Below are positions 1 to 60,236 of a stretch of 60,236 bases of DNA, one piece after another (position 1 is the first letter of the stretch; the number at the start of each line of letters is the position of its first letter). The DNA comes from Bdellovibrionales bacterium. GTDB taxonomy: Bacteria > Bdellovibrionota > Bdellovibrionia > Bdellovibrionales > DASUEL01. The notes below the pieces were generated by a model, which had not been told where the DNA came from, made no database searches, and saw nothing but the letters and a program-made list of their open reading frames with translations. The position numbers and the translations under genes were made by a program. The stretch spans positions 1 to 60,236 of the forward strand of contig JBFWOZ010000015.1 in the NCBI GenBank assembly GCA_050250255.1. Reading direction: 5' to 3'.

Positions 1-56
1 CTACTGAGGCCTACAGTCTGTTCCTAGACGAAACCACCGAACGCTTCACTAAGTAA
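1..56 (+). CDS. 3' end of a CDS truncated by the window edge (…TEAYSLFLDETTERFTK*)
   Basis: Open frame from 3 to TAA at 54-56, directly abutting the palindrome that separates it from a convergent gene. Confidence 0.5.
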   Translation, partial: TEAYSLFLDETTERFTK

Positions 57-136
57 AAGGTGCCAGTGTCTTTTTTCTGGCTACACTGCGGCCACTCCGT
101 GAAGCAGTGTAGCCAGAAAAAAGACACTGGCACCTT
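57..136. repeat. REP/REPIN-like palindromic element, copy 1
   Basis: Perfect 33-bp arms AAGGTGCCAGTGTCTTTTTTCTGGCTACACTGC (57-89 / 104-136), 14-nt loop; extends to 36 bp with the two flanking stop codons; homologous to 19213-19291. Confidence 0.9.
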
Positions 137-2026
137 TTAAAAGCCGAATTTCTTTTTCACATCATCAACAGCTTTGTCCATGGCTTTTTGGCCCTGACCG
201 GCTGCCTGATTTTTTGCTTCTGCTAGTTTATTTTCCGCTTGCTTCTTTATATTATCAGCTTCTTTTGTCTTTTGATCGATCTGCGACTTAAACTGATTTT
301 GAACAGCACTCGATTGTTGAGTGAGCTCTTCTTTTTGTTTACCAATTTTAGAATCAATCAGATCCTGAATTTTCTTTTTCGCTTCATCAATCTTCGCCTT
401 CAATTGTTTTTCAAAACCCTTTTGTAAAGCGGAGGCCAGATTTGATTCTAAAGACATGTGCAAATCATCCCAAGCACCTTTGGCGGTCGCCAGTACCGTC
501 ACTCGGCTGGCTTCTGCTACAGCTCCTTGCAGAATTTGTTGAACCTGCTCATTGTTAGACTGTGTGATATAAGAAATATCTCCAAAAGTGGTATTAGATT
601 TCACACTCACTTCCCCGGCTCTTACAACACCTTCAAATTCTGTCTGCCCACGAGCCTTTTCAAAACCTAACTTCAACTCATTACTTTCTGAAAGAGTTTT
701 GCCAGCTACTGGAAAGCTTGTTACCCGTGCCGTTAAACTTTGCATTGGTATATCGGTCGTATGATCAAACACCGCTTTCATGGTTACACCACGAATTTCG
801 GTTTTAGGAAAATCTCCTTTGAGATCAAGAACAGCAGGTTTCCCGATCAATGAGGGATTGGAAGTAACGTCCTTTAATTCTCCAGATACGTCCCCACCAA
901 AAGGAGAGCCTTCTGCCTTGGAACTCAGAGCCGCACGTCTTAACCAAAAAAGAGGATAAGAAGTTGTGGTCGGGAATTCAAAATTACGTCCTTTCGCTCT
1001 TTCATGGGCGACCAAGACCTCCTGTTTTTCTGTTCTTCGTGGAGGCATATACTCTTGGGCCAATGCGATGTAACGCTTCGCTTTTCTAATCTTAGAGACA
1101 AATTCTTCACCAAAAAATTGTTTCGATAAGCTTTCAACATCTAACTTTGGCAATTGAATCCGTGACTCGAGATCCTTGAGATCTTCCTTTACAACATCTT
1201 CCATAGACTTCATAGACTGATTGAACTGCTGAATATCTGATTGAATGGCATCGCCTTTGGCTTTTACCGAAGTGATTTTTTCATTCGTCTCGTTAACGAG
1301 AGAGGTGACATCGCTGACTTGTTTTTGAATCTGCACAAGGTCATTCGTTCCACCGATGCGGACCTGGCTCACCCGCGTCTGCAGGGCTGCAAAGTCTGCA
1401 GCCGTAGGCATCGTTTTGAACATCTCATCCCATTGTTTTTGCTTGGTCGCTAATTGATTTTTAAGCTCTTCAATTTTTTTGCTACTTTTGAGTTCGCCAA
1501 TATTCTGTAGATTATCAAGAGGTACTGCCCCTTTTAAAAGCTGAGTCGCATCAGCAAGGGCAGAGCCTTGAGCGTCTTGTTCTGCAGACTCAAGTTGTGG
1601 ATCATTCTCCTTGGGAACAACAAAACCGGGTTTTGATCGTTTTGTGCCTACTTGAAAGTTTTCAATAGAGGCATCTTGGACTAAAAGTTTCGCTCTTAAT
1701 AAAGCATCCCAAGAAAACTGGAAGTTCATTCGCCCGATTTCTAAAACATTGAGCTCTGGTTTTTCAGAATTCGTTACTTGCAGGCCAGATAAAGCAAATG
1801 AGCCACCAAGAAAACGAGTCGTGACATCTGCCACATTCGCTTCGGCTCCGTTTGCCTTTGTCACAACATATTGAATTCCTAAACGTAAATGCGTATCAAA
1901 AAACAAAACAAAATACGTCACGATTAAGCCAACGATAATGCCGAAGGGAATGATGGCCTCAAAACGAATTGGACCTTTTGGTTTTTTCTCTTTTACGGCT
2001 ACATTGGTAGAGTTTTGTGTATTCAT
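137..2026 (-). CDS. TIGR03545-family-like protein (N-terminal TM anchor, coiled coils, AsmA-like N region)
   Basis: 629 aa; GPIRFEA + TM start, FPxxxxYPLFWLR motif; paired with the TIGR03546-like gene. Confidence 0.75.
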   Translation of the reverse strand: MNTQNSTNVAVKEKKPKGPIRFEAIIPFGIIVGLIVTYFVLFFDTHLRLGIQYVVTKANGAEANVADVTTRFLGGSFALSGLQVTNSEKPELNVLEIGRMNFQFSWDALLRAKLLVQDASIENFQVGTKRSKPGFVVPKENDPQLESAEQDAQGSALADATQLLKGAVPLDNLQNIGELKSSKKIEELKNQLATKQKQWDEMFKTMPTAADFAALQTRVSQVRIGGTNDLVQIQKQVSDVTSLVNETNEKITSVKAKGDAIQSDIQQFNQSMKSMEDVVKEDLKDLESRIQLPKLDVESLSKQFFGEEFVSKIRKAKRYIALAQEYMPPRRTEKQEVLVAHERAKGRNFEFPTTTSYPLFWLRRAALSSKAEGSPFGGDVSGELKDVTSNPSLIGKPAVLDLKGDFPKTEIRGVTMKAVFDHTTDIPMQSLTARVTSFPVAGKTLSESNELKLGFEKARGQTEFEGVVRAGEVSVKSNTTFGDISYITQSNNEQVQQILQGAVAEASRVTVLATAKGAWDDLHMSLESNLASALQKGFEKQLKAKIDEAKKKIQDLIDSKIGKQKEELTQQSSAVQNQFKSQIDQKTKEADNIKKQAENKLAEAKNQAAGQGQKAMDKAVDDVKKKFGF

Positions 2027-2038
2027 AATAACTAGCTC

Positions 2039-2566
2039 CTAATTCCCAAAAAGTTCATCGTATTTTGCATACCATTTGTAGAAGTAGGTCGCTTTTACAA
2101 ACTTCCAAATTTTTGTCTCCTGGAGTCGAGCCACAACTTGCGCTCGATATTGTCGAATCAAAATTTTTGAGGCAATAAACACAATAGGAGAAAGAATGAT
2201 TGTGACAACGGCTGAACCCATGACGATCGTATTGTTGAATCGGGTATAGGGAATAATGGGCATGTTATAGAGCGTGGTGAACATCGGCTTTAATGAATCT
2301 ATGGCCAGCACCTGCACCCCAATGGCGTGGAAAGCGGGATCAAATAAAAACGCTAAGAACTTAAAAAAGAAAGCCGTAACAAATGCGGCTCCAATTTGAA
2401 TACGAAAAAAGAAGAGACAGAAAAAAACCAAAATGGTCTGCAGAGAAAAAGCGGGAGTGAATCCAAGAATCACACCACACGTAATACCTGCCGCTAATTG
2501 GTTTGTACCCGTATCCGAATTGAGAAGTTTGAAAAAAGCAAAAATTTGCTTGAGCAATAAAGTCAT
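2039..2566 (-). CDS. TIGR03546-family-like membrane protein
   Basis: LLNSDTGTNQLAAG and PYTRFNNTIVMGS motifs; start moved to ATG 2566, which follows a GGAGG SD. Confidence 0.8.
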   Translation of the reverse strand: MTLLLKQIFAFFKLLNSDTGTNQLAAGITCGVILGFTPAFSLQTILVFFCLFFFRIQIGAAFVTAFFFKFLAFLFDPAFHAIGVQVLAIDSLKPMFTTLYNMPIIPYTRFNNTIVMGSAVVTIILSPIVFIASKILIRQYRAQVVARLQETKIWKFVKATYFYKWYAKYDELFGN

Positions 2567-2651
2567 GTGGACCTCCCGAATCAATTGAAAGGTCATTTTG
2601 TTGGAGTTGTGAGAATGTGATCAATTACAAATGCGTTGCATCAGAAGGGAG

Positions 2652-3404
2652 CTAAATTTCTACATGTCCCTTTTTACAGTAAGTGGTCACGGCAGGGATC
2701 AAATGTTTTACTCCCGCCTCACCGACTTGACTTCGACGAAGCATTGCTTTTACCACTTCCACTTGGAAGTCCACAAGCGCGAGCTCGTCCCACCCGAGAG
2801 TCCACCAGCGGGCTTCAGACGGAATGAAGGCAGATTTCACCGTGAAAGCTTCAGGAACTGAACGAATATCTTCCGAAACTTCTGATAAAAAATCATAGAC
2901 TTCAGAAGGTGTTTTGGGTTTTTCGGAAAGGGATGCGACAGAAACAACTGGTTCCGCATACTCCGCACGAAATTCCTCAACAACGCTCTGGATAGAACGT
3001 GAGGATAGGGAGATAAGAAAAATGATCGCGAAAAAATAAATTTGCCCTACCATTATGCTCGTAATCATATGTTTTGTAGATAGCGCCTTCCATTCCATCC
3101 ACTTTTTTAATTGCACAAGGGAAAGATCGTTAGAAGGAAGCAGGGCCTCATCATCATTTTTTAAAAGCCGCCAAACGAGATAGCCCATCAAAAAGGCCAC
3201 GCAAAGTGCAAAAAGAAATGTAGATCCATAGGCAATCCATTTAGACCACATACGAATTGTTAACATCTCCTCGAGCGCGGTTGATCTCGCGAGCGATTGA
3301 TAACCAAAGGATTTATTGTACCACTCAAGTGTGGTAAGAGCATTTTGAGCTGTAGAGTTAGAACAGAGAGCAGCTGGGAGAGAAGAAACGACTTCTGTTT
3401 TCAT
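2652..3404 (-). CDS. hypothetical membrane protein (2 TM segments)
   Basis: 250-aa ORF, two hydrophobic helices, no family recognised. Confidence 0.6.
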   Translation of the reverse strand: MKTEVVSSLPAALCSNSTAQNALTTLEWYNKSFGYQSLARSTALEEMLTIRMWSKWIAYGSTFLFALCVAFLMGYLVWRLLKNDDEALLPSNDLSLVQLKKWMEWKALSTKHMITSIMVGQIYFFAIIFLISLSSRSIQSVVEEFRAEYAEPVVSVASLSEKPKTPSEVYDFLSEVSEDIRSVPEAFTVKSAFIPSEARWWTLGWDELALVDFQVEVVKAMLRRSQVGEAGVKHLIPAVTTYCKKGHVEI

Positions 3405-3418
3405 AGGAAGGATCGATT

Positions 3419-3434
3419 TGCAACATCAACGCCA
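3419..3434 (-). promoter_or_regulatory. putative sigma54 (-24/-12) promoter
   Basis: Minus strand TGGCGTTGATGTTGCA = GG-N10-GC just upstream of ATG 3404. Confidence 0.55.
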
Positions 3435-3538
3435 TCGAGAAGTGATCCGCCTCAAAACTAAGAGGAGCCCATCTCGCTCCCCTATATTTCACCGTCTAGA
3501 GTTTAGATAAAGAAGAAAATTTTTCCTTAAGGCCTTGA

Positions 3539-4891
3539 TTACGGAGTCTGAAAGCCTTTAAAAATGCGAGGCATATCAAGACGTCCACCGTAATAGACCA
3601 TGCTCATGCTACGGGGATCTCCCGTCACATTTTTATCAAAAATCTCATTCAAATCAGCGAAAGAAAGTTCAGGACGATAACTGAGCATAAGCCCCACACA
3701 ACCGGCGACCCCTGGCGTAGCCATGGATGTTCCGCTCATAGGTCCATATTTCCCTCCGGGCAAAGTACTAACAACGGTGTCGCCTGCCGCTGAGAGATGA
3801 GAAGAATATCGGCCGTAATTAGACCACCAAGTGACTGTAATGTTTGTCGCATAGAGCGCGGACACCGTGTACAGACCTGGGATGTCGAATTCCGCCGGAT
3901 ATTGATTCACTGGATCTCGATCTAAATTTTTTCCTTCGTTACCAGCTGCTACGATATTCACAATTCCTGCATTGGAAGTCGTCACAAAAGCATCCAGAAG
4001 TGCCTGGTTATACTCTTCGCCACCCCAAGAACTATTGATCACTGTTGCACCCATATTCATGGCGTACTCTAAAGCCAAAATCGCATCCGCGTCAGTTCCC
4101 CAACCTTCCGCCGAAATAAACTTCAGAGCCATTATCGAACATCGTGGACAATGGCCGGCAATGCCGAGCCCATTTCCACCAACCGCCGCGGCCGTGCCCG
4201 CGACATGGGTTCCATGAGACTGATCATCGTAGGGAAGACTGTCGCGATTGACGAAGTCATATCCCACGACATCGTCAACATAACCATTTTCATCGTCATC
4301 TACGCCATTCGTTTCTTTCGATTGACCATTTGAATCCATCCCCGATTCACCGGTATTTCTCCACATATTGTGAAGCAAATCTGGGTGAGTATAATCCACA
4401 CCGGTATCTAAAACAGCAATGATGGTTTGCGCATTTCCAATGGCGCCATACTTATTCCAAACCGTGCGTGAGCCATTATGATAGTCCGCAATCCCATAGT
4501 TCTGTGATTCCTTAGGGTCTTTCACCCATCCGCTGAGAGGACCAGGTCGTGGCGGAATGGGGGGATCTTGCGGAGAAAAAAGAGCATTCTGTGCTCCAAA
4601 TTCATAAATCGCCGGCCGCCTCTTACTATTAGGAATCGCGTATTCCAAAGTCGTGAACAATTGAAGACCATTCAGAAGACTCTCATACTGAATATCTTCC
4701 ACAGCCACTCGTACAAGCCCCGGAACAATTTGATATTGGTGAATGACTTTTCCACCACGTGCGCTTAAAAACTGTTCCGTTAACATTTGTGCTTGAAAAG
4801 AATTTTGCAAATCAAATTTTACGAGGATCTCTCCCGCTTTTGAAGAGCTAACGATAAAAAAACAAATGAGAAAAAATAAGTATTTCGGCAT
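3539..4891 (-). CDS. secreted S8 family serine peptidase (subtilase)
   Basis: Signal peptide; catalytic triad VLDTG, HGTHVAG, GTSMATP; oxyanion AAGN; NGVDDDENGYVDD Ca-loop; start ATG 4891 after GGAGGG. Confidence 0.95.
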   Translation of the reverse strand: MPKYLFFLICFFIVSSSKAGEILVKFDLQNSFQAQMLTEQFLSARGGKVIHQYQIVPGLVRVAVEDIQYESLLNGLQLFTTLEYAIPNSKRRPAIYEFGAQNALFSPQDPPIPPRPGPLSGWVKDPKESQNYGIADYHNGSRTVWNKYGAIGNAQTIIAVLDTGVDYTHPDLLHNMWRNTGESGMDSNGQSKETNGVDDDENGYVDDVVGYDFVNRDSLPYDDQSHGTHVAGTAAAVGGNGLGIAGHCPRCSIMALKFISAEGWGTDADAILALEYAMNMGATVINSSWGGEEYNQALLDAFVTTSNAGIVNIVAAGNEGKNLDRDPVNQYPAEFDIPGLYTVSALYATNITVTWWSNYGRYSSHLSAAGDTVVSTLPGGKYGPMSGTSMATPGVAGCVGLMLSYRPELSFADLNEIFDKNVTGDPRSMSMVYYGGRLDMPRIFKGFQTP

Positions 4892-4915
4892 GGTCCCTCC
4901 TTGGATCATACGTAT

Positions 4916-4943
4916 TATTCGGATTAAAATGAGACAGACTTAA
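4916..4943 (-). promoter_or_regulatory. possible sigma28 (FliA)-type promoter for the subtilase
   Basis: Minus strand TTAAG-N16-CCGAATA; spacer one base longer than canonical. Confidence 0.4.
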
Positions 4944-5019
4944 GTTCTCGACCTTTTGCCGGCTCCAAGCCTCATAAACAATCCTTGACGAAAGACTCAG
5001 TTCTGACTTTATTTATCTT

Positions 5020-5547
5020 ATGGATATTAGCAAAACTTTAAAACAAGCCGTTGAAACTGCCACCCAACACTCTGCTTTTAAGCAAATGAAGGAAAATTTT
5101 TTTCTTACTGCTTTCTCAATTTTTAAAATCCCTCTGATTTATTATCTCAGCCCGCGAATCTTAGAACTTGATGAGCATCTTGTTCGTGTACGTATACGTC
5201 TCACTCGACGCGCAAAAAATCATCACGGCTCCATGTATTTTGGGGCACTTGCTATCGGTGCTGATCTTGCAGGCGGCGCTCTCGCCATGAAACTCATTCG
5301 AGAGAGCGGCGTGAACGTTTCGTTTATTTTCAAAGATTTTACGGCTCATTTTTTGAAACGACCCGAAGGCGATGTAGAATTTATTTGCCGTGATGGAAAA
5401 AAAATTAAAGATCTCGTGAACACTGTTATCAAATCGAGCGAACGTCACAATGCGACTTTAGATATTTTAGCGCTTGTTCCCTCAAAGTTTGGACAAGAGC
5501 CCGTTGCGACTTTTACGCTGACATTATCACTCAAGAAGAAAACTTAA
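5020..5547 (+). CDS. hotdog-fold thioesterase-like protein (DUF4442/YiiD-like)
   Basis: KNHHGSMYFGALAIGAD motif, FLKRPEGDVEF. Confidence 0.8.
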   Translation: MDISKTLKQAVETATQHSAFKQMKENFFLTAFSIFKIPLIYYLSPRILELDEHLVRVRIRLTRRAKNHHGSMYFGALAIGADLAGGALAMKLIRESGVNVSFIFKDFTAHFLKRPEGDVEFICRDGKKIKDLVNTVIKSSERHNATLDILALVPSKFGQEPVATFTLTLSLKKKT

Positions 5548-6209
5548 GTTTCGGAATTGGTTTCTTTATTAAAGAGTTCGGGTAATGCTTTTGCAGGACG
5601 CGAAAGATGATCTTTAGCTCGTTCATAAAGTTCTGATTGCAAATTATTTTTGCAGCACGTGCGTAGAAGCTCCGTACGTGGAGACTCTAAAGGTAACTGA
5701 GTTTGTCCACAGGCACACACCATTTTGACTGGGCGAGCCGGCATTCCAAGGACTAAGTGAAATTCCGGTACAGAGCGAGTCACCATTGCTCCCGCGGCAA
5801 TCATTGAAAAAGCTCCCAGAGAGATGCCGCAACGAATAATGGCACCGGCACCAATGGCACTTCCCATCTCGAGATGAGTTTCCACAATCTGCCAATTTTT
5901 ATTGCCCGCACGAGGAAACATATCGTTCGTAAAAATCACGTGAGGACCAATAAAAACCCAAGAACTAACCTGAACACCACGAAAAACACTGACGCCATTT
6001 TGAATGCGCGTACCTTCACCAAGATGCACGTTTTCATCGACATAAACATCTCTCGCCAGAGAAACATTATCGTTGAGAACAGCACCTTTGCGCACATGAC
6101 AAAAGTGCCAAATTTTCACGTCTTTTTTAAGAGTTACGCCAGGCTCAACCACGGCTGTTGGATGAACGTAAGAACCGGGTCCCATAGGAATATTGGATTC
6201 TGGCTTCAT
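5544..6209 (-). CDS. hexapeptide-repeat N-acetyltransferase (WbpD/WxcM-like sugar acyltransferase)
   Basis: KIWHFCHV, IQNGVSV, FIGPHVIFTND, C-terminal CxCG; start uncertain (ATG 6209 preferred). Confidence 0.85.
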   Translation of the reverse strand: MKPESNIPMGPGSYVHPTAVVEPGVTLKKDVKIWHFCHVRKGAVLNDNVSLARDVYVDENVHLGEGTRIQNGVSVFRGVQVSSWVFIGPHVIFTNDMFPRAGNKNWQIVETHLEMGSAIGAGAIIRCGISLGAFSMIAAGAMVTRSVPEFHLVLGMPARPVKMVCACGQTQLPLESPRTELLRTCCKNNLQSELYERAKDHLSRPAKALPELFNKETNSET

Positions 6210-6293
6210 GCTCGAGTTATCGCTCTTGGGAACCGTAAGGGTCAACACTTTTAGTTGCTTCTCCCTTAGGACATTGAGTACTCTTTGATTTCA

Positions 6294-7046
6294 ATGAATT
6301 CAAATTCCCGAAAGCCATTACAGATTGCTTATATTGTACCTGTTCACAATGATGCTGAATCTCTCCATTTGTGTATTGAGCAGCTTCAAGAACAGACAAA
6401 AACATTACCGAATACATTTACGGTGCTCGTAGAAAATGGAAGCCAAGATTCTTCTTTCCAAGTTGCACACAAATTAGCTAACGAAAGCTCTATGCCCATT
6501 CACGTCTTTTCAGAAAAAAACGCAGGCATAGGTTATGCCTATCATCGAGGAATGGAAGAAGCTCTCAAGATTTGGGATCAAACTTCGGACCTCTGGATGA
6601 TTTTAACCGCCTCCGATCTTCCTTTTACCTTTAGCGATCTCCGCCAATTTTTAACGTGGTACAAATCTCACTCTCCGCTCCCTACGCGTATGGCAATGGG
6701 CTCAAAGGCCCACCCACGAAGTGTCTTAAATAATTCTTTTTCTAGACGCTTGATGACAGGAACCTACCGGCTCGCCCGTAAAACGATGTTAGGCATGAAA
6801 ACCAAAGACTCTCAAGGTTCGGTCTTCCTTCACGCCACTCTCGCCAAAGAGCTTTTACCAAAAATTGCTTCTAGAAACTTTTTTTACTCCACAGAACTTG
6901 TCTACTATGCCGAGCAAAAAGGGGAAGTCGTAGAAGAACTCCCCGTGGTGATTGCCGAAGCCATCCGCCCTTCCACCGTTCGCCCTCTAAAAGATGGTAG
7001 CCGCATGTTTTTACAAATCATGGAACTTAAAAAACGAAACTTGTAG
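6294..7046 (+). CDS. GT2 glycosyltransferase (Dpm1/dolichyl-P glucose synthase-like)
   Basis: IVPVHN…VENGSQD, NAGIGYA, KDSQG motifs; DxD position reads ASD. Confidence 0.85.
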   Translation: MNSNSRKPLQIAYIVPVHNDAESLHLCIEQLQEQTKTLPNTFTVLVENGSQDSSFQVAHKLANESSMPIHVFSEKNAGIGYAYHRGMEEALKIWDQTSDLWMILTASDLPFTFSDLRQFLTWYKSHSPLPTRMAMGSKAHPRSVLNNSFSRRLMTGTYRLARKTMLGMKTKDSQGSVFLHATLAKELLPKIASRNFFYSTELVYYAEQKGEVVEELPVVIAEAIRPSTVRPLKDGSRMFLQIMELKKRNL

Positions 7047-8693
7047 ATGAAAATTTTCTCCAAACTTCCTTTCTACGCCTTCATTCTTCTCGTCAGTTTT
7101 ATTTTATGTGCTTTCACATATGGAGCCGCGGTTTTGAATCCGCAATACGTTGAATGGCTCTACAAACATGATGGAATGAATCACTATCTTGGTTGGCTGT
7201 TCTTTCGACAAGAACCATGGGGTTTTCCTTTAGGGCAAATTCACAACTTTATCCATCCAATCGGAACCACGGTTATCCAAATGGATTCTATTCCGGTGAT
7301 GGCGTTTTTCTTTAAAACCTTTCACCCCTGGCTCCCTGTGCGATTTCAATATTTTGGACTTTGGCATTTTCTCATCTGGGCTCTTCAAGGCTATGCCGGA
7401 TTAAAAATCGCAGAGCATTTGCAAGCCACTACAGTTCAAAAGTTTTTGATCATTTTTCTTTTCATGTGGTCTTCGATCATTTTCTTCAGGACAGATCACC
7501 ACTCTCTCACAGCGCAATTTTGTCTTGTGATCTCTATTTACTATTACATGGAAACTCAAAAAGGGCGAGGTCCTCTTTTCGGCTCTATGTTGCTCACTCT
7601 CGCATTTATTTCTTTAGCGCATCCGTATTTAGTAGCAATGACACTCCCACTTTACTTCGCCACCTACCTCCGAGCGTTCTTGGACCATCCGCAAAAAAAA
7701 TGGAAATACATTTTTGAGTTCACTGGGTTCCTTACCATTGTGGGATTTTGCTTTTGGCAAATCGGCATATTTGGAGTGAAGGATCCGGGAGACCTAGGTT
7801 TTGGGTCACTCTCGTCAGATCTCCTCACTTATTTTAACTCTCTGTACACCTCAAGCATTCTACCGCGTCTTCGCACAGGCTGGGGGCAATATGAAGGTTA
7901 TGCTTATCTCGGGCTCGGAATGATTGTCTTATTTTTTATTCAGATCGGATGGCTTCTTTCTAGAAAAGAACATTTGAAGAAAATTTTCAAGAGAGCTTGG
8001 CCCTTTGTGATCATTCAACTTTTAATTTGGATTTTTTCTCTTTCCAATATTATTACTTTTGGCGGCAATCCTATTCTCAACTTAGATTTTATTTATTCTC
8101 ATCTCGGTTCTATTCCGGGAACTTTTCGATCCTCAGGAAGGTTCTCTTGGCCGCTCTTTTATTTTATCTATTTTGTTTTGATATGGTCGGTTCTCCGTCG
8201 ATGGTCAACTCAAAAAGCAACGGCCATTTTGTTTGCAGTAGCCCTTTTACAAGTCATCGACATAGCTCGCTATTACGGAACCTCTTCTGCCGGTGAAGCG
8301 GCTCCGGCCCCTGCTTTTCGCCCTGCTGCTTGGCAAACAAAAGCCAGTGGGGCGACGGCCATGATTATTCTTCCACCAGCACTCATTAAAGGAGCCTTTG
8401 ATTGTGGCCGTGGAGGCTTTACTCCCGATGAAGTCCGACACTTAGGCATTTTAGCGGGAGAGATGGGTTGGTCGGTCAACAGCGGCTACAGCTCACGTGG
8501 AGATGCACGCGTGTTTCAAATCTGTGAAGAAACTTGGGAAAGTCTCCCTCAACGTTTTGCATCTTCAAACCAATTTTTTGTGGTTCATCGAGCTTTCATT
8601 GATAGCTTTTTGCAAACCGCAGCGAAGTTCAACAAAAGCTCTAAGAAAAAAATCACCTGCCAACACATAGATGGCTTTGAAGTCTGCCGCTAA
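7047..8693 (+). CDS. polytopic membrane protein, DUF6311/GT-C-like glycosyltransferase candidate
   Basis: About 11 TMs; HYLGWLFFRQEPWGFPLG, MDSIP, FQYFGLW, EGYAYLGLG, FRSSGRFSWP motifs; abuts the GT2 stop. Confidence 0.7.
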   Translation: MKIFSKLPFYAFILLVSFILCAFTYGAAVLNPQYVEWLYKHDGMNHYLGWLFFRQEPWGFPLGQIHNFIHPIGTTVIQMDSIPVMAFFFKTFHPWLPVRFQYFGLWHFLIWALQGYAGLKIAEHLQATTVQKFLIIFLFMWSSIIFFRTDHHSLTAQFCLVISIYYYMETQKGRGPLFGSMLLTLAFISLAHPYLVAMTLPLYFATYLRAFLDHPQKKWKYIFEFTGFLTIVGFCFWQIGIFGVKDPGDLGFGSLSSDLLTYFNSLYTSSILPRLRTGWGQYEGYAYLGLGMIVLFFIQIGWLLSRKEHLKKIFKRAWPFVIIQLLIWIFSLSNIITFGGNPILNLDFIYSHLGSIPGTFRSSGRFSWPLFYFIYFVLIWSVLRRWSTQKATAILFAVALLQVIDIARYYGTSSAGEAAPAPAFRPAAWQTKASGATAMIILPPALIKGAFDCGRGGFTPDEVRHLGILAGEMGWSVNSGYSSRGDARVFQICEETWESLPQRFASSNQFFVVHRAFIDSFLQTAAKFNKSSKKKITCQHIDGFEVCR

Positions 8694-8979
8694 CTCCGAG
8701 GAGCAACTTCGTTCGTTTTTAATCTTCAAAGACCAAGGCGCGACGACGAAGGACTGGTTCAACCAATTCGAGGAGGAGCAACGCCGGGATTTGAAGATTA
8801 AAAACGAACACTGGCTGAAGGTAAAAAAAATGGCGACTTGGAGGGGGGGGGGGAATTACCAAGCCGCCACAGGGGGTATCCTGCCCATGAGCAATGATAA
8901 TGCCAAAGCCTATTGCCTATTGTTTTCTTCTGAAGCCGAAATAAACTCCGGCGAACGGATACGAATTAAACAGTCTTAG
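8671..8979 (+). CDS. short hypothetical ORF or gene remnant containing a G11 tract
   Basis: 102-aa ORF filling the gap before ilvE; overlaps the upstream gene by 23 bp; G11 at 8843-8853. Confidence 0.3.
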   Translation: MALKSAANSEEQLRSFLIFKDQGATTKDWFNQFEEEQRRDLKIKNEHWLKVKKMATWRGGGNYQAATGGILPMSNDNAKAYCLLFSSEAEINSGERIRIKQS

Positions 8980-8986
8980 AAAAAAT

Positions 8987-10099
8987 TCAAACAGTCCAGA
9001 TCCAGCGTCCTGGAGCTTCGGATTCCCCGCGCTGAATCTTCTTAAGTTTTTCGAGGATTTTTGTGGCCACCGTGAAGTCTGGCGAAAGCTTTAAAGACTC
9101 GGTCGGTGCGTTTGTTTTTTCCTGATAAAGGAGCTCACGAAGTGGTTGCACAACCGCAGCAGTACCACAGGCGAAACATTCGGTAACTCGTCCAGAAAGA
9201 ATGTCTTCTCTCAATTTAGTAAAAGAAATGGGCTCTTCAGATGCTTTTAAACCGATACTCGGTGCCATTTCTAAAATGGATTTACGAGTCACTCCGTTAA
9301 GAATCGTACCCGTCAAAGGTGGCGTGACGAGAGCTCCGTCACGAACCATAAAGAAATTCATTCCACCCAATTCGTCGACAAAGTCATGCCCAACGGCATT
9401 CAAATAGAGAAGCTGATCACAGCCAAGTTTCGCCGCGTAATCCAAAGGCCCAAGGCTTGAAGCATAATTTGCTGCAGTTTTCGCCTCACCAAGTCCACCG
9501 GGATAAGCCCGGATGAACTCTCGATTCACCAGAACTTTCGCTCCCGTAATACCTCGTCCATGAAAGTAGTTACCTGCAACAGACGCGATGATACGAAAAC
9601 TGTATTTATCAGACCGACCCATTTTAATTTTAGAATCTGAACCATACATCATCGGGCGAAGATAAAGTGCATGGTCCGCGAACTCTGGAACAGAAGCACG
9701 CTCAAATTTGACATATTCCATAACACATTTTGTGAAGAGCTCTTCCGGCATAGGGGGCATCGACATCAGACGGCAAGATTGGGCAAAACGTTTTGCATGT
9801 GAATCGACGCGAAAAACTCCCACACTCCCATCAGCTTGATAAAAAGCCTTCATCCCCTCAAAAATACTTTGGCCGTAATGAAGAACGACAGAGCTTGGCT
9901 CCATGGGCTCAGGTCCGTAAGGACGGATATCCACTTGAGCGTTTGTGTAATCTCCGTTCAAAATTTCCATGTGGAGCATATGCGGAGCAAATACAGTTCC
10001 AAACTTTGGATTTTCAATCTTTTCAAGAGGTGGCAGAGCATTACAGGTTTTAATTTTTGTTGAGTGGCTTGACTGAAATTGCACGCGGCTCGCTTCCAT
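8987..10099 (-). CDS. ilvE: branched-chain amino acid aminotransferase
   Basis: LHYGQSIFEGMKA, LYLRP, GEAKTAANY (PLP Lys), ELGGMN, ILNGVTRKS, CGTAAVV. Confidence 0.95.
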   Translation of the reverse strand: MEASRVQFQSSHSTKIKTCNALPPLEKIENPKFGTVFAPHMLHMEILNGDYTNAQVDIRPYGPEPMEPSSVVLHYGQSIFEGMKAFYQADGSVGVFRVDSHAKRFAQSCRLMSMPPMPEELFTKCVMEYVKFERASVPEFADHALYLRPMMYGSDSKIKMGRSDKYSFRIIASVAGNYFHGRGITGAKVLVNREFIRAYPGGLGEAKTAANYASSLGPLDYAAKLGCDQLLYLNAVGHDFVDELGGMNFFMVRDGALVTPPLTGTILNGVTRKSILEMAPSIGLKASEEPISFTKLREDILSGRVTECFACGTAAVVQPLRELLYQEKTNAPTESLKLSPDFTVATKILEKLKKIQRGESEAPGRWIWTV

Positions 10100-10202
10100 C
10101 ACAAGATTCTCCTTGGCTCAAAAGTCACGAAAATACCTTGTGAACCGTCGCTTGGTCATCCTAGGATTTTACATTCCCCAAGAATAATGCAATGAATAAT
10201 CC

Positions 10203-11366
10203 ATGAATCCTATATTTCAACTAAAAGACCTCCTCCTTTATTTTTTAAAGCTCGGAGCTGTGCGCTTTGGAGGCCCAGCGGCTCTTGTACAAACCATGAG
10301 ACAAGATCTGATTTTTGAAAAAAAGTGGTTTTCTGAACGAGACTACCAGGTGGGTTTAGCGCTCGCACAAATGGCCCCCGGCCCTCTTGCAAGCCAGCTC
10401 GCGATTTATTTTGGTTGGAAAAAAAGTGGATTTTGGGGTGGTTTTTTTGTTTTGATCGCTTTTGCTTTGCCCGCCTTCCTCCTCGTATGCTTACTCGCCC
10501 ATTTCTATTCTCTTTATCAAGATTTTTCGTGGCTGAAAGCGGTGACCATTGGAGCTTCTGGCTGCGTGATGGCACTCATGATGAAAAGCGCCATTCAGCT
10601 TGCAAAAGGCGTCCCGCTTAAAGATCCGATTTATTTGTTTATTCTCTGTGCGAGCGCTCTTGCCACCGTCATTTTTAAAAGCGAACTTGGTTGGATTTTC
10701 ATTATTTCGGGCGTGATTGCATGGGCACATCAACATTACAAAAAACAAAAGGGCCTAAAAAGCCTAATATTATTTTTCTTTTCTATAAGTTTTCTTCATT
10801 CTACGACGAGTGAAGCCCAAAATTTTTGGGACGCTATCAGGGAATCGATGGACTGGAAACTCTTCCAATATTTTTTTGAAGTAGGCGCTTTGGTTTTTGG
10901 CAGCGGTTCGGTGATTATTCCTTTTCTCTACACCGGTGTTGTTCATGAATTTCATTGGCTTTCTGAAATGCAATTTCTCGACGCCATGATGGTGGGCATG
11001 CTTACACCGGGCCCTATGGTTATTACGGTTGCTTTTGTTGGATATCTTGTAGAAGGTTTCTCAGGTGCCTTTCTCAGCTGTCTTGGAATTTTCTTGCCCT
11101 GCTTTCTATTCGTCGTCTTTCCCGCACCTTTTTTTGAAAAGATGTCAGAGCATAATGATCTTTCGGCAGCTCTCGAAGGGATGTCGGTAGCCGCAACCGG
11201 AGCCATTCTCGGGGCAGTCTGGATGGTCGCGCAAAAGACATTTCAACACCCTGTTACCGTGGCTGTCTTCATCATCTGCGCACTTATTTTATGGAAAGGG
11301 AAAAAGGTTCCTGATCCTCTCTTGATTTTAGGATCCGCACTTACGGGATGGATTTTTATTTCTTAA
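10203..11366 (+). CDS. chrA: long-chain chromate efflux transporter (CHR family)
   Basis: Duplicated FGG…PGP motifs (FLKLGAVRFGG…AQMAPGP; VFGSG…LTPGP). Confidence 0.9.
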   Translation: MNPIFQLKDLLLYFLKLGAVRFGGPAALVQTMRQDLIFEKKWFSERDYQVGLALAQMAPGPLASQLAIYFGWKKSGFWGGFFVLIAFALPAFLLVCLLAHFYSLYQDFSWLKAVTIGASGCVMALMMKSAIQLAKGVPLKDPIYLFILCASALATVIFKSELGWIFIISGVIAWAHQHYKKQKGLKSLILFFFSISFLHSTTSEAQNFWDAIRESMDWKLFQYFFEVGALVFGSGSVIIPFLYTGVVHEFHWLSEMQFLDAMMVGMLTPGPMVITVAFVGYLVEGFSGAFLSCLGIFLPCFLFVVFPAPFFEKMSEHNDLSAALEGMSVAATGAILGAVWMVAQKTFQHPVTVAVFIICALILWKGKKVPDPLLILGSALTGWIFIS

Positions 11367-11955
11367 TCACTCGCTCAAAAAAACGTTCACCCCAGTTGAC
11401 GGGTCGGTTGGGATCGTAATTCCCACCCATTTTTTTCGTAACCATGTAGAAAAACAAAGTCGCTCCACCAACAATAAGAGCCACCTTGCTAGCTTCCCAA
11501 AGATAAAAACCAGCGGCATTCATAAACTTTTGGATATCATCCCAGCGCACAGCAATTTGGAGGTCATGAAAACGACGACCTAATCCCGCTTGTAAAATCT
11601 TGAGGTGGCCCTTCGGAAGATCAATAAAACGAACACCCACTTTGATTCCCGAGAAATGCATCATCTGCTTAGGACGCTCGTCGGACCCTTCTAGACGCAT
11701 CACTTCGGCAAACCAAGCTACCTTTCCACCTTGTTCGCCGGGGATGGGAAATTCGACTTTTAATATTTCGCCAATTTGAGGAAGAAAGTTCCAATTTACA
11801 ATAAAAGACATGCCCGATTCCGACATGTCGATGATCTCTAACTCATAGACCTGTGAGCGCCTGCGATTACGGGAGGCCACACGAACCATTTTCAGTTCAT
11901 GGGGATTCAAGATGTATCGAGGGGCGCGATCGCCCAATTTGCGAGCAGCTGACAT
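11356..11955 (-). CDS. PilZ-domain (c-di-GMP-binding) protein with C-terminal TM
   Basis: RxxR-type N motif (DRAPR), DMSESG motif, GVRF end, hydrophobic C-terminal helix. Confidence 0.8.
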   Translation of the reverse strand: MSAARKLGDRAPRYILNPHELKMVRVASRNRRRSQVYELEIIDMSESGMSFIVNWNFLPQIGEILKVEFPIPGEQGGKVAWFAEVMRLEGSDERPKQMMHFSGIKVGVRFIDLPKGHLKILQAGLGRRFHDLQIAVRWDDIQKFMNAAGFYLWEASKVALIVGGATLFFYMVTKKMGGNYDPNRPVNWGERFFERVIKK

Positions 11956-11971
11956 AGAGTCCTCTCATTAC

Positions 11972-11998
11972 TTATCGGAATCGGACCTAGGTCCTTGA
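11972..11998 (-). promoter_or_regulatory. sigma28 (FliA)-type promoter for the PilZ gene
   Basis: Minus strand TCAAG-N15-CCGATAA, followed by GAGG SD and ATG 11955. Confidence 0.7.
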
Positions 11999-12091
11999 TT
12001 GAGATATGAGTTTTTTTAGCAAACCTAAGCGATTTAATAGAAAAGTCATGGGGCTTACCGTTTCATTCCGAGACGTAATAAGCCTCAGAGG

Positions 12092-12119
12092 TTGACACTG
12101 ACACCCTCCCCCAGATAAT
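12092..12119 (+). promoter_or_regulatory. sigma70-type promoter for the 12165-ettA unit
   Basis: TTGACA-N16-GATAAT. Confidence 0.6.
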
Positions 12120-12164
12120 TTCATCTGTTCCAATGTTTTATTCTCAACGCAAAACGAGGGTCTA

Positions 12165-12608
12165 ATGGAAGAATCCAATAAGCCAATCACCGAACTGCCC
12201 GCCGTGGCTCAAAACGTCTTCATTTCTTGTAAAAAGTGTGCCGCCGAGCGCTATCACAAGGTTTTGGCTCATACGACAGAAACGAGTGCGAAAGTTCAAT
12301 GTGAAGTTTGCGGCAGTAAAAAGACCTTCAAACTTGCAAAGCCCAAAAAAGCGACCAAACCAAGGAAGTCTTCTAAACGTAAAGATGGAAAAGCTGGTCA
12401 AATGGCAACGCCTACTTGGGCGGTACTGAAAGAGCAACAAGCCAGCACGGCAGCTCAAACTTACAAAATGGGCGATCTCTATAAATTGAATACCCCCATC
12501 GAACACCCTAAGTTTGGTCTTGGGTTTGTCGTTCTTGCGACACCACAACGTATCGATGTGGTTTTCGAAGACGGCCAACGCTCTCTCGTTCACAACCGCG
12601 GAAACTAA
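12165..12608 (+). CDS. Zn-ribbon + Lys-rich linker + Tudor-like C-terminal domain protein
   Basis: CKKC…CEVC pairs; IEHPKFGLGFV resembles the HPKFGxG motif of UvrD/PcrA C-terminal domains. Confidence 0.7.
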   Translation: MEESNKPITELPAVAQNVFISCKKCAAERYHKVLAHTTETSAKVQCEVCGSKKTFKLAKPKKATKPRKSSKRKDGKAGQMATPTWAVLKEQQASTAAQTYKMGDLYKLNTPIEHPKFGLGFVVLATPQRIDVVFEDGQRSLVHNRGN

Positions 12609-12620
12609 AGGAAATAGCAA

Positions 12621-14297
12621 GTGTCTCGCGATATCATCTATACCATGAAGGGCGTGGGGAAGGTTTATCCTCCCACTCGCTATGTTCTAAAAAACATCTA
12701 TCTCTCCTATTTTTACGGCGCAAAGATTGGTGTTCTAGGTCTCAACGGATCCGGAAAGTCGACTCTTCTTCGCATCATGGCCGGTGTGGATAAGGATTTT
12801 TTAGGCGAAGCTTTTCCCGCAAAAGAAATGCGCGTGGGCTATCTGCCGCAAGAACCGCAGCTGGATCCCAAGAAAAACGTCAAAGAAAACATCGAAGACG
12901 CCTTCCCCGAACTCAAAGGGTTACTCGAAGAATATAATCAGATTAACGCCAAGTTTGCCGAAGAAATGTCTCCCGAAGACATGGAAAAACTCATCGAACG
13001 CCAAGGTGTCGTACAAGAAAAAATTGAAGCTTTAGATGGTTGGGAGCTCGATCGCAAACTCGAACTCGCAATGGATGCTCTCCGATGTCCTCCAGGTGAC
13101 GCCGATGTGACAAAGATCTCCGGGGGAGAAAAGCGTCGCGTGGCTCTCTGCCGCCTTCTTCTCTCAAATCCCGATATTCTCTTACTCGATGAACCGACAA
13201 ACCACTTGGATGCAGAAAGCGTCGCGTGGCTCGAAAGATTTCTTAAAGAATTCCCTGGCACCGTCATCGCGATCACGCACGATCGTTACTTTTTGGATAA
13301 TGTTGCTGGTTGGATTTTGGAGCTCGACCGCGGAGAAGGCATTCCATGGGAAGGTAACTACACCTCTTGGCTCGAACAAAAAGATCGTAGACAAGCTCAC
13401 GAACAGCAGGCCGAAGCCAAACGTAATAAATCTCTCGAGAGAGAATTAGAATGGGTTCGCCAATCTCCTCGTGCTCGCCAGGCAAAATCTAAAGCACGAC
13501 TCTCGGCTTATGAAAATCTCTTAAAAGAACCATCAAAAGAGAAACTCGCGGAACTTGAAATTTACATTCCACCAGGCCCTCGACTTGGAGATCTTGTGGT
13601 GGAGGCCAAAGACGTCAAGAAAGCCTACGGCGACAAACTCCTATTTGAAAACTTAAATTTCAGTCTTCCTAAAGGTGCTATCGTCGGAGTCATCGGACCA
13701 AACGGTGCTGGTAAAACAACTCTGTTTCGCATGATCACAGGACAAGACAAACCAGATAGTGGTTCGTTCAAAGTCGGTGAAACCGTAAAAATGGCTTATG
13801 TCGATCAGAGCCGTGATGTTTTAAATGGCGAGAAATCAGTTTGGGAAGAAATCTCTGGCGGTCTAAAAACGATGACCGTTGGAAATCGTGAAATGGCTTC
13901 TCGTGCTTACGTCGCCCGCTTCAACTTCAACGGTGCCGATCAACAGAAAAAAGTGGGAGCTCTTTCGGGCGGAGAAAGAAACCGCGTTCAACTCGCAAAA
14001 ATTCTCCAAACAGGATCCAACTTATTGTTACTGGATGAACCAACAAACGATCTCGACGTAAACACCATGCGTGCACTCGAAGAAGCTTTGTTAGAATACG
14101 GCGGCTGTGCCGTTGTGATCTCGCATGACCGCTGGTTTTTAGATCGCATCTGTACGCACATCATGGCGTTTGAAGGCGATAGTCAAGTGAACTTCTTTGT
14201 CGGCAACTACACTGAGTACGAAGAAGATCGCAAAAAACGTCTCGGCGATGAGGCCGCTCAACCTCACCGCATCCGCTATAAAAAAATCCCTACTTAA
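12621..14297 (+). CDS. ettA: energy-dependent translational throttle ABC-F protein
   Basis: 558 aa, two ABC domains; [39 protein letters not shown]-terminus. Confidence 0.97.
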
Positions 14298-15118
14298 TTT
14301 CGACGAAGTCGTAAAAGAACGTCTTTTTGAAAAGCTAGGAAATACTTTTTAAGAAAGTCTTCGGGTTTTTTATTTGAATGTACGAGCTTCGTTAAATCCA
14401 TCGCGAAGGTTACGTGACTCTCTTGATCCACACTGGTGGCTTCAAAGAAGGTGGCATTCGCAAGACGGCGTCCCATTGTGGCGAGATCGTATCTTTTTCC
14501 ACCACTCACTTGAGAATCAAAAATCTGACAGAGTTTTAAAGCGAGTTTGGAATTTTTAGAAACCGGCAACACCACTTTTTGTTCATCGTTTAACCAATCG
14601 AGATCTCGCCACACTTCGCAGCCATAAACTTTTTTAGGACGCAGAGATTTCGGCAGCCTCTTCAACGCTTCAATGGTTGCAAGAGCCACCGCCACATGTG
14701 TGTCGTGTTTATCTGCTAAATTATGAGTGTAGACATACTCTGGTTGGCATTCGGCAAAAAGGGTCGCAAGTTCTTCGACCAGCGGTCTTCTGGCTCTTGG
14801 AGATTTCACCGTTTTACTTTCATAACCCATCTGGATCATAAGGCCGTATTTACCAAGTTTTGCGGCTTTATTTTGTTCGTCCCTTCGGACTTTCTTCATC
14901 TGCTCGGCAGAATAATTTTTATACTTCCCGGTGCGGGGGCTGCCGCCACCACTGGTGAGGGTGACACCCGTAAGCCAGTTCTTTTTTGATCCATAACACT
15001 CTAAAATTCCATGATAGGCCATGATCTCAATATCATCTTGGTGAGCCGCGATGACCATATGAGTGGTTCTCGCCATTGCCTGATCAAAGGATTTTTTATC
15101 CGGTACAAAAATATCCAT
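14294..15118 (-). CDS. PIG-L/LmbE family deacetylase
   Basis: AAHQDDIE and [10 protein letters not shown] metal-binding motifs. Confidence 0.85.
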
Positions 15119-15124
15119 AAGCTC

Positions 15125-16408
15125 CTACAAGTCTTTGTGCTGGAAAGGTTTCGCCTTGGGCCCAACGTAATCGGCAACCACTTGCCCACTTCCACGTACT
15201 TTGTATTTATAAATGACAAGGCCCTCTAAGCCGACAGGTCCGCGAGCATGAGTTTTATTCGTGCTAATTCCCACTTCCGCGCCAAAACCAAAACGAAAGC
15301 CATCGGTAAATCGTAAAGAGGCATTTACAAACACACAGGCAGAGTCCACTTGCTCTAAAAAATGCTCCTGCACAGATTTGAGAGAAGCAAAAATTCCGTC
15401 GGTATGGTGAGAGCCATAACCGTTGATGTGTTGAATGGCCTCAGAAAGATTCCCGACGACTTTTACAGAAAGTCTTAAATCACCATACTCCGTTTTCCAA
15501 TCTTGCTCGGTCGCCGCTTCTATATCGGGTAAAATGCCTTTAGTTGCAGCACAACCTTTTAGTACAACACCCTTTGCTTTTACTTGCTTCCAAAAGTCGG
15601 GCAAGAAAGTGCTCGCGATCGTACGATCCACAAGTAAAGTCTCCACCGCATTACAGGTGGTAGGACTTTGCGTCTTTGAATCCAACGTTACTTTTGTAGC
15701 TAAGGCAAGATCCGCAGTTTCGTGAACATAGAGATGACAAATGCCATCCGCATGGCCCAACACAGGAATTTTTGTCGACTGTTGGATTTTCTGAACTAAC
15801 TCGTTAGAGCCTCGAGGAATCACCAAGTCTACATACTGAGGATATTTTAAAACTTCATGAACCGCTTCGCGTCCGTCTACCAGTTGAGCCCATTGTTGAG
15901 GCAGAAAAGGAAGTCCTTCCGTCACTCGTTGAACAAGCTTCATAAAAGCTTCATTCGAATGTTTCGCTTCCGAACCGCCCTTGAGCACAACAGCATTTCC
16001 GCTCTTGAGAGCCAGAGAAAGAATCTGCGGAATCACATCGGGTCTGGATTCAAAAATAATCGCAAGCACTCCGATAGGAACGGAGATTTTTTGTAAAATT
16101 AAACCATCATCAAGCTGACGCTCTAGAAGAACTTTTTTAGTTGGGTCTTCCAAACGAATCACATCGCGGAGCCCTTCCACTAATTGATCCAATTTTAATT
16201 CTGTGAGTTCCAAGCGTGAGTAGAGCTGGGGGCTGAGCTTTCCTTTGTTCTCGGATAAGTCTTTCTGATTTTCTTGAAACAACCACGACTTATTAAGAGA
16301 AATTTCTTGCGCAAAGGCTTCGAGTGCTTTGTTTTTTTCAGTAGTAGAGAGATTCGCCAAAGCGTAGGAGCACAATTTTACTTCTTTGAGCAATTTCGAA
16401 ATATCCAT
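15125..16408 (-). CDS. proA: glutamate-5-semialdehyde dehydrogenase
   Basis: IIFESRP, LKGGSEA, IPRGS, TCNAVETL, GAEVGIST…HARGPVGLEGL. Confidence 0.97.
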   Translation of the reverse strand: MDISKLLKEVKLCSYALANLSTTEKNKALEAFAQEISLNKSWLFQENQKDLSENKGKLSPQLYSRLELTELKLDQLVEGLRDVIRLEDPTKKVLLERQLDDGLILQKISVPIGVLAIIFESRPDVIPQILSLALKSGNAVVLKGGSEAKHSNEAFMKLVQRVTEGLPFLPQQWAQLVDGREAVHEVLKYPQYVDLVIPRGSNELVQKIQQSTKIPVLGHADGICHLYVHETADLALATKVTLDSKTQSPTTCNAVETLLVDRTIASTFLPDFWKQVKAKGVVLKGCAATKGILPDIEAATEQDWKTEYGDLRLSVKVVGNLSEAIQHINGYGSHHTDGIFASLKSVQEHFLEQVDSACVFVNASLRFTDGFRFGFGAEVGISTNKTHARGPVGLEGLVIYKYKVRGSGQVVADYVGPKAKPFQHKDL

Positions 16409-17586
16409 TATTCCGCCTCGTTAAAAATTTTAGCTCCACGATTGAGAAGCACCAAATTATCTCGTTGGATTAAAACATCCGGCGAATCTGCACCCAATAT
16501 GTCTCGAACTTGATTGGTTTTAAGGCCAATAATCTTTCGTGTGTCGGCCGATGAGTAGTTCGCGATTCCACGTCCAATTTCATTTCCACCTTGATCGCGA
16601 ATGCTCACAATCTGGCCTCTTTGAAATTGTCCCCGAACGTCCACCACACCCGCAGGCAAGAGGCTGGCCTGTTTTTCCGTAATGGCCTGCTTCGCCCCAT
16701 CATTCACAACTACAACCCCTTCATATCCTGAGGAGAGACCAATCCACTTCTTGCGTCCCTGTAAGTTCTGTGAAAATTCAATGAGCGTTCCCGGCCGATC
16801 TTCCGAACGGGGGTCTTGCCAGATTTTCTTGAGGTTCTGCGGCTTCAGGCCCGAAGCGATGATACTCATCACCCCACCCTCACTCGCAATACGCACGGCT
16901 TCGATTTTGGTTTGCATACCACCGCGGCCAACGGCCGACTTCCCCTCCATCTTGATAATCAACTCGGAGAGATGTGTGATATTTTTTAAAACTTGGGCCT
17001 TGGGATTGAGCTTGGGATTCTCTGAATAAATGCCATCCACATCCGTTAAAATCACAAGCATTTGTGCGTTGATCTTTGTTGCCACGATTGCCGAGAGTTT
17101 ATCGTTATCACCAAAACTTCGTCCCTTTTCTTCGCTCAATTCCTCAGTAGAAATGGGATCGTTCTCATTGATCACCGGCACAACACCCATTTCCAAAAGG
17201 GATTCGATGGTATCACGCAGATTCAGATATTTTGCCCGGTCCGCAAAGTCTCCCGCCGTCACTAAGATTTGTGCGGGCGTGATTCGATATTTTTTAAAGA
17301 GTTCTTTATAGACATTCATAAGCTCAACTTGTCCCACAGATGCACAAACTTGTTTTTGTTGAATATCAAGTGGTGGCTTTAGCTTTAAAGTTTTTCTTCC
17401 AAGCCCTACCGCCCCACTTGTGACAATCAAAAACTCATCTCCCTTTTTATAAAAGGGAATGAGTGACTGAACGATGAGCTGAAGACGTTTTTTTGCGAGG
17501 CTACCGTTGGTTTGCGTGAGAACGCGTGTCCCAATTTTGATGATGATTCGACGGGACTTTTTTTGAGCGCTACGCTTTGGTGCCAT
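16408..17586 (-). CDS. proB: glutamate 5-kinase with PUA domain
   Basis: IIIKIGT, VTSGAV, PVINEND, FGDNDKLS, GRGGMQTK; stop overlaps the proA start. Confidence 0.97.
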   Translation of the reverse strand: MAPKRSAQKKSRRIIIKIGTRVLTQTNGSLAKKRLQLIVQSLIPFYKKGDEFLIVTSGAVGLGRKTLKLKPPLDIQQKQVCASVGQVELMNVYKELFKKYRITPAQILVTAGDFADRAKYLNLRDTIESLLEMGVVPVINENDPISTEELSEEKGRSFGDNDKLSAIVATKINAQMLVILTDVDGIYSENPKLNPKAQVLKNITHLSELIIKMEGKSAVGRGGMQTKIEAVRIASEGGVMSIIASGLKPQNLKKIWQDPRSEDRPGTLIEFSQNLQGRKKWIGLSSGYEGVVVVNDGAKQAITEKQASLLPAGVVDVRGQFQRGQIVSIRDQGGNEIGRGIANYSSADTRKIIGLKTNQVRDILGADSPDVLIQRDNLVLLNRGAKIFNEAE

Positions 17587-17719
17587 GGTTTAAAGCATAC
17601 AGGGACTTTTTAATGGTCACAATGCGGACATGGTCACCCTCATCGCTACGTCGCAGCATAAAAGACGAAGATTTCAAAAAAATCCCGTGCTATACCCTTT
17701 TCAACTTGTGAGGTATTTA

Positions 17720-18274
17720 ATGAAAAGTCAGAAAAAGAAACAAATCGACAAACAAAACCTATTTTATGACTTCATCGATTCTTCCATCGGAGTCGTTGCG
17801 TTTGCATGGTCCAGTAAAGGCTTAAAAGCCGTTCAGCTCCCTGAAAAAACATCTCGTGCGACAATTCAAAAACTTCTCAACCGCTTTCCTGAAGCCACCC
17901 TCACTCAAAAGTCGAATGATCCTTTAGCAAAAGATCTCCGAAAGAAAGTGCAGAACCTCCTCGCAGGGAAGCCAGAGAGCTTTAGCTCCATTCCCCTCGA
18001 CATCTATTCATCGCCTTTCCACAAAAAGGTTTATGAGGTGCTTAAAAAAGTGAAACCAGGGCAGGTGTTAACGTACAAAGAACTCGCCACTCAAGCCGGT
18101 TCCCCACTTGCTTCACGGGCGGTAGGGCAAGCGATGGCACGCAACCCAGTGCCTCTTGTGATTCCGTGCCATCGAGTTATGGGATCCCAAGGAAGTCTTA
18201 CAGGTTTTACGGCTGCTGACGGAGTGAAACTCAAATCAACTCTTTTAAGATTAGAGAAAGCCCAAATTGTCTAA
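17720..18274 (+). CDS. ogt: methylated-DNA-protein-cysteine methyltransferase
   Basis: TYKELA, RAVGQAMARNP, PCHRV active site; start ATG 17720 after GAGG. Confidence 0.92.
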   Translation: MKSQKKKQIDKQNLFYDFIDSSIGVVAFAWSSKGLKAVQLPEKTSRATIQKLLNRFPEATLTQKSNDPLAKDLRKKVQNLLAGKPESFSSIPLDIYSSPFHKKVYEVLKKVKPGQVLTYKELATQAGSPLASRAVGQAMARNPVPLVIPCHRVMGSQGSLTGFTAADGVKLKSTLLRLEKAQIV

Positions 18275-19212
18275 AGTTTGCGAGCTACTTTTTCTAAATT
18301 ATCGACTTCCTCGAGCCAATAATTATGACTGCTGAAGTTAGGAAATAGCTTCGGAAAAGAGGGATCGGTCCAACGTTTGGCAATCCACGCAGAATAGTAA
18401 ATCATTCGTAGAGCTCTAAGGGGCTCTATGAGAGCAAGGGTTGAATCATCAAAGTCCCGGAGCTCACAATAACCCTTCAGAAGTTCATCCACATTGATTT
18501 TTGTTTCTTCTTCATCACCCTGAGTAAGCATCCAGATATCCTGAACTGGAAGACCGTTCATCAAATCATCAAAATCTACAAAGAAAAATTCTTTGCTATC
18601 GTTAATGAGATTTCCTTTATGGCAATCTCCATGAATACGGATAAAATCCTCTTCATAAAGTTCATCTTCAAGAAACTCCAAAATATCTTCGGCCGCCGTC
18701 ATGTACCGGTTGATCAATTCTGGAACGATAAAAGATTCTAAAATTTGTAACGATGGCCAACCTAAAAAGCGTGGATGTAAATTCCATCGATGCTTGGCCT
18801 TGACCCTAGCTCCTACGTTATGGAGCTGAGCTAATCGACGACCAATTTTCTCAAGATCTCCCGGCAAAAACTCATCAGGCGATCGTCCTTGAATTCTTTC
18901 GAAGAGGCTCATCAGCATTCCTGAGTGCTTACTGACAGAAGTTCCGTTGGAGAGACTCAAAGCGGCAGCCGCTGGAATTCCTTCCATTTTCAAATCCACA
19001 ATAAACTTGTGCTCATCTAAAATAGCTTCTCGTAGCCATCGTCCAGGTCGGTAAAACTTGGCAATAACTTTTTTGTTATCTTCAAGCTCGACGGAAAAAA
19101 CGCGATTTTCATAGGAGTTGAGTTGCGTGAGATATCCGTTCGGCTGAAAACCCTCAGCCTCTACGGCATTGAGCACGATATCGGGAGTTAAATTAAAAAA
19201 GTTGTCTCTCAT
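18271..19212 (-). CDS. srkA: stress-response Ser/Thr kinase (RdoA/YihE, APH fold)
   Basis: LNSYENRV, KFYRPGRW, HGDCHKGN, DFDD, AWIAKRWTDPSFP. Confidence 0.93.
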   Translation of the reverse strand: MRDNFFNLTPDIVLNAVEAEGFQPNGYLTQLNSYENRVFSVELEDNKKVIAKFYRPGRWLREAILDEHKFIVDLKMEGIPAAAALSLSNGTSVSKHSGMLMSLFERIQGRSPDEFLPGDLEKIGRRLAQLHNVGARVKAKHRWNLHPRFLGWPSLQILESFIVPELINRYMTAAEDILEFLEDELYEEDFIRIHGDCHKGNLINDSKEFFFVDFDDLMNGLPVQDIWMLTQGDEEETKINVDELLKGYCELRDFDDSTLALIEPLRALRMIYYSAWIAKRWTDPSFPKLFPNFSSHNYWLEEVDNLEKVARKL

Positions 19213-19291
19213 AAGGTGCCAGGTTCTTTTCCCGGGTCACACTGCTTCACAAAGTGCCGCGGTGTGACCCGGGAAAAGAACCTGGCACCTT
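19213..19291. repeat. REP/REPIN-like palindromic element, copy 2
   Basis: 33-bp arms AAGGTGCCAGGTTCTTTTCCCGGGTCACACTGC (one G·T pair), 13-nt loop; stem extends to 37 bp (19209-19295); loop inverted relative to copy 1. Confidence 0.9.
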
Positions 19292-19298
19292 ATGACAC

Positions 19299-20462
19299 TT
19301 AAAAATAAGAACCAGACTTAATTTTTTCGACGATGATCTTCTCTGGCATGATTGGATCTTTTGGATTCACCATGAAAAACGACTGCTGTTCGCAACGTCT
19401 TTTGTTTTTGATTAACCAGTGAAGAATATCCGCTAGTTTTTTATTTTTCTTATCTTTAAAGAACGGATCGTTCTCAAGCGCATCTTTCGCTTTTTTCAAC
19501 GCCCGAACTTCTCCAGGATCATTTTCTTTTACGGCGTAGTCATGCAGATCATACTTTTTAATATCTTCTGGTAACACACCTAAAAACTTTACGTCAGGTG
19601 CAGAGAAATCTTTATTACGAATGAGACTCGCCGCAGACCCTGCTTTCAATGTACGAAAGATGTTCTGCATGGTGTACGCATCCAGATCTCCGAAAAAATA
19701 CATAGGAACCGCCAATTGGTCCTGGATTAATTTACACCAGCCGCGCACACCGTTACTAGGAACCCCTTGGGCACCTAGTAAAATACAGTTATGTCGCTTC
19801 GTGAATCCATTCGACACCAAGGTATTTGCTGTACCTTCTGATTCTACGATCAAACAGAAATCAATTTTCTTCTTCGCTTTTAACTTCAGAGCCTGAGGGC
19901 GGTTTTTGGGCTGAAAAGGACTTGTACCGAGAGTACTCAGATCAACAACGGCTTTTGTTCCGTCTACCAATGTTTCAGTCACCACCAGCTGCTGAGAATA
20001 AGTTTGGCCCCCACGATCGTTGGCAAAACAATTGAGTTCTTCGCGGTAAACTTCGAGCATTTCACCGATGAAGTCGATCGTTGAATCACTCTCGTCCTGT
20101 TCTTGAAAATCCAACGCGCGAAGTTTGGGGTTATGCTTCACTTCCCCTTTTGAGATGTAATAAAGCTCTCTCTTCGTATTGATGGCGCCAACTTCTAAAT
20201 TTCTCAAGAGAATCTCGAGCATAAAAACGGCACGTGACATTTTTTGGACCGAAGAAACGTTCAGCTCCGTTTTAACTGTTTTATCTCCAGGAGTGAGAAA
20301 GCCCACTTTGGAATTATAAATAGAGTTATCCAAGCTACACTTTGTCGCTTCAAGAATGGGGCGTTTTGCAGTTTCCAAATCCCTGAGCATTTGTTCGCAG
20401 AGCTCTTTGGAGAGTTTTGGAATATCTTTTACTTCTTTACTACTATTGACTCGAATTTTCAT
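19299..20462 (-). CDS. top6A: DNA topoisomerase VI subunit A (Spo11-like)
   Basis: TKRELYY (catalytic Tyr region), Toprim IVESEG, GxGVP, GDLD acidic motif; follows top6B. Confidence 0.92.
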   Translation of the reverse strand: MKIRVNSSKEVKDIPKLSKELCEQMLRDLETAKRPILEATKCSLDNSIYNSKVGFLTPGDKTVKTELNVSSVQKMSRAVFMLEILLRNLEVGAINTKRELYYISKGEVKHNPKLRALDFQEQDESDSTIDFIGEMLEVYREELNCFANDRGGQTYSQQLVVTETLVDGTKAVVDLSTLGTSPFQPKNRPQALKLKAKKKIDFCLIVESEGTANTLVSNGFTKRHNCILLGAQGVPSNGVRGWCKLIQDQLAVPMYFFGDLDAYTMQNIFRTLKAGSAASLIRNKDFSAPDVKFLGVLPEDIKKYDLHDYAVKENDPGEVRALKKAKDALENDPFFKDKKNKKLADILHWLIKNKRRCEQQSFFMVNPKDPIMPEKIIVEKIKSGSYF

Positions 20463-20474
20463 AATTTCTCCCGT

Positions 20475-22142
20475 TTAGGCTTCGGCATCGGAATCATCTT
20501 CATCCTTGAGATACGCCTCTTTTTTCTTCAACTTTTTCAAATTCTCATGAGCTTCTTCCAGCTTATCTTCGGCAGCTGCTGCATCTCGACCTAAAAGTTT
20601 TCTCAAGCCATCTTCAGCTTTTTTCTTTCTTGCTTCACTGGACTTTGTAATGCGAACAAGCCCCTCAACTAATACTGGTCCAAATTGCTCAATGTGCTGC
20701 AACTTTCTTTCAAGGTCCGCTTCACGATCCTCTTTACGAATATGGCGCGAGAGCTTCTGACCAGCCTGCATAAGCGCACGACGAATCTCTTCCACAAGCT
20801 CATCACTAGCATCAATTGTTTCTTTTGAGGCATTTTTAAATTTGATGAAAGGAGAAGTCACACTCACCGCAAAAACGTAAGGGCCGAGAGGCACACTTTC
20901 TTTTGGTTGATTGAGTCCGTAGGCTTTCCAGTTAACAGACTCAATCGCTTGAGTGATCGCACAAGCCGATTTATCAAACTGTAATGGTACGCGGTTCGCA
21001 AACCTCAAGACCTGAACGGGCTGATCTTCTTCCCCACGATTTTTAAAACGCGCAAGAGCAATCTCTGCTACCACAGGTTTAAAGTCACAGATGCGAGGTT
21101 TTCTCGCGACCACACTTAAAAAGTCCACTTCTCCAAGCCGAGCGATACTTTTTGCTAAGGCGTCTTCGCCCACAACGAGTACAGATTTTGTACTGGGAGC
21201 AATGAGTTCTGATTTAGAAATGGCCTTGAAAGCTTCTTTAAACTGACTCTCAGAAATTTTATTGGTTGGTAAGTTTAAGATCTTCTTATCTAAACCGTTT
21301 TTCACAAAATCTTGAAGAGTCGCATCCGACACACGAGAAAATCCCGTCTTCAACCAAGTCGAAAATGTGGACTTCCCAAAAAGAGTTCCGTAAGTGATGA
21401 ACTCTCCTAACTTCATTGTATGAGGATGCGGAGGAGTCGCCGCTGGAATTTCAGGCACGATCTCGCTCACGCGCTCAACGTGTACCCAATCTTGATCCGC
21501 CAATTTATAATGGAGAGTAAGATGTGGATTCACGAGAGTTGTTCCCTCGAGATAGGTCATGAGCCCACCGTCGCCGTTAAATTGCATACGGCCATCCATT
21601 TTAAAGTCCACCTTCACACCGTTGCTTTTTTTGCCCCAGTCGATCGTGTCTTTCTTTTTTACGGCGCCCTTGTTGCCTTTGATATCGACTTCTACAAGAG
21701 CTTTCACGGCCTTCTTCATTTTTTTTGTTTTACTAATAACGGTCACGCCTTGAGCCGAAGTGAGCTGGGCCCAAGTGGTCGCTGCCGAAATCCCAATCCC
21801 CTGTTGGCCACGAGAACATTGTCCACGCCCAAACTTTGAAGATGCTAAATATTCACCAAACACTTTGGAAAGATCCTCTGGTTCAATGCCGGGACCGTTG
21901 TCTTCCACCGTAATTTGGATTTGATCAGTGTTATTTTGTGAACCAGCGCCTACTTTTGAAATTTCGATTGTGAGCTCAGGAAGAATGCCTGATGTCTCGC
22001 AAGCATCTAAAGAGTTATCGACGGCTTCTTTTAATGTAGTTAACACTGCTTTGGTGGCAGAAGAAAAACCCACCTGCTGCAGATTTTTTGCAAAGTACTC
22101 CGCGGTACTACTTGATGTAATTGTATTAGCCATATGCGTCAT
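20475..22142 (-). CDS. top6B: DNA topoisomerase VI subunit B (GHKL ATPase)
   Basis: KEAVDNSLDACE, EDNGPGI, SRGQQGIGISAA, RFANRVPL, FKNASKE transducer; start may be 22133. Confidence 0.95.
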   Translation of the reverse strand: MTHMANTITSSSTAEYFAKNLQQVGFSSATKAVLTTLKEAVDNSLDACETSGILPELTIEISKVGAGSQNNTDQIQITVEDNGPGIEPEDLSKVFGEYLASSKFGRGQCSRGQQGIGISAATTWAQLTSAQGVTVISKTKKMKKAVKALVEVDIKGNKGAVKKKDTIDWGKKSNGVKVDFKMDGRMQFNGDGGLMTYLEGTTLVNPHLTLHYKLADQDWVHVERVSEIVPEIPAATPPHPHTMKLGEFITYGTLFGKSTFSTWLKTGFSRVSDATLQDFVKNGLDKKILNLPTNKISESQFKEAFKAISKSELIAPSTKSVLVVGEDALAKSIARLGEVDFLSVVARKPRICDFKPVVAEIALARFKNRGEEDQPVQVLRFANRVPLQFDKSACAITQAIESVNWKAYGLNQPKESVPLGPYVFAVSVTSPFIKFKNASKETIDASDELVEEIRRALMQAGQKLSRHIRKEDREADLERKLQHIEQFGPVLVEGLVRITKSSEARKKKAEDGLRKLLGRDAAAAEDKLEEAHENLKKLKKKEAYLKDEDDSDAEA

Positions 22143-22204
22143 CCATTCTCGGAACCAGTTGTGATGTTTTTTCAGTAAAAAGGAGTTGAGCCGTTGCGGT
22201 CAAT

Positions 22205-22498
22205 TTATTTCTTAAGCTCCTCGAGAATCATTTCAGCCGGAGTCAGTGCTTTCTTCTTAGAATTACAAGGTTTGCAGGAAGTCACAACGTTCCCTTTTGA
22301 GGACGTCCCACCCCTTGCTACCGGTGTAATATGATCCATTGTGAGCTCTTCCTTGGAAAAGGTGCCTCCACAGTAATAGCACAGGCCCGCCGCCAACTTC
22401 TGCTTCCACCATTGAGATTGGCGCAGTTCCTTCGCTTTGTTGCGCTCTTTGGCAATATGCTTAGGGTCTGACTGAAAAGGAATGTAGGGTTTGCTCAC
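22205..22498 (-). CDS. small HNH endonuclease-family protein
   Basis: CYYCG…TMDHITPVARGG…GNVVTSCKPCN; GTG start after a GGAGG SD. Confidence 0.9.
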   Translation of the reverse strand: MSKPYIPFQSDPKHIAKERNKAKELRQSQWWKQKLAAGLCYYCGGTFSKEELTMDHITPVARGGTSSKGNVVTSCKPCNSKKKALTPAEMILEELKK

Positions 22499-22551
22499 GC
22501 CTCCTTATACCACATTTTGCTATTTTTTTTTGGATTTGGTACAACGCTTTC

Positions 22552-22785
22552 ATGACTCCAGAACAAATGAAAGATCGCCTTCAAAAAACTTACGCCAATG
22601 CTCAAATTACGGTGAACGACTTAACCGGAACCCACGACCATTATGAAGTGGTGATTGAAAGTAGCGCTTTTGAAGGTCTCTCTCGCATGCAGCAACACCG
22701 GGCCGTAATGGATGTTTTCGATCCTGAGCTTAAAACCGGTGAAGTCCATGCCTTAACAATTCGAACATTAATTCCTAAAAAGTGA
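22552..22785 (+). CDS. bolA: BolA family protein
   Basis: DHYEVVIES..FEGLSRMQQHRAV, EVHALTI. Confidence 0.93.
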   Translation: MTPEQMKDRLQKTYANAQITVNDLTGTHDHYEVVIESSAFEGLSRMQQHRAVMDVFDPELKTGEVHALTIRTLIPKK

Positions 22786-22793
22786 GGTTGATC

Positions 22794-23099
22794 ATGAACG
22801 TAAAAGAAAGAATCGAACAATTACTCAATCAGAACCGTGTTGTCCTTTTTATGAAAGGATCTCCCGAACAACCTCAATGCGGCTTTTCAGCACGCGCAAC
22901 GGCGATCCTTCAAGATCTTCAGGTTCCTTTTACTTCTGTGGATGTCATTGCTGATCCCGAAATCCGCCAAGGAATTAAAGAGTATGGAAATTGGCCTACA
23001 ATTCCCCAACTTTATGTGAATAAAGAATTGATTGGTGGAAGCGACATCATGATGGAAATGTACGAAAACGGAGAGCTCGAACAAGCTCTGAAGTCTTAA
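22794..23099 (+). CDS. grxD: monothiol glutaredoxin Grx4
   Basis: LFMKG, PQCGFS, WPTIPQLY, GGSDI; start ATG 22794 after GAGG. Confidence 0.95.
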   Translation: MNVKERIEQLLNQNRVVLFMKGSPEQPQCGFSARATAILQDLQVPFTSVDVIADPEIRQGIKEYGNWPTIPQLYVNKELIGGSDIMMEMYENGELEQALKS

Positions 23100-23102
23100 G
23101 AC

Positions 23103-24503
23103 ATGCAAACCTCTTTGGAAACGCTGAAGTCTTTTTTAAGAGAAGACCAAATTTTCACGGACGCAGATTCTTTAAAGACCTATGGTCGCGATTGGACTCG
23201 TTACGTAGAACCCCAGCCTCTCGCTATCGTGTTTCCTAAAACTACAGAGGAAGTCGCCCAAATTGTTCGCTGGGCCCGTAAAACAAAAACGTCTATTGTT
23301 CCTTCTGGTGGTCGAACCGGCTTAAGCGGTGCCGCCGTCGCCGCAAAGAAAGAACTCGTTTTATCTCTCGAAAAAATGAATAAGGAATTAGAGTTTAACG
23401 AACTTGATTCTACTCTTAGAGTCGAAGCAGGTATGGTCACCGAAGATTTACAAAATCTGGCCAAAGAAAAAGAACTTTATTTTCCGGTAGATTTTGCCTC
23501 ACGTGGCTCCAGTCAAATTGGCGGAAATGTGTCTACCAATGCGGGCGGGATTAAAGTTTTGAAGTACGGGTTGATTCGTAACTGGATCGCCGCACTCAAA
23601 GTCGTTACCGGCGCTGGGGAAGTTTTAGAACTCAATAAATCTCTTGTCAAAAACGCTAGCGGCTATGATTTACGTCACTTGATGATTGGTAGCGAAGGCA
23701 CACTCGGAATCGTCACAGAAGTCACCGTTCGCCTTTGCCCACCGACGGGACCACTCAATTTATTTTTAATGGGTGTTCCTAACCTCGATGCGGTCATGAA
23801 GATATTTGAAGAGTATCGAAACCGCACTGATCTTATTGCCTTTGAGCTCTTTACCGACAAAGCCTTAAAACATGTTCTCAACCACGCGCCCTCTCTAAAA
23901 AAACCTTTTGAAACAGCTGCCCCTATTTATCTCCTCGTTGAAGTGGAAACTCCAAGCGAACAGTCGCAGGAGCAAGCTCTGGGAGTTTTTGAATCTTTGA
24001 CCGAGCAAGGTCTAGTGGTAGATGGTGTTTTAAGCCAAAACGAAAACCAGTCGAAAGACTTTTGGCGCCTCCGTGAAGACATTTCCGAAGCTCTTTCACG
24101 CTACACGCCTTACAAAAATGATATTTCCGTGAAGGTTTCAAACGTTCCGCAGTTTATGAGAGACATTGATACGATTTTCTCAAAAGAATATCCTGATTTA
24201 GAAGTCATCTGGTTTGGCCATATTGGTGATGGAAATTTGCACATCAGTATTTTAAAACCTACAGATATGCCAATGCCCGAGTTCGTAAAACGCTGCCAAA
24301 AGGTGGATCAACATCTTTATTCTTCAATACAGAAATTTGGTGGAAGCATTTCCGCCGAGCACGGCGTAGGCCTCACGAAGAAACCTTTTCTTCAGTTCAC
24401 TCGAAGTCCAGAAGAAATTCAGCTCATGAGGCAGATTAAAAGAGTTTTCGACCCGGATTATATTTTAAATCCAGGAAAAATCTTTGACGAAACACCTAAA
24501 TAA
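23103..24503 (+). CDS. FAD-linked oxidoreductase, D-2-hydroxyglutarate dehydrogenase/GlcD-like
   Basis: PSGGRTGLSG, IGGNVSTNAGG, GSEGTLG, FGHIGDGNLH, SAEHGVG, NPGKIF. Confidence 0.88.
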   Translation: MQTSLETLKSFLREDQIFTDADSLKTYGRDWTRYVEPQPLAIVFPKTTEEVAQIVRWARKTKTSIVPSGGRTGLSGAAVAAKKELVLSLEKMNKELEFNELDSTLRVEAGMVTEDLQNLAKEKELYFPVDFASRGSSQIGGNVSTNAGGIKVLKYGLIRNWIAALKVVTGAGEVLELNKSLVKNASGYDLRHLMIGSEGTLGIVTEVTVRLCPPTGPLNLFLMGVPNLDAVMKIFEEYRNRTDLIAFELFTDKALKHVLNHAPSLKKPFETAAPIYLLVEVETPSEQSQEQALGVFESLTEQGLVVDGVLSQNENQSKDFWRLREDISEALSRYTPYKNDISVKVSNVPQFMRDIDTIFSKEYPDLEVIWFGHIGDGNLHISILKPTDMPMPEFVKRCQKVDQHLYSSIQKFGGSISAEHGVGLTKKPFLQFTRSPEEIQLMRQIKRVFDPDYILNPGKIFDETPK

Positions 24504-24514
24504 AGGATGAACGA

Positions 24515-24901
24515 ATGAAAATCGCAGGCCAATACATAAAAGTTCTCATAGGCGTTTTGGTTATTTTAGCTCTTGGATACGGCTTTGTTGCTTTTTATCC
24601 CTACATTTTTGCCAAAACCGTTGTTGGGAAAGTAGAGAAAATCGAACGGATCGATCTTAATGTCGCGCTCATGCAAAACAACGCTCAAGATAGAATGAAT
24701 TCCCAGCTTTTCTCTTTCGCGGTCGCGATTCAATCTTCTGATGGAACAATCCACACAGCCTCGACAGAAGACCGTCAATGGGCCGCGGTTTCTCCAGGCG
24801 TATGCGTGACCGCCAAGTTTTTTCCCTATCCGCCCTGGAATCTTGAAAAGTCAGGAACCTTTTACGGAGCTCGTGTTTTAGAAACCCACGTGTGCCAATA
24901 A
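24515..24901 (+). CDS. hypothetical protein with N-terminal TM
   Basis: 128 aa, SD present, co-oriented; STEDRQWA and FFPYPPW motifs, no family recognised. Confidence 0.7.
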   Translation: MKIAGQYIKVLIGVLVILALGYGFVAFYPYIFAKTVVGKVEKIERIDLNVALMQNNAQDRMNSQLFSFAVAIQSSDGTIHTASTEDRQWAAVSPGVCVTAKFFPYPPWNLEKSGTFYGARVLETHVCQ

Positions 24902-24905
24902 AAAA

Positions 24906-26960
24906 TTAAAACCCACCCAAGTACCGTGAACAGCTTAATCGTGTCGTTGAACTCGGCCCAAACTTCGCCTCTAAAGCTGCCTTTTGTTGGCTCGCCCATT
25001 CTTTCAAATGTGGCTTTTGCAATGCTTCATTGAGTAAGCTCGTATAAAAATCTCGAGTGTTTATACTTCTGGTGTAATTATTAAAAAGCTGCATGTACTT
25101 CGGCTCATTTAGCAAAGCTGCTCTGAATTTTAGTACAACAGGAGAATTCACCGCATGCATCCCCTCAGCACCTATGAGGACGACAAAAGCTCGTATCTGC
25201 TTATCTAATGGTAGATGGGATACAGATTTAAAAAGTGCCTCATGCAAACCTACAACGTGAGAACGAGCAATAACGAATTTCCAAAGTTCGAGATAATTTT
25301 TCGAGGCTTGCTCCTCGTTCACAAACTTTGAACTTCCAAATTGCCTCGCGAGTTCATTGAAATGATTTTTCACTATATAATCAAAATTCACTTGAGCAAG
25401 CTGCCCCATTAGAAGTTCAAACTCAGGATGCCGAGCCAGATTCTTCAGAACAAGCGGGTGTTTTTGACGTACTGACAACAACCTTGTAAACTCAGGTTGC
25501 GATAAATCACTTTCTAAAAATGACTCAGGATTTTTATCAAAGAAATTTTCAATTTGACTAATTGGAGCAGTCCGAAAAAGTATTTTTATTTGCTGTTCCG
25601 TGAGCGATGAAATATTTTGCAAATAAAGGATATCTAACAGAAAGGAATGAGCCGATGGAGCGCTCTCTAAAATCTCTAGGATTGTAGGAGTTGCTAATTG
25701 CACCAATAATATATCCATTTTTTTTAGTGCTTCTTTTTTTGGCAATGTAAGATAATAAAGAATAAACCTCAGTTCTGTTACTGGATCCTCTAAATGATGT
25801 CGTATTTCAACACGGTGGGCGTCAACGAGACGCAACAAGCCCTTCACGCTTGTATCTGGCTTAAAGCTGCCATAACCCCAATTTTCTTGAGGTGCGTACT
25901 CTCTAAGTACAGATGGAAATCCTAGATGCAGTGATCTCAAAACCAACAATTGGTTAAGCTTCATCACTTGTTTTTCAAGATCTTGAGAGGGGGTTGGAAA
26001 ACTTAGGTGATAATGAAATGAAGAGTGAAAGCGCGTTTGATTGAGAGGATTCCAAATTGCATTATAAACCCCTGTCAATTTTGAAAAGGTTTGAACGTTT
26101 CGAACAAACTCAGCTGCATCTTTGGTGCGTGATTGTTCTGAATCTTTAAACTCCAAAATGCTACTCTCTACTCTCCAAATTAGATTTTTTAGAAAATCTA
26201 GTGGGATGGGGATGTCCGCACGCAAGGGAATCGTTTGTCTATGTAAAAGTTCGATATAAAGCTGTGCTTTCTTACGAGGTGTAAGGTACTGAGGCTCAGC
26301 GACTCGAAGCCGAGTAGCAATGTCAAGATTTTGCCATCGTCGATACAGGATTTGCCACTGTTGTGATTTTTCGACCGCAAGTAAAGATTCAGGCAACTTT
26401 TGATTCGCTGATGTTAATGGCAAGCTATCAAGTCGAATCACTTCTTTTTGAATGGGTTGACCTTGGGGATCTAATAGCCCAGTCGGTATCGAATTCACAG
26501 TCTGGCGTGTAATAATTTTTGTTTTTGCCCCAGACTGAGAAGATTCTAAGACATTCTCAAGATTTAATCCTGCCGTTAACTGCAGCTTGATTTCTTGCGG
26601 TAAAGCTTCAAAGGCTTCAGGGTTTTGAATATAATGATCGAGATATTTTTCGGTAATAAACTCAAGCATTCTTTGGGGGTCGCCGTACTGCTGTACAATC
26701 TTGGCAAAATTGATATGGCGGAAATCAAAGTATTCCATCACATTGGAAAGAGGGACTTCAGAAAGTTCAATTTCTCGTCCCAAGAGAATCTGATTTTTCC
26801 AAGGCGCAAATAATACATCCAGATCTTTCGATGTGTTTTCAAACGCCTCTGGAAATAATGTTGGCAAGGATACATCCATAGAGCTTTGACCTGCAGCATT
26901 TTGTGCCATCAAGATCCATGCAAACCCTAATAGAATGAATTTACTCAAGTACAAGCGCAT
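24906..26960 (-). CDS. secreted hypothetical protein with possible amidoligase/COOH-NH2-ligase-like motifs
   Basis: 684 aa, Sec signal peptide; ordered motifs GREIE, LEFK, FHYHLS, RVEIR; function inferred only. Confidence 0.7.
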   Translation of the reverse strand: MRLYLSKFILLGFAWILMAQNAAGQSSMDVSLPTLFPEAFENTSKDLDVLFAPWKNQILLGREIELSEVPLSNVMEYFDFRHINFAKIVQQYGDPQRMLEFITEKYLDHYIQNPEAFEALPQEIKLQLTAGLNLENVLESSQSGAKTKIITRQTVNSIPTGLLDPQGQPIQKEVIRLDSLPLTSANQKLPESLLAVEKSQQWQILYRRWQNLDIATRLRVAEPQYLTPRKKAQLYIELLHRQTIPLRADIPIPLDFLKNLIWRVESSILEFKDSEQSRTKDAAEFVRNVQTFSKLTGVYNAIWNPLNQTRFHSSFHYHLSFPTPSQDLEKQVMKLNQLLVLRSLHLGFPSVLREYAPQENWGYGSFKPDTSVKGLLRLVDAHRVEIRHHLEDPVTELRFILYYLTLPKKEALKKMDILLVQLATPTILEILESAPSAHSFLLDILYLQNISSLTEQQIKILFRTAPISQIENFFDKNPESFLESDLSQPEFTRLLSVRQKHPLVLKNLARHPEFELLMGQLAQVNFDYIVKNHFNELARQFGSSKFVNEEQASKNYLELWKFVIARSHVVGLHEALFKSVSHLPLDKQIRAFVVLIGAEGMHAVNSPVVLKFRAALLNEPKYMQLFNNYTRSINTRDFYTSLLNEALQKPHLKEWASQQKAALEAKFGPSSTTRLSCSRYLGGF

Positions 26961-26988
26961 ATTTCCTCAAAGATAAACGCTGCCCCTA

Positions 26989-27444
26989 TTATCTGATAAA
27001 AGCGAGTGTGGCCTCATAACGTACCTGAGGCGTAGCTTCTTCATCTACGGTAATAAAGTTCAGCCAGGTGCCGGTGCGGCCGTTACGGTCTCTTTCAAGA
27101 GTGCCAATAAGCTCATTTTGTCGGTAAAGAAACTCACAAGGACTCAAACTGTAAACAGAGTCCTTATTTTCTGTATTGATCTTGTAGATTTTTGTATCTG
27201 TCGATAATTCTACTGTGAGAGTACCAGGATTCGTCCCACAATCTAAAGTACCCCTCACTTCTTGCTGTGTGGCTTGAGCGTGATTCACTTTCTCTAGGAC
27301 TGATCTTTTTTCTTTCATAATGAGTTGCTGTTTTGCACCCGAAATATTTTCCACCTCAAAAACATCGAAGGTGAGCGTGGCTGCAAAAGTGGATCCTGAG
27401 AAAACTGACACTAAGGCTAATAACAAAAGTGATTTCATTTTCAT
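26989..27444 (-). CDS. secreted hypothetical protein
   Basis: 151 aa; signal peptide ending TFA; AGGAG SD; two Cys. Confidence 0.75.
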   Translation of the reverse strand: MKMKSLLLLALVSVFSGSTFAATLTFDVFEVENISGAKQQLIMKEKRSVLEKVNHAQATQQEVRGTLDCGTNPGTLTVELSTDTKIYKINTENKDSVYSLSPCEFLYRQNELIGTLERDRNGRTGTWLNFITVDEEATPQVRYEATLAFIR

Positions 27445-27473
27445 TCTCCTGGTGGGTTGTCTACTGATGAATC

Positions 27474-27489
27474 AGCAAAGGTTATGCCA
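27474..27489 (-). promoter_or_regulatory. sigma54 (-24/-12) promoter
   Basis: Minus strand TGGCATAACCTTTGCT = TGGCA-N6-TTGC with exact GG-N10-GC spacing, 30 bp upstream of ATG 27444. Confidence 0.7.
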
Positions 27490-27610
27490 CAAGAAATGAA
27501 ATATAGAAGAGATGTGCACTGACTGAGAAAGCGACTGACATGAATTGGCGCTCTCATCGTTTTCTTGTGTCTCATTGAGAGACAGTCGAAATATCCGGAA
27601 GCAAATCCTC

Positions 27611-28834
27611 TTAGAATAAAGTGCGTGTTTTAATACTTGTCTTTAAACGACCGATTGCCTCTGCCGCAGCTTCAGCATCGGACTTTTCCATGTCCATAAG
27701 AAGGTAACCAATCTTGGAATCCGTAGAGAGAGATTGAGCCCGAATGTTCGCGCCCAAATCTGAAACGATTTTATTGATGTCTCTTAAAACCCCAGGAGTG
27801 TTTTGATGCACATTCAAAATACGATGACACCCCTCTGTCGCTGGCATATCCACTTTTGGAAAATTCACTGAACCTACAGTGCTGCCACGTTTTAAGTAAG
27901 TGGCAAGGGCATCAGAAACTTCCCGACCAATTGCTTCCTGCGCTTCTTCCGTGCTACCTCCAATATGTGGAGTCAAAATCACGTTCGGTAATCCTTGAAG
28001 TTCCGATTTAAAAATATCCTCATTTGTCAGTGGCTCCTCTGGAAATACATCTAATGCAGCGCCTGCAATGTGGCCCGATTTTAAAGCGACCGCCAAATGA
28101 GGGATGTTGACGACCATTCCGCGACTGGCATTTAGGAAGTGACTTCCTTTTTTCATCTTTTTAAATTCTTTTTCTGAGAACAGCCCCATAGTCTGCGGAG
28201 TTTCAGGCACATGAATTGTGACAAAGTCAGAAGACCTCAACAACTCATCCATACTTTCCATTTGTTTGGAATTTCCAAGAGGCAGTTTGCGTACGATATC
28301 GTAAAAAATAACTTTCAAACCTAAGGCTTCAGCAAGAACGCTCACCTGGCTTCCAATATGACCGTAACCAACAATTCCCAAAGTTTTTCCACGCACTTCG
28401 CGTGAACCTTTAACGGACTTATCCCAAATTTGTTTGTGAGCCGCCGAGTTGCGGTCTCCTAGTTGTCGGGAAAGAGCCACTAGCTCCCCAATAATAAGTT
28501 CAGCCACGCTTCGCGTATTGCTATAGGGGGCATTGAAAACCGGAATCCCTACTTGGTTGGCATAATCTAAATGAATTTGGTTTGTACCAATGCAGAACGC
28601 CCCTACAGACCAAAGACTATCAGCACTCGAAAGAATGTCAGACGTCAAATGCGTTTTAGAGCGAATCCCTAAAACATTAATCCCTTTCAAGCGCGCCTTA
28701 AGATCTGAAGCCGACAATGAGCCGGCAACAACTTCTATATCGTAAAGTTCTTTATCAAAGGCCTGCAGCGCCACAGGATGAATATTTTCAAGAAGTAAAA
28801 CTTTTGCACGTACGTTTTTTGAAAGGTTTGGCAT
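27611..28834 (-). CDS. serA: D-3-phosphoglycerate dehydrogenase (E. coli-type, ACT domain)
   Basis: GIRSKT, GAFCIGTNQ, FNAPYSNTRSVAEL, GYGHIG, TPHIGGSTEEAQ, HQNTPGVL. Confidence 0.96.
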   Translation of the reverse strand: MPNLSKNVRAKVLLLENIHPVALQAFDKELYDIEVVAGSLSASDLKARLKGINVLGIRSKTHLTSDILSSADSLWSVGAFCIGTNQIHLDYANQVGIPVFNAPYSNTRSVAELIIGELVALSRQLGDRNSAAHKQIWDKSVKGSREVRGKTLGIVGYGHIGSQVSVLAEALGLKVIFYDIVRKLPLGNSKQMESMDELLRSSDFVTIHVPETPQTMGLFSEKEFKKMKKGSHFLNASRGMVVNIPHLAVALKSGHIAGAALDVFPEEPLTNEDIFKSELQGLPNVILTPHIGGSTEEAQEAIGREVSDALATYLKRGSTVGSVNFPKVDMPATEGCHRILNVHQNTPGVLRDINKIVSDLGANIRAQSLSTDSKIGYLLMDMEKSDAEAAAEAIGRLKTSIKTRTLF

Positions 28835-28925
28835 GGCCTATAACATAGACTCCCCACGAACCCTATGCTAGCTTTTTTTATATCAATGCTGGGAGTCTAT
28901 CTCAAGCTATTACCAAAGGAAGGTT

Positions 28926-30287
28926 ATGGCAGAAAAAACAATGCGTTTACTCGTGGTAGACGATGACGATTTGATTCTACAAACAATGCGCATTGCCCTC
29001 CCCTCCCAATGGAGCATGGCGGGAGTCAATTCCCAATCCGAAATTCCCCAACAGATTTTTCATGCGGCCCTCGTCGACATTCACCTCAGTGGAAAAATTC
29101 AACGCACAGAGGGGCTTGAGATCATTTCTCACCTCTCCCAACAAGATCCACATTTAGAAATTATTGCGATGTCTGGAAATCTCAATCATGAGCTCATGGA
29201 AGAATGCTTAAAGCGTGGTGCCAGTCGCTTCCTTGCTAAACCTATGTCTCCAGAAGAATTAAAATTTGTACTGGATAAAATTGAGGCCTACCACCTTTTA
29301 CAAAAGGCCACGACAAGATCAGGAGCTGAACTAAAATGGGTTGGTGATAGCTCTTCTGCAAACGATCTTCGACGACAAATTGCTCAGCTTAAGGGCGAAG
29401 CCGGCCCTATCTTAATCGAAGGTGAGTCAGGCACAGGAAAAGAAGTCGTAGCGCATTTACTCCATAATCAAGAAGCTCGCGGCCCTGTTATCAAAGTGAA
29501 TGTTGCAGCAATTCCTGAAAATCTTTTTGAATCCGAAATTTTTGGTCACGTGAAGGGCGCTTTCACAGGTGCGGATCAAAATAAAATGGGTGTTGCAGAG
29601 GCCGCTCACGGTGGAGATCTGTTTTTAGATGAGATTGAAGCTCTCCCTCTCAACTTGCAAGCAAAGCTTCTGCGCTTTTTAGAGAACGGAGAAATTCGAC
29701 GAGTTGGCAGCAAAGAAAGCATCCATGTCAAAACTCGGGTGATTGCAGCGACCAACCAAAAACTAGAAGACCTCGTAAAACAAGAAAAGTTTCGGGAAGA
29801 TCTCATGTGGCGTTTGAGTGGAAAGAAAATTGTTCTCCCACCGCTTCGTACAAAAATTACTGATATTCCAGCCATTGCAGAATATTTTCTTTCTTTAGAA
29901 AAACCTCGCAGAAATAAAACTCTCTCTCCTGAAGCGACGGAATCCCTCAAGCAATATCCTTGGCCGGGAAATGTAAGAGAATTAAAACGCGTTCTTGAAC
30001 AGATTGCGCTGATTTCACCACTTCCTGTCATCCGAGCAACTGATGTGATGAATGTCATACAACCGCCGACACAACGAAACTTGGGGCCACTAGAAAAAGT
30101 TGATCTTACTGTTGGGCTTAACCAACTCATGGCACAATACGAAAAACGTATTGTGCAAGAAGCTTTTAACACCTATGGTGATATTGATAAAACTTGTCGA
30201 GTCCTTGATATCTCTCGCTCAAGCCTTTATAAAAAAATTAAGGATTACGGCATTTCGCTAGAGAATATACCTCATTCAGGAGAATGA
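28926..30287 (+). CDS. sigma54-dependent response regulator (REC-AAA+-Fis HTH)
   Basis: VVDDD receiver, GESGTGKE, GAFTGA, FLDEI, WPGNVREL, ISRSSLYKK. Confidence 0.95.
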   Translation: MAEKTMRLLVVDDDDLILQTMRIALPSQWSMAGVNSQSEIPQQIFHAALVDIHLSGKIQRTEGLEIISHLSQQDPHLEIIAMSGNLNHELMEECLKRGASRFLAKPMSPEELKFVLDKIEAYHLLQKATTRSGAELKWVGDSSSANDLRRQIAQLKGEAGPILIEGESGTGKEVVAHLLHNQEARGPVIKVNVAAIPENLFESEIFGHVKGAFTGADQNKMGVAEAAHGGDLFLDEIEALPLNLQAKLLRFLENGEIRRVGSKESIHVKTRVIAATNQKLEDLVKQEKFREDLMWRLSGKKIVLPPLRTKITDIPAIAEYFLSLEKPRRNKTLSPEATESLKQYPWPGNVRELKRVLEQIALISPLPVIRATDVMNVIQPPTQRNLGPLEKVDLTVGLNQLMAQYEKRIVQEAFNTYGDIDKTCRVLDISRSSLYKKIKDYGISLENIPHSGE

Positions 30288-30290
30288 CCT

Positions 30291-31211
30291 ATGTTTGGAG
30301 AGATCTGGTCGAACGAAACTTATTCTCAAACCGTTATGTATGTCCTTGGTGGCATCATTACACTTGCTGCCATTCTTGCTCCTTTTAAAAGTCGACATCC
30401 TGGATTTATCGCCGCCTGGGCCAGTCTCAAAAGTTGGTTTTTTGCGGCCCCCCTTTTGTTTTTTGTTTTCGGGTTGCCAGCCCCTTGGCCGCTCGTGGGA
30501 GTCACCATCGCAACAACCTTTTGTGCAAAAGAATTTTTTCAACTCACAGGCATGTACCACAAAACTGTTTTTGTCTGGATTGTGTATATAGGTATTTGGG
30601 CTAATACTCTTAGTACGTACTACTCATTAGAAGGTCTTTACGATCAAATGCCTATGATCGTTATGGCGTTCATTCTTTTAATACCTATTATTTTTAATAC
30701 TTATAAAAACATGATTCAGTATATGGCCCTTAGCCTCATTAACTTTATGTTTATGGGTTGGGGACTTTTGCATATCGCCAAAATCTATCAATTTCCTGAA
30801 GGCCCTTTTCATTTAATTTATATGATTTTGCTCACGGAAGTTTGCGATAACGTCACGTTGGCTTCCAGCCGTATTTTTAATAAACACCGGTTAGTATCGC
30901 AAATTACGCATCGTCGTACCGTTGAAGGCTTAGGAATAGCCTTTGTGCTGACGATGGCATTAGCCTATGGATTAAGAACCATGGTGACTCACCAGTACGA
31001 TTACTACTGGATGGTGGCAGGATTTGTAGCCTTCTTCGGTAGCAGCATTGCTGATCTTGCTATCACCGTGATTCGCAAAGATTTAGGCGTAAAAGACATG
31101 GGCGCCTTTATTTGGGGGCGCGGTGGAATTCTTGATGTTATGGATCGATGGATTGTTGTGGCTCCACTTTATTTTTACACCATCATTTACGTCAGTCGGT
31201 GGCTCCAGTGA
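30291..31211 (+). CDS. phosphatidate cytidylyltransferase family protein (CdsA/YnbB-like)
   Basis: Polytopic; RTVEG and RKDLGVKDMG..IWGRGGILDVMD signature. Confidence 0.85.
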   Translation: MFGEIWSNETYSQTVMYVLGGIITLAAILAPFKSRHPGFIAAWASLKSWFFAAPLLFFVFGLPAPWPLVGVTIATTFCAKEFFQLTGMYHKTVFVWIVYIGIWANTLSTYYSLEGLYDQMPMIVMAFILLIPIIFNTYKNMIQYMALSLINFMFMGWGLLHIAKIYQFPEGPFHLIYMILLTEVCDNVTLASSRIFNKHRLVSQITHRRTVEGLGIAFVLTMALAYGLRTMVTHQYDYYWMVAGFVAFFGSSIADLAITVIRKDLGVKDMGAFIWGRGGILDVMDRWIVVAPLYFYTIIYVSRWLQ

Positions 31212-31957
31212 AAGAGTGGAACTACGAGAACGAACAGTGGTCTAAACTTCCGGCCCACCTACGACATCTCCCACTTTTCACACGCCATTTTGATATGGCC
31301 AGCTACTGCATTCGTTTTCTCTGGTTTGTTTTTTTAAAATATGTTTTTTTTAAATTTTACTTACGCATCAAAGTAAAAGGAAACTTCAAGGAAGTTTATA
31401 AAAAACATCCAAAACTGATTATTATCTCCAACCATGCCAGTCACCTCGATGCGATCAGCATCAGTGTGGCCGTCCCTTTTCGTTACTGGATTCATCTCTA
31501 CTTTGCGGCCGCCAAAGATTATTTTTTCTCAAATTTCTGGATGACGTTTTTCTCAAAACATTGCATTGGTGCGATCCCACTCGATCGTCAGGAGAAAAAA
31601 AGCGATGCGATCAAACTCTGCGTCAGCCTTCTTACCAATCTTTCAAAAATTTGGATGGTGATGTTTCCCGAAGGGACGCGAAGCCATACAGGCCTTGTCA
31701 GAGATTTCAAACGTGGGGTGAGCCTCTTTTCCTTACGTTCGAATGTGCCCATTCTTTTCCTATATGTGGAAAATGCCTATGAACTTTGGCCGAAAGGTCG
31801 CCCCTTTGCTATCCCAGGCACAATCACCGTTCATGTTGGCCCCGTTCACCCTCCCGCGGGTATTGACGAAATCAATAGAGCTTTTCGCCAATGGGGCTCT
31901 ACGATTCATCCCCATAAATTCGTTGCACAGGAAACCTCCGAAAACCCTGCCACTTAA
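31208..31957 (+). CDS. lysophospholipid acyltransferase (PlsC-like)
   Basis: SNHASHLD, AAAKDYFF, FPEGTRS; GTG start overlaps the upstream TGA (GTGA). Confidence 0.9.
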   Translation: MKEWNYENEQWSKLPAHLRHLPLFTRHFDMASYCIRFLWFVFLKYVFFKFYLRIKVKGNFKEVYKKHPKLIIISNHASHLDAISISVAVPFRYWIHLYFAAAKDYFFSNFWMTFFSKHCIGAIPLDRQEKKSDAIKLCVSLLTNLSKIWMVMFPEGTRSHTGLVRDFKRGVSLFSLRSNVPILFLYVENAYELWPKGRPFAIPGTITVHVGPVHPPAGIDEINRAFRQWGSTIHPHKFVAQETSENPAT

Positions 31958-32024
31958 TTTCGCCTTAGCTCTATCGAGGAGGTTACACTGCCTAGCTGGC
32001 ACAACGCAGCAAACTTGCTGTCAT

Positions 32025-32053
32025 TCGACAGAAGGCTCAACTCCTGACATAAT
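32025..32053 (+). promoter_or_regulatory. sigma70-type promoter for the oxidoreductase operon
   Basis: TCGACA-N17-CATAAT ahead of GAGG SD and ATG 32076. Confidence 0.55.
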
Positions 32054-32075
32054 CCTACTTCACCAGAGGTAAAAT

Positions 32076-33917
32076 ATGTCATCTCATCAAGTCATTGAAA
32101 ACGACTTCGTATTGAATGTAGCTACCGTTAACGGGAGCGGAAGTCAGTCCTCCAACATGATCATTCTAAAAGCTCTTTTTAGAATGGGCATTCCGACGGG
32201 AGGAAAAAATTTATTCCCATCCAATATCGCAGGCCTCCCTACATGGTTTAGCATTCGTGTGAATAAAGACGGTTACATCGCACGTAAAAAAGATATCGAC
32301 ATAACGATTGCGATGAATGGCACCACAATTGCCGACGACATAAAAGATCTCAAAGCCGGTGGAATATTTCTCTACAATGAAGATTTAAAATTCGATCGTG
32401 TCCTTTTAAGAAAAGACGTCACGAATTATGGCATTCCTTTCCGCCAGCTTGTGGATGGAATTACAAAATCCGTCAAAATGAAAAAGTTCTTAGTCAATAT
32501 GATCTACGTTGGGGTGATCGCTGAGCTTTTAAAAATTGATAAAGAGATTTTAAAACAATCAGCGCTTGATCAGTTTGGTTCTAAAAATACTGAGATCGTC
32601 ACTGAAAACCTAAAGGCGATCGATGGAGGCGCAGAATATGCGCGAAATAATATCAGCGGAGCATTTCCCTACACCGTTAAGGCTTTAAACAAAACAATCG
32701 GGAAAATTTTAATCGACGGAAACTCCGCCGCCGCTATTGGTTTGATGTACGGCGGATGCACATTTCTTTCCTGGTATCCCATCACTCCATCTAGTTCGCT
32801 CGCTGAATCTTTTGCGAACTATGTCTCTAAATACCGGAAAGACAAAGACGGAAAAAATAATTTTGCGATCGTTCAAGCTGAAGACGAGCTTTCCGCAATG
32901 GGAATGGTCCTCGGCGCCGCCTGGACGGGCGCACGTGCGATGACGACCACTTCCGGCCCAGGGATTAGTTTGATGGCAGAATTTGCTGGGTACTCCTATT
33001 ACACCGAAATTCCTGCAGTCGTATGGAACGTTCAAAGGGCGGGCCCTTCAACAGGTCTTCCTACTCGCACGTCTCAAGGAGACATCGCTTTCACCGCAAC
33101 ACTTTCACATGGGGACACAAAACACATTATGCTTTTCCCAGCGTCTCCACGCGAATGTTACGAATTTGGTCAGACGGCTTTTGATGTAGCGGAGAGATTG
33201 CAGACTCTCGTCTTTGTTATGAGCGATTTAGATCTTGGTATGAATCTTTGGATCGATGATCCTTTCGTTCCATCAGCAAAGCCTTACGATCGCGGAAAAA
33301 TCATGGCCGAAAAAGACTTTGCCGCCGGAAAGACTTTCGAACGTTACGCCGATGTCGATCAAGATGGCATTCCATACCGGACCCTTCCGGGAATACATCA
33401 AGCAGGGGCTGCGTACTTTACACGTGGATCAGGGCATGATGAAAAGGCGCGATACACAGAGAGCAACGTCGTTTACAAACGTGTTCTCGATCGTCTCTCC
33501 AGAAAATGGGAAACAGCGAAATCTGTTGTTCCAAATCCAATGATCGACCAGGCAAGCGGCGCTGACATAGGTATCATCGCCTTTGGCTCCACGGATATCG
33601 TTATGGCAGAAGCACGTGCTCAGCTTTTACAAAAGGGTCTAAAAACTTCTTATTTAAGAATTCGCGCGTTCCCATTTAATGTAGATGTAGAAAAGTTTAT
33701 TAAGAGTCATAAACGTATCTATGTTGTGGAGCAAAACCGTGACGGCCAAATGAAATCGCTTCTTTTTAATGAATTTGGTCATCTTAACCAACAGATCTAT
33801 TCCATCCGTCATTACGATGGTTTGCCCGTATTTTCAGAAGCTGTGACCGAACCGATCATGGAGCTCGAAAAAATAATCATCTCCCCAACTCGTTCTCAGG
33901 AGGGTGCCCATGTCTAA
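32076..33917 (+). CDS. 2-oxoacid:ferredoxin oxidoreductase alpha subunit (fused gamma domain)
   Basis: NGSGSQS, YPITP, QAEDE, TSGPG, QRAGPSTGLPT, VEQN motifs. Confidence 0.93.
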   Translation: MSSHQVIENDFVLNVATVNGSGSQSSNMIILKALFRMGIPTGGKNLFPSNIAGLPTWFSIRVNKDGYIARKKDIDITIAMNGTTIADDIKDLKAGGIFLYNEDLKFDRVLLRKDVTNYGIPFRQLVDGITKSVKMKKFLVNMIYVGVIAELLKIDKEILKQSALDQFGSKNTEIVTENLKAIDGGAEYARNNISGAFPYTVKALNKTIGKILIDGNSAAAIGLMYGGCTFLSWYPITPSSSLAESFANYVSKYRKDKDGKNNFAIVQAEDELSAMGMVLGAAWTGARAMTTTSGPGISLMAEFAGYSYYTEIPAVVWNVQRAGPSTGLPTRTSQGDIAFTATLSHGDTKHIMLFPASPRECYEFGQTAFDVAERLQTLVFVMSDLDLGMNLWIDDPFVPSAKPYDRGKIMAEKDFAAGKTFERYADVDQDGIPYRTLPGIHQAGAAYFTRGSGHDEKARYTESNVVYKRVLDRLSRKWETAKSVVPNPMIDQASGADIGIIAFGSTDIVMAEARAQLLQKGLKTSYLRIRAFPFNVDVEKFIKSHKRIYVVEQNRDGQMKSLLFNEFGHLNQQIYSIRHYDGLPVFSEAVTEPIMELEKIIISPTRSQEGAHV

Positions 33918-34968
33918 TACTGAAAACCCAACTCCCACAGCTCCGGTTGTTGCAAAAAATCGAGTTGGACTAGCGCGAACGGATTATGCCGGCGCTCCTT
34001 CTACACTTTGCACAGGTTGTGGCCATGATTCGATCACCAACCACATTACGTCAGCTCTTTTTCAATCAGGTATCAATCCTTATGATCTTGGAAAAATGTC
34101 GGGAATTGGTTGTTCCTCAAAAACTCCGGCTTATTTTTCAAGCAGATCGTTTGCTTTTAACTCTGTCCACGGTCGCATGCCTGCCGTCTCCACGGGTGTG
34201 AAATTAGGAAATCGAAAATTAAAACTGATTGGTGTATCTGGTGACGGAGATACCGGAAGTATTGGTATCGGTCCCTTCATGCACTTAGTAAGACGCAATC
34301 TTCCTCTCGTTTACGTCATTGAAAACAATGGAGTGTACGGACTTACTAAGGGCCAGTTTTCTGCAACCTCCGAAAAGGGAGCGAAACTAAAATCTGGTAC
34401 CGCCAATTCTTTTGAGCATGTTGATCTTTGCGCCCTCGCCATTCAATTAGGCTGTGACTTTGTCGCTCGTTCTTTCTCTGGAGATGCCAAACAACTTGTG
34501 CCGCTTATTGAAGCTGCTTTTCAGCACAACGGAACGGCCATCATTGACGTGGTCTCTCCTTGCGTGACTTTCAACAATCATGAGGGCTCTACAAAAAGCT
34601 ACGATGTGATTCGCGATCACAATATTAAACTTCAAGAGCTCGGGTTCATCCACGGCGCTGAAGACATTAAAGTGGATTACAAAGAAGGCGAAACTCAAGA
34701 GGTCAACCTTCCCGATGGATCTATCTTAACTCTTAAAAAACTCGCCCAGCACGAACACGATATTCATGATCGAATGGCCAGTTTAAAACTTCTTAACGAA
34801 TACCAAGGTAAGGGCAAAACGCTGACAGGATTATTTTACGTGAATGCCAAGTCTTCAAGCCTTGTAGACAACATAGATCTTCCTGCGACTCCATTAGCCC
34901 AACTCACAGAAAAAGAGTTGAGACCTGGCCAAGACGTCATGGATAAAATTCTAAAAAATTTCCGCTAA
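33910..34968 (+). CDS. 2-oxoacid:ferredoxin oxidoreductase beta subunit
   Basis: LCTGCGH, SGIGCSS, HGR, GDGD TPP motif, NNGVYGLTKGQ, SPCVTFN. Confidence 0.93.
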   Translation: MSNTENPTPTAPVVAKNRVGLARTDYAGAPSTLCTGCGHDSITNHITSALFQSGINPYDLGKMSGIGCSSKTPAYFSSRSFAFNSVHGRMPAVSTGVKLGNRKLKLIGVSGDGDTGSIGIGPFMHLVRRNLPLVYVIENNGVYGLTKGQFSATSEKGAKLKSGTANSFEHVDLCALAIQLGCDFVARSFSGDAKQLVPLIEAAFQHNGTAIIDVVSPCVTFNNHEGSTKSYDVIRDHNIKLQELGFIHGAEDIKVDYKEGETQEVNLPDGSILTLKKLAQHEHDIHDRMASLKLLNEYQGKGKTLTGLFYVNAKSSSLVDNIDLPATPLAQLTEKELRPGQDVMDKILKNFR

Positions 34969-35023
34969 ATGAATCCATAGCGGTTGGTTGGCTTAGATCC
35001 AACTGAACTTCATGGCGTTGTTT

Positions 35024-35590
35024 CTATAGCTTTGTATAGACTTCATTGAGCGTGTCGGCAGGACGCGTTTGGTTCGGCTTATAACCAGATCCACCCTCTG
35101 TGTGTAACCGAAAAGAATCAGTCGTTAAAACTTCACTGTAATATTCCGTGTCGACTGGAAGCTGACTTTTTTTCTTTGTCGAAAATTGAATGCAGTGAGG
35201 ATTTGTCGTACTGCCCACTTGAAGTTCATCATTCAAATCAAATGACTTTACGGTTCCTCTAAAAATATGCGTGGCATATCCGCGTGATTGAGTGCGGGAA
35301 TAATCCGAACGCACTCTAACATCATACAAAGTCCCGTTGGTACGGTAGCTACATATTGTTGGATCTGGAAGTTCCGGCATTTCCAGCGACACATTCCTTT
35401 TCCAAAGATGAGAGTAGGATGCATCCTTCTCGACACGAAAGGATTCTTGAGTAGTCACATCCTTGTAGGTCCCAAAATAGTTTTCTGAAAAATAAGCTAC
35501 ATAATTTCCAGAATCGTCCTTTGACTTGTCACTAGGGGCACTGCAACTCAAAATAAATAGACTCAACATGAGAACTACAAATATTTTCAC
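35024..35590 (-). CDS. hypothetical lipoprotein
   Basis: GTG start, MKIFVVLMLSLFILSC lipobox; 188 aa. Confidence 0.7.
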   Translation of the reverse strand: MKIFVVLMLSLFILSCSAPSDKSKDDSGNYVAYFSENYFGTYKDVTTQESFRVEKDASYSHLWKRNVSLEMPELPDPTICSYRTNGTLYDVRVRSDYSRTQSRGYATHIFRGTVKSFDLNDELQVGSTTNPHCIQFSTKKKSQLPVDTEYYSEVLTTDSFRLHTEGGSGYKPNQTRPADTLNEVYTKL

Positions 35591-35634
35591 GAGATCTCCC
35601 CTTCAATTAGATTCTATTGTCATACCCGCTGAGC

Positions 35635-35668
35635 AAAAAAAAACCCAAGTATTTCTACTTGGGTTTTT
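35635..35668 (-). terminator. rho-independent terminator of the rRNA operon
   Basis: Stem CCCAAGTA/TACTTGGG with 4-nt loop; U9 tail on the minus strand just past the 5S 3' end. Confidence 0.85.
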
Positions 35669-35676
35669 AAAAAAAG

Positions 35677-35793
35677 AGCTGGCATCGCGCTACTCTTCCA
35701 CAGGGAAACCCTGCAGTACCATCGCCGCAGGCGGGCTTAACTTCTGAGGTCGGAATGGGATCAGGTGTATCTCCGCCGCTATCAACACCAGCA
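35677..35793 (-). rRNA. rrf: 5S rRNA
   Basis: Reverse complement has GCTGGTG…CACCTGATCCCATTCCGACCTCAGAAGTTAAG…GATGGTACTG…GAGTAG; ends approximate. Confidence 0.93.
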
Positions 35794-35795
35794 AA

Positions 35796-35917
35796 CCTAT
35801 TACTTTAAAACTTTCATCTACTTCGTTACTACCTTCGCTTATTCGTTCAACGTACAGGAAGTACGTCTCACTCATCGCTCAGTCGTGCCTCGTATATGAA
35901 ACCTTTAAAGCAATAGG
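35796..35917. mobile_element. ~122-bp MITE/palindromic element in the 23S-5S spacer
   Basis: Imperfect 25-bp terminal IR (21/25) CCTATTACTTTAAAACTTTCATCTA / TATATGAAACCTTTAAAGCAATAGG; central ACGTAC-AGGAA-GTACGT hairpin. Confidence 0.6.
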
Positions 35918-36132
35918 CCTGTTTCAAACTTTTGGTTCGAAAGGGCCAGGTGCTCTTGTACTTGCTAGCTTTTTACAAAGTCTTGCTTGTACTTACAAAC
36001 TCCTATTTGGAATTTATAAATTCGTTCATTAAAAATGAACAGTTTTGAATTGGTGATCTTTAGTTTTGGAACAACACTCACTTAAGAATAGAAGTCGATG
36101 TTTTCAATCGACTAAGAAGTTTTCTTGAGTAG

Positions 36133-39126
<2,994 letters not shown>

Positions 39127-39245
39127 TACTTGTGATTGTCTTTCGACAAACACTCAAAAACTTACATTAGTCAATTTACTTACAAACCGATTCTACACAG
39201 TGAGTGTGTTTCCTCACTAAAAATCACCAAAACAAAACTATTCAA

Positions 39246-39258
39246 TTTTCAAAGAACA
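39246..39258 (-). promoter_or_regulatory. spacer boxA-like antitermination site
   Basis: Minus strand TGTTCTTTGAAAA, matching the leader boxA. Confidence 0.6.
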
Positions 39259-39312
39259 AAAAACATTTTCACGTTACTCAGATCCACTCTTTAAACCAGG
39301 AGCTCAAAAAGT

Positions 39313-39389
<77 letters not shown>

Positions 39390-39498
39390 AAACAGTCATC
39401 TGAGATTCGCTCTCTCAAAACTAAACAGCTAGATATTGATTTTTGGGTATGACCTTAAACTAAGTTAAAACTTAGAAAAGTATAAATACTCTTCAGAA

Positions 39499-41043
<1,545 letters not shown>

Positions 41044-41288
41044 AACTTAAAATCTTTTGAACTCTAAAGTTTAAATAAAAATTTGCTTCGTAGCTATTCA
41101 ACAAACTACCGTCGAATGACCGAAGTCATTCTATTCTCATTTTGGTTGTTTAGTTATCGAACTCAAAAACTTTTGACTCGAAATCAGCGACCTACAAAAA
41201 CTTCTCTTACGAGAGACTTTTTTCAGCGAGTACCTAAACTCTTAACTGATCTCAGAGACCCAAAAATCAATTTCTTCTAGCTATTTAG

Positions 41289-41390
41289 TTTTCAAAGAGC
41301 AAAAAATAGATGAACGTGAGTTCCGCAGTTGTAAGGGAACTCCCGGAGCAGGTCAAGGGACAAATTATCTTTTTTTTAAGATTTTTTTTA
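41289..41390 (-). promoter_or_regulatory. rRNA operon promoter with UP-like A-tracts and leader boxA
   Basis: Minus strand TTGACC (41356-41351)-N17-TACAAC, upstream A-tracts; boxA TGCTCTTTGAAAA at 41301-41289. Confidence 0.6.
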
Positions 41391-41644
41391 GGCCCAAAAG
41401 GCCGCCTGAAAACTTGAGAAAATGAGGGCATTAGCAGCGCGTTTCCTCAATGCGACATCTATATATAATGTAAATGCTGGTCTACTTAAAAAAATTGATC
41501 CTAAGTTCAATTTTGTTTTTCAAATAACCGCAGATAAAAACATATAAGCATTTGTTTTTACTTATAAAATACTAATTTTAAAAAATAATTTTTTGATTTT
41601 AATATACTAATTAGTCGCTCTTTTTTTCATTCGGCAGGAGTCAA

Positions 41645-41673
41645 TTGACACATCGCCTTCAAATTTCTAGTTT
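41645..41673 (+). promoter_or_regulatory. sigma70-type promoter for the PLD gene
   Basis: TTGACA-N17-TAGTTT. Confidence 0.5.
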
Positions 41674-41736
41674 GAGTACAAAGTACAACAAACCTTCACG
41701 GATGGCGGTTTAAATCATTTTTCAAAAGGGATATCT

Positions 41737-43689
41737 GTGAAAAAAATCTTTTCTTATATTGGGGTCAGCTTACTCCTTGCCGCAAACACTGTTGCAAACG
41801 CGCAAACAGGAGAAAATATAGCACAAGAGCAAACTCTTAAGCTCCTCAATCAAGAACTAAAGATTCAAAATATCGTCGAAGCTCTCAATCAAAAATATTC
41901 TAAAACTTTTCTCACCACAGAAGATGTAAAATTACGTGCGCAAAATCTTTTAGGAACTCGAAGTCCATCTGCTAAAGAAGAAAAACAAACTTATCTCTTT
42001 GCTCTCAAAGAAGTAGATATTCTCCGTAATTCCCAAAGGGAATCTATGAGTCAACTTCGTGAATATTTCCAGAGCAATTCTTCACTACTCACAGAAGTGC
42101 AAGGCGATCAAAGGCTTTTAGGAATCAAAGTCCCTCCGAGAAATCCGCTTTTCAACGGAACAAGCATCTCTCGAGCAAAACCTATTGATCTTGAGGATAG
42201 AGTTTTAGATTTAGGCATTGGTACGCGAGAAGTTTGTCTTTACGAACAACAAGTGCCAACGGGTACGGCACGAGATGTGTTCTTTAACATGCACATGAAC
42301 GATCTTTCCTGCATGGTACGAGCGAGCAACCTACAGTTATTACCAGACCATGTTGAAGGATTTCAGGCGAAGATGAAGCTTCTCACGGGCTCAACGATTC
42401 CGCTTTCTGTTATTGAACAAGCAGATCCCAATTATCAATTGGATTTTTCGAAAGCTCCCAATTACGAAGTCGTTCTTGTCAGTTACTTAGAGTACAAAAA
42501 TGATTTCTCTGGGAAACTTGTATCTCAAGCATTGAAGTGGCACGCAAGCCGTGGCGCTCAAGTGAGAATTATTGTTCCAGGTCTACCATTTAAAAATTTG
42601 GTTCACATTCCCGACCAACATTTACTCGATGAACTTCTTCAGTATAGCTCTAATATTCAACTACAAAAGTACATGTTCAAAGATTCACAGCCCGATATCA
42701 TCACACCACTTGATATGGTTCACAAAACCTACCACGCAAAAATTCTCTTAGGACTTTCTGCAGATCACCCCGAAAGAAGCGCCGCCGTGATCGGTGGTCG
42801 TAATTTAAAAGACGTCTTCCTCATGACTCAAAAACCCGATTACTCAAAAAATCCCGAGATGATCCAATATGGAACCCGCGCAGAAGGGTTCACTTTTTAT
42901 CGTGATTTAGATGTCCTCGTAGAGGGCCGTGAGATCACAGAGCAAATTGCCGCTCCATTCATGTCTTTTTGGTATCGTGACATGACAGGGCTCAAAGTTC
43001 GCCGTATGTCTCAACATGTTTATGCGGGTTCCGTCCTTAATTCTGTTCAGAGAACGCAAGTTGCGGAAAATTTAAAAAATCAGACTTACGTTCGCTATTT
43101 TTATTCAACTCCGTTTACCGATGGTCGTACGGTTGAAAATATTTATGTCCAGTTGATCAATTCTGCGCAAAAACATATTCGTATGACGAGCCCTTATGTA
43201 CGCCCAGTAAAAATCGTCGCGGAAGCTATTCGAAAAGCCGCGGCACGTGGTGTTCGAGTCGACTTCATCTTTGATAAAGATTTATTGGGAGACAATGTCC
43301 CTTTCTTTACACGTTTTGCAAATCGACGTTCAGCGAATTACCTCATTCGAAATCATGCGGAAGACATCAAAAGAAATTCTGAGCTCGCACATCTGATGGG
43401 AAAAATTCAAATGCACACGTGGACAGACAAAACTCCCTCTATTCTCCACGCAAAAGTCATTTTGATTGATGATGAAGTCCTTTATGTAGGTAGCGCCAAT
43501 ATGAATTTTAAATCTATGCGACAAGATATTGAAAATGGCGTTTTGATCACAGGGCCCACAGCTCTTGAGTTTCAAAAAATCTTCGATGAAGAGTATTTGA
43601 CGCGAGCGACGCCCATCCAACAACAATTGAATAACAACTGGTTTTCTTACGTTTTTATTAAAATTCTTGATTACGCGAAAGCGCACTAA
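41737..43689 (+). CDS. secreted phospholipase D-superfamily protein
   Basis: Signal peptide (ANA-Q); YHAKILLG…IGGRN and LHAKVILIDD…VGSAN..S…E motifs. Confidence 0.88.
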   Translation: MKKIFSYIGVSLLLAANTVANAQTGENIAQEQTLKLLNQELKIQNIVEALNQKYSKTFLTTEDVKLRAQNLLGTRSPSAKEEKQTYLFALKEVDILRNSQRESMSQLREYFQSNSSLLTEVQGDQRLLGIKVPPRNPLFNGTSISRAKPIDLEDRVLDLGIGTREVCLYEQQVPTGTARDVFFNMHMNDLSCMVRASNLQLLPDHVEGFQAKMKLLTGSTIPLSVIEQADPNYQLDFSKAPNYEVVLVSYLEYKNDFSGKLVSQALKWHASRGAQVRIIVPGLPFKNLVHIPDQHLLDELLQYSSNIQLQKYMFKDSQPDIITPLDMVHKTYHAKILLGLSADHPERSAAVIGGRNLKDVFLMTQKPDYSKNPEMIQYGTRAEGFTFYRDLDVLVEGREITEQIAAPFMSFWYRDMTGLKVRRMSQHVYAGSVLNSVQRTQVAENLKNQTYVRYFYSTPFTDGRTVENIYVQLINSAQKHIRMTSPYVRPVKIVAEAIRKAAARGVRVDFIFDKDLLGDNVPFFTRFANRRSANYLIRNHAEDIKRNSELAHLMGKIQMHTWTDKTPSILHAKVILIDDEVLYVGSANMNFKSMRQDIENGVLITGPTALEFQKIFDEEYLTRATPIQQQLNNNWFSYVFIKILDYAKAH

Positions 43690-43707
43690 ATTTGTATTAA
43701 CTTACAA

Positions 43708-43725
43708 GGCTCATGTATGTGAGCC
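43708..43725. terminator. short hairpin between convergent PLD and GDPD genes
   Basis: GGCTCA-N6-TGAGCC; weak U-tracts. Confidence 0.4.
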
Positions 43726-43734
43726 CTTCCGAGA

Positions 43735-44748
43735 TTAGCGATGAAGGCCCATTGAGCGAAGCTTCGGAACTAAATAGGCAAGATCATCACCCTGTATGTA
43801 ATCAGGAGTGATATTAATCGCACGATTTAATCGCCAATGCTCTTTCCATCGGAAAAGGACTACACTCACAAATAATTTTAAGCCACGCTTGTGAACATTT
43901 CGGGCAAAGGTTTTACTAATTTCTAGTTCACTGGCCGCAATGATATCGGGTCGGTACTTGTTAACCACCGAGCGGAGAGTAAAGAGCCCGAAGTTTCCTG
44001 AAGGTCGAATCATAAAGTTAGGATCTATTTTTTTAATATCCACATAGAATCTATTTTTGCTGTCACTAAAGGTGATGTTCGCTTTGCCTAACAAATTGGC
44101 TTCTCGCAAAATATCCGCCAACCTATAGACGGAGCCTTCTTTGAAATCAATATCAGGTAGTGCACGTCCATTAATAAAAGTGAGCGCCTCTTGAAGAGTG
44201 GGAACCTTTTCTCCAGCGAATTGTGGTGAAAACCAAGAACCCGCATCGAGAGCTTGGATCTGTGCTAAAGTGAGATCTTTTACTTTGCCTTTACCATTAG
44301 TTGTTCTATCTACTTTGTCATCGTGAATGACTACAAGCTCACCATCTTTTGTTTCTCGAATATCTAGTTCTAAAATATCAGCGCCTAACTCAATCGCTTT
44401 TTGCATGGCCGGCAGTGTATTTTCTGGCGCATAAAACACGTTGGAGCGATGACCAATCACCTTAATACCATCCCAATGATAAAAAGGCTGACCATTTTTT
44501 TTGATTTCGTACACACGAAGAGTGGGATTGTAAATTTGAGCTTCGTAGGAATCTTGGCCATCTGTTCCTCGCACCAAAGACATGGACGGTGCGCTTCGAA
44601 GCACGCTAAATAATCGGAAATTAGGCACGTAATGACTTAATGTTTCTTGAAAATCTCTCTTTTGATCAGCGAATGCGAACGAAACTGTAAGTTGCAGTAC
44701 AACAAACCAGATCGCAGAAACAAAACTCTTGCGAGTAATGAATTTCAC
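43735..44748 (-). CDS. secreted glycerophosphodiester phosphodiesterase (GDPD family)
   Basis: Signal peptide (AFA-D); IGHR…APENT, ELDIRETKDGELVVIHD, VPTLQE. Confidence 0.9.
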   Translation of the reverse strand: MKFITRKSFVSAIWFVVLQLTVSFAFADQKRDFQETLSHYVPNFRLFSVLRSAPSMSLVRGTDGQDSYEAQIYNPTLRVYEIKKNGQPFYHWDGIKVIGHRSNVFYAPENTLPAMQKAIELGADILELDIRETKDGELVVIHDDKVDRTTNGKGKVKDLTLAQIQALDAGSWFSPQFAGEKVPTLQEALTFINGRALPDIDFKEGSVYRLADILREANLLGKANITFSDSKNRFYVDIKKIDPNFMIRPSGNFGLFTLRSVVNKYRPDIIAASELEISKTFARNVHKRGLKLFVSVVLFRWKEHWRLNRAINITPDYIQGDDLAYLVPKLRSMGLHR

Positions 44749-44945
44749 AAAATCCCCCTAATTTTTCCCCGACAGACGTCTGGGCTTACAAAAAGAACGG
44801 ATGTTGGTCTAGGAAATTCAACGGCACCAAAGTCTAGTTTTACTAAAACGTCTCGAACTCGCTCACTTATAAGACAAAAGCGGGAACTCATTCGGGTAAC
44901 GCGCAATGATAATACTCGCAAACTTCATGAACGTCTCAAGATGGA

Positions 44946-45299
44946 TTAAATAGGGTAAGTGCATTCACTCGTGCAAGTTTCTGAAATCTGAATTTGGTGA
45001 AGCGAGGAAAGTTTGGGCTTAAGACGATCGTAAAACCAGCGAGCGAGAACCTCAGAGCTTGGATTATCAAGACCCTGAATCTCGTTAAGATAAGTGTGAT
45101 CCAGTTCGTCTACAATAGGTTTAGTGATGTCTTTGATATCACCATAGTCGATGACTAACCCTTGAGCATTCAACTCACCTCGTACAATCACCGTCACTCT
45201 AAAGCTATGCCCATGAAGACGTGCGCACTTGTGACCCACTGGCATTTTGGGAAGCTCGTGAGCCGCTTCAAAGGTAAAAGATTTTCGAAGTTCAAACAT
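44946..45299 (-). CDS. queD: 6-carboxytetrahydropterin synthase
   Basis: FEAAHEL, KCARLHGHSF, LDHTYLN, NPSSE, ETC motifs. Confidence 0.95.
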   Translation of the reverse strand: MFELRKSFTFEAAHELPKMPVGHKCARLHGHSFRVTVIVRGELNAQGLVIDYGDIKDITKPIVDELDHTYLNEIQGLDNPSSEVLARWFYDRLKPKLSSLHQIQISETCTSECTYPI

Positions 45300-45331
45300 G
45301 GATCACTACCTTTTTACGGTGTCGGTATTCT

Positions 45332-45381
45332 GTACTGGGATCCGGGTATTCTAGTTAACGGGAATTCTTGGATCCCGGTAT
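45332..45381. repeat. intergenic hairpin between tRNA-Ala and queD
   Basis: TACTGGGATCC / GGATCCCGGTA arms, extended by G·T pairs on the + strand. Confidence 0.55.
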
Positions 45382-45396
45382 TAGTTTAGGGAAAAA

Positions 45397-45472
45397 TGGT
45401 GGAGGCAACAGGGATCGAACCTGCGACATCCAGCTTGCAAAGCTGGCGCTCTCCCAGCTGAGCTATGCCCCC
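45397..45472 (-). tRNA. tRNA-Ala(TGC)
   Basis: GGGGGCATAGCTCAGCTGGGAGAGCGCCAGCTTTGCAAGCTGG…GTTCGATCC…CCTCCACCA, 76 nt. Confidence 0.97.
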
Positions 45473-45610
45473 ACAATGGAAAGAGTTGAAGAGCGAAAAT
45501 GACCTAAAATAAACTCTCGGTCAATGACTTCGACGGAAGTCCTGTAGAATGGTTTTGATTTATGCTGTGCGTAATAGTGAAAAAAGAAATGCGAAGACAG
45601 CGAGTTGATG

Positions 45611-45633
45611 TCCTTCGCTTCGCTCAGGATGAC
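45611..45633. repeat. single REP-like unit (TCCTTCGCTTCGCTCAGGATGAC)
   Basis: Matches from memory the widespread GTCATCCTGAGCGAAGCGAAGGA extragenic repeat; only one half present; 6 bp past a stop codon. Confidence 0.5.
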
Positions 45634-45639
45634 GGGAAA

Positions 45640-46152
45640 TTAAGCAGTGGCTCGGTTAGAAACAAGAATGCGTGAAAGCCAAATCCGCTCGGACTTTAAA
45701 TCAAACCCAACAGCCTCACCTCCAGAAAGAATGGAGTGATAGACTTCTTTGAGTACGCTGATTTCTTCGTTGTTGTTTGCATCAGAGTTCATAACCTCTT
45801 CGATGGCCTCAAATACGCTTAAAAGGTCAGGAGTCGTTACCACACGTGGAAGACGGCTCAAATCTAATGAAGCTCTTGGCTCAGGCTTAAAACCTACTAA
45901 TGTGTCTGTAAGAAGAATCTTACGACCCGAAACAAAGTTGACCTGGATGAAGGACTTGCCCTCTTTGTCCTCTCTTGAAAGAACATCGCTGAGCTCTTCA
46001 CTCTTAAACTTAATCATTCTCTGATCTGTTTTTTGGTGAATATCAACGCTGCCATCGTCTGCGACTTCTAATCGGAGTCCGCTAGAATGAGAGACAAAGT
46101 GGCTGATTTTTTCTACTAGGTTTTGAACATTCTCTGTTTTCAACTTGCCCAA
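45640..46152 (-). CDS. hypothetical protein
   Basis: Long ORF (FIQVNF, LVGFKP, LPRVVTTPDL); start uncertain, TTG at 46152 or 46143 after GGGGAAAG. Confidence 0.7.
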   Translation of the reverse strand: MGKLKTENVQNLVEKISHFVSHSSGLRLEVADDGSVDIHQKTDQRMIKFKSEELSDVLSREDKEGKSFIQVNFVSGRKILLTDTLVGFKPEPRASLDLSRLPRVVTTPDLLSVFEAIEEVMNSDANNNEEISVLKEVYHSILSGGEAVGFDLKSERIWLSRILVSNRATA

Positions 46153-46406
46153 TCTTTCCCCCACAGGATGTCTGACACACACTCTATCGTCGCGAGCATG
46201 GAGGCACTTAAGGCTTCGACTGTGAATCTGGTCTGTTACTCCGCTTGACAGTTCACGCAACAAAAAAGAATTTTTCTCATTTCAGCACGCTTTCATTTTC
46301 CAAATACGAATATATTTTTTTTCATGTAGAAAACATGTCTCACATTGTCTCGGAGTGGCACTCAAATATGCGGGATCTCCAGTCCAAATGTTTTCTGCAT
46401 GAGCCC

Positions 46407-46435
46407 TTGCACTCGACTTCTGAGAGTATTATAAA
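46407..46435 (+). promoter_or_regulatory. sigma70-type promoter for the cupin gene
   Basis: TTGCAC-N17-TATAAA. Confidence 0.5.
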
Positions 46436-46456
46436 AGTCTATAAGAGGTTTTTTTT

Positions 46457-46762
46457 ATGCTCGTAATGAGATGGCAAGCACCTGCGTTTCCGACGAAAGA
46501 TCAAATCAAAATGATATTTCATGCAGAAGGCTTAGAGCCCGTTGAAGAAATATATGAACCCAAAACAAAGGTTCAAGAACATCGCCATCCTTTTGATGAG
46601 GTTCGTATGGTCGTTCAAGGTCAAATTTTCTACAATGTCGCAGGAAATCGTCTTCTCTTAAGAGAAGGTGATCGTATTACAATTCCTTCAAATACAAAGC
46701 ACTCCATGCACGTTGAAGGCCAGTCTCCTTGTATTACGATAGTAGCGTCCCGCACTTTTTAA
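46457..46762 (+). CDS. cupin-domain protein
   Basis: HRHPFDEV…G…GD…IPSNTKH cupin motifs. Confidence 0.88.
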   Translation: MLVMRWQAPAFPTKDQIKMIFHAEGLEPVEEIYEPKTKVQEHRHPFDEVRMVVQGQIFYNVAGNRLLLREGDRITIPSNTKHSMHVEGQSPCITIVASRTF

Positions 46763-47568
46763 TGTAATGGACCTTGAGTGAGAAGCTGGAAAATCAACCA
46801 GGCCACTTCGACAGCAATCAATCCGATGATAATCATTTCCATGACTGTTTGGCGGCGGAATCTCAAGAAATCCACAATCACTTCCACTGTTTCTTGAACG
46901 AGCTTGAGTTTGAACTCTAAAACTCGATAGCGCGTTTCGATTTCGAACATCTTTTTGATATCCGCATAGAGGCGATCATACTCTTGGTTATCCCAAGTTT
47001 CATCCGGCGCATCTACGACGTAAAGGTCGGTAATAATATCTTGCTTTGTCGTTAGGCACTCACCAACGAACATGACCATGCTCTTCATATTCATGGCCGT
47101 ACGACCCGTCTGCTTGAGATTGGCTGAAATCCGGCGGGATTTGGAAAGTAAAATTTCCGTAATGCTTTCGAAATAATCGAGAGCGGCACTTTCGGCGATG
47201 ACTAAAGTCACAAGACGTAAAATAGGGTACGTGAGTTTACGTATCTTCACCTTATTAAAACCCGTATCGTGGAAAGCTCCCGCAGCTATGTTGGGATCTT
47301 CTTCAATAATGAAATCTTCGATGGTGGTGGTATTGTACTCCCCGCAAATCACTTGAATGCGGTTTATATAACTTTGCATCAGCTCTTCATTCACATTAAT
47401 GAAAACGAGACTTCCAAAGTGAAAAATAAAAACGTAGGAGTCTGCACCCAACTTATAAACAAGCTCAATCGCACTCTCGCTAAGAGCCGTCTCATTCATA
47501 CCACTTGCGATATTCTTAAGTCTCAAACGCGAAGAAAGATGTTGAGCGCTGATTTTAACCGTATTCAT
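46759..47568 (-). CDS. RMD1/DUF155 family protein
   Basis: VFIFHFGSLVF, AESAALDYFE, DAPDETWD, FEIETR, C-terminal MEMIIIGLIAVE. Confidence 0.85.
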   Translation of the reverse strand: MNTVKISAQHLSSRLRLKNIASGMNETALSESAIELVYKLGADSYVFIFHFGSLVFINVNEELMQSYINRIQVICGEYNTTTIEDFIIEEDPNIAAGAFHDTGFNKVKIRKLTYPILRLVTLVIAESAALDYFESITEILLSKSRRISANLKQTGRTAMNMKSMVMFVGECLTTKQDIITDLYVVDAPDETWDNQEYDRLYADIKKMFEIETRYRVLEFKLKLVQETVEVIVDFLRFRRQTVMEMIIIGLIAVEVAWLIFQLLTQGPLH

Positions 47569-47575
47569 AGACTCC

Positions 47576-48895
47576 TTAATCCGATTTACCAGTTCTCAAC
47601 CATTGTAAGTACTGTCTGATTTTTTTTTCAAAGCCTATTTCGGTGGGTTCATAAAATACTTCGTCTTTAATTTCTTTAGGGAGATAGTCTTGAGTCACAT
47701 ATCCTCGAGAATAATCATGAGAATATTTGTACTCTTCGTCGGCCTTAACGGGATCGGAAGACCGCAAGTGATGAGGAACCGGAAGGTGTTGCGTGGTCTT
47801 CACTCTTTCTTGAGCGGCACGAAGCGCCATGTAAGAACGGTTCGATTTGGGGGCTGAAGCTAAATAAGTGACAGCCTGAGCCAAGCTAATGGCCCCTTCT
47901 GGAAGACCGATCATTTGTACCGCTTGAGCTGCGGCAACCGCAACTTCTAACGCTTTCGGATCTGCGTTTCCAATATCCTCGGAAGCTAAAATAATTAATC
48001 GACGAGCAATAAAAAGCGGATCTTCTCCACCCTCTAACATGCGCGCAAGATAATATACGCCCGCATCGGGTGAAGAACCGCGAATGCTTTTAATAAAAGC
48101 AGAAATTGTGTCGTAATGAGCTGAGCCTTTTTTATCGTAATAAAGTGGTGCACTTTCAAAAAGAGTTTTTAATTCTTGATCTGTGAGAGGATGTCTGAGG
48201 TCTTCGCTTTTTAGATGAAAAATCAAAGATTCCATTAAATTTAACAGACGACGAGCGTCCCCTGAAGAAATGAGGATTAACAGATCGAACGCTTCTGACG
48301 AAAGAGCTTCTTCCTGTTTTAAATTGGCATGCTGAAGGGCCCTCGTAATCAAGGCCTTTAAAGATTTTTCTCCGTGAGGTTTAAAAACAATCAACTGCGT
48401 GCGACTTAAGAGAGCCGAAACCAGAGCGTGACTAGGATTTTCCGTGGTCGCGCCGATCAGCGTGAAATCTCCAGCCTCTACAAACGGTAAAAGGACATCC
48501 TGCTGTGCGCGATTCAATCGATGGATTTCATCGATAAAAACGAGAGTTTTCTCTCCCCAAGCAATTCGCCGTTGTCTTGCGACCTCTCCCAATTCACGAA
48601 TGACTTTCGCACCGGTTTCAACGGCGTTTAATCGATGAACGTGTGATTTGTGCTGACGAATGAGGATGTGAGCGAGAGTGGTCTTTCCTGAACCAGGAGG
48701 ACCCCATAAAATAAGGCTCGGGTATTCTCCCCGCTTGATCTGTTCAAAGAGAGGTTTGTTTCTTAAAAAAATAGGATCTAAACCGAGGAACTCTTCAAAA
48801 CTTTGAGGGCGTAAGAGTTCCGCCAGTGGCTGAGCCCCTGTAGACGCCGAAGGTTCTGGAGTGTGTTCTGGTTTTCCAAAAGAAAATAAATCCAT
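47576..48895 (-). CDS. rarA: replication-associated recombination protein A (MgsA)
   Basis: PLAELLRP, GPPGSGKTT, FIDEIHR, ATTENP, HYDTISAFIKSIRGS, ASEDIG. Confidence 0.96.
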   Translation of the reverse strand: MDLFSFGKPEHTPEPSASTGAQPLAELLRPQSFEEFLGLDPIFLRNKPLFEQIKRGEYPSLILWGPPGSGKTTLAHILIRQHKSHVHRLNAVETGAKVIRELGEVARQRRIAWGEKTLVFIDEIHRLNRAQQDVLLPFVEAGDFTLIGATTENPSHALVSALLSRTQLIVFKPHGEKSLKALITRALQHANLKQEEALSSEAFDLLILISSGDARRLLNLMESLIFHLKSEDLRHPLTDQELKTLFESAPLYYDKKGSAHYDTISAFIKSIRGSSPDAGVYYLARMLEGGEDPLFIARRLIILASEDIGNADPKALEVAVAAAQAVQMIGLPEGAISLAQAVTYLASAPKSNRSYMALRAAQERVKTTQHLPVPHHLRSSDPVKADEEYKYSHDYSRGYVTQDYLPKEIKDEVFYEPTEIGFEKKIRQYLQWLRTGKSD

Positions 48896-48922
48896 GCCTC
48901 CATGGATTTACCACCTTTTCAG

Positions 48923-49495
48923 TTACTCTGGGTAATAATAAAGTGTGATCTTTGATGTGCCATGAAAAGCGCGGCCAGTTTCTTGGCCCACTCCGTTAAT
49001 GGTTGCGGTGCCTGTTGCCAAAAAATTCGCTTTATTATTGGCCGCCGTGAGGCCAGTACAAGCAAAGCCTGTCGCACATGACTGATGCTCGTATCCATTG
49101 GGACCACTTTTTCCATAGAGTTTTCCATCTTTTGTGGCAACCCCATCAACTAACCTGGTCTCGTCAGGAAAAAGCTCTTCTAGAGCATCGGAATCAATCG
49201 TACAAAAAGCACCGTTTGGAAAGTTGTCAGACTTTGGAAACTCTACTTTAATGTTTGTGAGTTGAAGAATTTCACTTTGTTTCCAAATGATGCAAGGATT
49301 GCAAACTTTCATTCCGGGACCCGTGATTTCTTCTTCATCTGGAAGGGTCGCGCCACAAACCTCCGTCGATGTTCCGTAAAAAACAGAAGTGGTCGACTTT
49401 GGAATAAAAAGTTGAAGCGGTGGCTCTACACTACATTGAGCGGTTACCAACGCCAAACCAATGAGAAAGGAAATACGAAGCATCCTGCTTTTCAT
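48923..49495 (-). CDS. Cys-rich hypothetical lipoprotein coupled to pilQ
   Basis: Lipobox-like LVTAQC; 6 further Cys; start overlaps the pilQ stop. Confidence 0.7.
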   Translation of the reverse strand: MKSRMLRISFLIGLALVTAQCSVEPPLQLFIPKSTTSVFYGTSTEVCGATLPDEEEITGPGMKVCNPCIIWKQSEILQLTNIKVEFPKSDNFPNGAFCTIDSDALEELFPDETRLVDGVATKDGKLYGKSGPNGYEHQSCATGFACTGLTAANNKANFLATGTATINGVGQETGRAFHGTSKITLYYYPE

Positions 49496-51504
49496 TATTC
49501 ACCCTTTGCTTGTCTGAAAGCCTTATCTTTGTTGAGAATCCTTGGAGTCAGGAAAATAAGAAGTTCATTCTTATCCTTGTTGTAAGTGCGTGAGCGAAAA
49601 AGCCCTCCGAGAATTGGAACTTTTCTTAAGAACGGCACACCCGTCTCCCCTTCGGTGACGTCACTCTGGAAAATACCACCCATCACCGTCGTCTGACCGT
49701 TTTGAACAAGTACCGTTGTATCCGCGATACGACGATTGATTGGTACGTCACCCTGACCCGAAACATCTTGTCCTGGGAATTCACGAATCACTTTCACTGT
49801 CATCACTACTCCGCCTTCCGCAGTGATCTGCGGAGTGACTTCAAGCTTTAACTGAATGGGCTTGAAAAGAGTGGTCGTAGTTTGTGCACCACCAGGCAAG
49901 GAATCGGTTTTCTTAAATGGAACTTCGGAAGTTTGCTCGATATTCGCTTTCACTCCGTTGAGAGTCACGATACGAGGAGAAGAAATCACGCGCACCAAAC
50001 CTTCCGTTTCAAACAAACTTAAAGTGGCTTCGATATCTCCGAGAAGATCAAAACTTCCGAGTCCAAGGCGAGCATTGATGGTTTGAGCCGATCCTGATTG
50101 CATGTTGAGCTCTGGTCGTAATGAAATGGGTGTACCGTTCATTTGGCCAACAGGTAAACTTCCATTTTTCATAGACCAATTGATACCAAGAATACGTTGG
50201 AAAGTTTGTCGGGCTTCAACCACGCGAGCTTCGATCAAAACCTGCGGCGTTTGAGTGTCGAGAATATCAATGAGGCGTCCAATACGTTCAATATTTTCCT
50301 CAAGGTCGTTGACGATCAGCGAGTTGGTGCGAGTATCTGCTTTCGCTTTTCCACGCTCACTTAAGAATTCTTTTGATTGTGCTTCGAGCTCTATGACCTT
50401 CGCATACGATACAGGAAACACTTTCACGCGAAGTGGACGGAGTTTCGCCTGAGCATCCATGACGCCCTTCGCAGCATCGGCCTCATCTTGAATCGTTTTA
50501 AGAGAAGCGATTCTCAAAATGTTTCCTTGGCGCACATAACCCAATTTTTTCGCTTTCAAAATTACGATCAGCGCCTGATCCCAAGGAATCTGCCGTAGCT
50601 TTAAAGTGATTTTACCAATAACCTCTTCACCAACGATGATGTTCAAACCACTCTCTTCAGAGATAAAATTAAAAACATCTCGAATGTCTGCATCTTTAAA
50701 TTGAATAGAGATTTTACGACCGTAAAATTTCGATTGGTTCAACAAAAACTCATCAATGTTACGGCTCGACAGCGCACTCAGCGGAGAATCCGGAGTTTTT
50801 TCACCTTGCTCTATCACCGCACCATCAACTTCAGCGAGAGAAAGACTTTCCTCTGATGGAGCAATGGAGATACTGTTTCCAACCTGTCTCACGACAGGCT
50901 CAATGGATTCTTTCAATTGAATGACAAACCGAGCCGTTTTGCTTCCTGCATTTTGATAAGCTTGAATCCCGGCGATGGGGCCTGAAAATTCTTTTGTATT
51001 ATAAGGTCTTTTAAATTTTGCCGGTAATTTGGCATTGTTCACTTCAACGATGAATTGTTGATTCTCGGGATTGATACGTGTCGTATAAGTTGTCGGCTCT
51101 GTCGTCTGAATAACGATCGTTCCCCCACCTTCACGAGATTTGAAATCTAAAGCTGTGACTTCCACTTCTTGTTCTGACGTCGTAGGCACAGGTACTTCTT
51201 CGGCAATCGATGGGGCGGGCGTCATTTCAGGAACAGGGGCGTCTTCTTGAGGCGCTGGAGTATCTTCGATTGCGCCGAGCTCTTCGTCAGGAGGCATTTG
51301 AGCCATTGATTGATTTCCAGAATCATCACCTAAATCTAAATCTTCAGAAGAACCGTTCGAGGAGTTCGCAGAACCATTCTCGTTCAAATCAATATCAAAC
51401 TCATCGTCAACATCCGCAACATTGCTATTACGTGCAGGAGCTGTTTGACAGCTTGTATGAATCGAAACAGAAATCGCAAGTAAAACAATCCACAACAAGC
51501 GCAC
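49495..51504 (-). CDS. pilQ: type IV pilus secretin
   Basis: AMIN-like region, ISIQFKDADIR, IPWDQAL, QVLIEARVVE, VPFLRKVPILGGLF, ELLIFLTPRI. Confidence 0.96.
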   Translation of the reverse strand: MRLLWIVLLAISVSIHTSCQTAPARNSNVADVDDEFDIDLNENGSANSSNGSSEDLDLGDDSGNQSMAQMPPDEELGAIEDTPAPQEDAPVPEMTPAPSIAEEVPVPTTSEQEVEVTALDFKSREGGGTIVIQTTEPTTYTTRINPENQQFIVEVNNAKLPAKFKRPYNTKEFSGPIAGIQAYQNAGSKTARFVIQLKESIEPVVRQVGNSISIAPSEESLSLAEVDGAVIEQGEKTPDSPLSALSSRNIDEFLLNQSKFYGRKISIQFKDADIRDVFNFISEESGLNIIVGEEVIGKITLKLRQIPWDQALIVILKAKKLGYVRQGNILRIASLKTIQDEADAAKGVMDAQAKLRPLRVKVFPVSYAKVIELEAQSKEFLSERGKAKADTRTNSLIVNDLEENIERIGRLIDILDTQTPQVLIEARVVEARQTFQRILGINWSMKNGSLPVGQMNGTPISLRPELNMQSGSAQTINARLGLGSFDLLGDIEATLSLFETEGLVRVISSPRIVTLNGVKANIEQTSEVPFKKTDSLPGGAQTTTTLFKPIQLKLEVTPQITAEGGVVMTVKVIREFPGQDVSGQGDVPINRRIADTTVLVQNGQTTVMGGIFQSDVTEGETGVPFLRKVPILGGLFRSRTYNKDKNELLIFLTPRILNKDKAFRQAKGE

Positions 51505-51574
51505 CCAGAACCTCCATATTCTTCACGATGCAAATACTTACGCCGCTAACACTCACGTCGTGCTCGTTTTCAAA

Positions 51575-52210
51575 CTACTCTTTCTGTAATCGAAAGGTCC
51601 TTGTTTGAAAACTTGATCGGCCCTCACCCACATAACGTTCGAGAACAACAACTTCTCCTTCACGAATTTCCGCAATATAACCACGCTGACGGCCAATCTT
51701 ATCAAGCTTACTAATAATATAACCTTTTCCTTGCGGATCGAGAAACATCGCTTTTGGTTTTTTTACGTCCCAGATGATTCCCACCAACGTCAATTGGTCT
51801 AGGTCAAATCTTTGAAGAGGAGACACTTGCTCCTCCTCCTCTTCTACACTGATAGGACGAGGCGCTGTGTAGGGCAAAAAGGGATCTCTTCGTCCAGAAA
51901 CTTCGTAATTAAAATCTTCGATAATGGAATCCAACATCGCTTTACCTGTTGGAAGAACTGGACTCGCCGATGGTTGAGCTGAAGGCATCGCCAGAGCCGG
52001 ATCGCTCGGAGTCGGAAGAAGTTCGGCCTCATTCACAGGCGACGGTGCGACTGTTGGTGCATTCGGTAAAGAAGGAGGAGCCGTCGGTGCCGCAGGTAAG
52101 GTTGTTGGCTGCTGCTGTGCCTTTGAAGGAGAAAGAAAAACCATAGTAACAAACAAAGCAGCGCCCAAGCTTGTTAAGCCAAAGAAAAAATACAAAGCAA
52201 ATGTCTTCAC
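51575..52210 (-). CDS. pilP: type IV pilus assembly protein PilP
   Basis: RRDPF, PLQRFDLDQLTLVGI, position in operon; GTG start at 52210 next to the pilO stop. Confidence 0.9.
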   Translation of the reverse strand: MKTFALYFFFGLTSLGAALFVTMVFLSPSKAQQQPTTLPAAPTAPPSLPNAPTVAPSPVNEAELLPTPSDPALAMPSAQPSASPVLPTGKAMLDSIIEDFNYEVSGRRDPFLPYTAPRPISVEEEEEQVSPLQRFDLDQLTLVGIIWDVKKPKAMFLDPQGKGYIISKLDKIGRQRGYIAEIREGEVVVLERYVGEGRSSFQTRTFRLQKE

Positions 52211-52211
52211 A

Positions 52212-52817
52212 TCACTTTTTAACTGGTGATGGAATGGGCGGTGGCGTTGCATTAGCGACCTTTTTATAGCGATAAGAGACAAGTGTGCCTTTCATAGTAA
52301 GGCGAGGTACACTATCCACTATCTGTTTAAATTCGATCTCAATATTTTTAATGTTCACGATACGATTTTGTTTCGACATGTAAGCCAAGAACGTTGTCAG
52401 GAGAGAAAAGGGGCCCTCGAGCTCCACATCCATGGCTAATTCTTCATAGAACTCTCTCGTCTCGGAAGGTTTTGGCTTAACCGCTACGAGAGTGACACCC
52501 GCGGCACGGGATTCATCAGAAATTTGTTTGAGTAAATCTTGAGTATTAAAAGACTCGGGCAAATACTCTAAAGCCGCTTGGAATTGGTCTGAAACCATCT
52601 GGAATTCTGCTTGAAACCTTCCGTAATCTTGTAAAACAGCGTTTGTTCCGTCTAAAGACTCCTGAGATTTTTTAAGCTCCGCGATCATGTTGTTGTAAGT
52701 CACTTCAAGATTGCCACCGTTATCAAACATAAAATAATAAAAGGCGCTGGCTAACACTATGCCACTCATTATGAACAAACTTCGATTTGCCATTTTAATG
52801 CGTGTAAGAAACGACAT
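52212..52817 (-). CDS. pilO: type IV pilus assembly protein PilO
   Basis: N-terminal TM, LP…LLKQIS, FYEEL, RIVNI, YRY; operon position. Confidence 0.9.
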   Translation of the reverse strand: MSFLTRIKMANRSLFIMSGIVLASAFYYFMFDNGGNLEVTYNNMIAELKKSQESLDGTNAVLQDYGRFQAEFQMVSDQFQAALEYLPESFNTQDLLKQISDESRAAGVTLVAVKPKPSETREFYEELAMDVELEGPFSLLTTFLAYMSKQNRIVNIKNIEIEFKQIVDSVPRLTMKGTLVSYRYKKVANATPPPIPSPVKK

Positions 52818-53437
52818 TATAAGTTCTCCATCGAAGCTGAGACATTAAAAGATTTTACTACTCCATCAGCACTGCGTGATTGCTCTGATGATATGAGTAC
52901 CACCTGCATAAAATAAATATTTTCTTCCAACCCTTGCATAAGTGCCGAAATATCTGTGTCTTCAATGGCTTTTCCCTGAAGATCAATTTTCTTATCGTTG
53001 AGAACTAACCGCGTAAGCCACGCTTTCGTCGGCATAATATTTTGAATGGCATCCAATGCTTTTACATTTCTTAACCGAGCCTTAGAAAGTTCCTTAATTG
53101 TAGACACACGTTGTTCAAGCTGAGTCTTGTCCGCTTTAAATCTCTCAACCTTGTCTACTTCCACTTTTTTGGATTTAAGCTCTGCGGACACACGCTCCAA
53201 ATTCCTTCGAACATCTTCGACTTGGTTTTGTTTTTTCCCAACTTCGGTTTCTTGATATCCGTAAAGAAACATCACTGGCAAAAAGAGGAACATAAACTTT
53301 AAAAGCACATCCCCCATTCCACCTTCCGTGTCGGTGGGACTGATGAGCGTAGTACCTAAATTACTAATCGCCGACTTTGCACTTTCCGCAGCGCCAACAC
53401 TTGTTCCACCACCGCCGAGGAGATTAATACGAATCAT
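52817..53437 (-). CDS. pilN: type IV pilus assembly protein PilN
   Basis: MIRINLL N-terminal motif, TM, coiled coil, AWLT. Confidence 0.92.
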   Translation of the reverse strand: MIRINLLGGGGTSVGAAESAKSAISNLGTTLISPTDTEGGMGDVLLKFMFLFLPVMFLYGYQETEVGKKQNQVEDVRRNLERVSAELKSKKVEVDKVERFKADKTQLEQRVSTIKELSKARLRNVKALDAIQNIMPTKAWLTRLVLNDKKIDLQGKAIEDTDISALMQGLEENIYFMQVVLISSEQSRSADGVVKSFNVSASMENL

Positions 53438-54495
53438 TTATCCCCCGGCTTTCTCATGGCGAGCCCCATGCTCGTTGGTATGATCGCGGCAATCTGAGAT
53501 ATAAACTCAGGGGAGAACTTTTTCGTGTCATACTTCATGTTTACAAATGGATTCATAAATTCCACAGGCAACTGCAAGGATTGAGAGAGCGCTTCCATGA
53601 GTCCTGGCGTTGCGCCCGCACCACCACAAAGGAAGATTTTTTTTATTGGTGTGTCGGTACCAGTCGCAGAATAAAAATCTAAAGTTCGACGGATTTCTTC
53701 ACACACAGATTCGTGCGTGGCCTGCAGAACGTTCTGCACCTCTTGAGGGGTTTCCTGACCACTTGCTGCTGAAAGTTTTAAATTTTCGGCTTCTTCGAAA
53801 GTGATACTCATGTAGCGGCTGATTTCAAGTGTGTAGTTCATCCCGCCCACAGGCACATCTCGGCAGAACAGAACCTCTCCACTTTCAACGACGACAAAGT
53901 TCGTAAAACCCGCGCCGATATTCAAGATGCAAGCGGTGTAATCGATGTTCTTGCCGTAGTTGTGGAAAAAAGTATTGGCCAAAGCAAAGGCGCTGACGTC
54001 CAAAATTGTGCAGTGTCTCTCTGCACTCTCCACAACTTCTGCAAATTTGAAAATGAAATCTTTTTTTGCTGCCACGAGCAGAATATCCATGATTTCTGGA
54101 TTTGGATTAGGGCGATTGAAAATATGGTAATCCAGATTGATTTCATTGATATCAAAAGGAATGTACTGCTCGGCTTCCCAGCGAATTTGTTCTTCAATGA
54201 GTTTCGCTTCCATTTTTGGCAAAGAGATTTTTTTAATAATAACGGCAGTACCCCAAATACCTGTCACAACATTTTTTCTTTTGGATTGAATTTCATCAAG
54301 CACGGCACGCACCGATTGTGTGAGAGAAACCGTATCTAGAATCTCGCCACCCGCAATGGCGTTAGGCGGAGTGGGCACAATACTAAATGCGGTCAAAGTG
54401 GTTCCGCTACGAGCTACATTGAGCTCGGCCACTTTGATCGTACTGGTGCCGATATCGAGGCCCAATATTTTTTTTGCCGAAAAAAACGAGAACAT
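53434..54495 (-). CDS. pilM: type IV pilus assembly ATPase-like protein PilM
   Basis: LGLDIGTSTIK, EAEQYIPF, LLVAAKK, LCGGAG, NPF, GLAMR. Confidence 0.95.
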   Translation of the reverse strand: MFSFFSAKKILGLDIGTSTIKVAELNVARSGTTLTAFSIVPTPPNAIAGGEILDTVSLTQSVRAVLDEIQSKRKNVVTGIWGTAVIIKKISLPKMEAKLIEEQIRWEAEQYIPFDINEINLDYHIFNRPNPNPEIMDILLVAAKKDFIFKFAEVVESAERHCTILDVSAFALANTFFHNYGKNIDYTACILNIGAGFTNFVVVESGEVLFCRDVPVGGMNYTLEISRYMSITFEEAENLKLSAASGQETPQEVQNVLQATHESVCEEIRRTLDFYSATGTDTPIKKIFLCGGAGATPGLMEALSQSLQLPVEFMNPFVNMKYDTKKFSPEFISQIAAIIPTSMGLAMRKPGDK

Positions 54496-54669
54496 AAATT
54501 GTTACCCTCAGTGCTTCTTTGCACATCAACACGTAACTAGCGAATTATATTAAATTAAATCGCCGCTAGGCAAAAATGTCCACTCTATTCACTTTGTCCA
54601 GACTGGACCTTTGGAGAGGTTTAGATGTGGCGAATTGATCATACCTCTCGCGGCACCGATGAGAAGAGC

Positions 54670-56676
54670 ATGAAACTCTTAGCTACGATGAGCCTATTTT
54701 TTTATCTCAACAGTCATGCTGATACATTAACTTATCAGAAAGATGCCGGATTTCGAGTTTCTGAGTGGCTGAGTGGCCAAGAGTGTACAGGGCAATTCAA
54801 TACGTCTTGGGAGCCTCCTTCAGCTGTCACATGTTCTACTCAAAAACTTTCTGATCATGCTCAAAAAATAAGCAAAGTGAGCGAGCAAGCCCTAGAAAAC
54901 TACGAACAGGGAATATTTTTAGAGATTCATAAGCAGCAAGTGGATGAATCAAAATGTGCTGAATTGTTCCTGGAACAATTAGACCAAAGCTTGCACGTAC
55001 CTTACAAAAATGCTTTTGAAAAAGCTCTTTATCATATTCAAAATCCCGTAAAACCCAATTCAAAATCTCAAGCGTTTCAAGCGCAGGAGCAAATACTTAC
55101 TAAAGTTCATAAAAGTCTAGCAGTTATTAGAGCACTCCGAACGGAGCAAGAAAAAGTAGAAGCACAGTTGAAAACGACAAAGTTTATGGCCGCTCGTAGT
55201 TTTATAAAAGAACCAGATCAAGCCGAATCCTACCTCGCAACGCTTAAAAGTGCCGAGATTCTCGAGTTTCAAAAAAACATCTGGAGCGGCAACGACCCAT
55301 TGATGAAAGAATTTGCCGAAAAATATTTGTCGAAGAATCTTCCGTTCAAAGATTTTCTGTCTCAAACCACAGATCCTCGCAATCGTTTTTCTTTTCAAGC
55401 GCTCGTAGTTGCTCCAATGCGTGATAAAAATCGTCAAAGGCTAGAAGAGCTCAGCAAAGTTAGAGGGAAAATACCAGAAACTTTAAAGAAAGATTTTGTG
55501 CAATCGGGCGCATCAATAATGTATCTCAACTCCAATTCTAATAAGAATAAAGCTCAAAGTAGCGAAATAGCCTGCTACCTTGAGGGACGCTATGGATCCG
55601 GTCGCGACTTAGTGAAGGTTGTTTACGGAGCCGCTGCAGGAGCTGCCGGAATGGGTTCGATGATTGCCTTTTCAACGGGCCTACCGGTGGTAGGCGTCGC
55701 GCTCACTTTGGGATCTGCCTACCTAGGATCGCAGATAACAGAATCATGTGGTGAACGTATATACGTATCCTCTGGCCTAACTCAACCCATCTGCGAGCAG
55801 TTAAAAAGTAAGTTCGACTCACAAAACTTTGCTCAAGTGGTGAGTAAAACTTTGGATGGCCATTCGAGCTGCCTAGAAGCCACTCTTGAAGTCGCTGCCG
55901 CCCTTCCACCTCTCAAGCTTGGCAGTGTAAAAGGAGCGACTCAATTGGGTCACACCGTTCGAGAGGTAGCCAAAACAGTAAATGAAGCCGAGAAGACGCA
56001 ATCTAAAATATTAAAAATCACCGAAGTCAGGCACCTGATGGATTCCGCTCGAAATCAATGGGAGAAAACATTATTCAGTACCGCTTACCGCACGGCCTCT
56101 TCGCAAAAAAATCCTGTAATTCAACTTGTAGGAAATAACCTTGAAGAATTAAATCGTATTCGCGCAAAAGAATTTTATCGTGATGTAAAGGAAGTTCTCT
56201 TACTTGCAGAAGATGCAGGTACAGACGTCGGTGGATATCGACTCGCAAAAGAAATGCCCAACATCAAAATAACCGCAACGGATATTAAATATTCCGATGA
56301 AGTTTTTCCTGAAGCAAAGAATTTTGTGAAAATGAAAATGGACAATTCTAAGCCATTTCCTTTTCCAAGTAATCATTTTGATAAAGTGATTATGCATTCG
56401 GGAACTTGCTGGTGCGGAGCCGGGTCCGCTTCGTGTGGAGGTATTGGCAAAACACCCGAGTGTATCCAATCTTTTTTTAGAGAAGCGGCGCGAGTCCTCA
56501 ACAAAGGAAATCCTCACGCTGAAGTCACTCTGATAGGCGAGCACGGACGTGCCAATTCCGATTTCTTAAAAGCGGCAGCCCAAGCCTTTGCTGATGAAGG
56601 ACAGGTTCAAGTCACAATTGTAGAGGACGGATTCGGCCTCGTTCAAAGTCTACGCTTCACTCCGCGCGCACATTAA
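54670..56676 (+). CDS. secreted multidomain protein with C-terminal class I SAM-methyltransferase-like domain
   Basis: Signal peptide (SHA-D) from ATG 54670; Gly/Ala hydrophobic segment; ITATDI, FPFPSNHFDKVI, FFREAARVL motifs. Confidence 0.75.
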   Translation: MKLLATMSLFFYLNSHADTLTYQKDAGFRVSEWLSGQECTGQFNTSWEPPSAVTCSTQKLSDHAQKISKVSEQALENYEQGIFLEIHKQQVDESKCAELFLEQLDQSLHVPYKNAFEKALYHIQNPVKPNSKSQAFQAQEQILTKVHKSLAVIRALRTEQEKVEAQLKTTKFMAARSFIKEPDQAESYLATLKSAEILEFQKNIWSGNDPLMKEFAEKYLSKNLPFKDFLSQTTDPRNRFSFQALVVAPMRDKNRQRLEELSKVRGKIPETLKKDFVQSGASIMYLNSNSNKNKAQSSEIACYLEGRYGSGRDLVKVVYGAAAGAAGMGSMIAFSTGLPVVGVALTLGSAYLGSQITESCGERIYVSSGLTQPICEQLKSKFDSQNFAQVVSKTLDGHSSCLEATLEVAAALPPLKLGSVKGATQLGHTVREVAKTVNEAEKTQSKILKITEVRHLMDSARNQWEKTLFSTAYRTASSQKNPVIQLVGNNLEELNRIRAKEFYRDVKEVLLLAEDAGTDVGGYRLAKEMPNIKITATDIKYSDEVFPEAKNFVKMKMDNSKPFPFPSNHFDKVIMHSGTCWCGAGSASCGGIGKTPECIQSFFREAARVLNKGNPHAEVTLIGEHGRANSDFLKAAAQAFADEGQVQVTIVEDGFGLVQSLRFTPRAH

Positions 56677-56677
56677 C

Positions 56678-57457
56678 TTACAGGGATGGTAAGAAGAGCG
56701 AGATGTACCAGTTGGCCAGCTGGTCGCCACCAAAGATGTAAATGTAGGCACCCAAAACAATGAAAGGCCCAAAAGGAAGTGAGCTTTTCATATTTCCACC
56801 ACGAGCAATCAAGATCAAACCGGCCACAGTACCTACTAGACTTGAAGACAAAATAATAAATGGAATAGCTTTCCACCCCAAGTAAGCACCAAGCCATGCT
56901 AGCAGCTTGATATCTCCACCACCCATGCCATCCTCTTTACGAATCACAAAATAAATATAGGCGATGAGCCAGAGAAAACCTCCGCCCATTAGGAAGCCAA
57001 GAAAAGCGTCCATGAATTCCCGTTCAGGATTTAAAGCGGCACCTAAAAGCCCCAAGACAATTCCCGACAAACTAAAAACATCAGGAATAATTCGGTGATC
57101 TAAATCAATGAATGAAATCGTCACAAGACCAAATGTCAAAATGCAGTATTCAAGCAATAGCCATGACCAACCTACATGCCAATAAAGCAAAAGAAATAAA
57201 AAACCCATAAGGAATTCAACGAACGGGTAACGTATAGAAAAAGGTGCCCGGCACTGGCGGCACTTTCCTCTGAGAAAAAGCCAAGAGAAAATAGGGATAT
57301 TGTCGTACATCGCAATCATTTTTTTACATGAGTAACAGTGACTTCGTGGCGTCACCACGCTGAGTTCTTGCGGTAGGCGGTAGATAATGACGTTCGCGAA
57401 ACTTCCCAGCAGGCTTCCAAAAATAAAAAGCCCGATGGCTATAAAGTCTAATGGCAT
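56678..57457 (-). CDS. pilD: prepilin peptidase/N-methyltransferase
   Basis: GSFANVIIYRLP, SHCxxC…CxxC, IDLD, GMGGGDIKL, PFGPF; start ATG 57457. Confidence 0.96.
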   Translation of the reverse strand: MPLDFIAIGLFIFGSLLGSFANVIIYRLPQELSVVTPRSHCYSCKKMIAMYDNIPIFSWLFLRGKCRQCRAPFSIRYPFVEFLMGFLFLLLYWHVGWSWLLLEYCILTFGLVTISFIDLDHRIIPDVFSLSGIVLGLLGAALNPEREFMDAFLGFLMGGGFLWLIAYIYFVIRKEDGMGGGDIKLLAWLGAYLGWKAIPFIILSSSLVGTVAGLILIARGGNMKSSLPFGPFIVLGAYIYIFGGDQLANWYISLFLPSL

Positions 57458-57458
57458 G

Positions 57459-58226
57459 TCAGACAAAATCTCTTCTCCGGAATACAATAATACCAACGAT
57501 GAGAAAAAAAGCAGACCAGCTTAAGCCATATACACTCGCCTCCACCAACACTGAAGCGGAGATGTTCTCGGAATAAGTGACGTAAGCACGCCAATTAAAT
57601 CTTTCGAGATTCGGTACGAGATATTGTGCCAATTGACTAAATAATTTAAAACTTTCGGAGCCACTTTTTTGCGCAAAAAAATTGAGATCCCCTACCCAAT
57701 GACCAATCAAAAAAAGTCCCAGTGTGAAGGTGACCGCCATAACAGAACTGGTGAAAATACCAAAAAACAAAGTGATCGAGAGAAGAATCATGCTCTCTAA
57801 AATTGTGCCCCAAAGTACCGCCGGCAAATTCCAAGACAGCGTAAATTCCATCTGGCTAAGAATAAGATATAAAATGAAAAATAAGGCCGTAAGCACCGTA
57901 AGAAGAACAAAGATCATTCCCAGAAACTTACCAAGAATAAACTCTTTTCTGGTCACGGCGTGCGCAAGCAGCGTCATGATTGTTCTTTTATCTAATTCGC
58001 GTGCTACTAGAGTGCTGCCCACAAAAATGGAAAGCAAAACTGCACTCATATGAATTCCCATCAAACCGTAATCAATAGATATTCTCGTTTGCTCTGCATA
58101 ACTCAATTGTCCTAAGGCCATGCTGAGCCCAATTAAAATCACCGCAAACACAACGAGGCCGTACAAAATACGATCTCGAATAATTTCGCGATAAGTGTTT
58201 TTGGCAATGAGCACGATGGCTTTCAT
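57459..58226 (-). CDS. pilI: ABC transporter permease (PilI-like)
   Basis: IAKNTYREIIRDRILY, RELDKRT, FILGKFLG, FRRRDF end; position before pilD. Confidence 0.8.
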   Translation of the reverse strand: MKAIVLIAKNTYREIIRDRILYGLVVFAVILIGLSMALGQLSYAEQTRISIDYGLMGIHMSAVLLSIFVGSTLVARELDKRTIMTLLAHAVTRKEFILGKFLGMIFVLLTVLTALFFILYLILSQMEFTLSWNLPAVLWGTILESMILLSITLFFGIFTSSVMAVTFTLGLFLIGHWVGDLNFFAQKSGSESFKLFSQLAQYLVPNLERFNWRAYVTYSENISASVLVEASVYGLSWSAFFLIVGIIVFRRRDFV

Positions 58227-59104
58227 AAAGAACCATCCTGAGAAATGATCTTCGCAAATGCGGACTCTAAGGACGGTCTTTCGGCTTTCACTTCTTGAAT
58301 GAGACCTTTTTGACTTCTTACACGATCGATCGCCTCTTGAAGCTCTCGATCAGAATGAAACACCTGAGTGACGGGATGATCTTTCTCTACATACGTCAGC
58401 CGAAAACCTGACTGCAGGCTATGCAACAATTTTTGTGTTGAACCGTTATAAGCAAGCTCACCCTGACGAATGATGACCAGATCATCACAAAGAGTTTCCG
58501 CATCGTGCAAAAGATGACTGCTAAAAAAAACCGCCGAGCCCTTTTGTGCGGTCTCGCGAATGATTTGCGCCATTTCCATGCGACCATCGGGATCCATTCC
58601 CGCAACTGGCTCATCGAGAATTACGAGTTGTGGCTCGTGAATCAAAGCCTGAGCTAGACCTACTCGCTGTAACATTCCTTTTGAGTACGTACGAAGTGCG
58701 CGATCACTGGCATGCTCAAGACGCACACGCTTTAAAAGCATGCGAATCTGCTGATCCAGGTCTGCTCGCTTTAATCTTGTGGAAAGTTCTCCGTAAAATC
58801 TTAAGAACTCGTAGCCTGTTAAATATTCGTAAAAATACGGACGTTCAGGTAAAAAACCGATTTTCTCGCAGAGACTAGGAGTCAGTGGTCCTTGTTCGAA
58901 AAAATGAATTTTCCCGGAATCAGGGATGGAGAGATTTAAAAGACACTTTAGGGTTGTGGTTTTACCAGCGCCGTTGCTACCAAGAAAGCCAGTGATTTTT
59001 CCCGCTTCAACTTGAAAGCTTAAGCCCTTCAAAACAGGGTGACGTCTTTTAAAAAAACCTTTGCGATAAGATTTCTTTAAGTCCTCAACTTGGATGACCT
59101 TCAT
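58223..59104 (-). CDS. pilH: ABC transporter ATP-binding protein (PilH-like)
   Basis: GSNGAGKTT, GFLPERPYFYEYL, YSKGMLQR, LDEP, SSH. Confidence 0.8.
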   Translation of the reverse strand: MKVIQVEDLKKSYRKGFFKRRHPVLKGLSFQVEAGKITGFLGSNGAGKTTTLKCLLNLSIPDSGKIHFFEQGPLTPSLCEKIGFLPERPYFYEYLTGYEFLRFYGELSTRLKRADLDQQIRMLLKRVRLEHASDRALRTYSKGMLQRVGLAQALIHEPQLVILDEPVAGMDPDGRMEMAQIIRETAQKGSAVFFSSHLLHDAETLCDDLVIIRQGELAYNGSTQKLLHSLQSGFRLTYVEKDHPVTQVFHSDRELQEAIDRVRSQKGLIQEVKAERPSLESAFAKIISQDGSL

Positions 59105-60000
59105 GGCTCCAACTTTAAGTCCATCTCGCGGACCATTTCCCTCACAGGCTCATATTGTTTTGTTGTTGCAAGCTTCACTTCTTGAACACCAAGAAGTTGT
59201 AGAAGTTTATTTTCGCCAGACATACCAAGGTCAATGAGAGCGAACATCACATCGTGAGTCAGACGAGGATATTTATCGTAAAAATCTTGTCTCACGCAAA
59301 ACGGATCATTAGGAATGGGTTCACTTACCCATAAGATGCGGGCAGTTCCAGGCTTTCCAGAATACTGCGTCCACGCACTACTCAAACCTTTTCGATCATC
59401 TGAAAAAACCGTGGCCGCATCTACTTCACCTTTTACAAGAGCCTTGATCGCCGCTTGATGATTCCCGGCGTAAATGATGGATTTAAAGTAGGACTTGGGG
59501 TCAATTTTCGATTTTTTAAACATGACCTGCGGATAGAGATAGCCACTTGTAGATTTCTCATCAACAAAGGCGATGCGTTTTCCTTTTAAATCCTTAATCG
59601 ACTTAATTTTAGATTTTGGATCTACAATGAGAACGGAGTAATAAAATGGCTCTTTCCAAACCTTTTTTAAAAGAACTTTTGCTTGTGCTTGTTTTTCCGC
59701 AAAGACAAATGTCATTGCTGTATAGAAAGCAAAATCAATTTCCTTTTTCTTCATGTCTTCAATGAGATCAGGATATTTCGGTGGCACTCGTACTTCCACC
59801 GGCACACCAACCCGAGACTCAATGAGTTTAGCGAGCTGTAAAGCCGATTCTCGTTGTTTGTCAGGATTTTCTCCAGGTATAAATCCTATCCGGATTTTTT
59901 TAGGCTGTGTTTCAGCGCGGCCTTGGTCTAGGCCGAAAAAGAACACACTAAGGAGAATGAAAGTAGTTTTTAGAAAAGAAATCTTTAACGAATGTTGCAT
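59101..60000 (-). CDS. PhnD/SsuA-type phosphate/phosphonate substrate-binding protein
   Basis: Signal peptide; IRIGFIP, AFVDEKSTSGYLYP, GNH, IPND motifs; start ATG 60000 after GGGGGG; TGA overlaps the pilH ATG. Confidence 0.88.
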   Translation of the reverse strand: MQHSLKISFLKTTFILLSVFFFGLDQGRAETQPKKIRIGFIPGENPDKQRESALQLAKLIESRVGVPVEVRVPPKYPDLIEDMKKKEIDFAFYTAMTFVFAEKQAQAKVLLKKVWKEPFYYSVLIVDPKSKIKSIKDLKGKRIAFVDEKSTSGYLYPQVMFKKSKIDPKSYFKSIIYAGNHQAAIKALVKGEVDAATVFSDDRKGLSSAWTQYSGKPGTARILWVSEPIPNDPFCVRQDFYDKYPRLTHDVMFALIDLGMSGENKLLQLLGVQEVKLATTKQYEPVREMVREMDLKLEP

Positions 60001-60054
60001 GATATTCCCCCCTTGGGGATCCACTTTCATTCGATCATGATTTCTAAATAACCG

Positions 60055-60236
60055 TCAAGGTCCGGCCAGCTCCCGAGCAGACGATCCTGCACCCAAATCG
60101 AGACTCAATTTATTTTTTTTTAATGGACTAACATGCAGCTCTCCTCGACGAGAACGCTTCAGCGCTAACACAAATGCATAGGCTGCTTCACTTTCGGTGA
60201 GGCAAGGTGTGAAATAATCAATACAACTACGACGAA
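60055..60236 (-). CDS. C-terminal fragment, probably carbamoyl-phosphate synthase large subunit (MGS domain)
   Basis: Open frame RRSCIDYFTPCLTESEAAYAFVLAL… to TGA at 60057-60055; resembles the CarB IRRxAxxxxxPxxT end; truncated by the window. Confidence 0.5.
   Translation of the reverse strand, partial: RRSCIDYFTPCLTESEAAYAFVLALKRSRRGELHVSPLKKNKLSLDLGAGSSARELAGP

Follow-up and report, generated by a model that had tools for sequence, protein, structure and literature searches.

The window analyzed here, a stretch of 60,236 nucleotides of Bdellovibrionales DNA, contains two long hairpins whose arms are close to exact mirror images, and the question raised by this locus is where such elements come from and what keeps their two arms alike. 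An earlier note on this DNA had described an 80-bp palindromic pair, and both members were present as described. Copy 1 has two 36-nt arms (54 to 89 and 104 to 139) with 100% complementarity around a 14-nt center, and its DNA fold of −44.9 kcal/mol (z −14.6) was equaled by 0 of 200 shuffles; copy 2, spanning 19209 to 19295, folded with z −17.0, and no shuffle was equally good. The two centers and their opposite orientation were likewise borne out by the sequence of each copy, and copy 1 was found to fill exactly the 80 nt separating the convergent stop codons at 54 to 56 and 137 to 139 (both TAA). The 33-nt left arms of the two copies differ at 7 positions (79% identical), all of which are mirrored in the opposite arm. 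One correction applies to copy 2, which has one unmirrored position near its center (right arm ...CACCGC, left arm ...CACTGC).

The features of both copies are collected in Table 1. Copy 1 occurs again at the start of contig C54, which represents one locus assembled twice and no further copy. Copy 2 lies between the stop codon of the topoisomerase VI A gene and the start of the APH-family gene, and the N terminus of the APH-family protein aligned with 3 of 3 among the homologues listed.

Table 1. Positions of the two hairpins, their parts, and the neighboring genes in the window
Feature	Position	Strand	Basis or remark
Copy 1 element core (GT...AC), two subtype A arms tail to tail	60..133	.	GT end placed where the copies and relatives' copies cease agreeing
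Copy 1 left arm, outer 25-bp zone	60..84	+	One mismatch only versus the arms around the C1 Y1 gene
Copy 1 center: inner arm ends (GC-K-TC(C)A-like motif) around a 3-nt loop	85..108	.	Mini-hairpin of the earlier note
Copy 1 right arm, outer 25-bp zone	109..133	-	Arm alignment
Copy 1 left mirrored flank, 6 nt	54..59	+	Contains TAA stop of a cNMP-binding-domain gene running on into C54
Copy 1 right mirrored flank, 6 nt	134..139	-	Contains TAA stop of the 629-aa gene, C terminus conserved in relatives
Copy 2 element core, two subtype B arms	19216..19288	.	Private variant in both arms; one unpaired position near the center
Copy 2 left mirrored flank, 7 nt	19209..19215	+	Contains start codon of the APH-family gene (19210-19212, minus strand)
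Copy 2 right mirrored flank, 7 nt, noncoding	19289..19295	-	3 nt from the topoisomerase VI A stop
Neighbor: 629-aa protein, no Pfam match, conserved in the order	137..2026	-	Homology
Neighbor: APH-family phosphotransferase gene	18271..19212	-	Homology
Neighbor: DNA topoisomerase VI subunit A gene	19299..20462	-	Homology

A dispersed family of paired arms

Arm cores were located by fuzzy matching across the genome (3.09 Mb in 95 contigs), which gave 72 arms of subtypes A, B, and C, or 70 once the C54 duplicate of copy 1 was dropped. These 70 arms were arranged as 28 compact dimers, 3 pairs with spans of 100 to 135 nt, 1 gene-flanking pair 789 nt apart, and 6 singles; 27 of the compact dimers were built from a single subtype, and 1 was mixed. 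Copy 1 belongs to subtype A and copy 2 to a variant of subtype B, and both subtypes are represented many times, so that the 7 differences between their arms are mostly a subtype difference, and the proposal that they represented independent compensations in the two copies was not upheld. The same genome holds two related families of similar general build, D (36 arms) and E (20 arms). When searched with a degenerate pattern for A/B arms, the genome collection gave one match, a single arm at the end of a dnaN-like gene in a Pseudobdellovibrionaceae MAG, and the metagenome collection gave 0; the A/B arm pattern is almost private to this genome. Arms across the order share AG-GT..TTTT..GCRTCA. The tetramer GTAG is present in the A and C arms and absent from the B, D, and E arms and most arms of relatives, and the GGGGWSAS motif was absent from the arm sequences. 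A single arm forms no significant hairpin (z −0.2 to −1.2).

A stop codon was observed 0 to 3 nt before the arm in 28 of 64 paired arms. The corresponding backgrounds were 31 of 3,000 random AG-GT sites and 1.1% of intergenic positions, both unconditioned on the TAA/TAG motif, so that part of the stop codon enrichment is the motif itself. With regard to empty sites, 5 of 5 relatives have glyS next to ppdK with no element between them and an estimated spacer of 4 to 40 nt, compared with 92 nt here; this is the sole empty-site evidence, and it is at family distance. An APH gene beside topoisomerase VI A was found in 0 of 29 relatives' loci, so no empty site was available for copy 2, and no homologue of the cNMP-domain gene near the copy 1 locus was found in 12 relatives' loci. 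Two of the relatives (G010 and G030) had filled sites in common and no clean empty site. In three sequencing runs (one study, apparently one strain), no junction skipping copy 1 or copy 2 was found over positions 1 to 20000 of the window.

Y1 transposase genes bracketed by arms

No mobilizing gene had been noticed in the window, and this observation held: a PF01797 profile search of the genome gave 8 matches, 0 of them on the window's contig C15, where tblastn also gave 0 hits. The 789-nt A pair, located on contig C1, brackets a 209-aa Y1 gene (C1:52114-52746), with A arms 112 nt before its start and overlapping its stop that form a 29-bp perfect inverted pair. The encoded protein contains NHYH and YVYRNP motifs and scored over the PF01797 cutoff, and H60, H62, Y119, and N123 were invariant among 27 aligned Y1 proteins. 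Its best PDB match by sequence was Escherichia coli TnpA-REP (4ER8; E value of 1.4e-8), which was also the best fold match of its predicted structure (pLDDT 92.5; E value of 9.3e-10). The C1 gene is intact. A paralogue with 61% identity is cut by the end of contig C60 and has a C arm alongside. Two further paralogues, on C8 and C16, lie within D and E pairs, D and E each having their own dispersed family. No Y1 gene flanked by arms of subtype B, the subtype of copy 2, was found in the assembly by the PF01797 profile, tblastn, or the arm map. The suggestion of a dispersed nonautonomous family tied to a RAYT-like HUH tyrosine transposase was supported by the compact dimers present genome-wide and by the arms around the C1 gene.

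Y1 genes flanked by long inverted repeats, the repeats of which also form families of singles, dimers, and clusters, are described as TIRtrons in the accessible text of Di Nocera, De Gregorio, and Rocco (2013, PMC3733652). Within the same order as the genome studied here, Y1 homologues were present in 27 of 40 relatives. In 23 of the 29 homologue loci retrieved, the gene lay between inverted repeats with a pair score of 14 or higher, nearly all of them starting with a GG(T/C)-type end, and one TIRtron site was retained in two related genomes with 93% identity. A motif consisting of the arm start, a T run, and GCRTCA was matched in 9 of 41 genomes, compared with 0 for the reversed control. In the relatives G005 and G017, 19 loci (picked from 35 matches after gene-flanking ones were excluded) contained a single 34-nt unit each, with the inverted partner absent within about 230 to 270 nt downstream; the monomer can therefore apparently spread alone. 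In another relative (G031), a TIRtron arm begins right at the topoisomerase VI A stop.

Assignment of the repeats to the TIRtron/TIR family is held with high confidence. As judged from sequence comparison, copies 1 and 2 are probably gene-less dimers of the inverted repeats of the C1 TIRtron, likely spread by the C1 enzyme or one of its paralogues; fold-back copying of one arm onto the other likely keeps them symmetric.

Symmetry of the arms and mirrored host flanks

The outer 25 bp of 27 dimers contained 4 mismatches in 675 pairs, and the next three positions contained 33 in 81. In the outer zone of 23 aligned copies (of 28), 13 pairs were changed on both sides and none on one side only. Across the 28 compact dimers, the mismatches comprised 26 of A-C and 15 of G-T, and a search for a strand-specific G-T bias was negative. 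The GCGTC at the end of the D monomer pairs back and continues directly into the second arm in 14 of 15 dimers. The restriction to two-sided changes appears to suit DNA copying and not selection on an RNA helix. Of the readings put forward earlier, arm-to-arm copying was supported by these two-sided changes and by the rarity of mismatches in the outer zone, and a structured-RNA family was not supported.

A reading in which selection for pairing keeps a structured RNA or bidirectional terminator family palindromic would agree with a crude ORF call that placed 17 of 31 pairs between convergent genes, 12 in tandem, and 2 between divergent genes, with a hairpin that is very stable in a transcript, and with a covariation score of 0.42 versus 0.145 in shuffles, although that covariation mostly reflects the three subtypes. 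Nevertheless, Rfam gave no family at threshold, the sole matches being sub-threshold ones to microRNA hairpins, and the outer 25 pairs of the 23 aligned copies contained no one-sided change, G-U changes included. The excess of A-C over G-T mismatches and the presence of arms around transposase genes also argue against it, as does a terminator scan of positions 1 to 400 that gave 2 sites, neither at copy 1. Selection on RNA pairing is therefore considered very improbable as the cause of the symmetry, while the hairpins may affect transcripts as a by-product.

The mirror was found to continue beyond the element into the flanks. Outward of the GT end, it averaged 6.5 nt in 31 pairs, compared with 2.4 in 10,000 flank permutations (maximum, 3.8), and mirrored bases extend 4 to 9 nt beyond the element end. 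Agreement between the flanks was 74/81 at positions 4 to 6 (expected, 0.49), 47/81 at positions 7 to 9 (expected, 0.28), and 53/162 at positions 10 to 15 (expected, 0.25), with positions that are not independent of one another. In 14 of 27 dimers, the self-mirror was longer than the match to any other copy.

The origin of the mirrored bases was examined at four genes, ubiB, htpX, glyS, and gcvP, with 1 to 5 homologues each. UbiB ends with YNYIRK (relatives, NYLRK, YNYIKK, and YNFMKK, with one further locus masked and one truncated), HtpX with YFPI (NYPL in the single relative of 5 above threshold), GlyRS with DKLQSF (DKLDNF in 1 of 5 relatives), and GcvP with IEAYS (IESYQ in 1 of 5 relatives). 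The mirrored bases at these genes are thus conserved host gene ends, indicating that a stretch of host DNA was copied, inverted, onto the opposite side of the element. MaiA, encoded convergently to GcvP, ends with QPDFS, where one homologue has QPDSPMDN, which gives the impression that its final codons were replaced. At copy 2, the left flank is likely the original host side and the right flank the copied side; at copy 1, the mirror consists of only the commonest 6-nt target, so the direction of copying is not readable there. The orientation of the center failed to predict the original host side in 3 cases, two pointing one way and one the other. The long mirror is not general across families: it reaches only 3 nt in the D dimers of the same genome, and no mirror beyond the consensus was found in 10 long-spaced pairs and in 7 dimers of the relative G039, in which a target-like flank occurs mostly on one side only.

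That symmetry and mirrored flanks are both assembly artifacts of palindromes is scarcely credible. Contigs do break at the elements, and copy 1 was assembled twice, but contigs of another assembly cover positions 110 to 19238 and 19266 to 20000 with no differences (the run may be the source of this genome), and they break where 31-mers become shared if the mirror is 19209 to 19295. In addition, the mirrored flanks join unique sequence on both sides, and the inner mismatches are retained. A classical MITE that duplicates a TA target and is mobilized by a DDE transposase, the mirrored bases then representing palindromic target sites, is suggested by the TA close to the end in most flanks and by some convergent sites (C10:12491) that rebuild to overlapping stops if TA is removed once. 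However, the distance from TA to the end varies, C34:8941 and C49:5888 have no TA there, the long mirrors would require perfect palindromic targets of 10 to 12 bp, and the G039 flanks are one-sided. Y1 genes were also the only transposase-like genes found between arms, and the MITE reading is regarded as most improbable.

Fold-back copying of one arm onto the other is quite probable, and for the coupling of that copying to the enzyme's nick, the chances appear even. In the proposed mechanism, the Y1 enzyme, acting on single-stranded DNA, would join the GT end of an arm to a short A-rich target ending in AG. The commonest target would be TAAAAG, with TAAG and TAG also used, and no direct duplication would be made, as with IS200/IS605 enzymes; these use a short one-sided target according to the accessible text of PMC6006769. 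Insertions inside genes would be lost and the survivors would accumulate at stop codons, so that the pile-up there would reflect both this loss and the TAA/TAG held in the target. A polymerase would then extend a free 3′ end, located inside the hairpin or at its foot, with the first arm as template and running on for a few bases into the host flank; once rejoined, the extended end would yield a perfect second arm and an inverted copy of the target side. Besides strand transfer, HUH nicks are able to prime synthesis, as stated in the accessible part of PMC8266576. Put more generally, and tentatively, TIRYT enzymes may spread a unit of roughly 35 nt to stop codons, with nick-primed fold-back overrunning into the host and leaving an inverted target duplication of 4 to 11 nt that can give the neighboring gene a new stop and C terminus, as maiA opposite gcvP appears to show.

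Quasi-palindrome correction occurs by template switching at long hairpins. The same TIRtron-derived elements might thus have acquired their symmetry and mirrored flanks later, by template switching during host replication and with no role for the enzyme's nick. At two loci, copying took place on an element whose right end was already present. C3:108173 consists of arm, center, and arm plus a 9-nt mirrored copy, followed by center and arm again, and this junction was also found in a contig of another assembly; C3:53306 retains a 6-nt remnant of an earlier end. Both look like traces of fold-back with a return to the template, and C3:53306 suggests that copying occurred on an element already in place, an outcome equally compatible with a host process. 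The long-spaced pairs, which are unable to form a tight hairpin and have no extra mirror, are also consistent with host template switching. On the other hand, the D dimers are tight yet mirror 3 nt, and the 7 tight G039 dimers mirror none, so the effect follows family or arm length. Furthermore, mismatches are retained close to the center and disappear at a set distance of 25 bp from the end, which suggests a fixed place of priming. Later symmetrization by the host is judged rather unlikely.

Comparison with known systems

The feature is real and belongs to a known kind of system, of which no description for this lineage was found in open-access text, and it adds one well-supported sequence signature. 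In the accessible portions of the respective papers, the re-formation of symmetric REPIN-like doublets is called a key open issue (PMC3116915), and the mechanism of REP dissemination is still to be elucidated (PMC8266576); the TIRYT works found in open-access text are bioinformatic. The parts that can be named here are an intact enzyme gene, its arm, a predicted AG/GT junction, a predicted inner end GCRTCA, and a predicted inverted-target footprint, and the elements sit on the stop codons of housekeeping genes, whose last codons they may rewrite. If enzyme-coupled fold-back is true, the footprint would be distinct from direct duplications and from IS200/IS605, and it would directly explain how doublets of the REPIN type recover their symmetry. 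Should host repair alone account for the mirror, what remains is a new TIR family of ordinary type, in an order that has received little study. No description of this repeat family or of mirrored host flanks was found in open-access text, and the accessible parts of PMC8049555 and 10.1101/2024.07.17.603846 contained nothing bearing on the mirror.

The link to REP/REPIN elements and RAYTs drawn in the earlier note stood with respect to a RAYT-like Y1 enzyme and fell with respect to GTAG-type REPs or REPINs, the closest kind being TIRtron/TIRYT. As far as the accessible texts on REPIN-RAYT and BIME-TnpA-REP systems go (Bertels and Rainey 2011, PMC3116915; Corneloup et al. 2021, PMC8266576), the likeness consists of two inverted units in a hairpin with compensatory changes, a single-copy, vertically kept Y1 gene flanked by the repeat, and a position after genes. 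The elements here differ in that no conserved GTAG guide precedes the hairpin, a lone arm has no hairpin, and most GTAG-reading residues are changed. In the alignment of the C1 protein with 4ER8, from which the numbering is taken, only the W among W94, Q95, E100, H101, and R104 is kept, and R is replaced by K. A GTAG REP/REPIN-RAYT system was ruled out by the absence of GTAG from the B, D, and E arms and by the NCBIfam RAYT model NF047646, for which the C1 protein scored 68.3 bits, below the cutoff of 80.

With IS200/IS605 elements (IS608 and ISDra2), as they are presented in the accessible text of PMC6006769, the system shares the fold family, an apparent one-sided target with no direct duplication, and a short conserved motif at the other end of the unit. 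It differs in having inverted repeats and not two different hairpins as its ends, a gene that is not multicopy, and an NF033573 score of 18 against a cutoff of 55.

Most TIRYTs are placed in TnpA-Y1 subclass 2.1, equivalent to group 1 of Bertels, in the accessible text of Quentin et al. (2018, PMC6006769), where this subclass is equated with TIRYT and the C-terminal tail is described as heterogeneous in subclass 2.1.2. The proteins studied here share the NH[VYF]H and Y-[IV]-x-x-NP motifs, the downstream serine (SS) motif, and the lack of canonical REPs with this subclass. They differ in their length of about 200 to 215 aa versus a median of 238, in having [WYF]GG in place of the W[EQ]/FQ motif, and in the tail, no HTH family having been found by Pfam in the 27 members at an E value of 0.05. 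Agreement with subclass 2.1 thus appears in the motifs and not in an HTH tail, and filing under 2.1 is not firm.

The closest likeness is to TIRtrons and TIRYTs. The accessible text of PMC3733652 contains no mention of mirrored host flanks, stop codon abutment, or Bdellovibrio. The GGGGWSAS motif of some TIRs is a point of difference, being lacking in the arms here, but the same text also lists TIRs without this motif, so that its absence is no bar to membership. The shared features are a Y1 gene that lies within long inverted repeats and not GTAG REPs, the presence of several such genes in one genome, each paired with a repeat of its own, and moderately abundant repeats that occur as singles and dimers. 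In its structure the system is that of a TIRtron, for which we infer cleavage by the enzyme and movement of the repeats.

Further transposase-like genes and an arm-bounded gene

A second group of genes resembling the HUH tyrosine transposase (Y1), about 240 aa long, was present in the genome in multiple copies and went with an inverted repeat, GGGACGGAG-like, that differed from the arms of the main family. The upstream DNA was near-identical in two of the copies, which suggests, from the sequence, that the whole unit moved recently. Four additional Y1_Tnp matches carried an NHLH motif and a different tail, three of them being more than 90% identical. None of the arms of families A to E was seen in the flanks inspected for these four matches.

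Arms of E, one of the related families that bracket their own Y1 paralogues, were also found as a pair enclosing a 178-aa gene other than Y1. This gene resembles a tyrosine recombinase, judging from an HCLRHTFA motif. It may be cargo between TIRs, or the arms may have been inserted on either side of it.

Arm ends and gene orientation

The outer end of the arm recurred as short tandem repeats beside full arms, both in this genome and in its relatives. Such repeats hint that the arm end has been cut and religated more than once. An extra arm subtype was represented by a few single arms. In a crude ORF script, all tandem-gene sites of the main family (12/12) were on the minus strand of their own contigs, which may reflect chance or a bias of that script.

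Other features of the window

Position 39 of the window is G, while both another assembly and contig C54, where the copy 1 locus was assembled a second time, read C; an assembly error may therefore lie among the window's opening bases. The window also encodes topoisomerase VI, subunits A and B, in a bacterium, with subunit A being present in 39 of 40 relatives.

Coordinates of the features described (C, contigs of the genome; L, Y1 gene loci from this genome and its relatives)
Feature	Location	Loci
Y1-like group, ~240 aa	C57:8858-9604, C56:3-725, C3:99815-100546, C20:39144-39896	
NHLH-motif Y1_Tnp matches	C48, C21, C14, C26	L002, L004-L006
E-arm pair with 178-aa gene	C40:11697-12335	
Tandem outer-arm-end repeats	C16:28027, C22:12946, C13:16225	L013, L017, L022, L029, L033
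Extra arm subtype	C26:406-440, C63:13482, C7	
Topoisomerase VI A and B	window 19299-22142	
rRNA operon with tRNA-Ile	window 35677-41043	
tRNA-Ala, separate from the operon	window 45397-45472	
Distinct hairpin element	window 8711-8809	
Its relatives (at least six)	C28, C7, C41 (two), C92, C1	
Conserved-core family	C16:43739, C9:74818, C1:110538, C11:76257, C33:15666, C33:15904, C12:1997, C28:11863, C29:21292	
Conserved-core family	C19:14668 group	
Conserved-core family	C20:29936 group	

Hairpin elements with a conserved core

One hairpin element in the window, distinct from copies 1 and 2, had a conserved asymmetric core inside 20-bp arms that were private to that copy, and it had relatives elsewhere in the genome. 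Three further families likewise combined a conserved core with perfect inverted arms, here of 17 to 36 bp and varying between copies; gene ends rarely lay inside these arms in this genome. On their sequences, the three families could represent a longer form of the inverted flank copying proposed for the main family.

Follow-up and report, generated by a model that had tools for sequence, protein, structure and literature searches.

Effector-like proteins with a shared helical module and exchangeable C-terminal tips in Bdellovibrionota, including one with a methyltransferase-fold tip encoded between pilD and pilM

The window analyzed here, that is, the whole stretch of 60,236 nucleotides from a Bdellovibrionales bacterium (GCA_050250255.1, contig JBFWOZ010000015.1), encodes between pilD and pilM a member of a modular protein family, in which a conserved N-terminal module with a predicted signal peptide is joined to exchangeable C-terminal tips. 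The tip of this member is predicted to adopt a class I methyltransferase fold; the family lacks a conserved immunity gene or cassette array, and the gene is inserted at an otherwise conserved pilD-pilM junction. Taken as a whole, the account that we regard as reasonably probable is that an exported helical module inserts its hairpin in a target membrane and passes the tip inside. The gene and the parts of its product upstream of the tip are as follows.

54670..56676, + strand: effector-like gene, 668 aa (683 aa from ATG 54625), by ORF reading; contiguous in the contig of run X1
54670..54720, + strand: predicted Sec signal peptide, aa 1-17, cleavage likely after A17, by a hydropathy heuristic and alignment
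54721..55929, + strand: conserved all-helical family module, aa 18-420, with seven Cys, by alignment and AF2
55627..55728, + strand: Gly/Ala-rich, marginally hydrophobic hairpin, aa 320-353, between C302 and C360, by hydropathy
55873..55932, + strand: tail-exchange point, formed by a helix beyond the final conserved Cys and a basic stretch, by the family charge profile and the end of paralog homology
55933..56124, + strand: linker of ~65 aa between module and tip, by sequence; it lies outside both alignments A5 and A6

The uninterrupted plus-strand ORF ends with a stop at 56676 and can be read from ATG 54670 or from the in-frame ATG 54625, the latter being the public gene call. A single-sequence search of 5.8 billion proteins returned the effector-like protein itself only, and the family emerged through whole-genome and profile searches alone. 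In a six-frame search of 201 genomes, nine non-self matches were obtained, four to the N-terminal half, four to the tip and one false (the match at L009, which is purE itself and was dropped); the four N-half matches already differed in their C-termini. A five-row module profile matched 49 of 384 genomes of the order, the source genome included. With a 52-row profile, matches were obtained in 43 of 401 genomes of the phylum, of which 10 lie outside the order; a further 10 of the 43 are partial matches that come from a different protein and are excluded from all family counts. Against 1.84 billion representatives, the profile retrieved 537 clusters at E<=1e-3, 437 at 1e-10 and 241 at 1e-30, such that the module can serve as a marker domain with which over 500 clusters of putative effectors are retrieved, the tips being untyped in most. 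A profile built from the other 149 listed representatives still finds the effector-like protein in its genome at E 1.6e-14 (next match, 0.28), and its membership is therefore not circular. The expectation of the first-pass annotation that a search with the N-terminal part would return paralogs with different C-termini was borne out by relatives in the phylum and failed for this genome, in which tblastn, phmmer and four profiles recovered no paralog.

Named records with relatives are from Bdellovibrio sp. and Bdellovibrionales. Some named Bdellovibrio genomes with complete chromosomes encode members with a kinase tip, so that genetics may be feasible. The family is patchy (e.g., 13 of 44 genomes of one genus with profile A1) and hence is no universal predation factor. 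In a quick tree the effector-like protein forms a long branch (2.94), with long branches throughout and a placement that is not reliable. The family is apparently undescribed: no paper describing it was found in the full-text literature, a corpus outside which most subscription journals and supplements lie; supplements from the Aravind group could list such architectures. The Bdellovibrio passages of PMC3239186, 10.1101/2025.01.14.632903 and PMC11656739 concern other proteins. A search of PHROGs gave no match, and PADLOC gave none for the effector-like protein and one weak match on a relative. The excluded partial matches belong to a conserved protein of ~520-560 aa from one genus (L132-L138; e.g., L132:3757-5322, L136:3269-4879) with a signal-peptide-like start. 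The part of the module from the Cys to the hairpin is all that it has in common with the family (hhalign probability 94.6, E 6.7e-8, 111 columns), and its helical tail is, unlike those of the family, fixed; the protein may be a relative of the delivery module that belongs to the core genome.

The module lies at the N-terminus, with a median of 21 aa ahead of it among the representatives. The candidate signal peptide has a heuristic 9-aa KD mean of 2.13; its A17/D18 aligns with an A/G column of the family, the putative cleavage site, and by the same kind of heuristic a signal-peptide-like h-region is present in 99 of the 108 family proteins having enough leader. Seven module Cys (C39, C55, C96, C302, C360, C375 and the C400/401 column) are 99-100% conserved in the family. 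An AF2 model of the module is all helix (pLDDT 76, low in the hairpin region), and neither Foldseek nor a VIA second look gave a significant match to its fold; comparisons with colicin, ClyA/Ahl/Yax and Tc domains gave no structural match above noise. No Pfam, NCBIfam or PHROG family covers the module, PDB sequence searches with the module and tip profiles gave nothing significant, and the ESM Atlas gave scores of 0.85-0.86 for a relative's module, which are leads only, and nothing usable for the whole protein.

The Gly/Ala hydrophobic hairpin reported earlier at 55627-55728 is indeed located there. Its best 19-aa Kyte-Doolittle mean is 1.63, and it contains the sole 19-aa windows above 1.0 in the protein. 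Across the family, the corresponding C4-C5 segment reaches a KD19 of at least 1.2 in 143 of 147 relatives, against 5 of 147 for the C1-C4 control helical region, and the hairpin core is uncharged and composed of Gly/Ala. The 57-aa C-to-C spacing in the effector-like protein is the family's shortest (median 80). We predict from these sequence features that the hairpin is a membrane-inserting element. PurE/AIRC matches at aa 315-345 were rejected as chance matches to this Gly/Ala segment. Beyond the last Cys, members of the family share a 15-aa uncharged stretch followed by K/R enrichment; in the effector-like protein this helix is too polar for a stable TM helix. The tails that follow contain 0.2% Cys, with 87 of 137 lacking any, and are mostly basic (pI >9 in 83 of 126; median pI 9.2); that of the effector-like protein, with a pI of 8.3 (7.1 for the last 150 aa) and four Cys, is less basic and richer in Cys than most. 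As a separate observation, 28 of 137 representative tails (P0018-P0166) have a Cys within their last 15 residues versus 4.1 expected, a count inflated by related rows; given the odd number of module Cys, seven, such a C-terminal Cys could provide a disulfide tether to the module in some members. The effector-like protein has no Cys in its last 15 residues.

Exchange of the tips is evident from clustering, as the tails of 64 genome members fall into 38 clusters and 138 representative tails, each 100 aa or longer, into 66; these sets share members, and their cluster counts should not be added. It is seen most directly in two paralogs of one genome (G047), which are 76% identical over aa 1-426 and unrelated beyond, with RamC_N in only one of the two: between the hairpin and a point ~30 aa beyond the last Cys, at which homology ends, they hardly differ at all. 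The proposal of a family with interchangeable C-termini is thereby upheld, and the opposite outcome, full-length homologs always carrying the same C-terminus, did not occur. Nor did the other two outcomes named as refuting in the first-pass annotation, the absence of a signal peptide, which we judged by a hydropathy heuristic and alignment, and a C-domain other than a Rossmann methyltransferase fold. Among the 149 listed representatives, Pfam recognizes 17 PI3/4-kinase/HipA-like, 3 Fic, 2 RamC_N and 1 ADP-ribosyltransferase tips, along with one amidoligase, one transglutaminase and one sub-threshold deiminase match, while 118 are without a Pfam match; among 51 genome members the corresponding counts are 14, 2, 2 and 1. 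Thus, a conserved N-terminal region is combined with diverse C-terminal domains, several of known toxin classes (Fic, ART, HipA/PI3K-like kinase and RamC_N), in a polymorphic architecture. The catalytic motifs of the Fic and kinase tips look intact by eye, and in other tails HExxH, papain-like, ParB-like or RNase-like motifs can be made out, again by eye only. A number of tails do not look enzymatic or are short, 9 of 147 having fewer than 100 aa.

Several smaller observations touch on these tails. Nine members (L048, L051, L054, L056, L058, L069, L070, L142 and L143) have in common a module of ~70-130 aa just past the swap point, with a motif like AHxxGxG...GNYT..Q...KA.IL..AG and no Pfam match, that occurs with unrelated tips. 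L146 (809 aa) and the ~600-aa members L076, L079, L080 and L081, which have only a 135-aa helical tail, carry different tails and all lie upstream of one 85-aa gene, 100% identical between L146 and L080; this suggests replacement at one locus. In the source genome itself, a standalone 292-aa protein (G000:C5:63159-64034, + strand), which begins with a signal-peptide-like segment and carries a Cys early in its sequence, is similar to the tip of P0122, a member of the family (E 6e-8), and tips may therefore also occur as free secreted proteins in this genome.

The tip of the effector-like protein comprises the following features.

56125..56673, + strand: class I SAM-methyltransferase-fold tip, aa 486-668, by Pfam, AF2 model, fold matches and a 22-row alignment
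56194..56235, + strand: atypical motif I region, beta1 and the next loop, by the 22-row family alignment
56281..56346, + strand: acidic residue after beta2 (D538) and D558-N559, by the 22-row alignment
56407..56436, + strand: Cys cluster C580-x-C582...C589 after beta4, by the 22-row alignment

The earlier description of this region as class I methyltransferase-like, with an atypical motif I AEDAGTDVGG and a Cys insert, agrees with what we find: the AF2 model (pLDDT 87.5) and the fold lists give class I SAM-dependent, seven-stranded Rossmann-like folds throughout, and both the motif I segment and the Cys insert (C580-x-C582...C589...C598) are present. Pfam Methyltransf_11 matches the tip at E 0.0014, under its curated cut-off, and is matched by only 2 of 5 seed members. 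The canonical motif I, D/E-x-G-x-G-x-G, is absent from the tip family; the family consensus is LFLSDGG, and the sequence here, LLLAEDAG, has lost one more Gly from a motif that is atypical in all 22 rows. D538 and N559 are at least 90% conserved in the 22 rows; we take D538 and D558-N559 to be the positions that bind the SAM ribose and adenine in class I enzymes. C580, C582 and C589 are invariant in 22 of 22 rows, C598 being present in the effector-like protein in addition, and the cluster is possibly a metal site or a set of disulfides. Relative to Methyltransf_11-type enzymes such as YcgJ (1xxl) and BH2331 (1vl5), the tip family differs in its noncanonical motif I and invariant post-beta4 Cys, lacks a substrate-cap domain and is apparently exported.

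Most members of the tip's methyltransferase family are standalone proteins with a signal-peptide-like start (h-region in 12 of 14) and no hairpin module, and the tip family is thus independent of the module. No other fused copy was found among the 150 listed representatives, and none in a search for longer proteins that scored 7987 candidates, which is weak evidence. The closest tip homolog, at 35% identity, is in G013, where the gene runs off the contig end; that genome, 77% complete, has no module match. The standalone homologs (L086, L088, L089, L091-L094, P0004-P0017) mostly have a Cys within ~10 residues of the predicted cleavage site, often as C-x-x-L-F; a search of this genome for the tag “signal peptide + CxxL[FY]” gave 6 versus 2 of 353 (any Cys, 61 versus 33), which is no clear enrichment.

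These features bear on whether the tip is a working enzyme. The foremost alternative retains the same secreted polymorphic family and holds that the tip is no working methyltransferase, the fold being degenerate or repurposed, for instance as a binder of an adenosyl ligand or a metal, as a SAM-consuming enzyme of another kind or as a decaying tip; it is compatible with the family-level reading, and we rate it as rather unlikely, if serious. The atypical motif I with its further lost Gly, the sub-threshold Methyltransf_11 match of the tip, the fact that only two of the five seed members match that model, and the single fused form all point in this direction, as does the apparent export of the standalone homologs to a compartment without SAM. 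Moreover, spermidine synthase and the hydroxylase RdmB are among the top fold matches, so that the fold leaves the chemistry unfixed. Against this, the ORF is intact, and the post-beta2 acid, the D/N pair, a PF..N.F motif and three post-beta4 Cys are kept between the tip and the standalone proteins at ~20-37% identity, which points to a kept ligand site. The earlier argument that the protein must be translocated since SAM is cytoplasmic is weakened by the exported-looking standalone homologs and the degenerate motif I. Used as the warhead of a polymorphic effector, a methyltransferase would bring an uncommon kind of toxin chemistry.

As had been noted from the locus, no immunity gene is evident: the downstream gene is the convergent pilD. 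More generally, among 58 members with enough flank, only 10 are followed on the same strand by an ORF of 70 aa or more whose start lies between -30 and +40 nt; three of these ORFs represent a single gene conserved within one genus, another is the continuation of a broken tip, and about two (at L141 and L048) are plausible as immunity genes. The L141 ORF (104 aa) has a 4-nt overlap, and those downstream of L048 and L054 (109-129 aa) are 41% identical. A comparison of the tails with 397,708 flank bases of 65 loci (flanks of ~6 kb) gave one match, which continues a broken tip, and there are therefore no cassette arrays nearby. Hence, two hallmarks that define classical polymorphic toxin systems are missing from the family as a whole, the downstream immunity gene and the cassette arrays. 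It fits instead the class of effectors described by Zhang et al. (2012; PMC3482391), in passages of which the absence of immunity genes marks effectors aimed at hosts and distant competitors.

The same absence bears on the identity of the target. That the family targets eukaryotes, i.e., grazing protists or hosts, or non-prey competitors would accord with the predominance of PI3/4-kinase-like domains among the typed tips and with a Fic tip that scores highest, though far under the cut-off, with the XopAC/AvrAC plant-effector model (E 8.7e-13). RamC_N, which we assume to be related to OspF-type lyases, counts in the same sense. However, the same kinase tips also match HipA_2, Fic and ART domains are common antibacterial toxins, and signal-peptide export alone accounts for the missing immunity genes, which would otherwise be typical of such effectors in the relevant passages of PMC3482391. 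Further, passages of PMC12428579 and PMC13689555 describe the lineage as known for Gram-negative prey. We accordingly think a eukaryotic or competitor target unlikely. A predatory lifestyle of this particular genome we infer from its order; parts of PMC11003981 indicate that secreted proteins of B. bacteriovorus suffice to kill prey, and the mechanisms and effectors of Bdellovibrio predation and their delivery are treated as open and poorly known in the sections of PMC12428579, PMC13689555 and PMC11003981 that deal with them.

Taking a bacterial target as the preferred reading, we propose that the protein would be exported by Sec, that its module would fold through disulfides in the producer periplasm and that it would leave the cell either by type II secretion or at the predator-prey junction; jointly, these steps seem to us quite probable. 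In this genome, gspD scores above its cut-off, and TssC was not found. Quite probably, the protein acts on another cell and not on its producer. The target would likely be a prey bacterium, in whose inner membrane the Gly/Ala hairpin would insert, and the tail would then be transferred, possibly driven by the proton motive force on its basic, Cys-poor sequence; we place such hairpin-assisted crossing of the target's inner membrane slightly on the probable side. As the module fold has no match, this translocation role rests on hydropathy and analogy. Finally, the methyltransferase-fold tip would likely draw on SAM of the target cell and modify some essential molecule there. The first-pass annotation, whose architecture and family prediction hold, had likewise proposed a methyltransferase effector delivered to prey. 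Real methyl transfer by the tip, with a thiol activated at the Cys cluster as a possible acceptor, is suggested tentatively, at a little short of even confidence. Kinases, Fic and ART require ATP or NAD+. The signal peptide would keep the enzymes out of the producer cytoplasm, where SAM, ATP and NAD+ are, so that no immunity protein would be needed. Such a protein would represent a candidate route by which cytoplasmic-cofactor enzymes pass from the predator periplasm to the target cytoplasm without a T6SS.

A rather different arrangement would be that of an inner-membrane receptor-enzyme of the producer, in which a periplasmic disulfide sensor is followed by the hairpin and last helix as membrane-crossing elements and by a cytoplasmic enzyme, for signalling or abortive defence in the producer's own cytoplasm. 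It would supply SAM or ATP without translocation and require no immunity gene if the enzyme were held off, and the uncharged stretch followed by K/R residues after the last Cys is what the positive-inside rule predicts. However, on a translocon-insertion scale, the hairpin has a median score of 2.7 and the last helix one of 3.6 (7.05 in the effector-like protein), with none of 147 reaching <=0, while the best TM helices of the neighboring pilD, permease, PilO and PilN score better, at -2.8 to 1.6. These values fit a conditionally inserting soluble protein and argue against a receptor anchored in the producer membrane. The strong depletion of Cys in the tails, the standalone tip homologs with signal-peptide-like starts and the lack of a PADLOC match for the effector-like protein likewise speak against such a receptor, which we hold to be quite improbable.

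Returning to the exported-effector reading, its components recall several known systems. In the relevant passages of PMC3482391, the immunity-less polymorphic effectors likewise combine a conserved N-terminus with exchangeable toxin-type C-termini, are exported by a signal peptide (Sec/T2SS; predicted here) and lack immunity genes and cassettes; the N-module of the present family, by contrast, matches no described domain. The first 300,000 of the 357,715 characters of that article, supplements apart, contain no mention of Bdellovibrio or of methyltransferase tips. The MafB proteins of Neisseria, as treated in sections of the same article, similarly have a lineage-restricted domain (MAFB-N) right after the signal peptide and polymorphic tips. 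The family differs from MafB in being without a MafA-like upstream partner, immunity gene or cassette array, has no DUF1020/MafB match in Pfam and possesses an internal Gly/Ala hairpin and seven Cys. The ABP toxins of Gram-positives pair an amphipathic helix with a basic enzyme and enter by the proton motive force, according to passages of PMC12582261; the ABP/BetaH diffusible toxins discussed there resemble the family in export, enzymatic tips and an amphipathic or hydrophobic helix beside a basic domain. BetaH, as outlined in the same passages, has a beta-sheet N-terminus and a co-encoded protease, whereas the family module is all-helical with no partner protease evident, and the family tails are less basic (median pI 9.2 versus about 10-11). 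With a tail pI of 8.3 and four Cys, the effector-like protein fits the ABP analogy less well than most of the family. T6SS effectors with glycine-zipper/TM translocation segments (Tde1) are also reported to place a Gly/Ala-rich, marginally hydrophobic hairpin beside enzymatic cargo, whereas the family has a predicted signal peptide and no T6SS adaptor. A hydrophobic hairpin beside enzymatic cargo is likewise found in colicin- and diphtheria-type toxins. The family is thus polymorphic-effector-like, yet it is neither a classical polymorphic toxin system nor MafB nor ABP; its novelty lies in a module that spans the lineage and has apparently not been described, together with a methyltransferase-fold tip of an unusual kind. 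A bolder and rather doubtful extension is that of an immunity-free, self-translocating platform dedicated to Bdellovibrionota, in which a disulfide-locked module of new fold would carry dozens of swappable enzymes from the periplasm through the inner membrane of the prey, among them the first methyltransferase warhead, and prey would be killed or reprogrammed by methylation at a Cys/metal-lined site. If true, roughly 50 untyped tip clusters would form a reservoir of new antibacterial enzyme activities.

The genomic setting of the gene is defined by these neighbors.

56678..57496, - strand: pilD prepilin peptidase, convergent neighbor, by Pfam A24
53434..54495, - strand: pilM, divergent neighbor and first gene of pilMNOPQ, by Pfam PilM_2
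59101-60030, - strand: phosphonate-binding-like (PhnD-like) gene
47576-48895, - strand: rarA

The minus-strand run consists of the PhnD-like gene, an ABC ATPase, a permease, pilD, pilMNOPQ, a small gene and rarA, and the effector-like gene, as the first-pass annotation had recognized, interrupts it as the sole long plus-strand ORF, with a single base between its stop and that of pilD at 56678. With a GC of 0.431 and a GC3 of 0.366, its composition is within the range of the neighbors (GC3 0.366-0.472), and it is therefore no compositional island. One 23.6-kb contig of run X1 covers 53799-59000 with 2 differences; X1 is possibly the source sample, so that this contig checks the assembly and is no independent occurrence. 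A joint 54189-56889 in X1, with 26-base sides only and probably from other organisms, was discarded. In 30 relatives searched, pilM was found in 29, and in 26 of these pilD lies directly upstream on the same strand (gaps of approximately 70-410 nt); two have other genes upstream, and in one the sequence ends 201 nt upstream. Because this adjacency is conserved, the gene is a lineage-specific insertion at the pilD-pilM junction, as the earlier placement between the two genes implied.

A functional part in the type IVa pilus locus, e.g., as pilus cargo or modifier, would suit the position between pilD and pilMNOPQ and the requirement of T4a pili for Bdellovibrio predation given in passages of PMC12428579, but the gene runs antisense to the operon, most relatives have pilD right next to pilM, and elsewhere in the family the neighboring genes differ from member to member and include no pil gene recognizable by eye, making such a part highly improbable and the pil location likely incidental.

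Promoter and terminator scans at the locus gave counts at chance level. A 10/12 sigma-70-like site at 54544-54573 (- strand), in the gap upstream of pilM, may be a retained pilM promoter; the total of such sites in that gap is at chance level. Right after pilQ, at 48923-49495 (- strand), lies a 190-aa Cys-rich lipoprotein-like ORF with no Pfam match. Directly upstream of pilD, the ABC ATPase and permease genes occupy 57459-59104 (- strand), an order that presumably recalls the pilH-pilI-pilD of Myxococcus.
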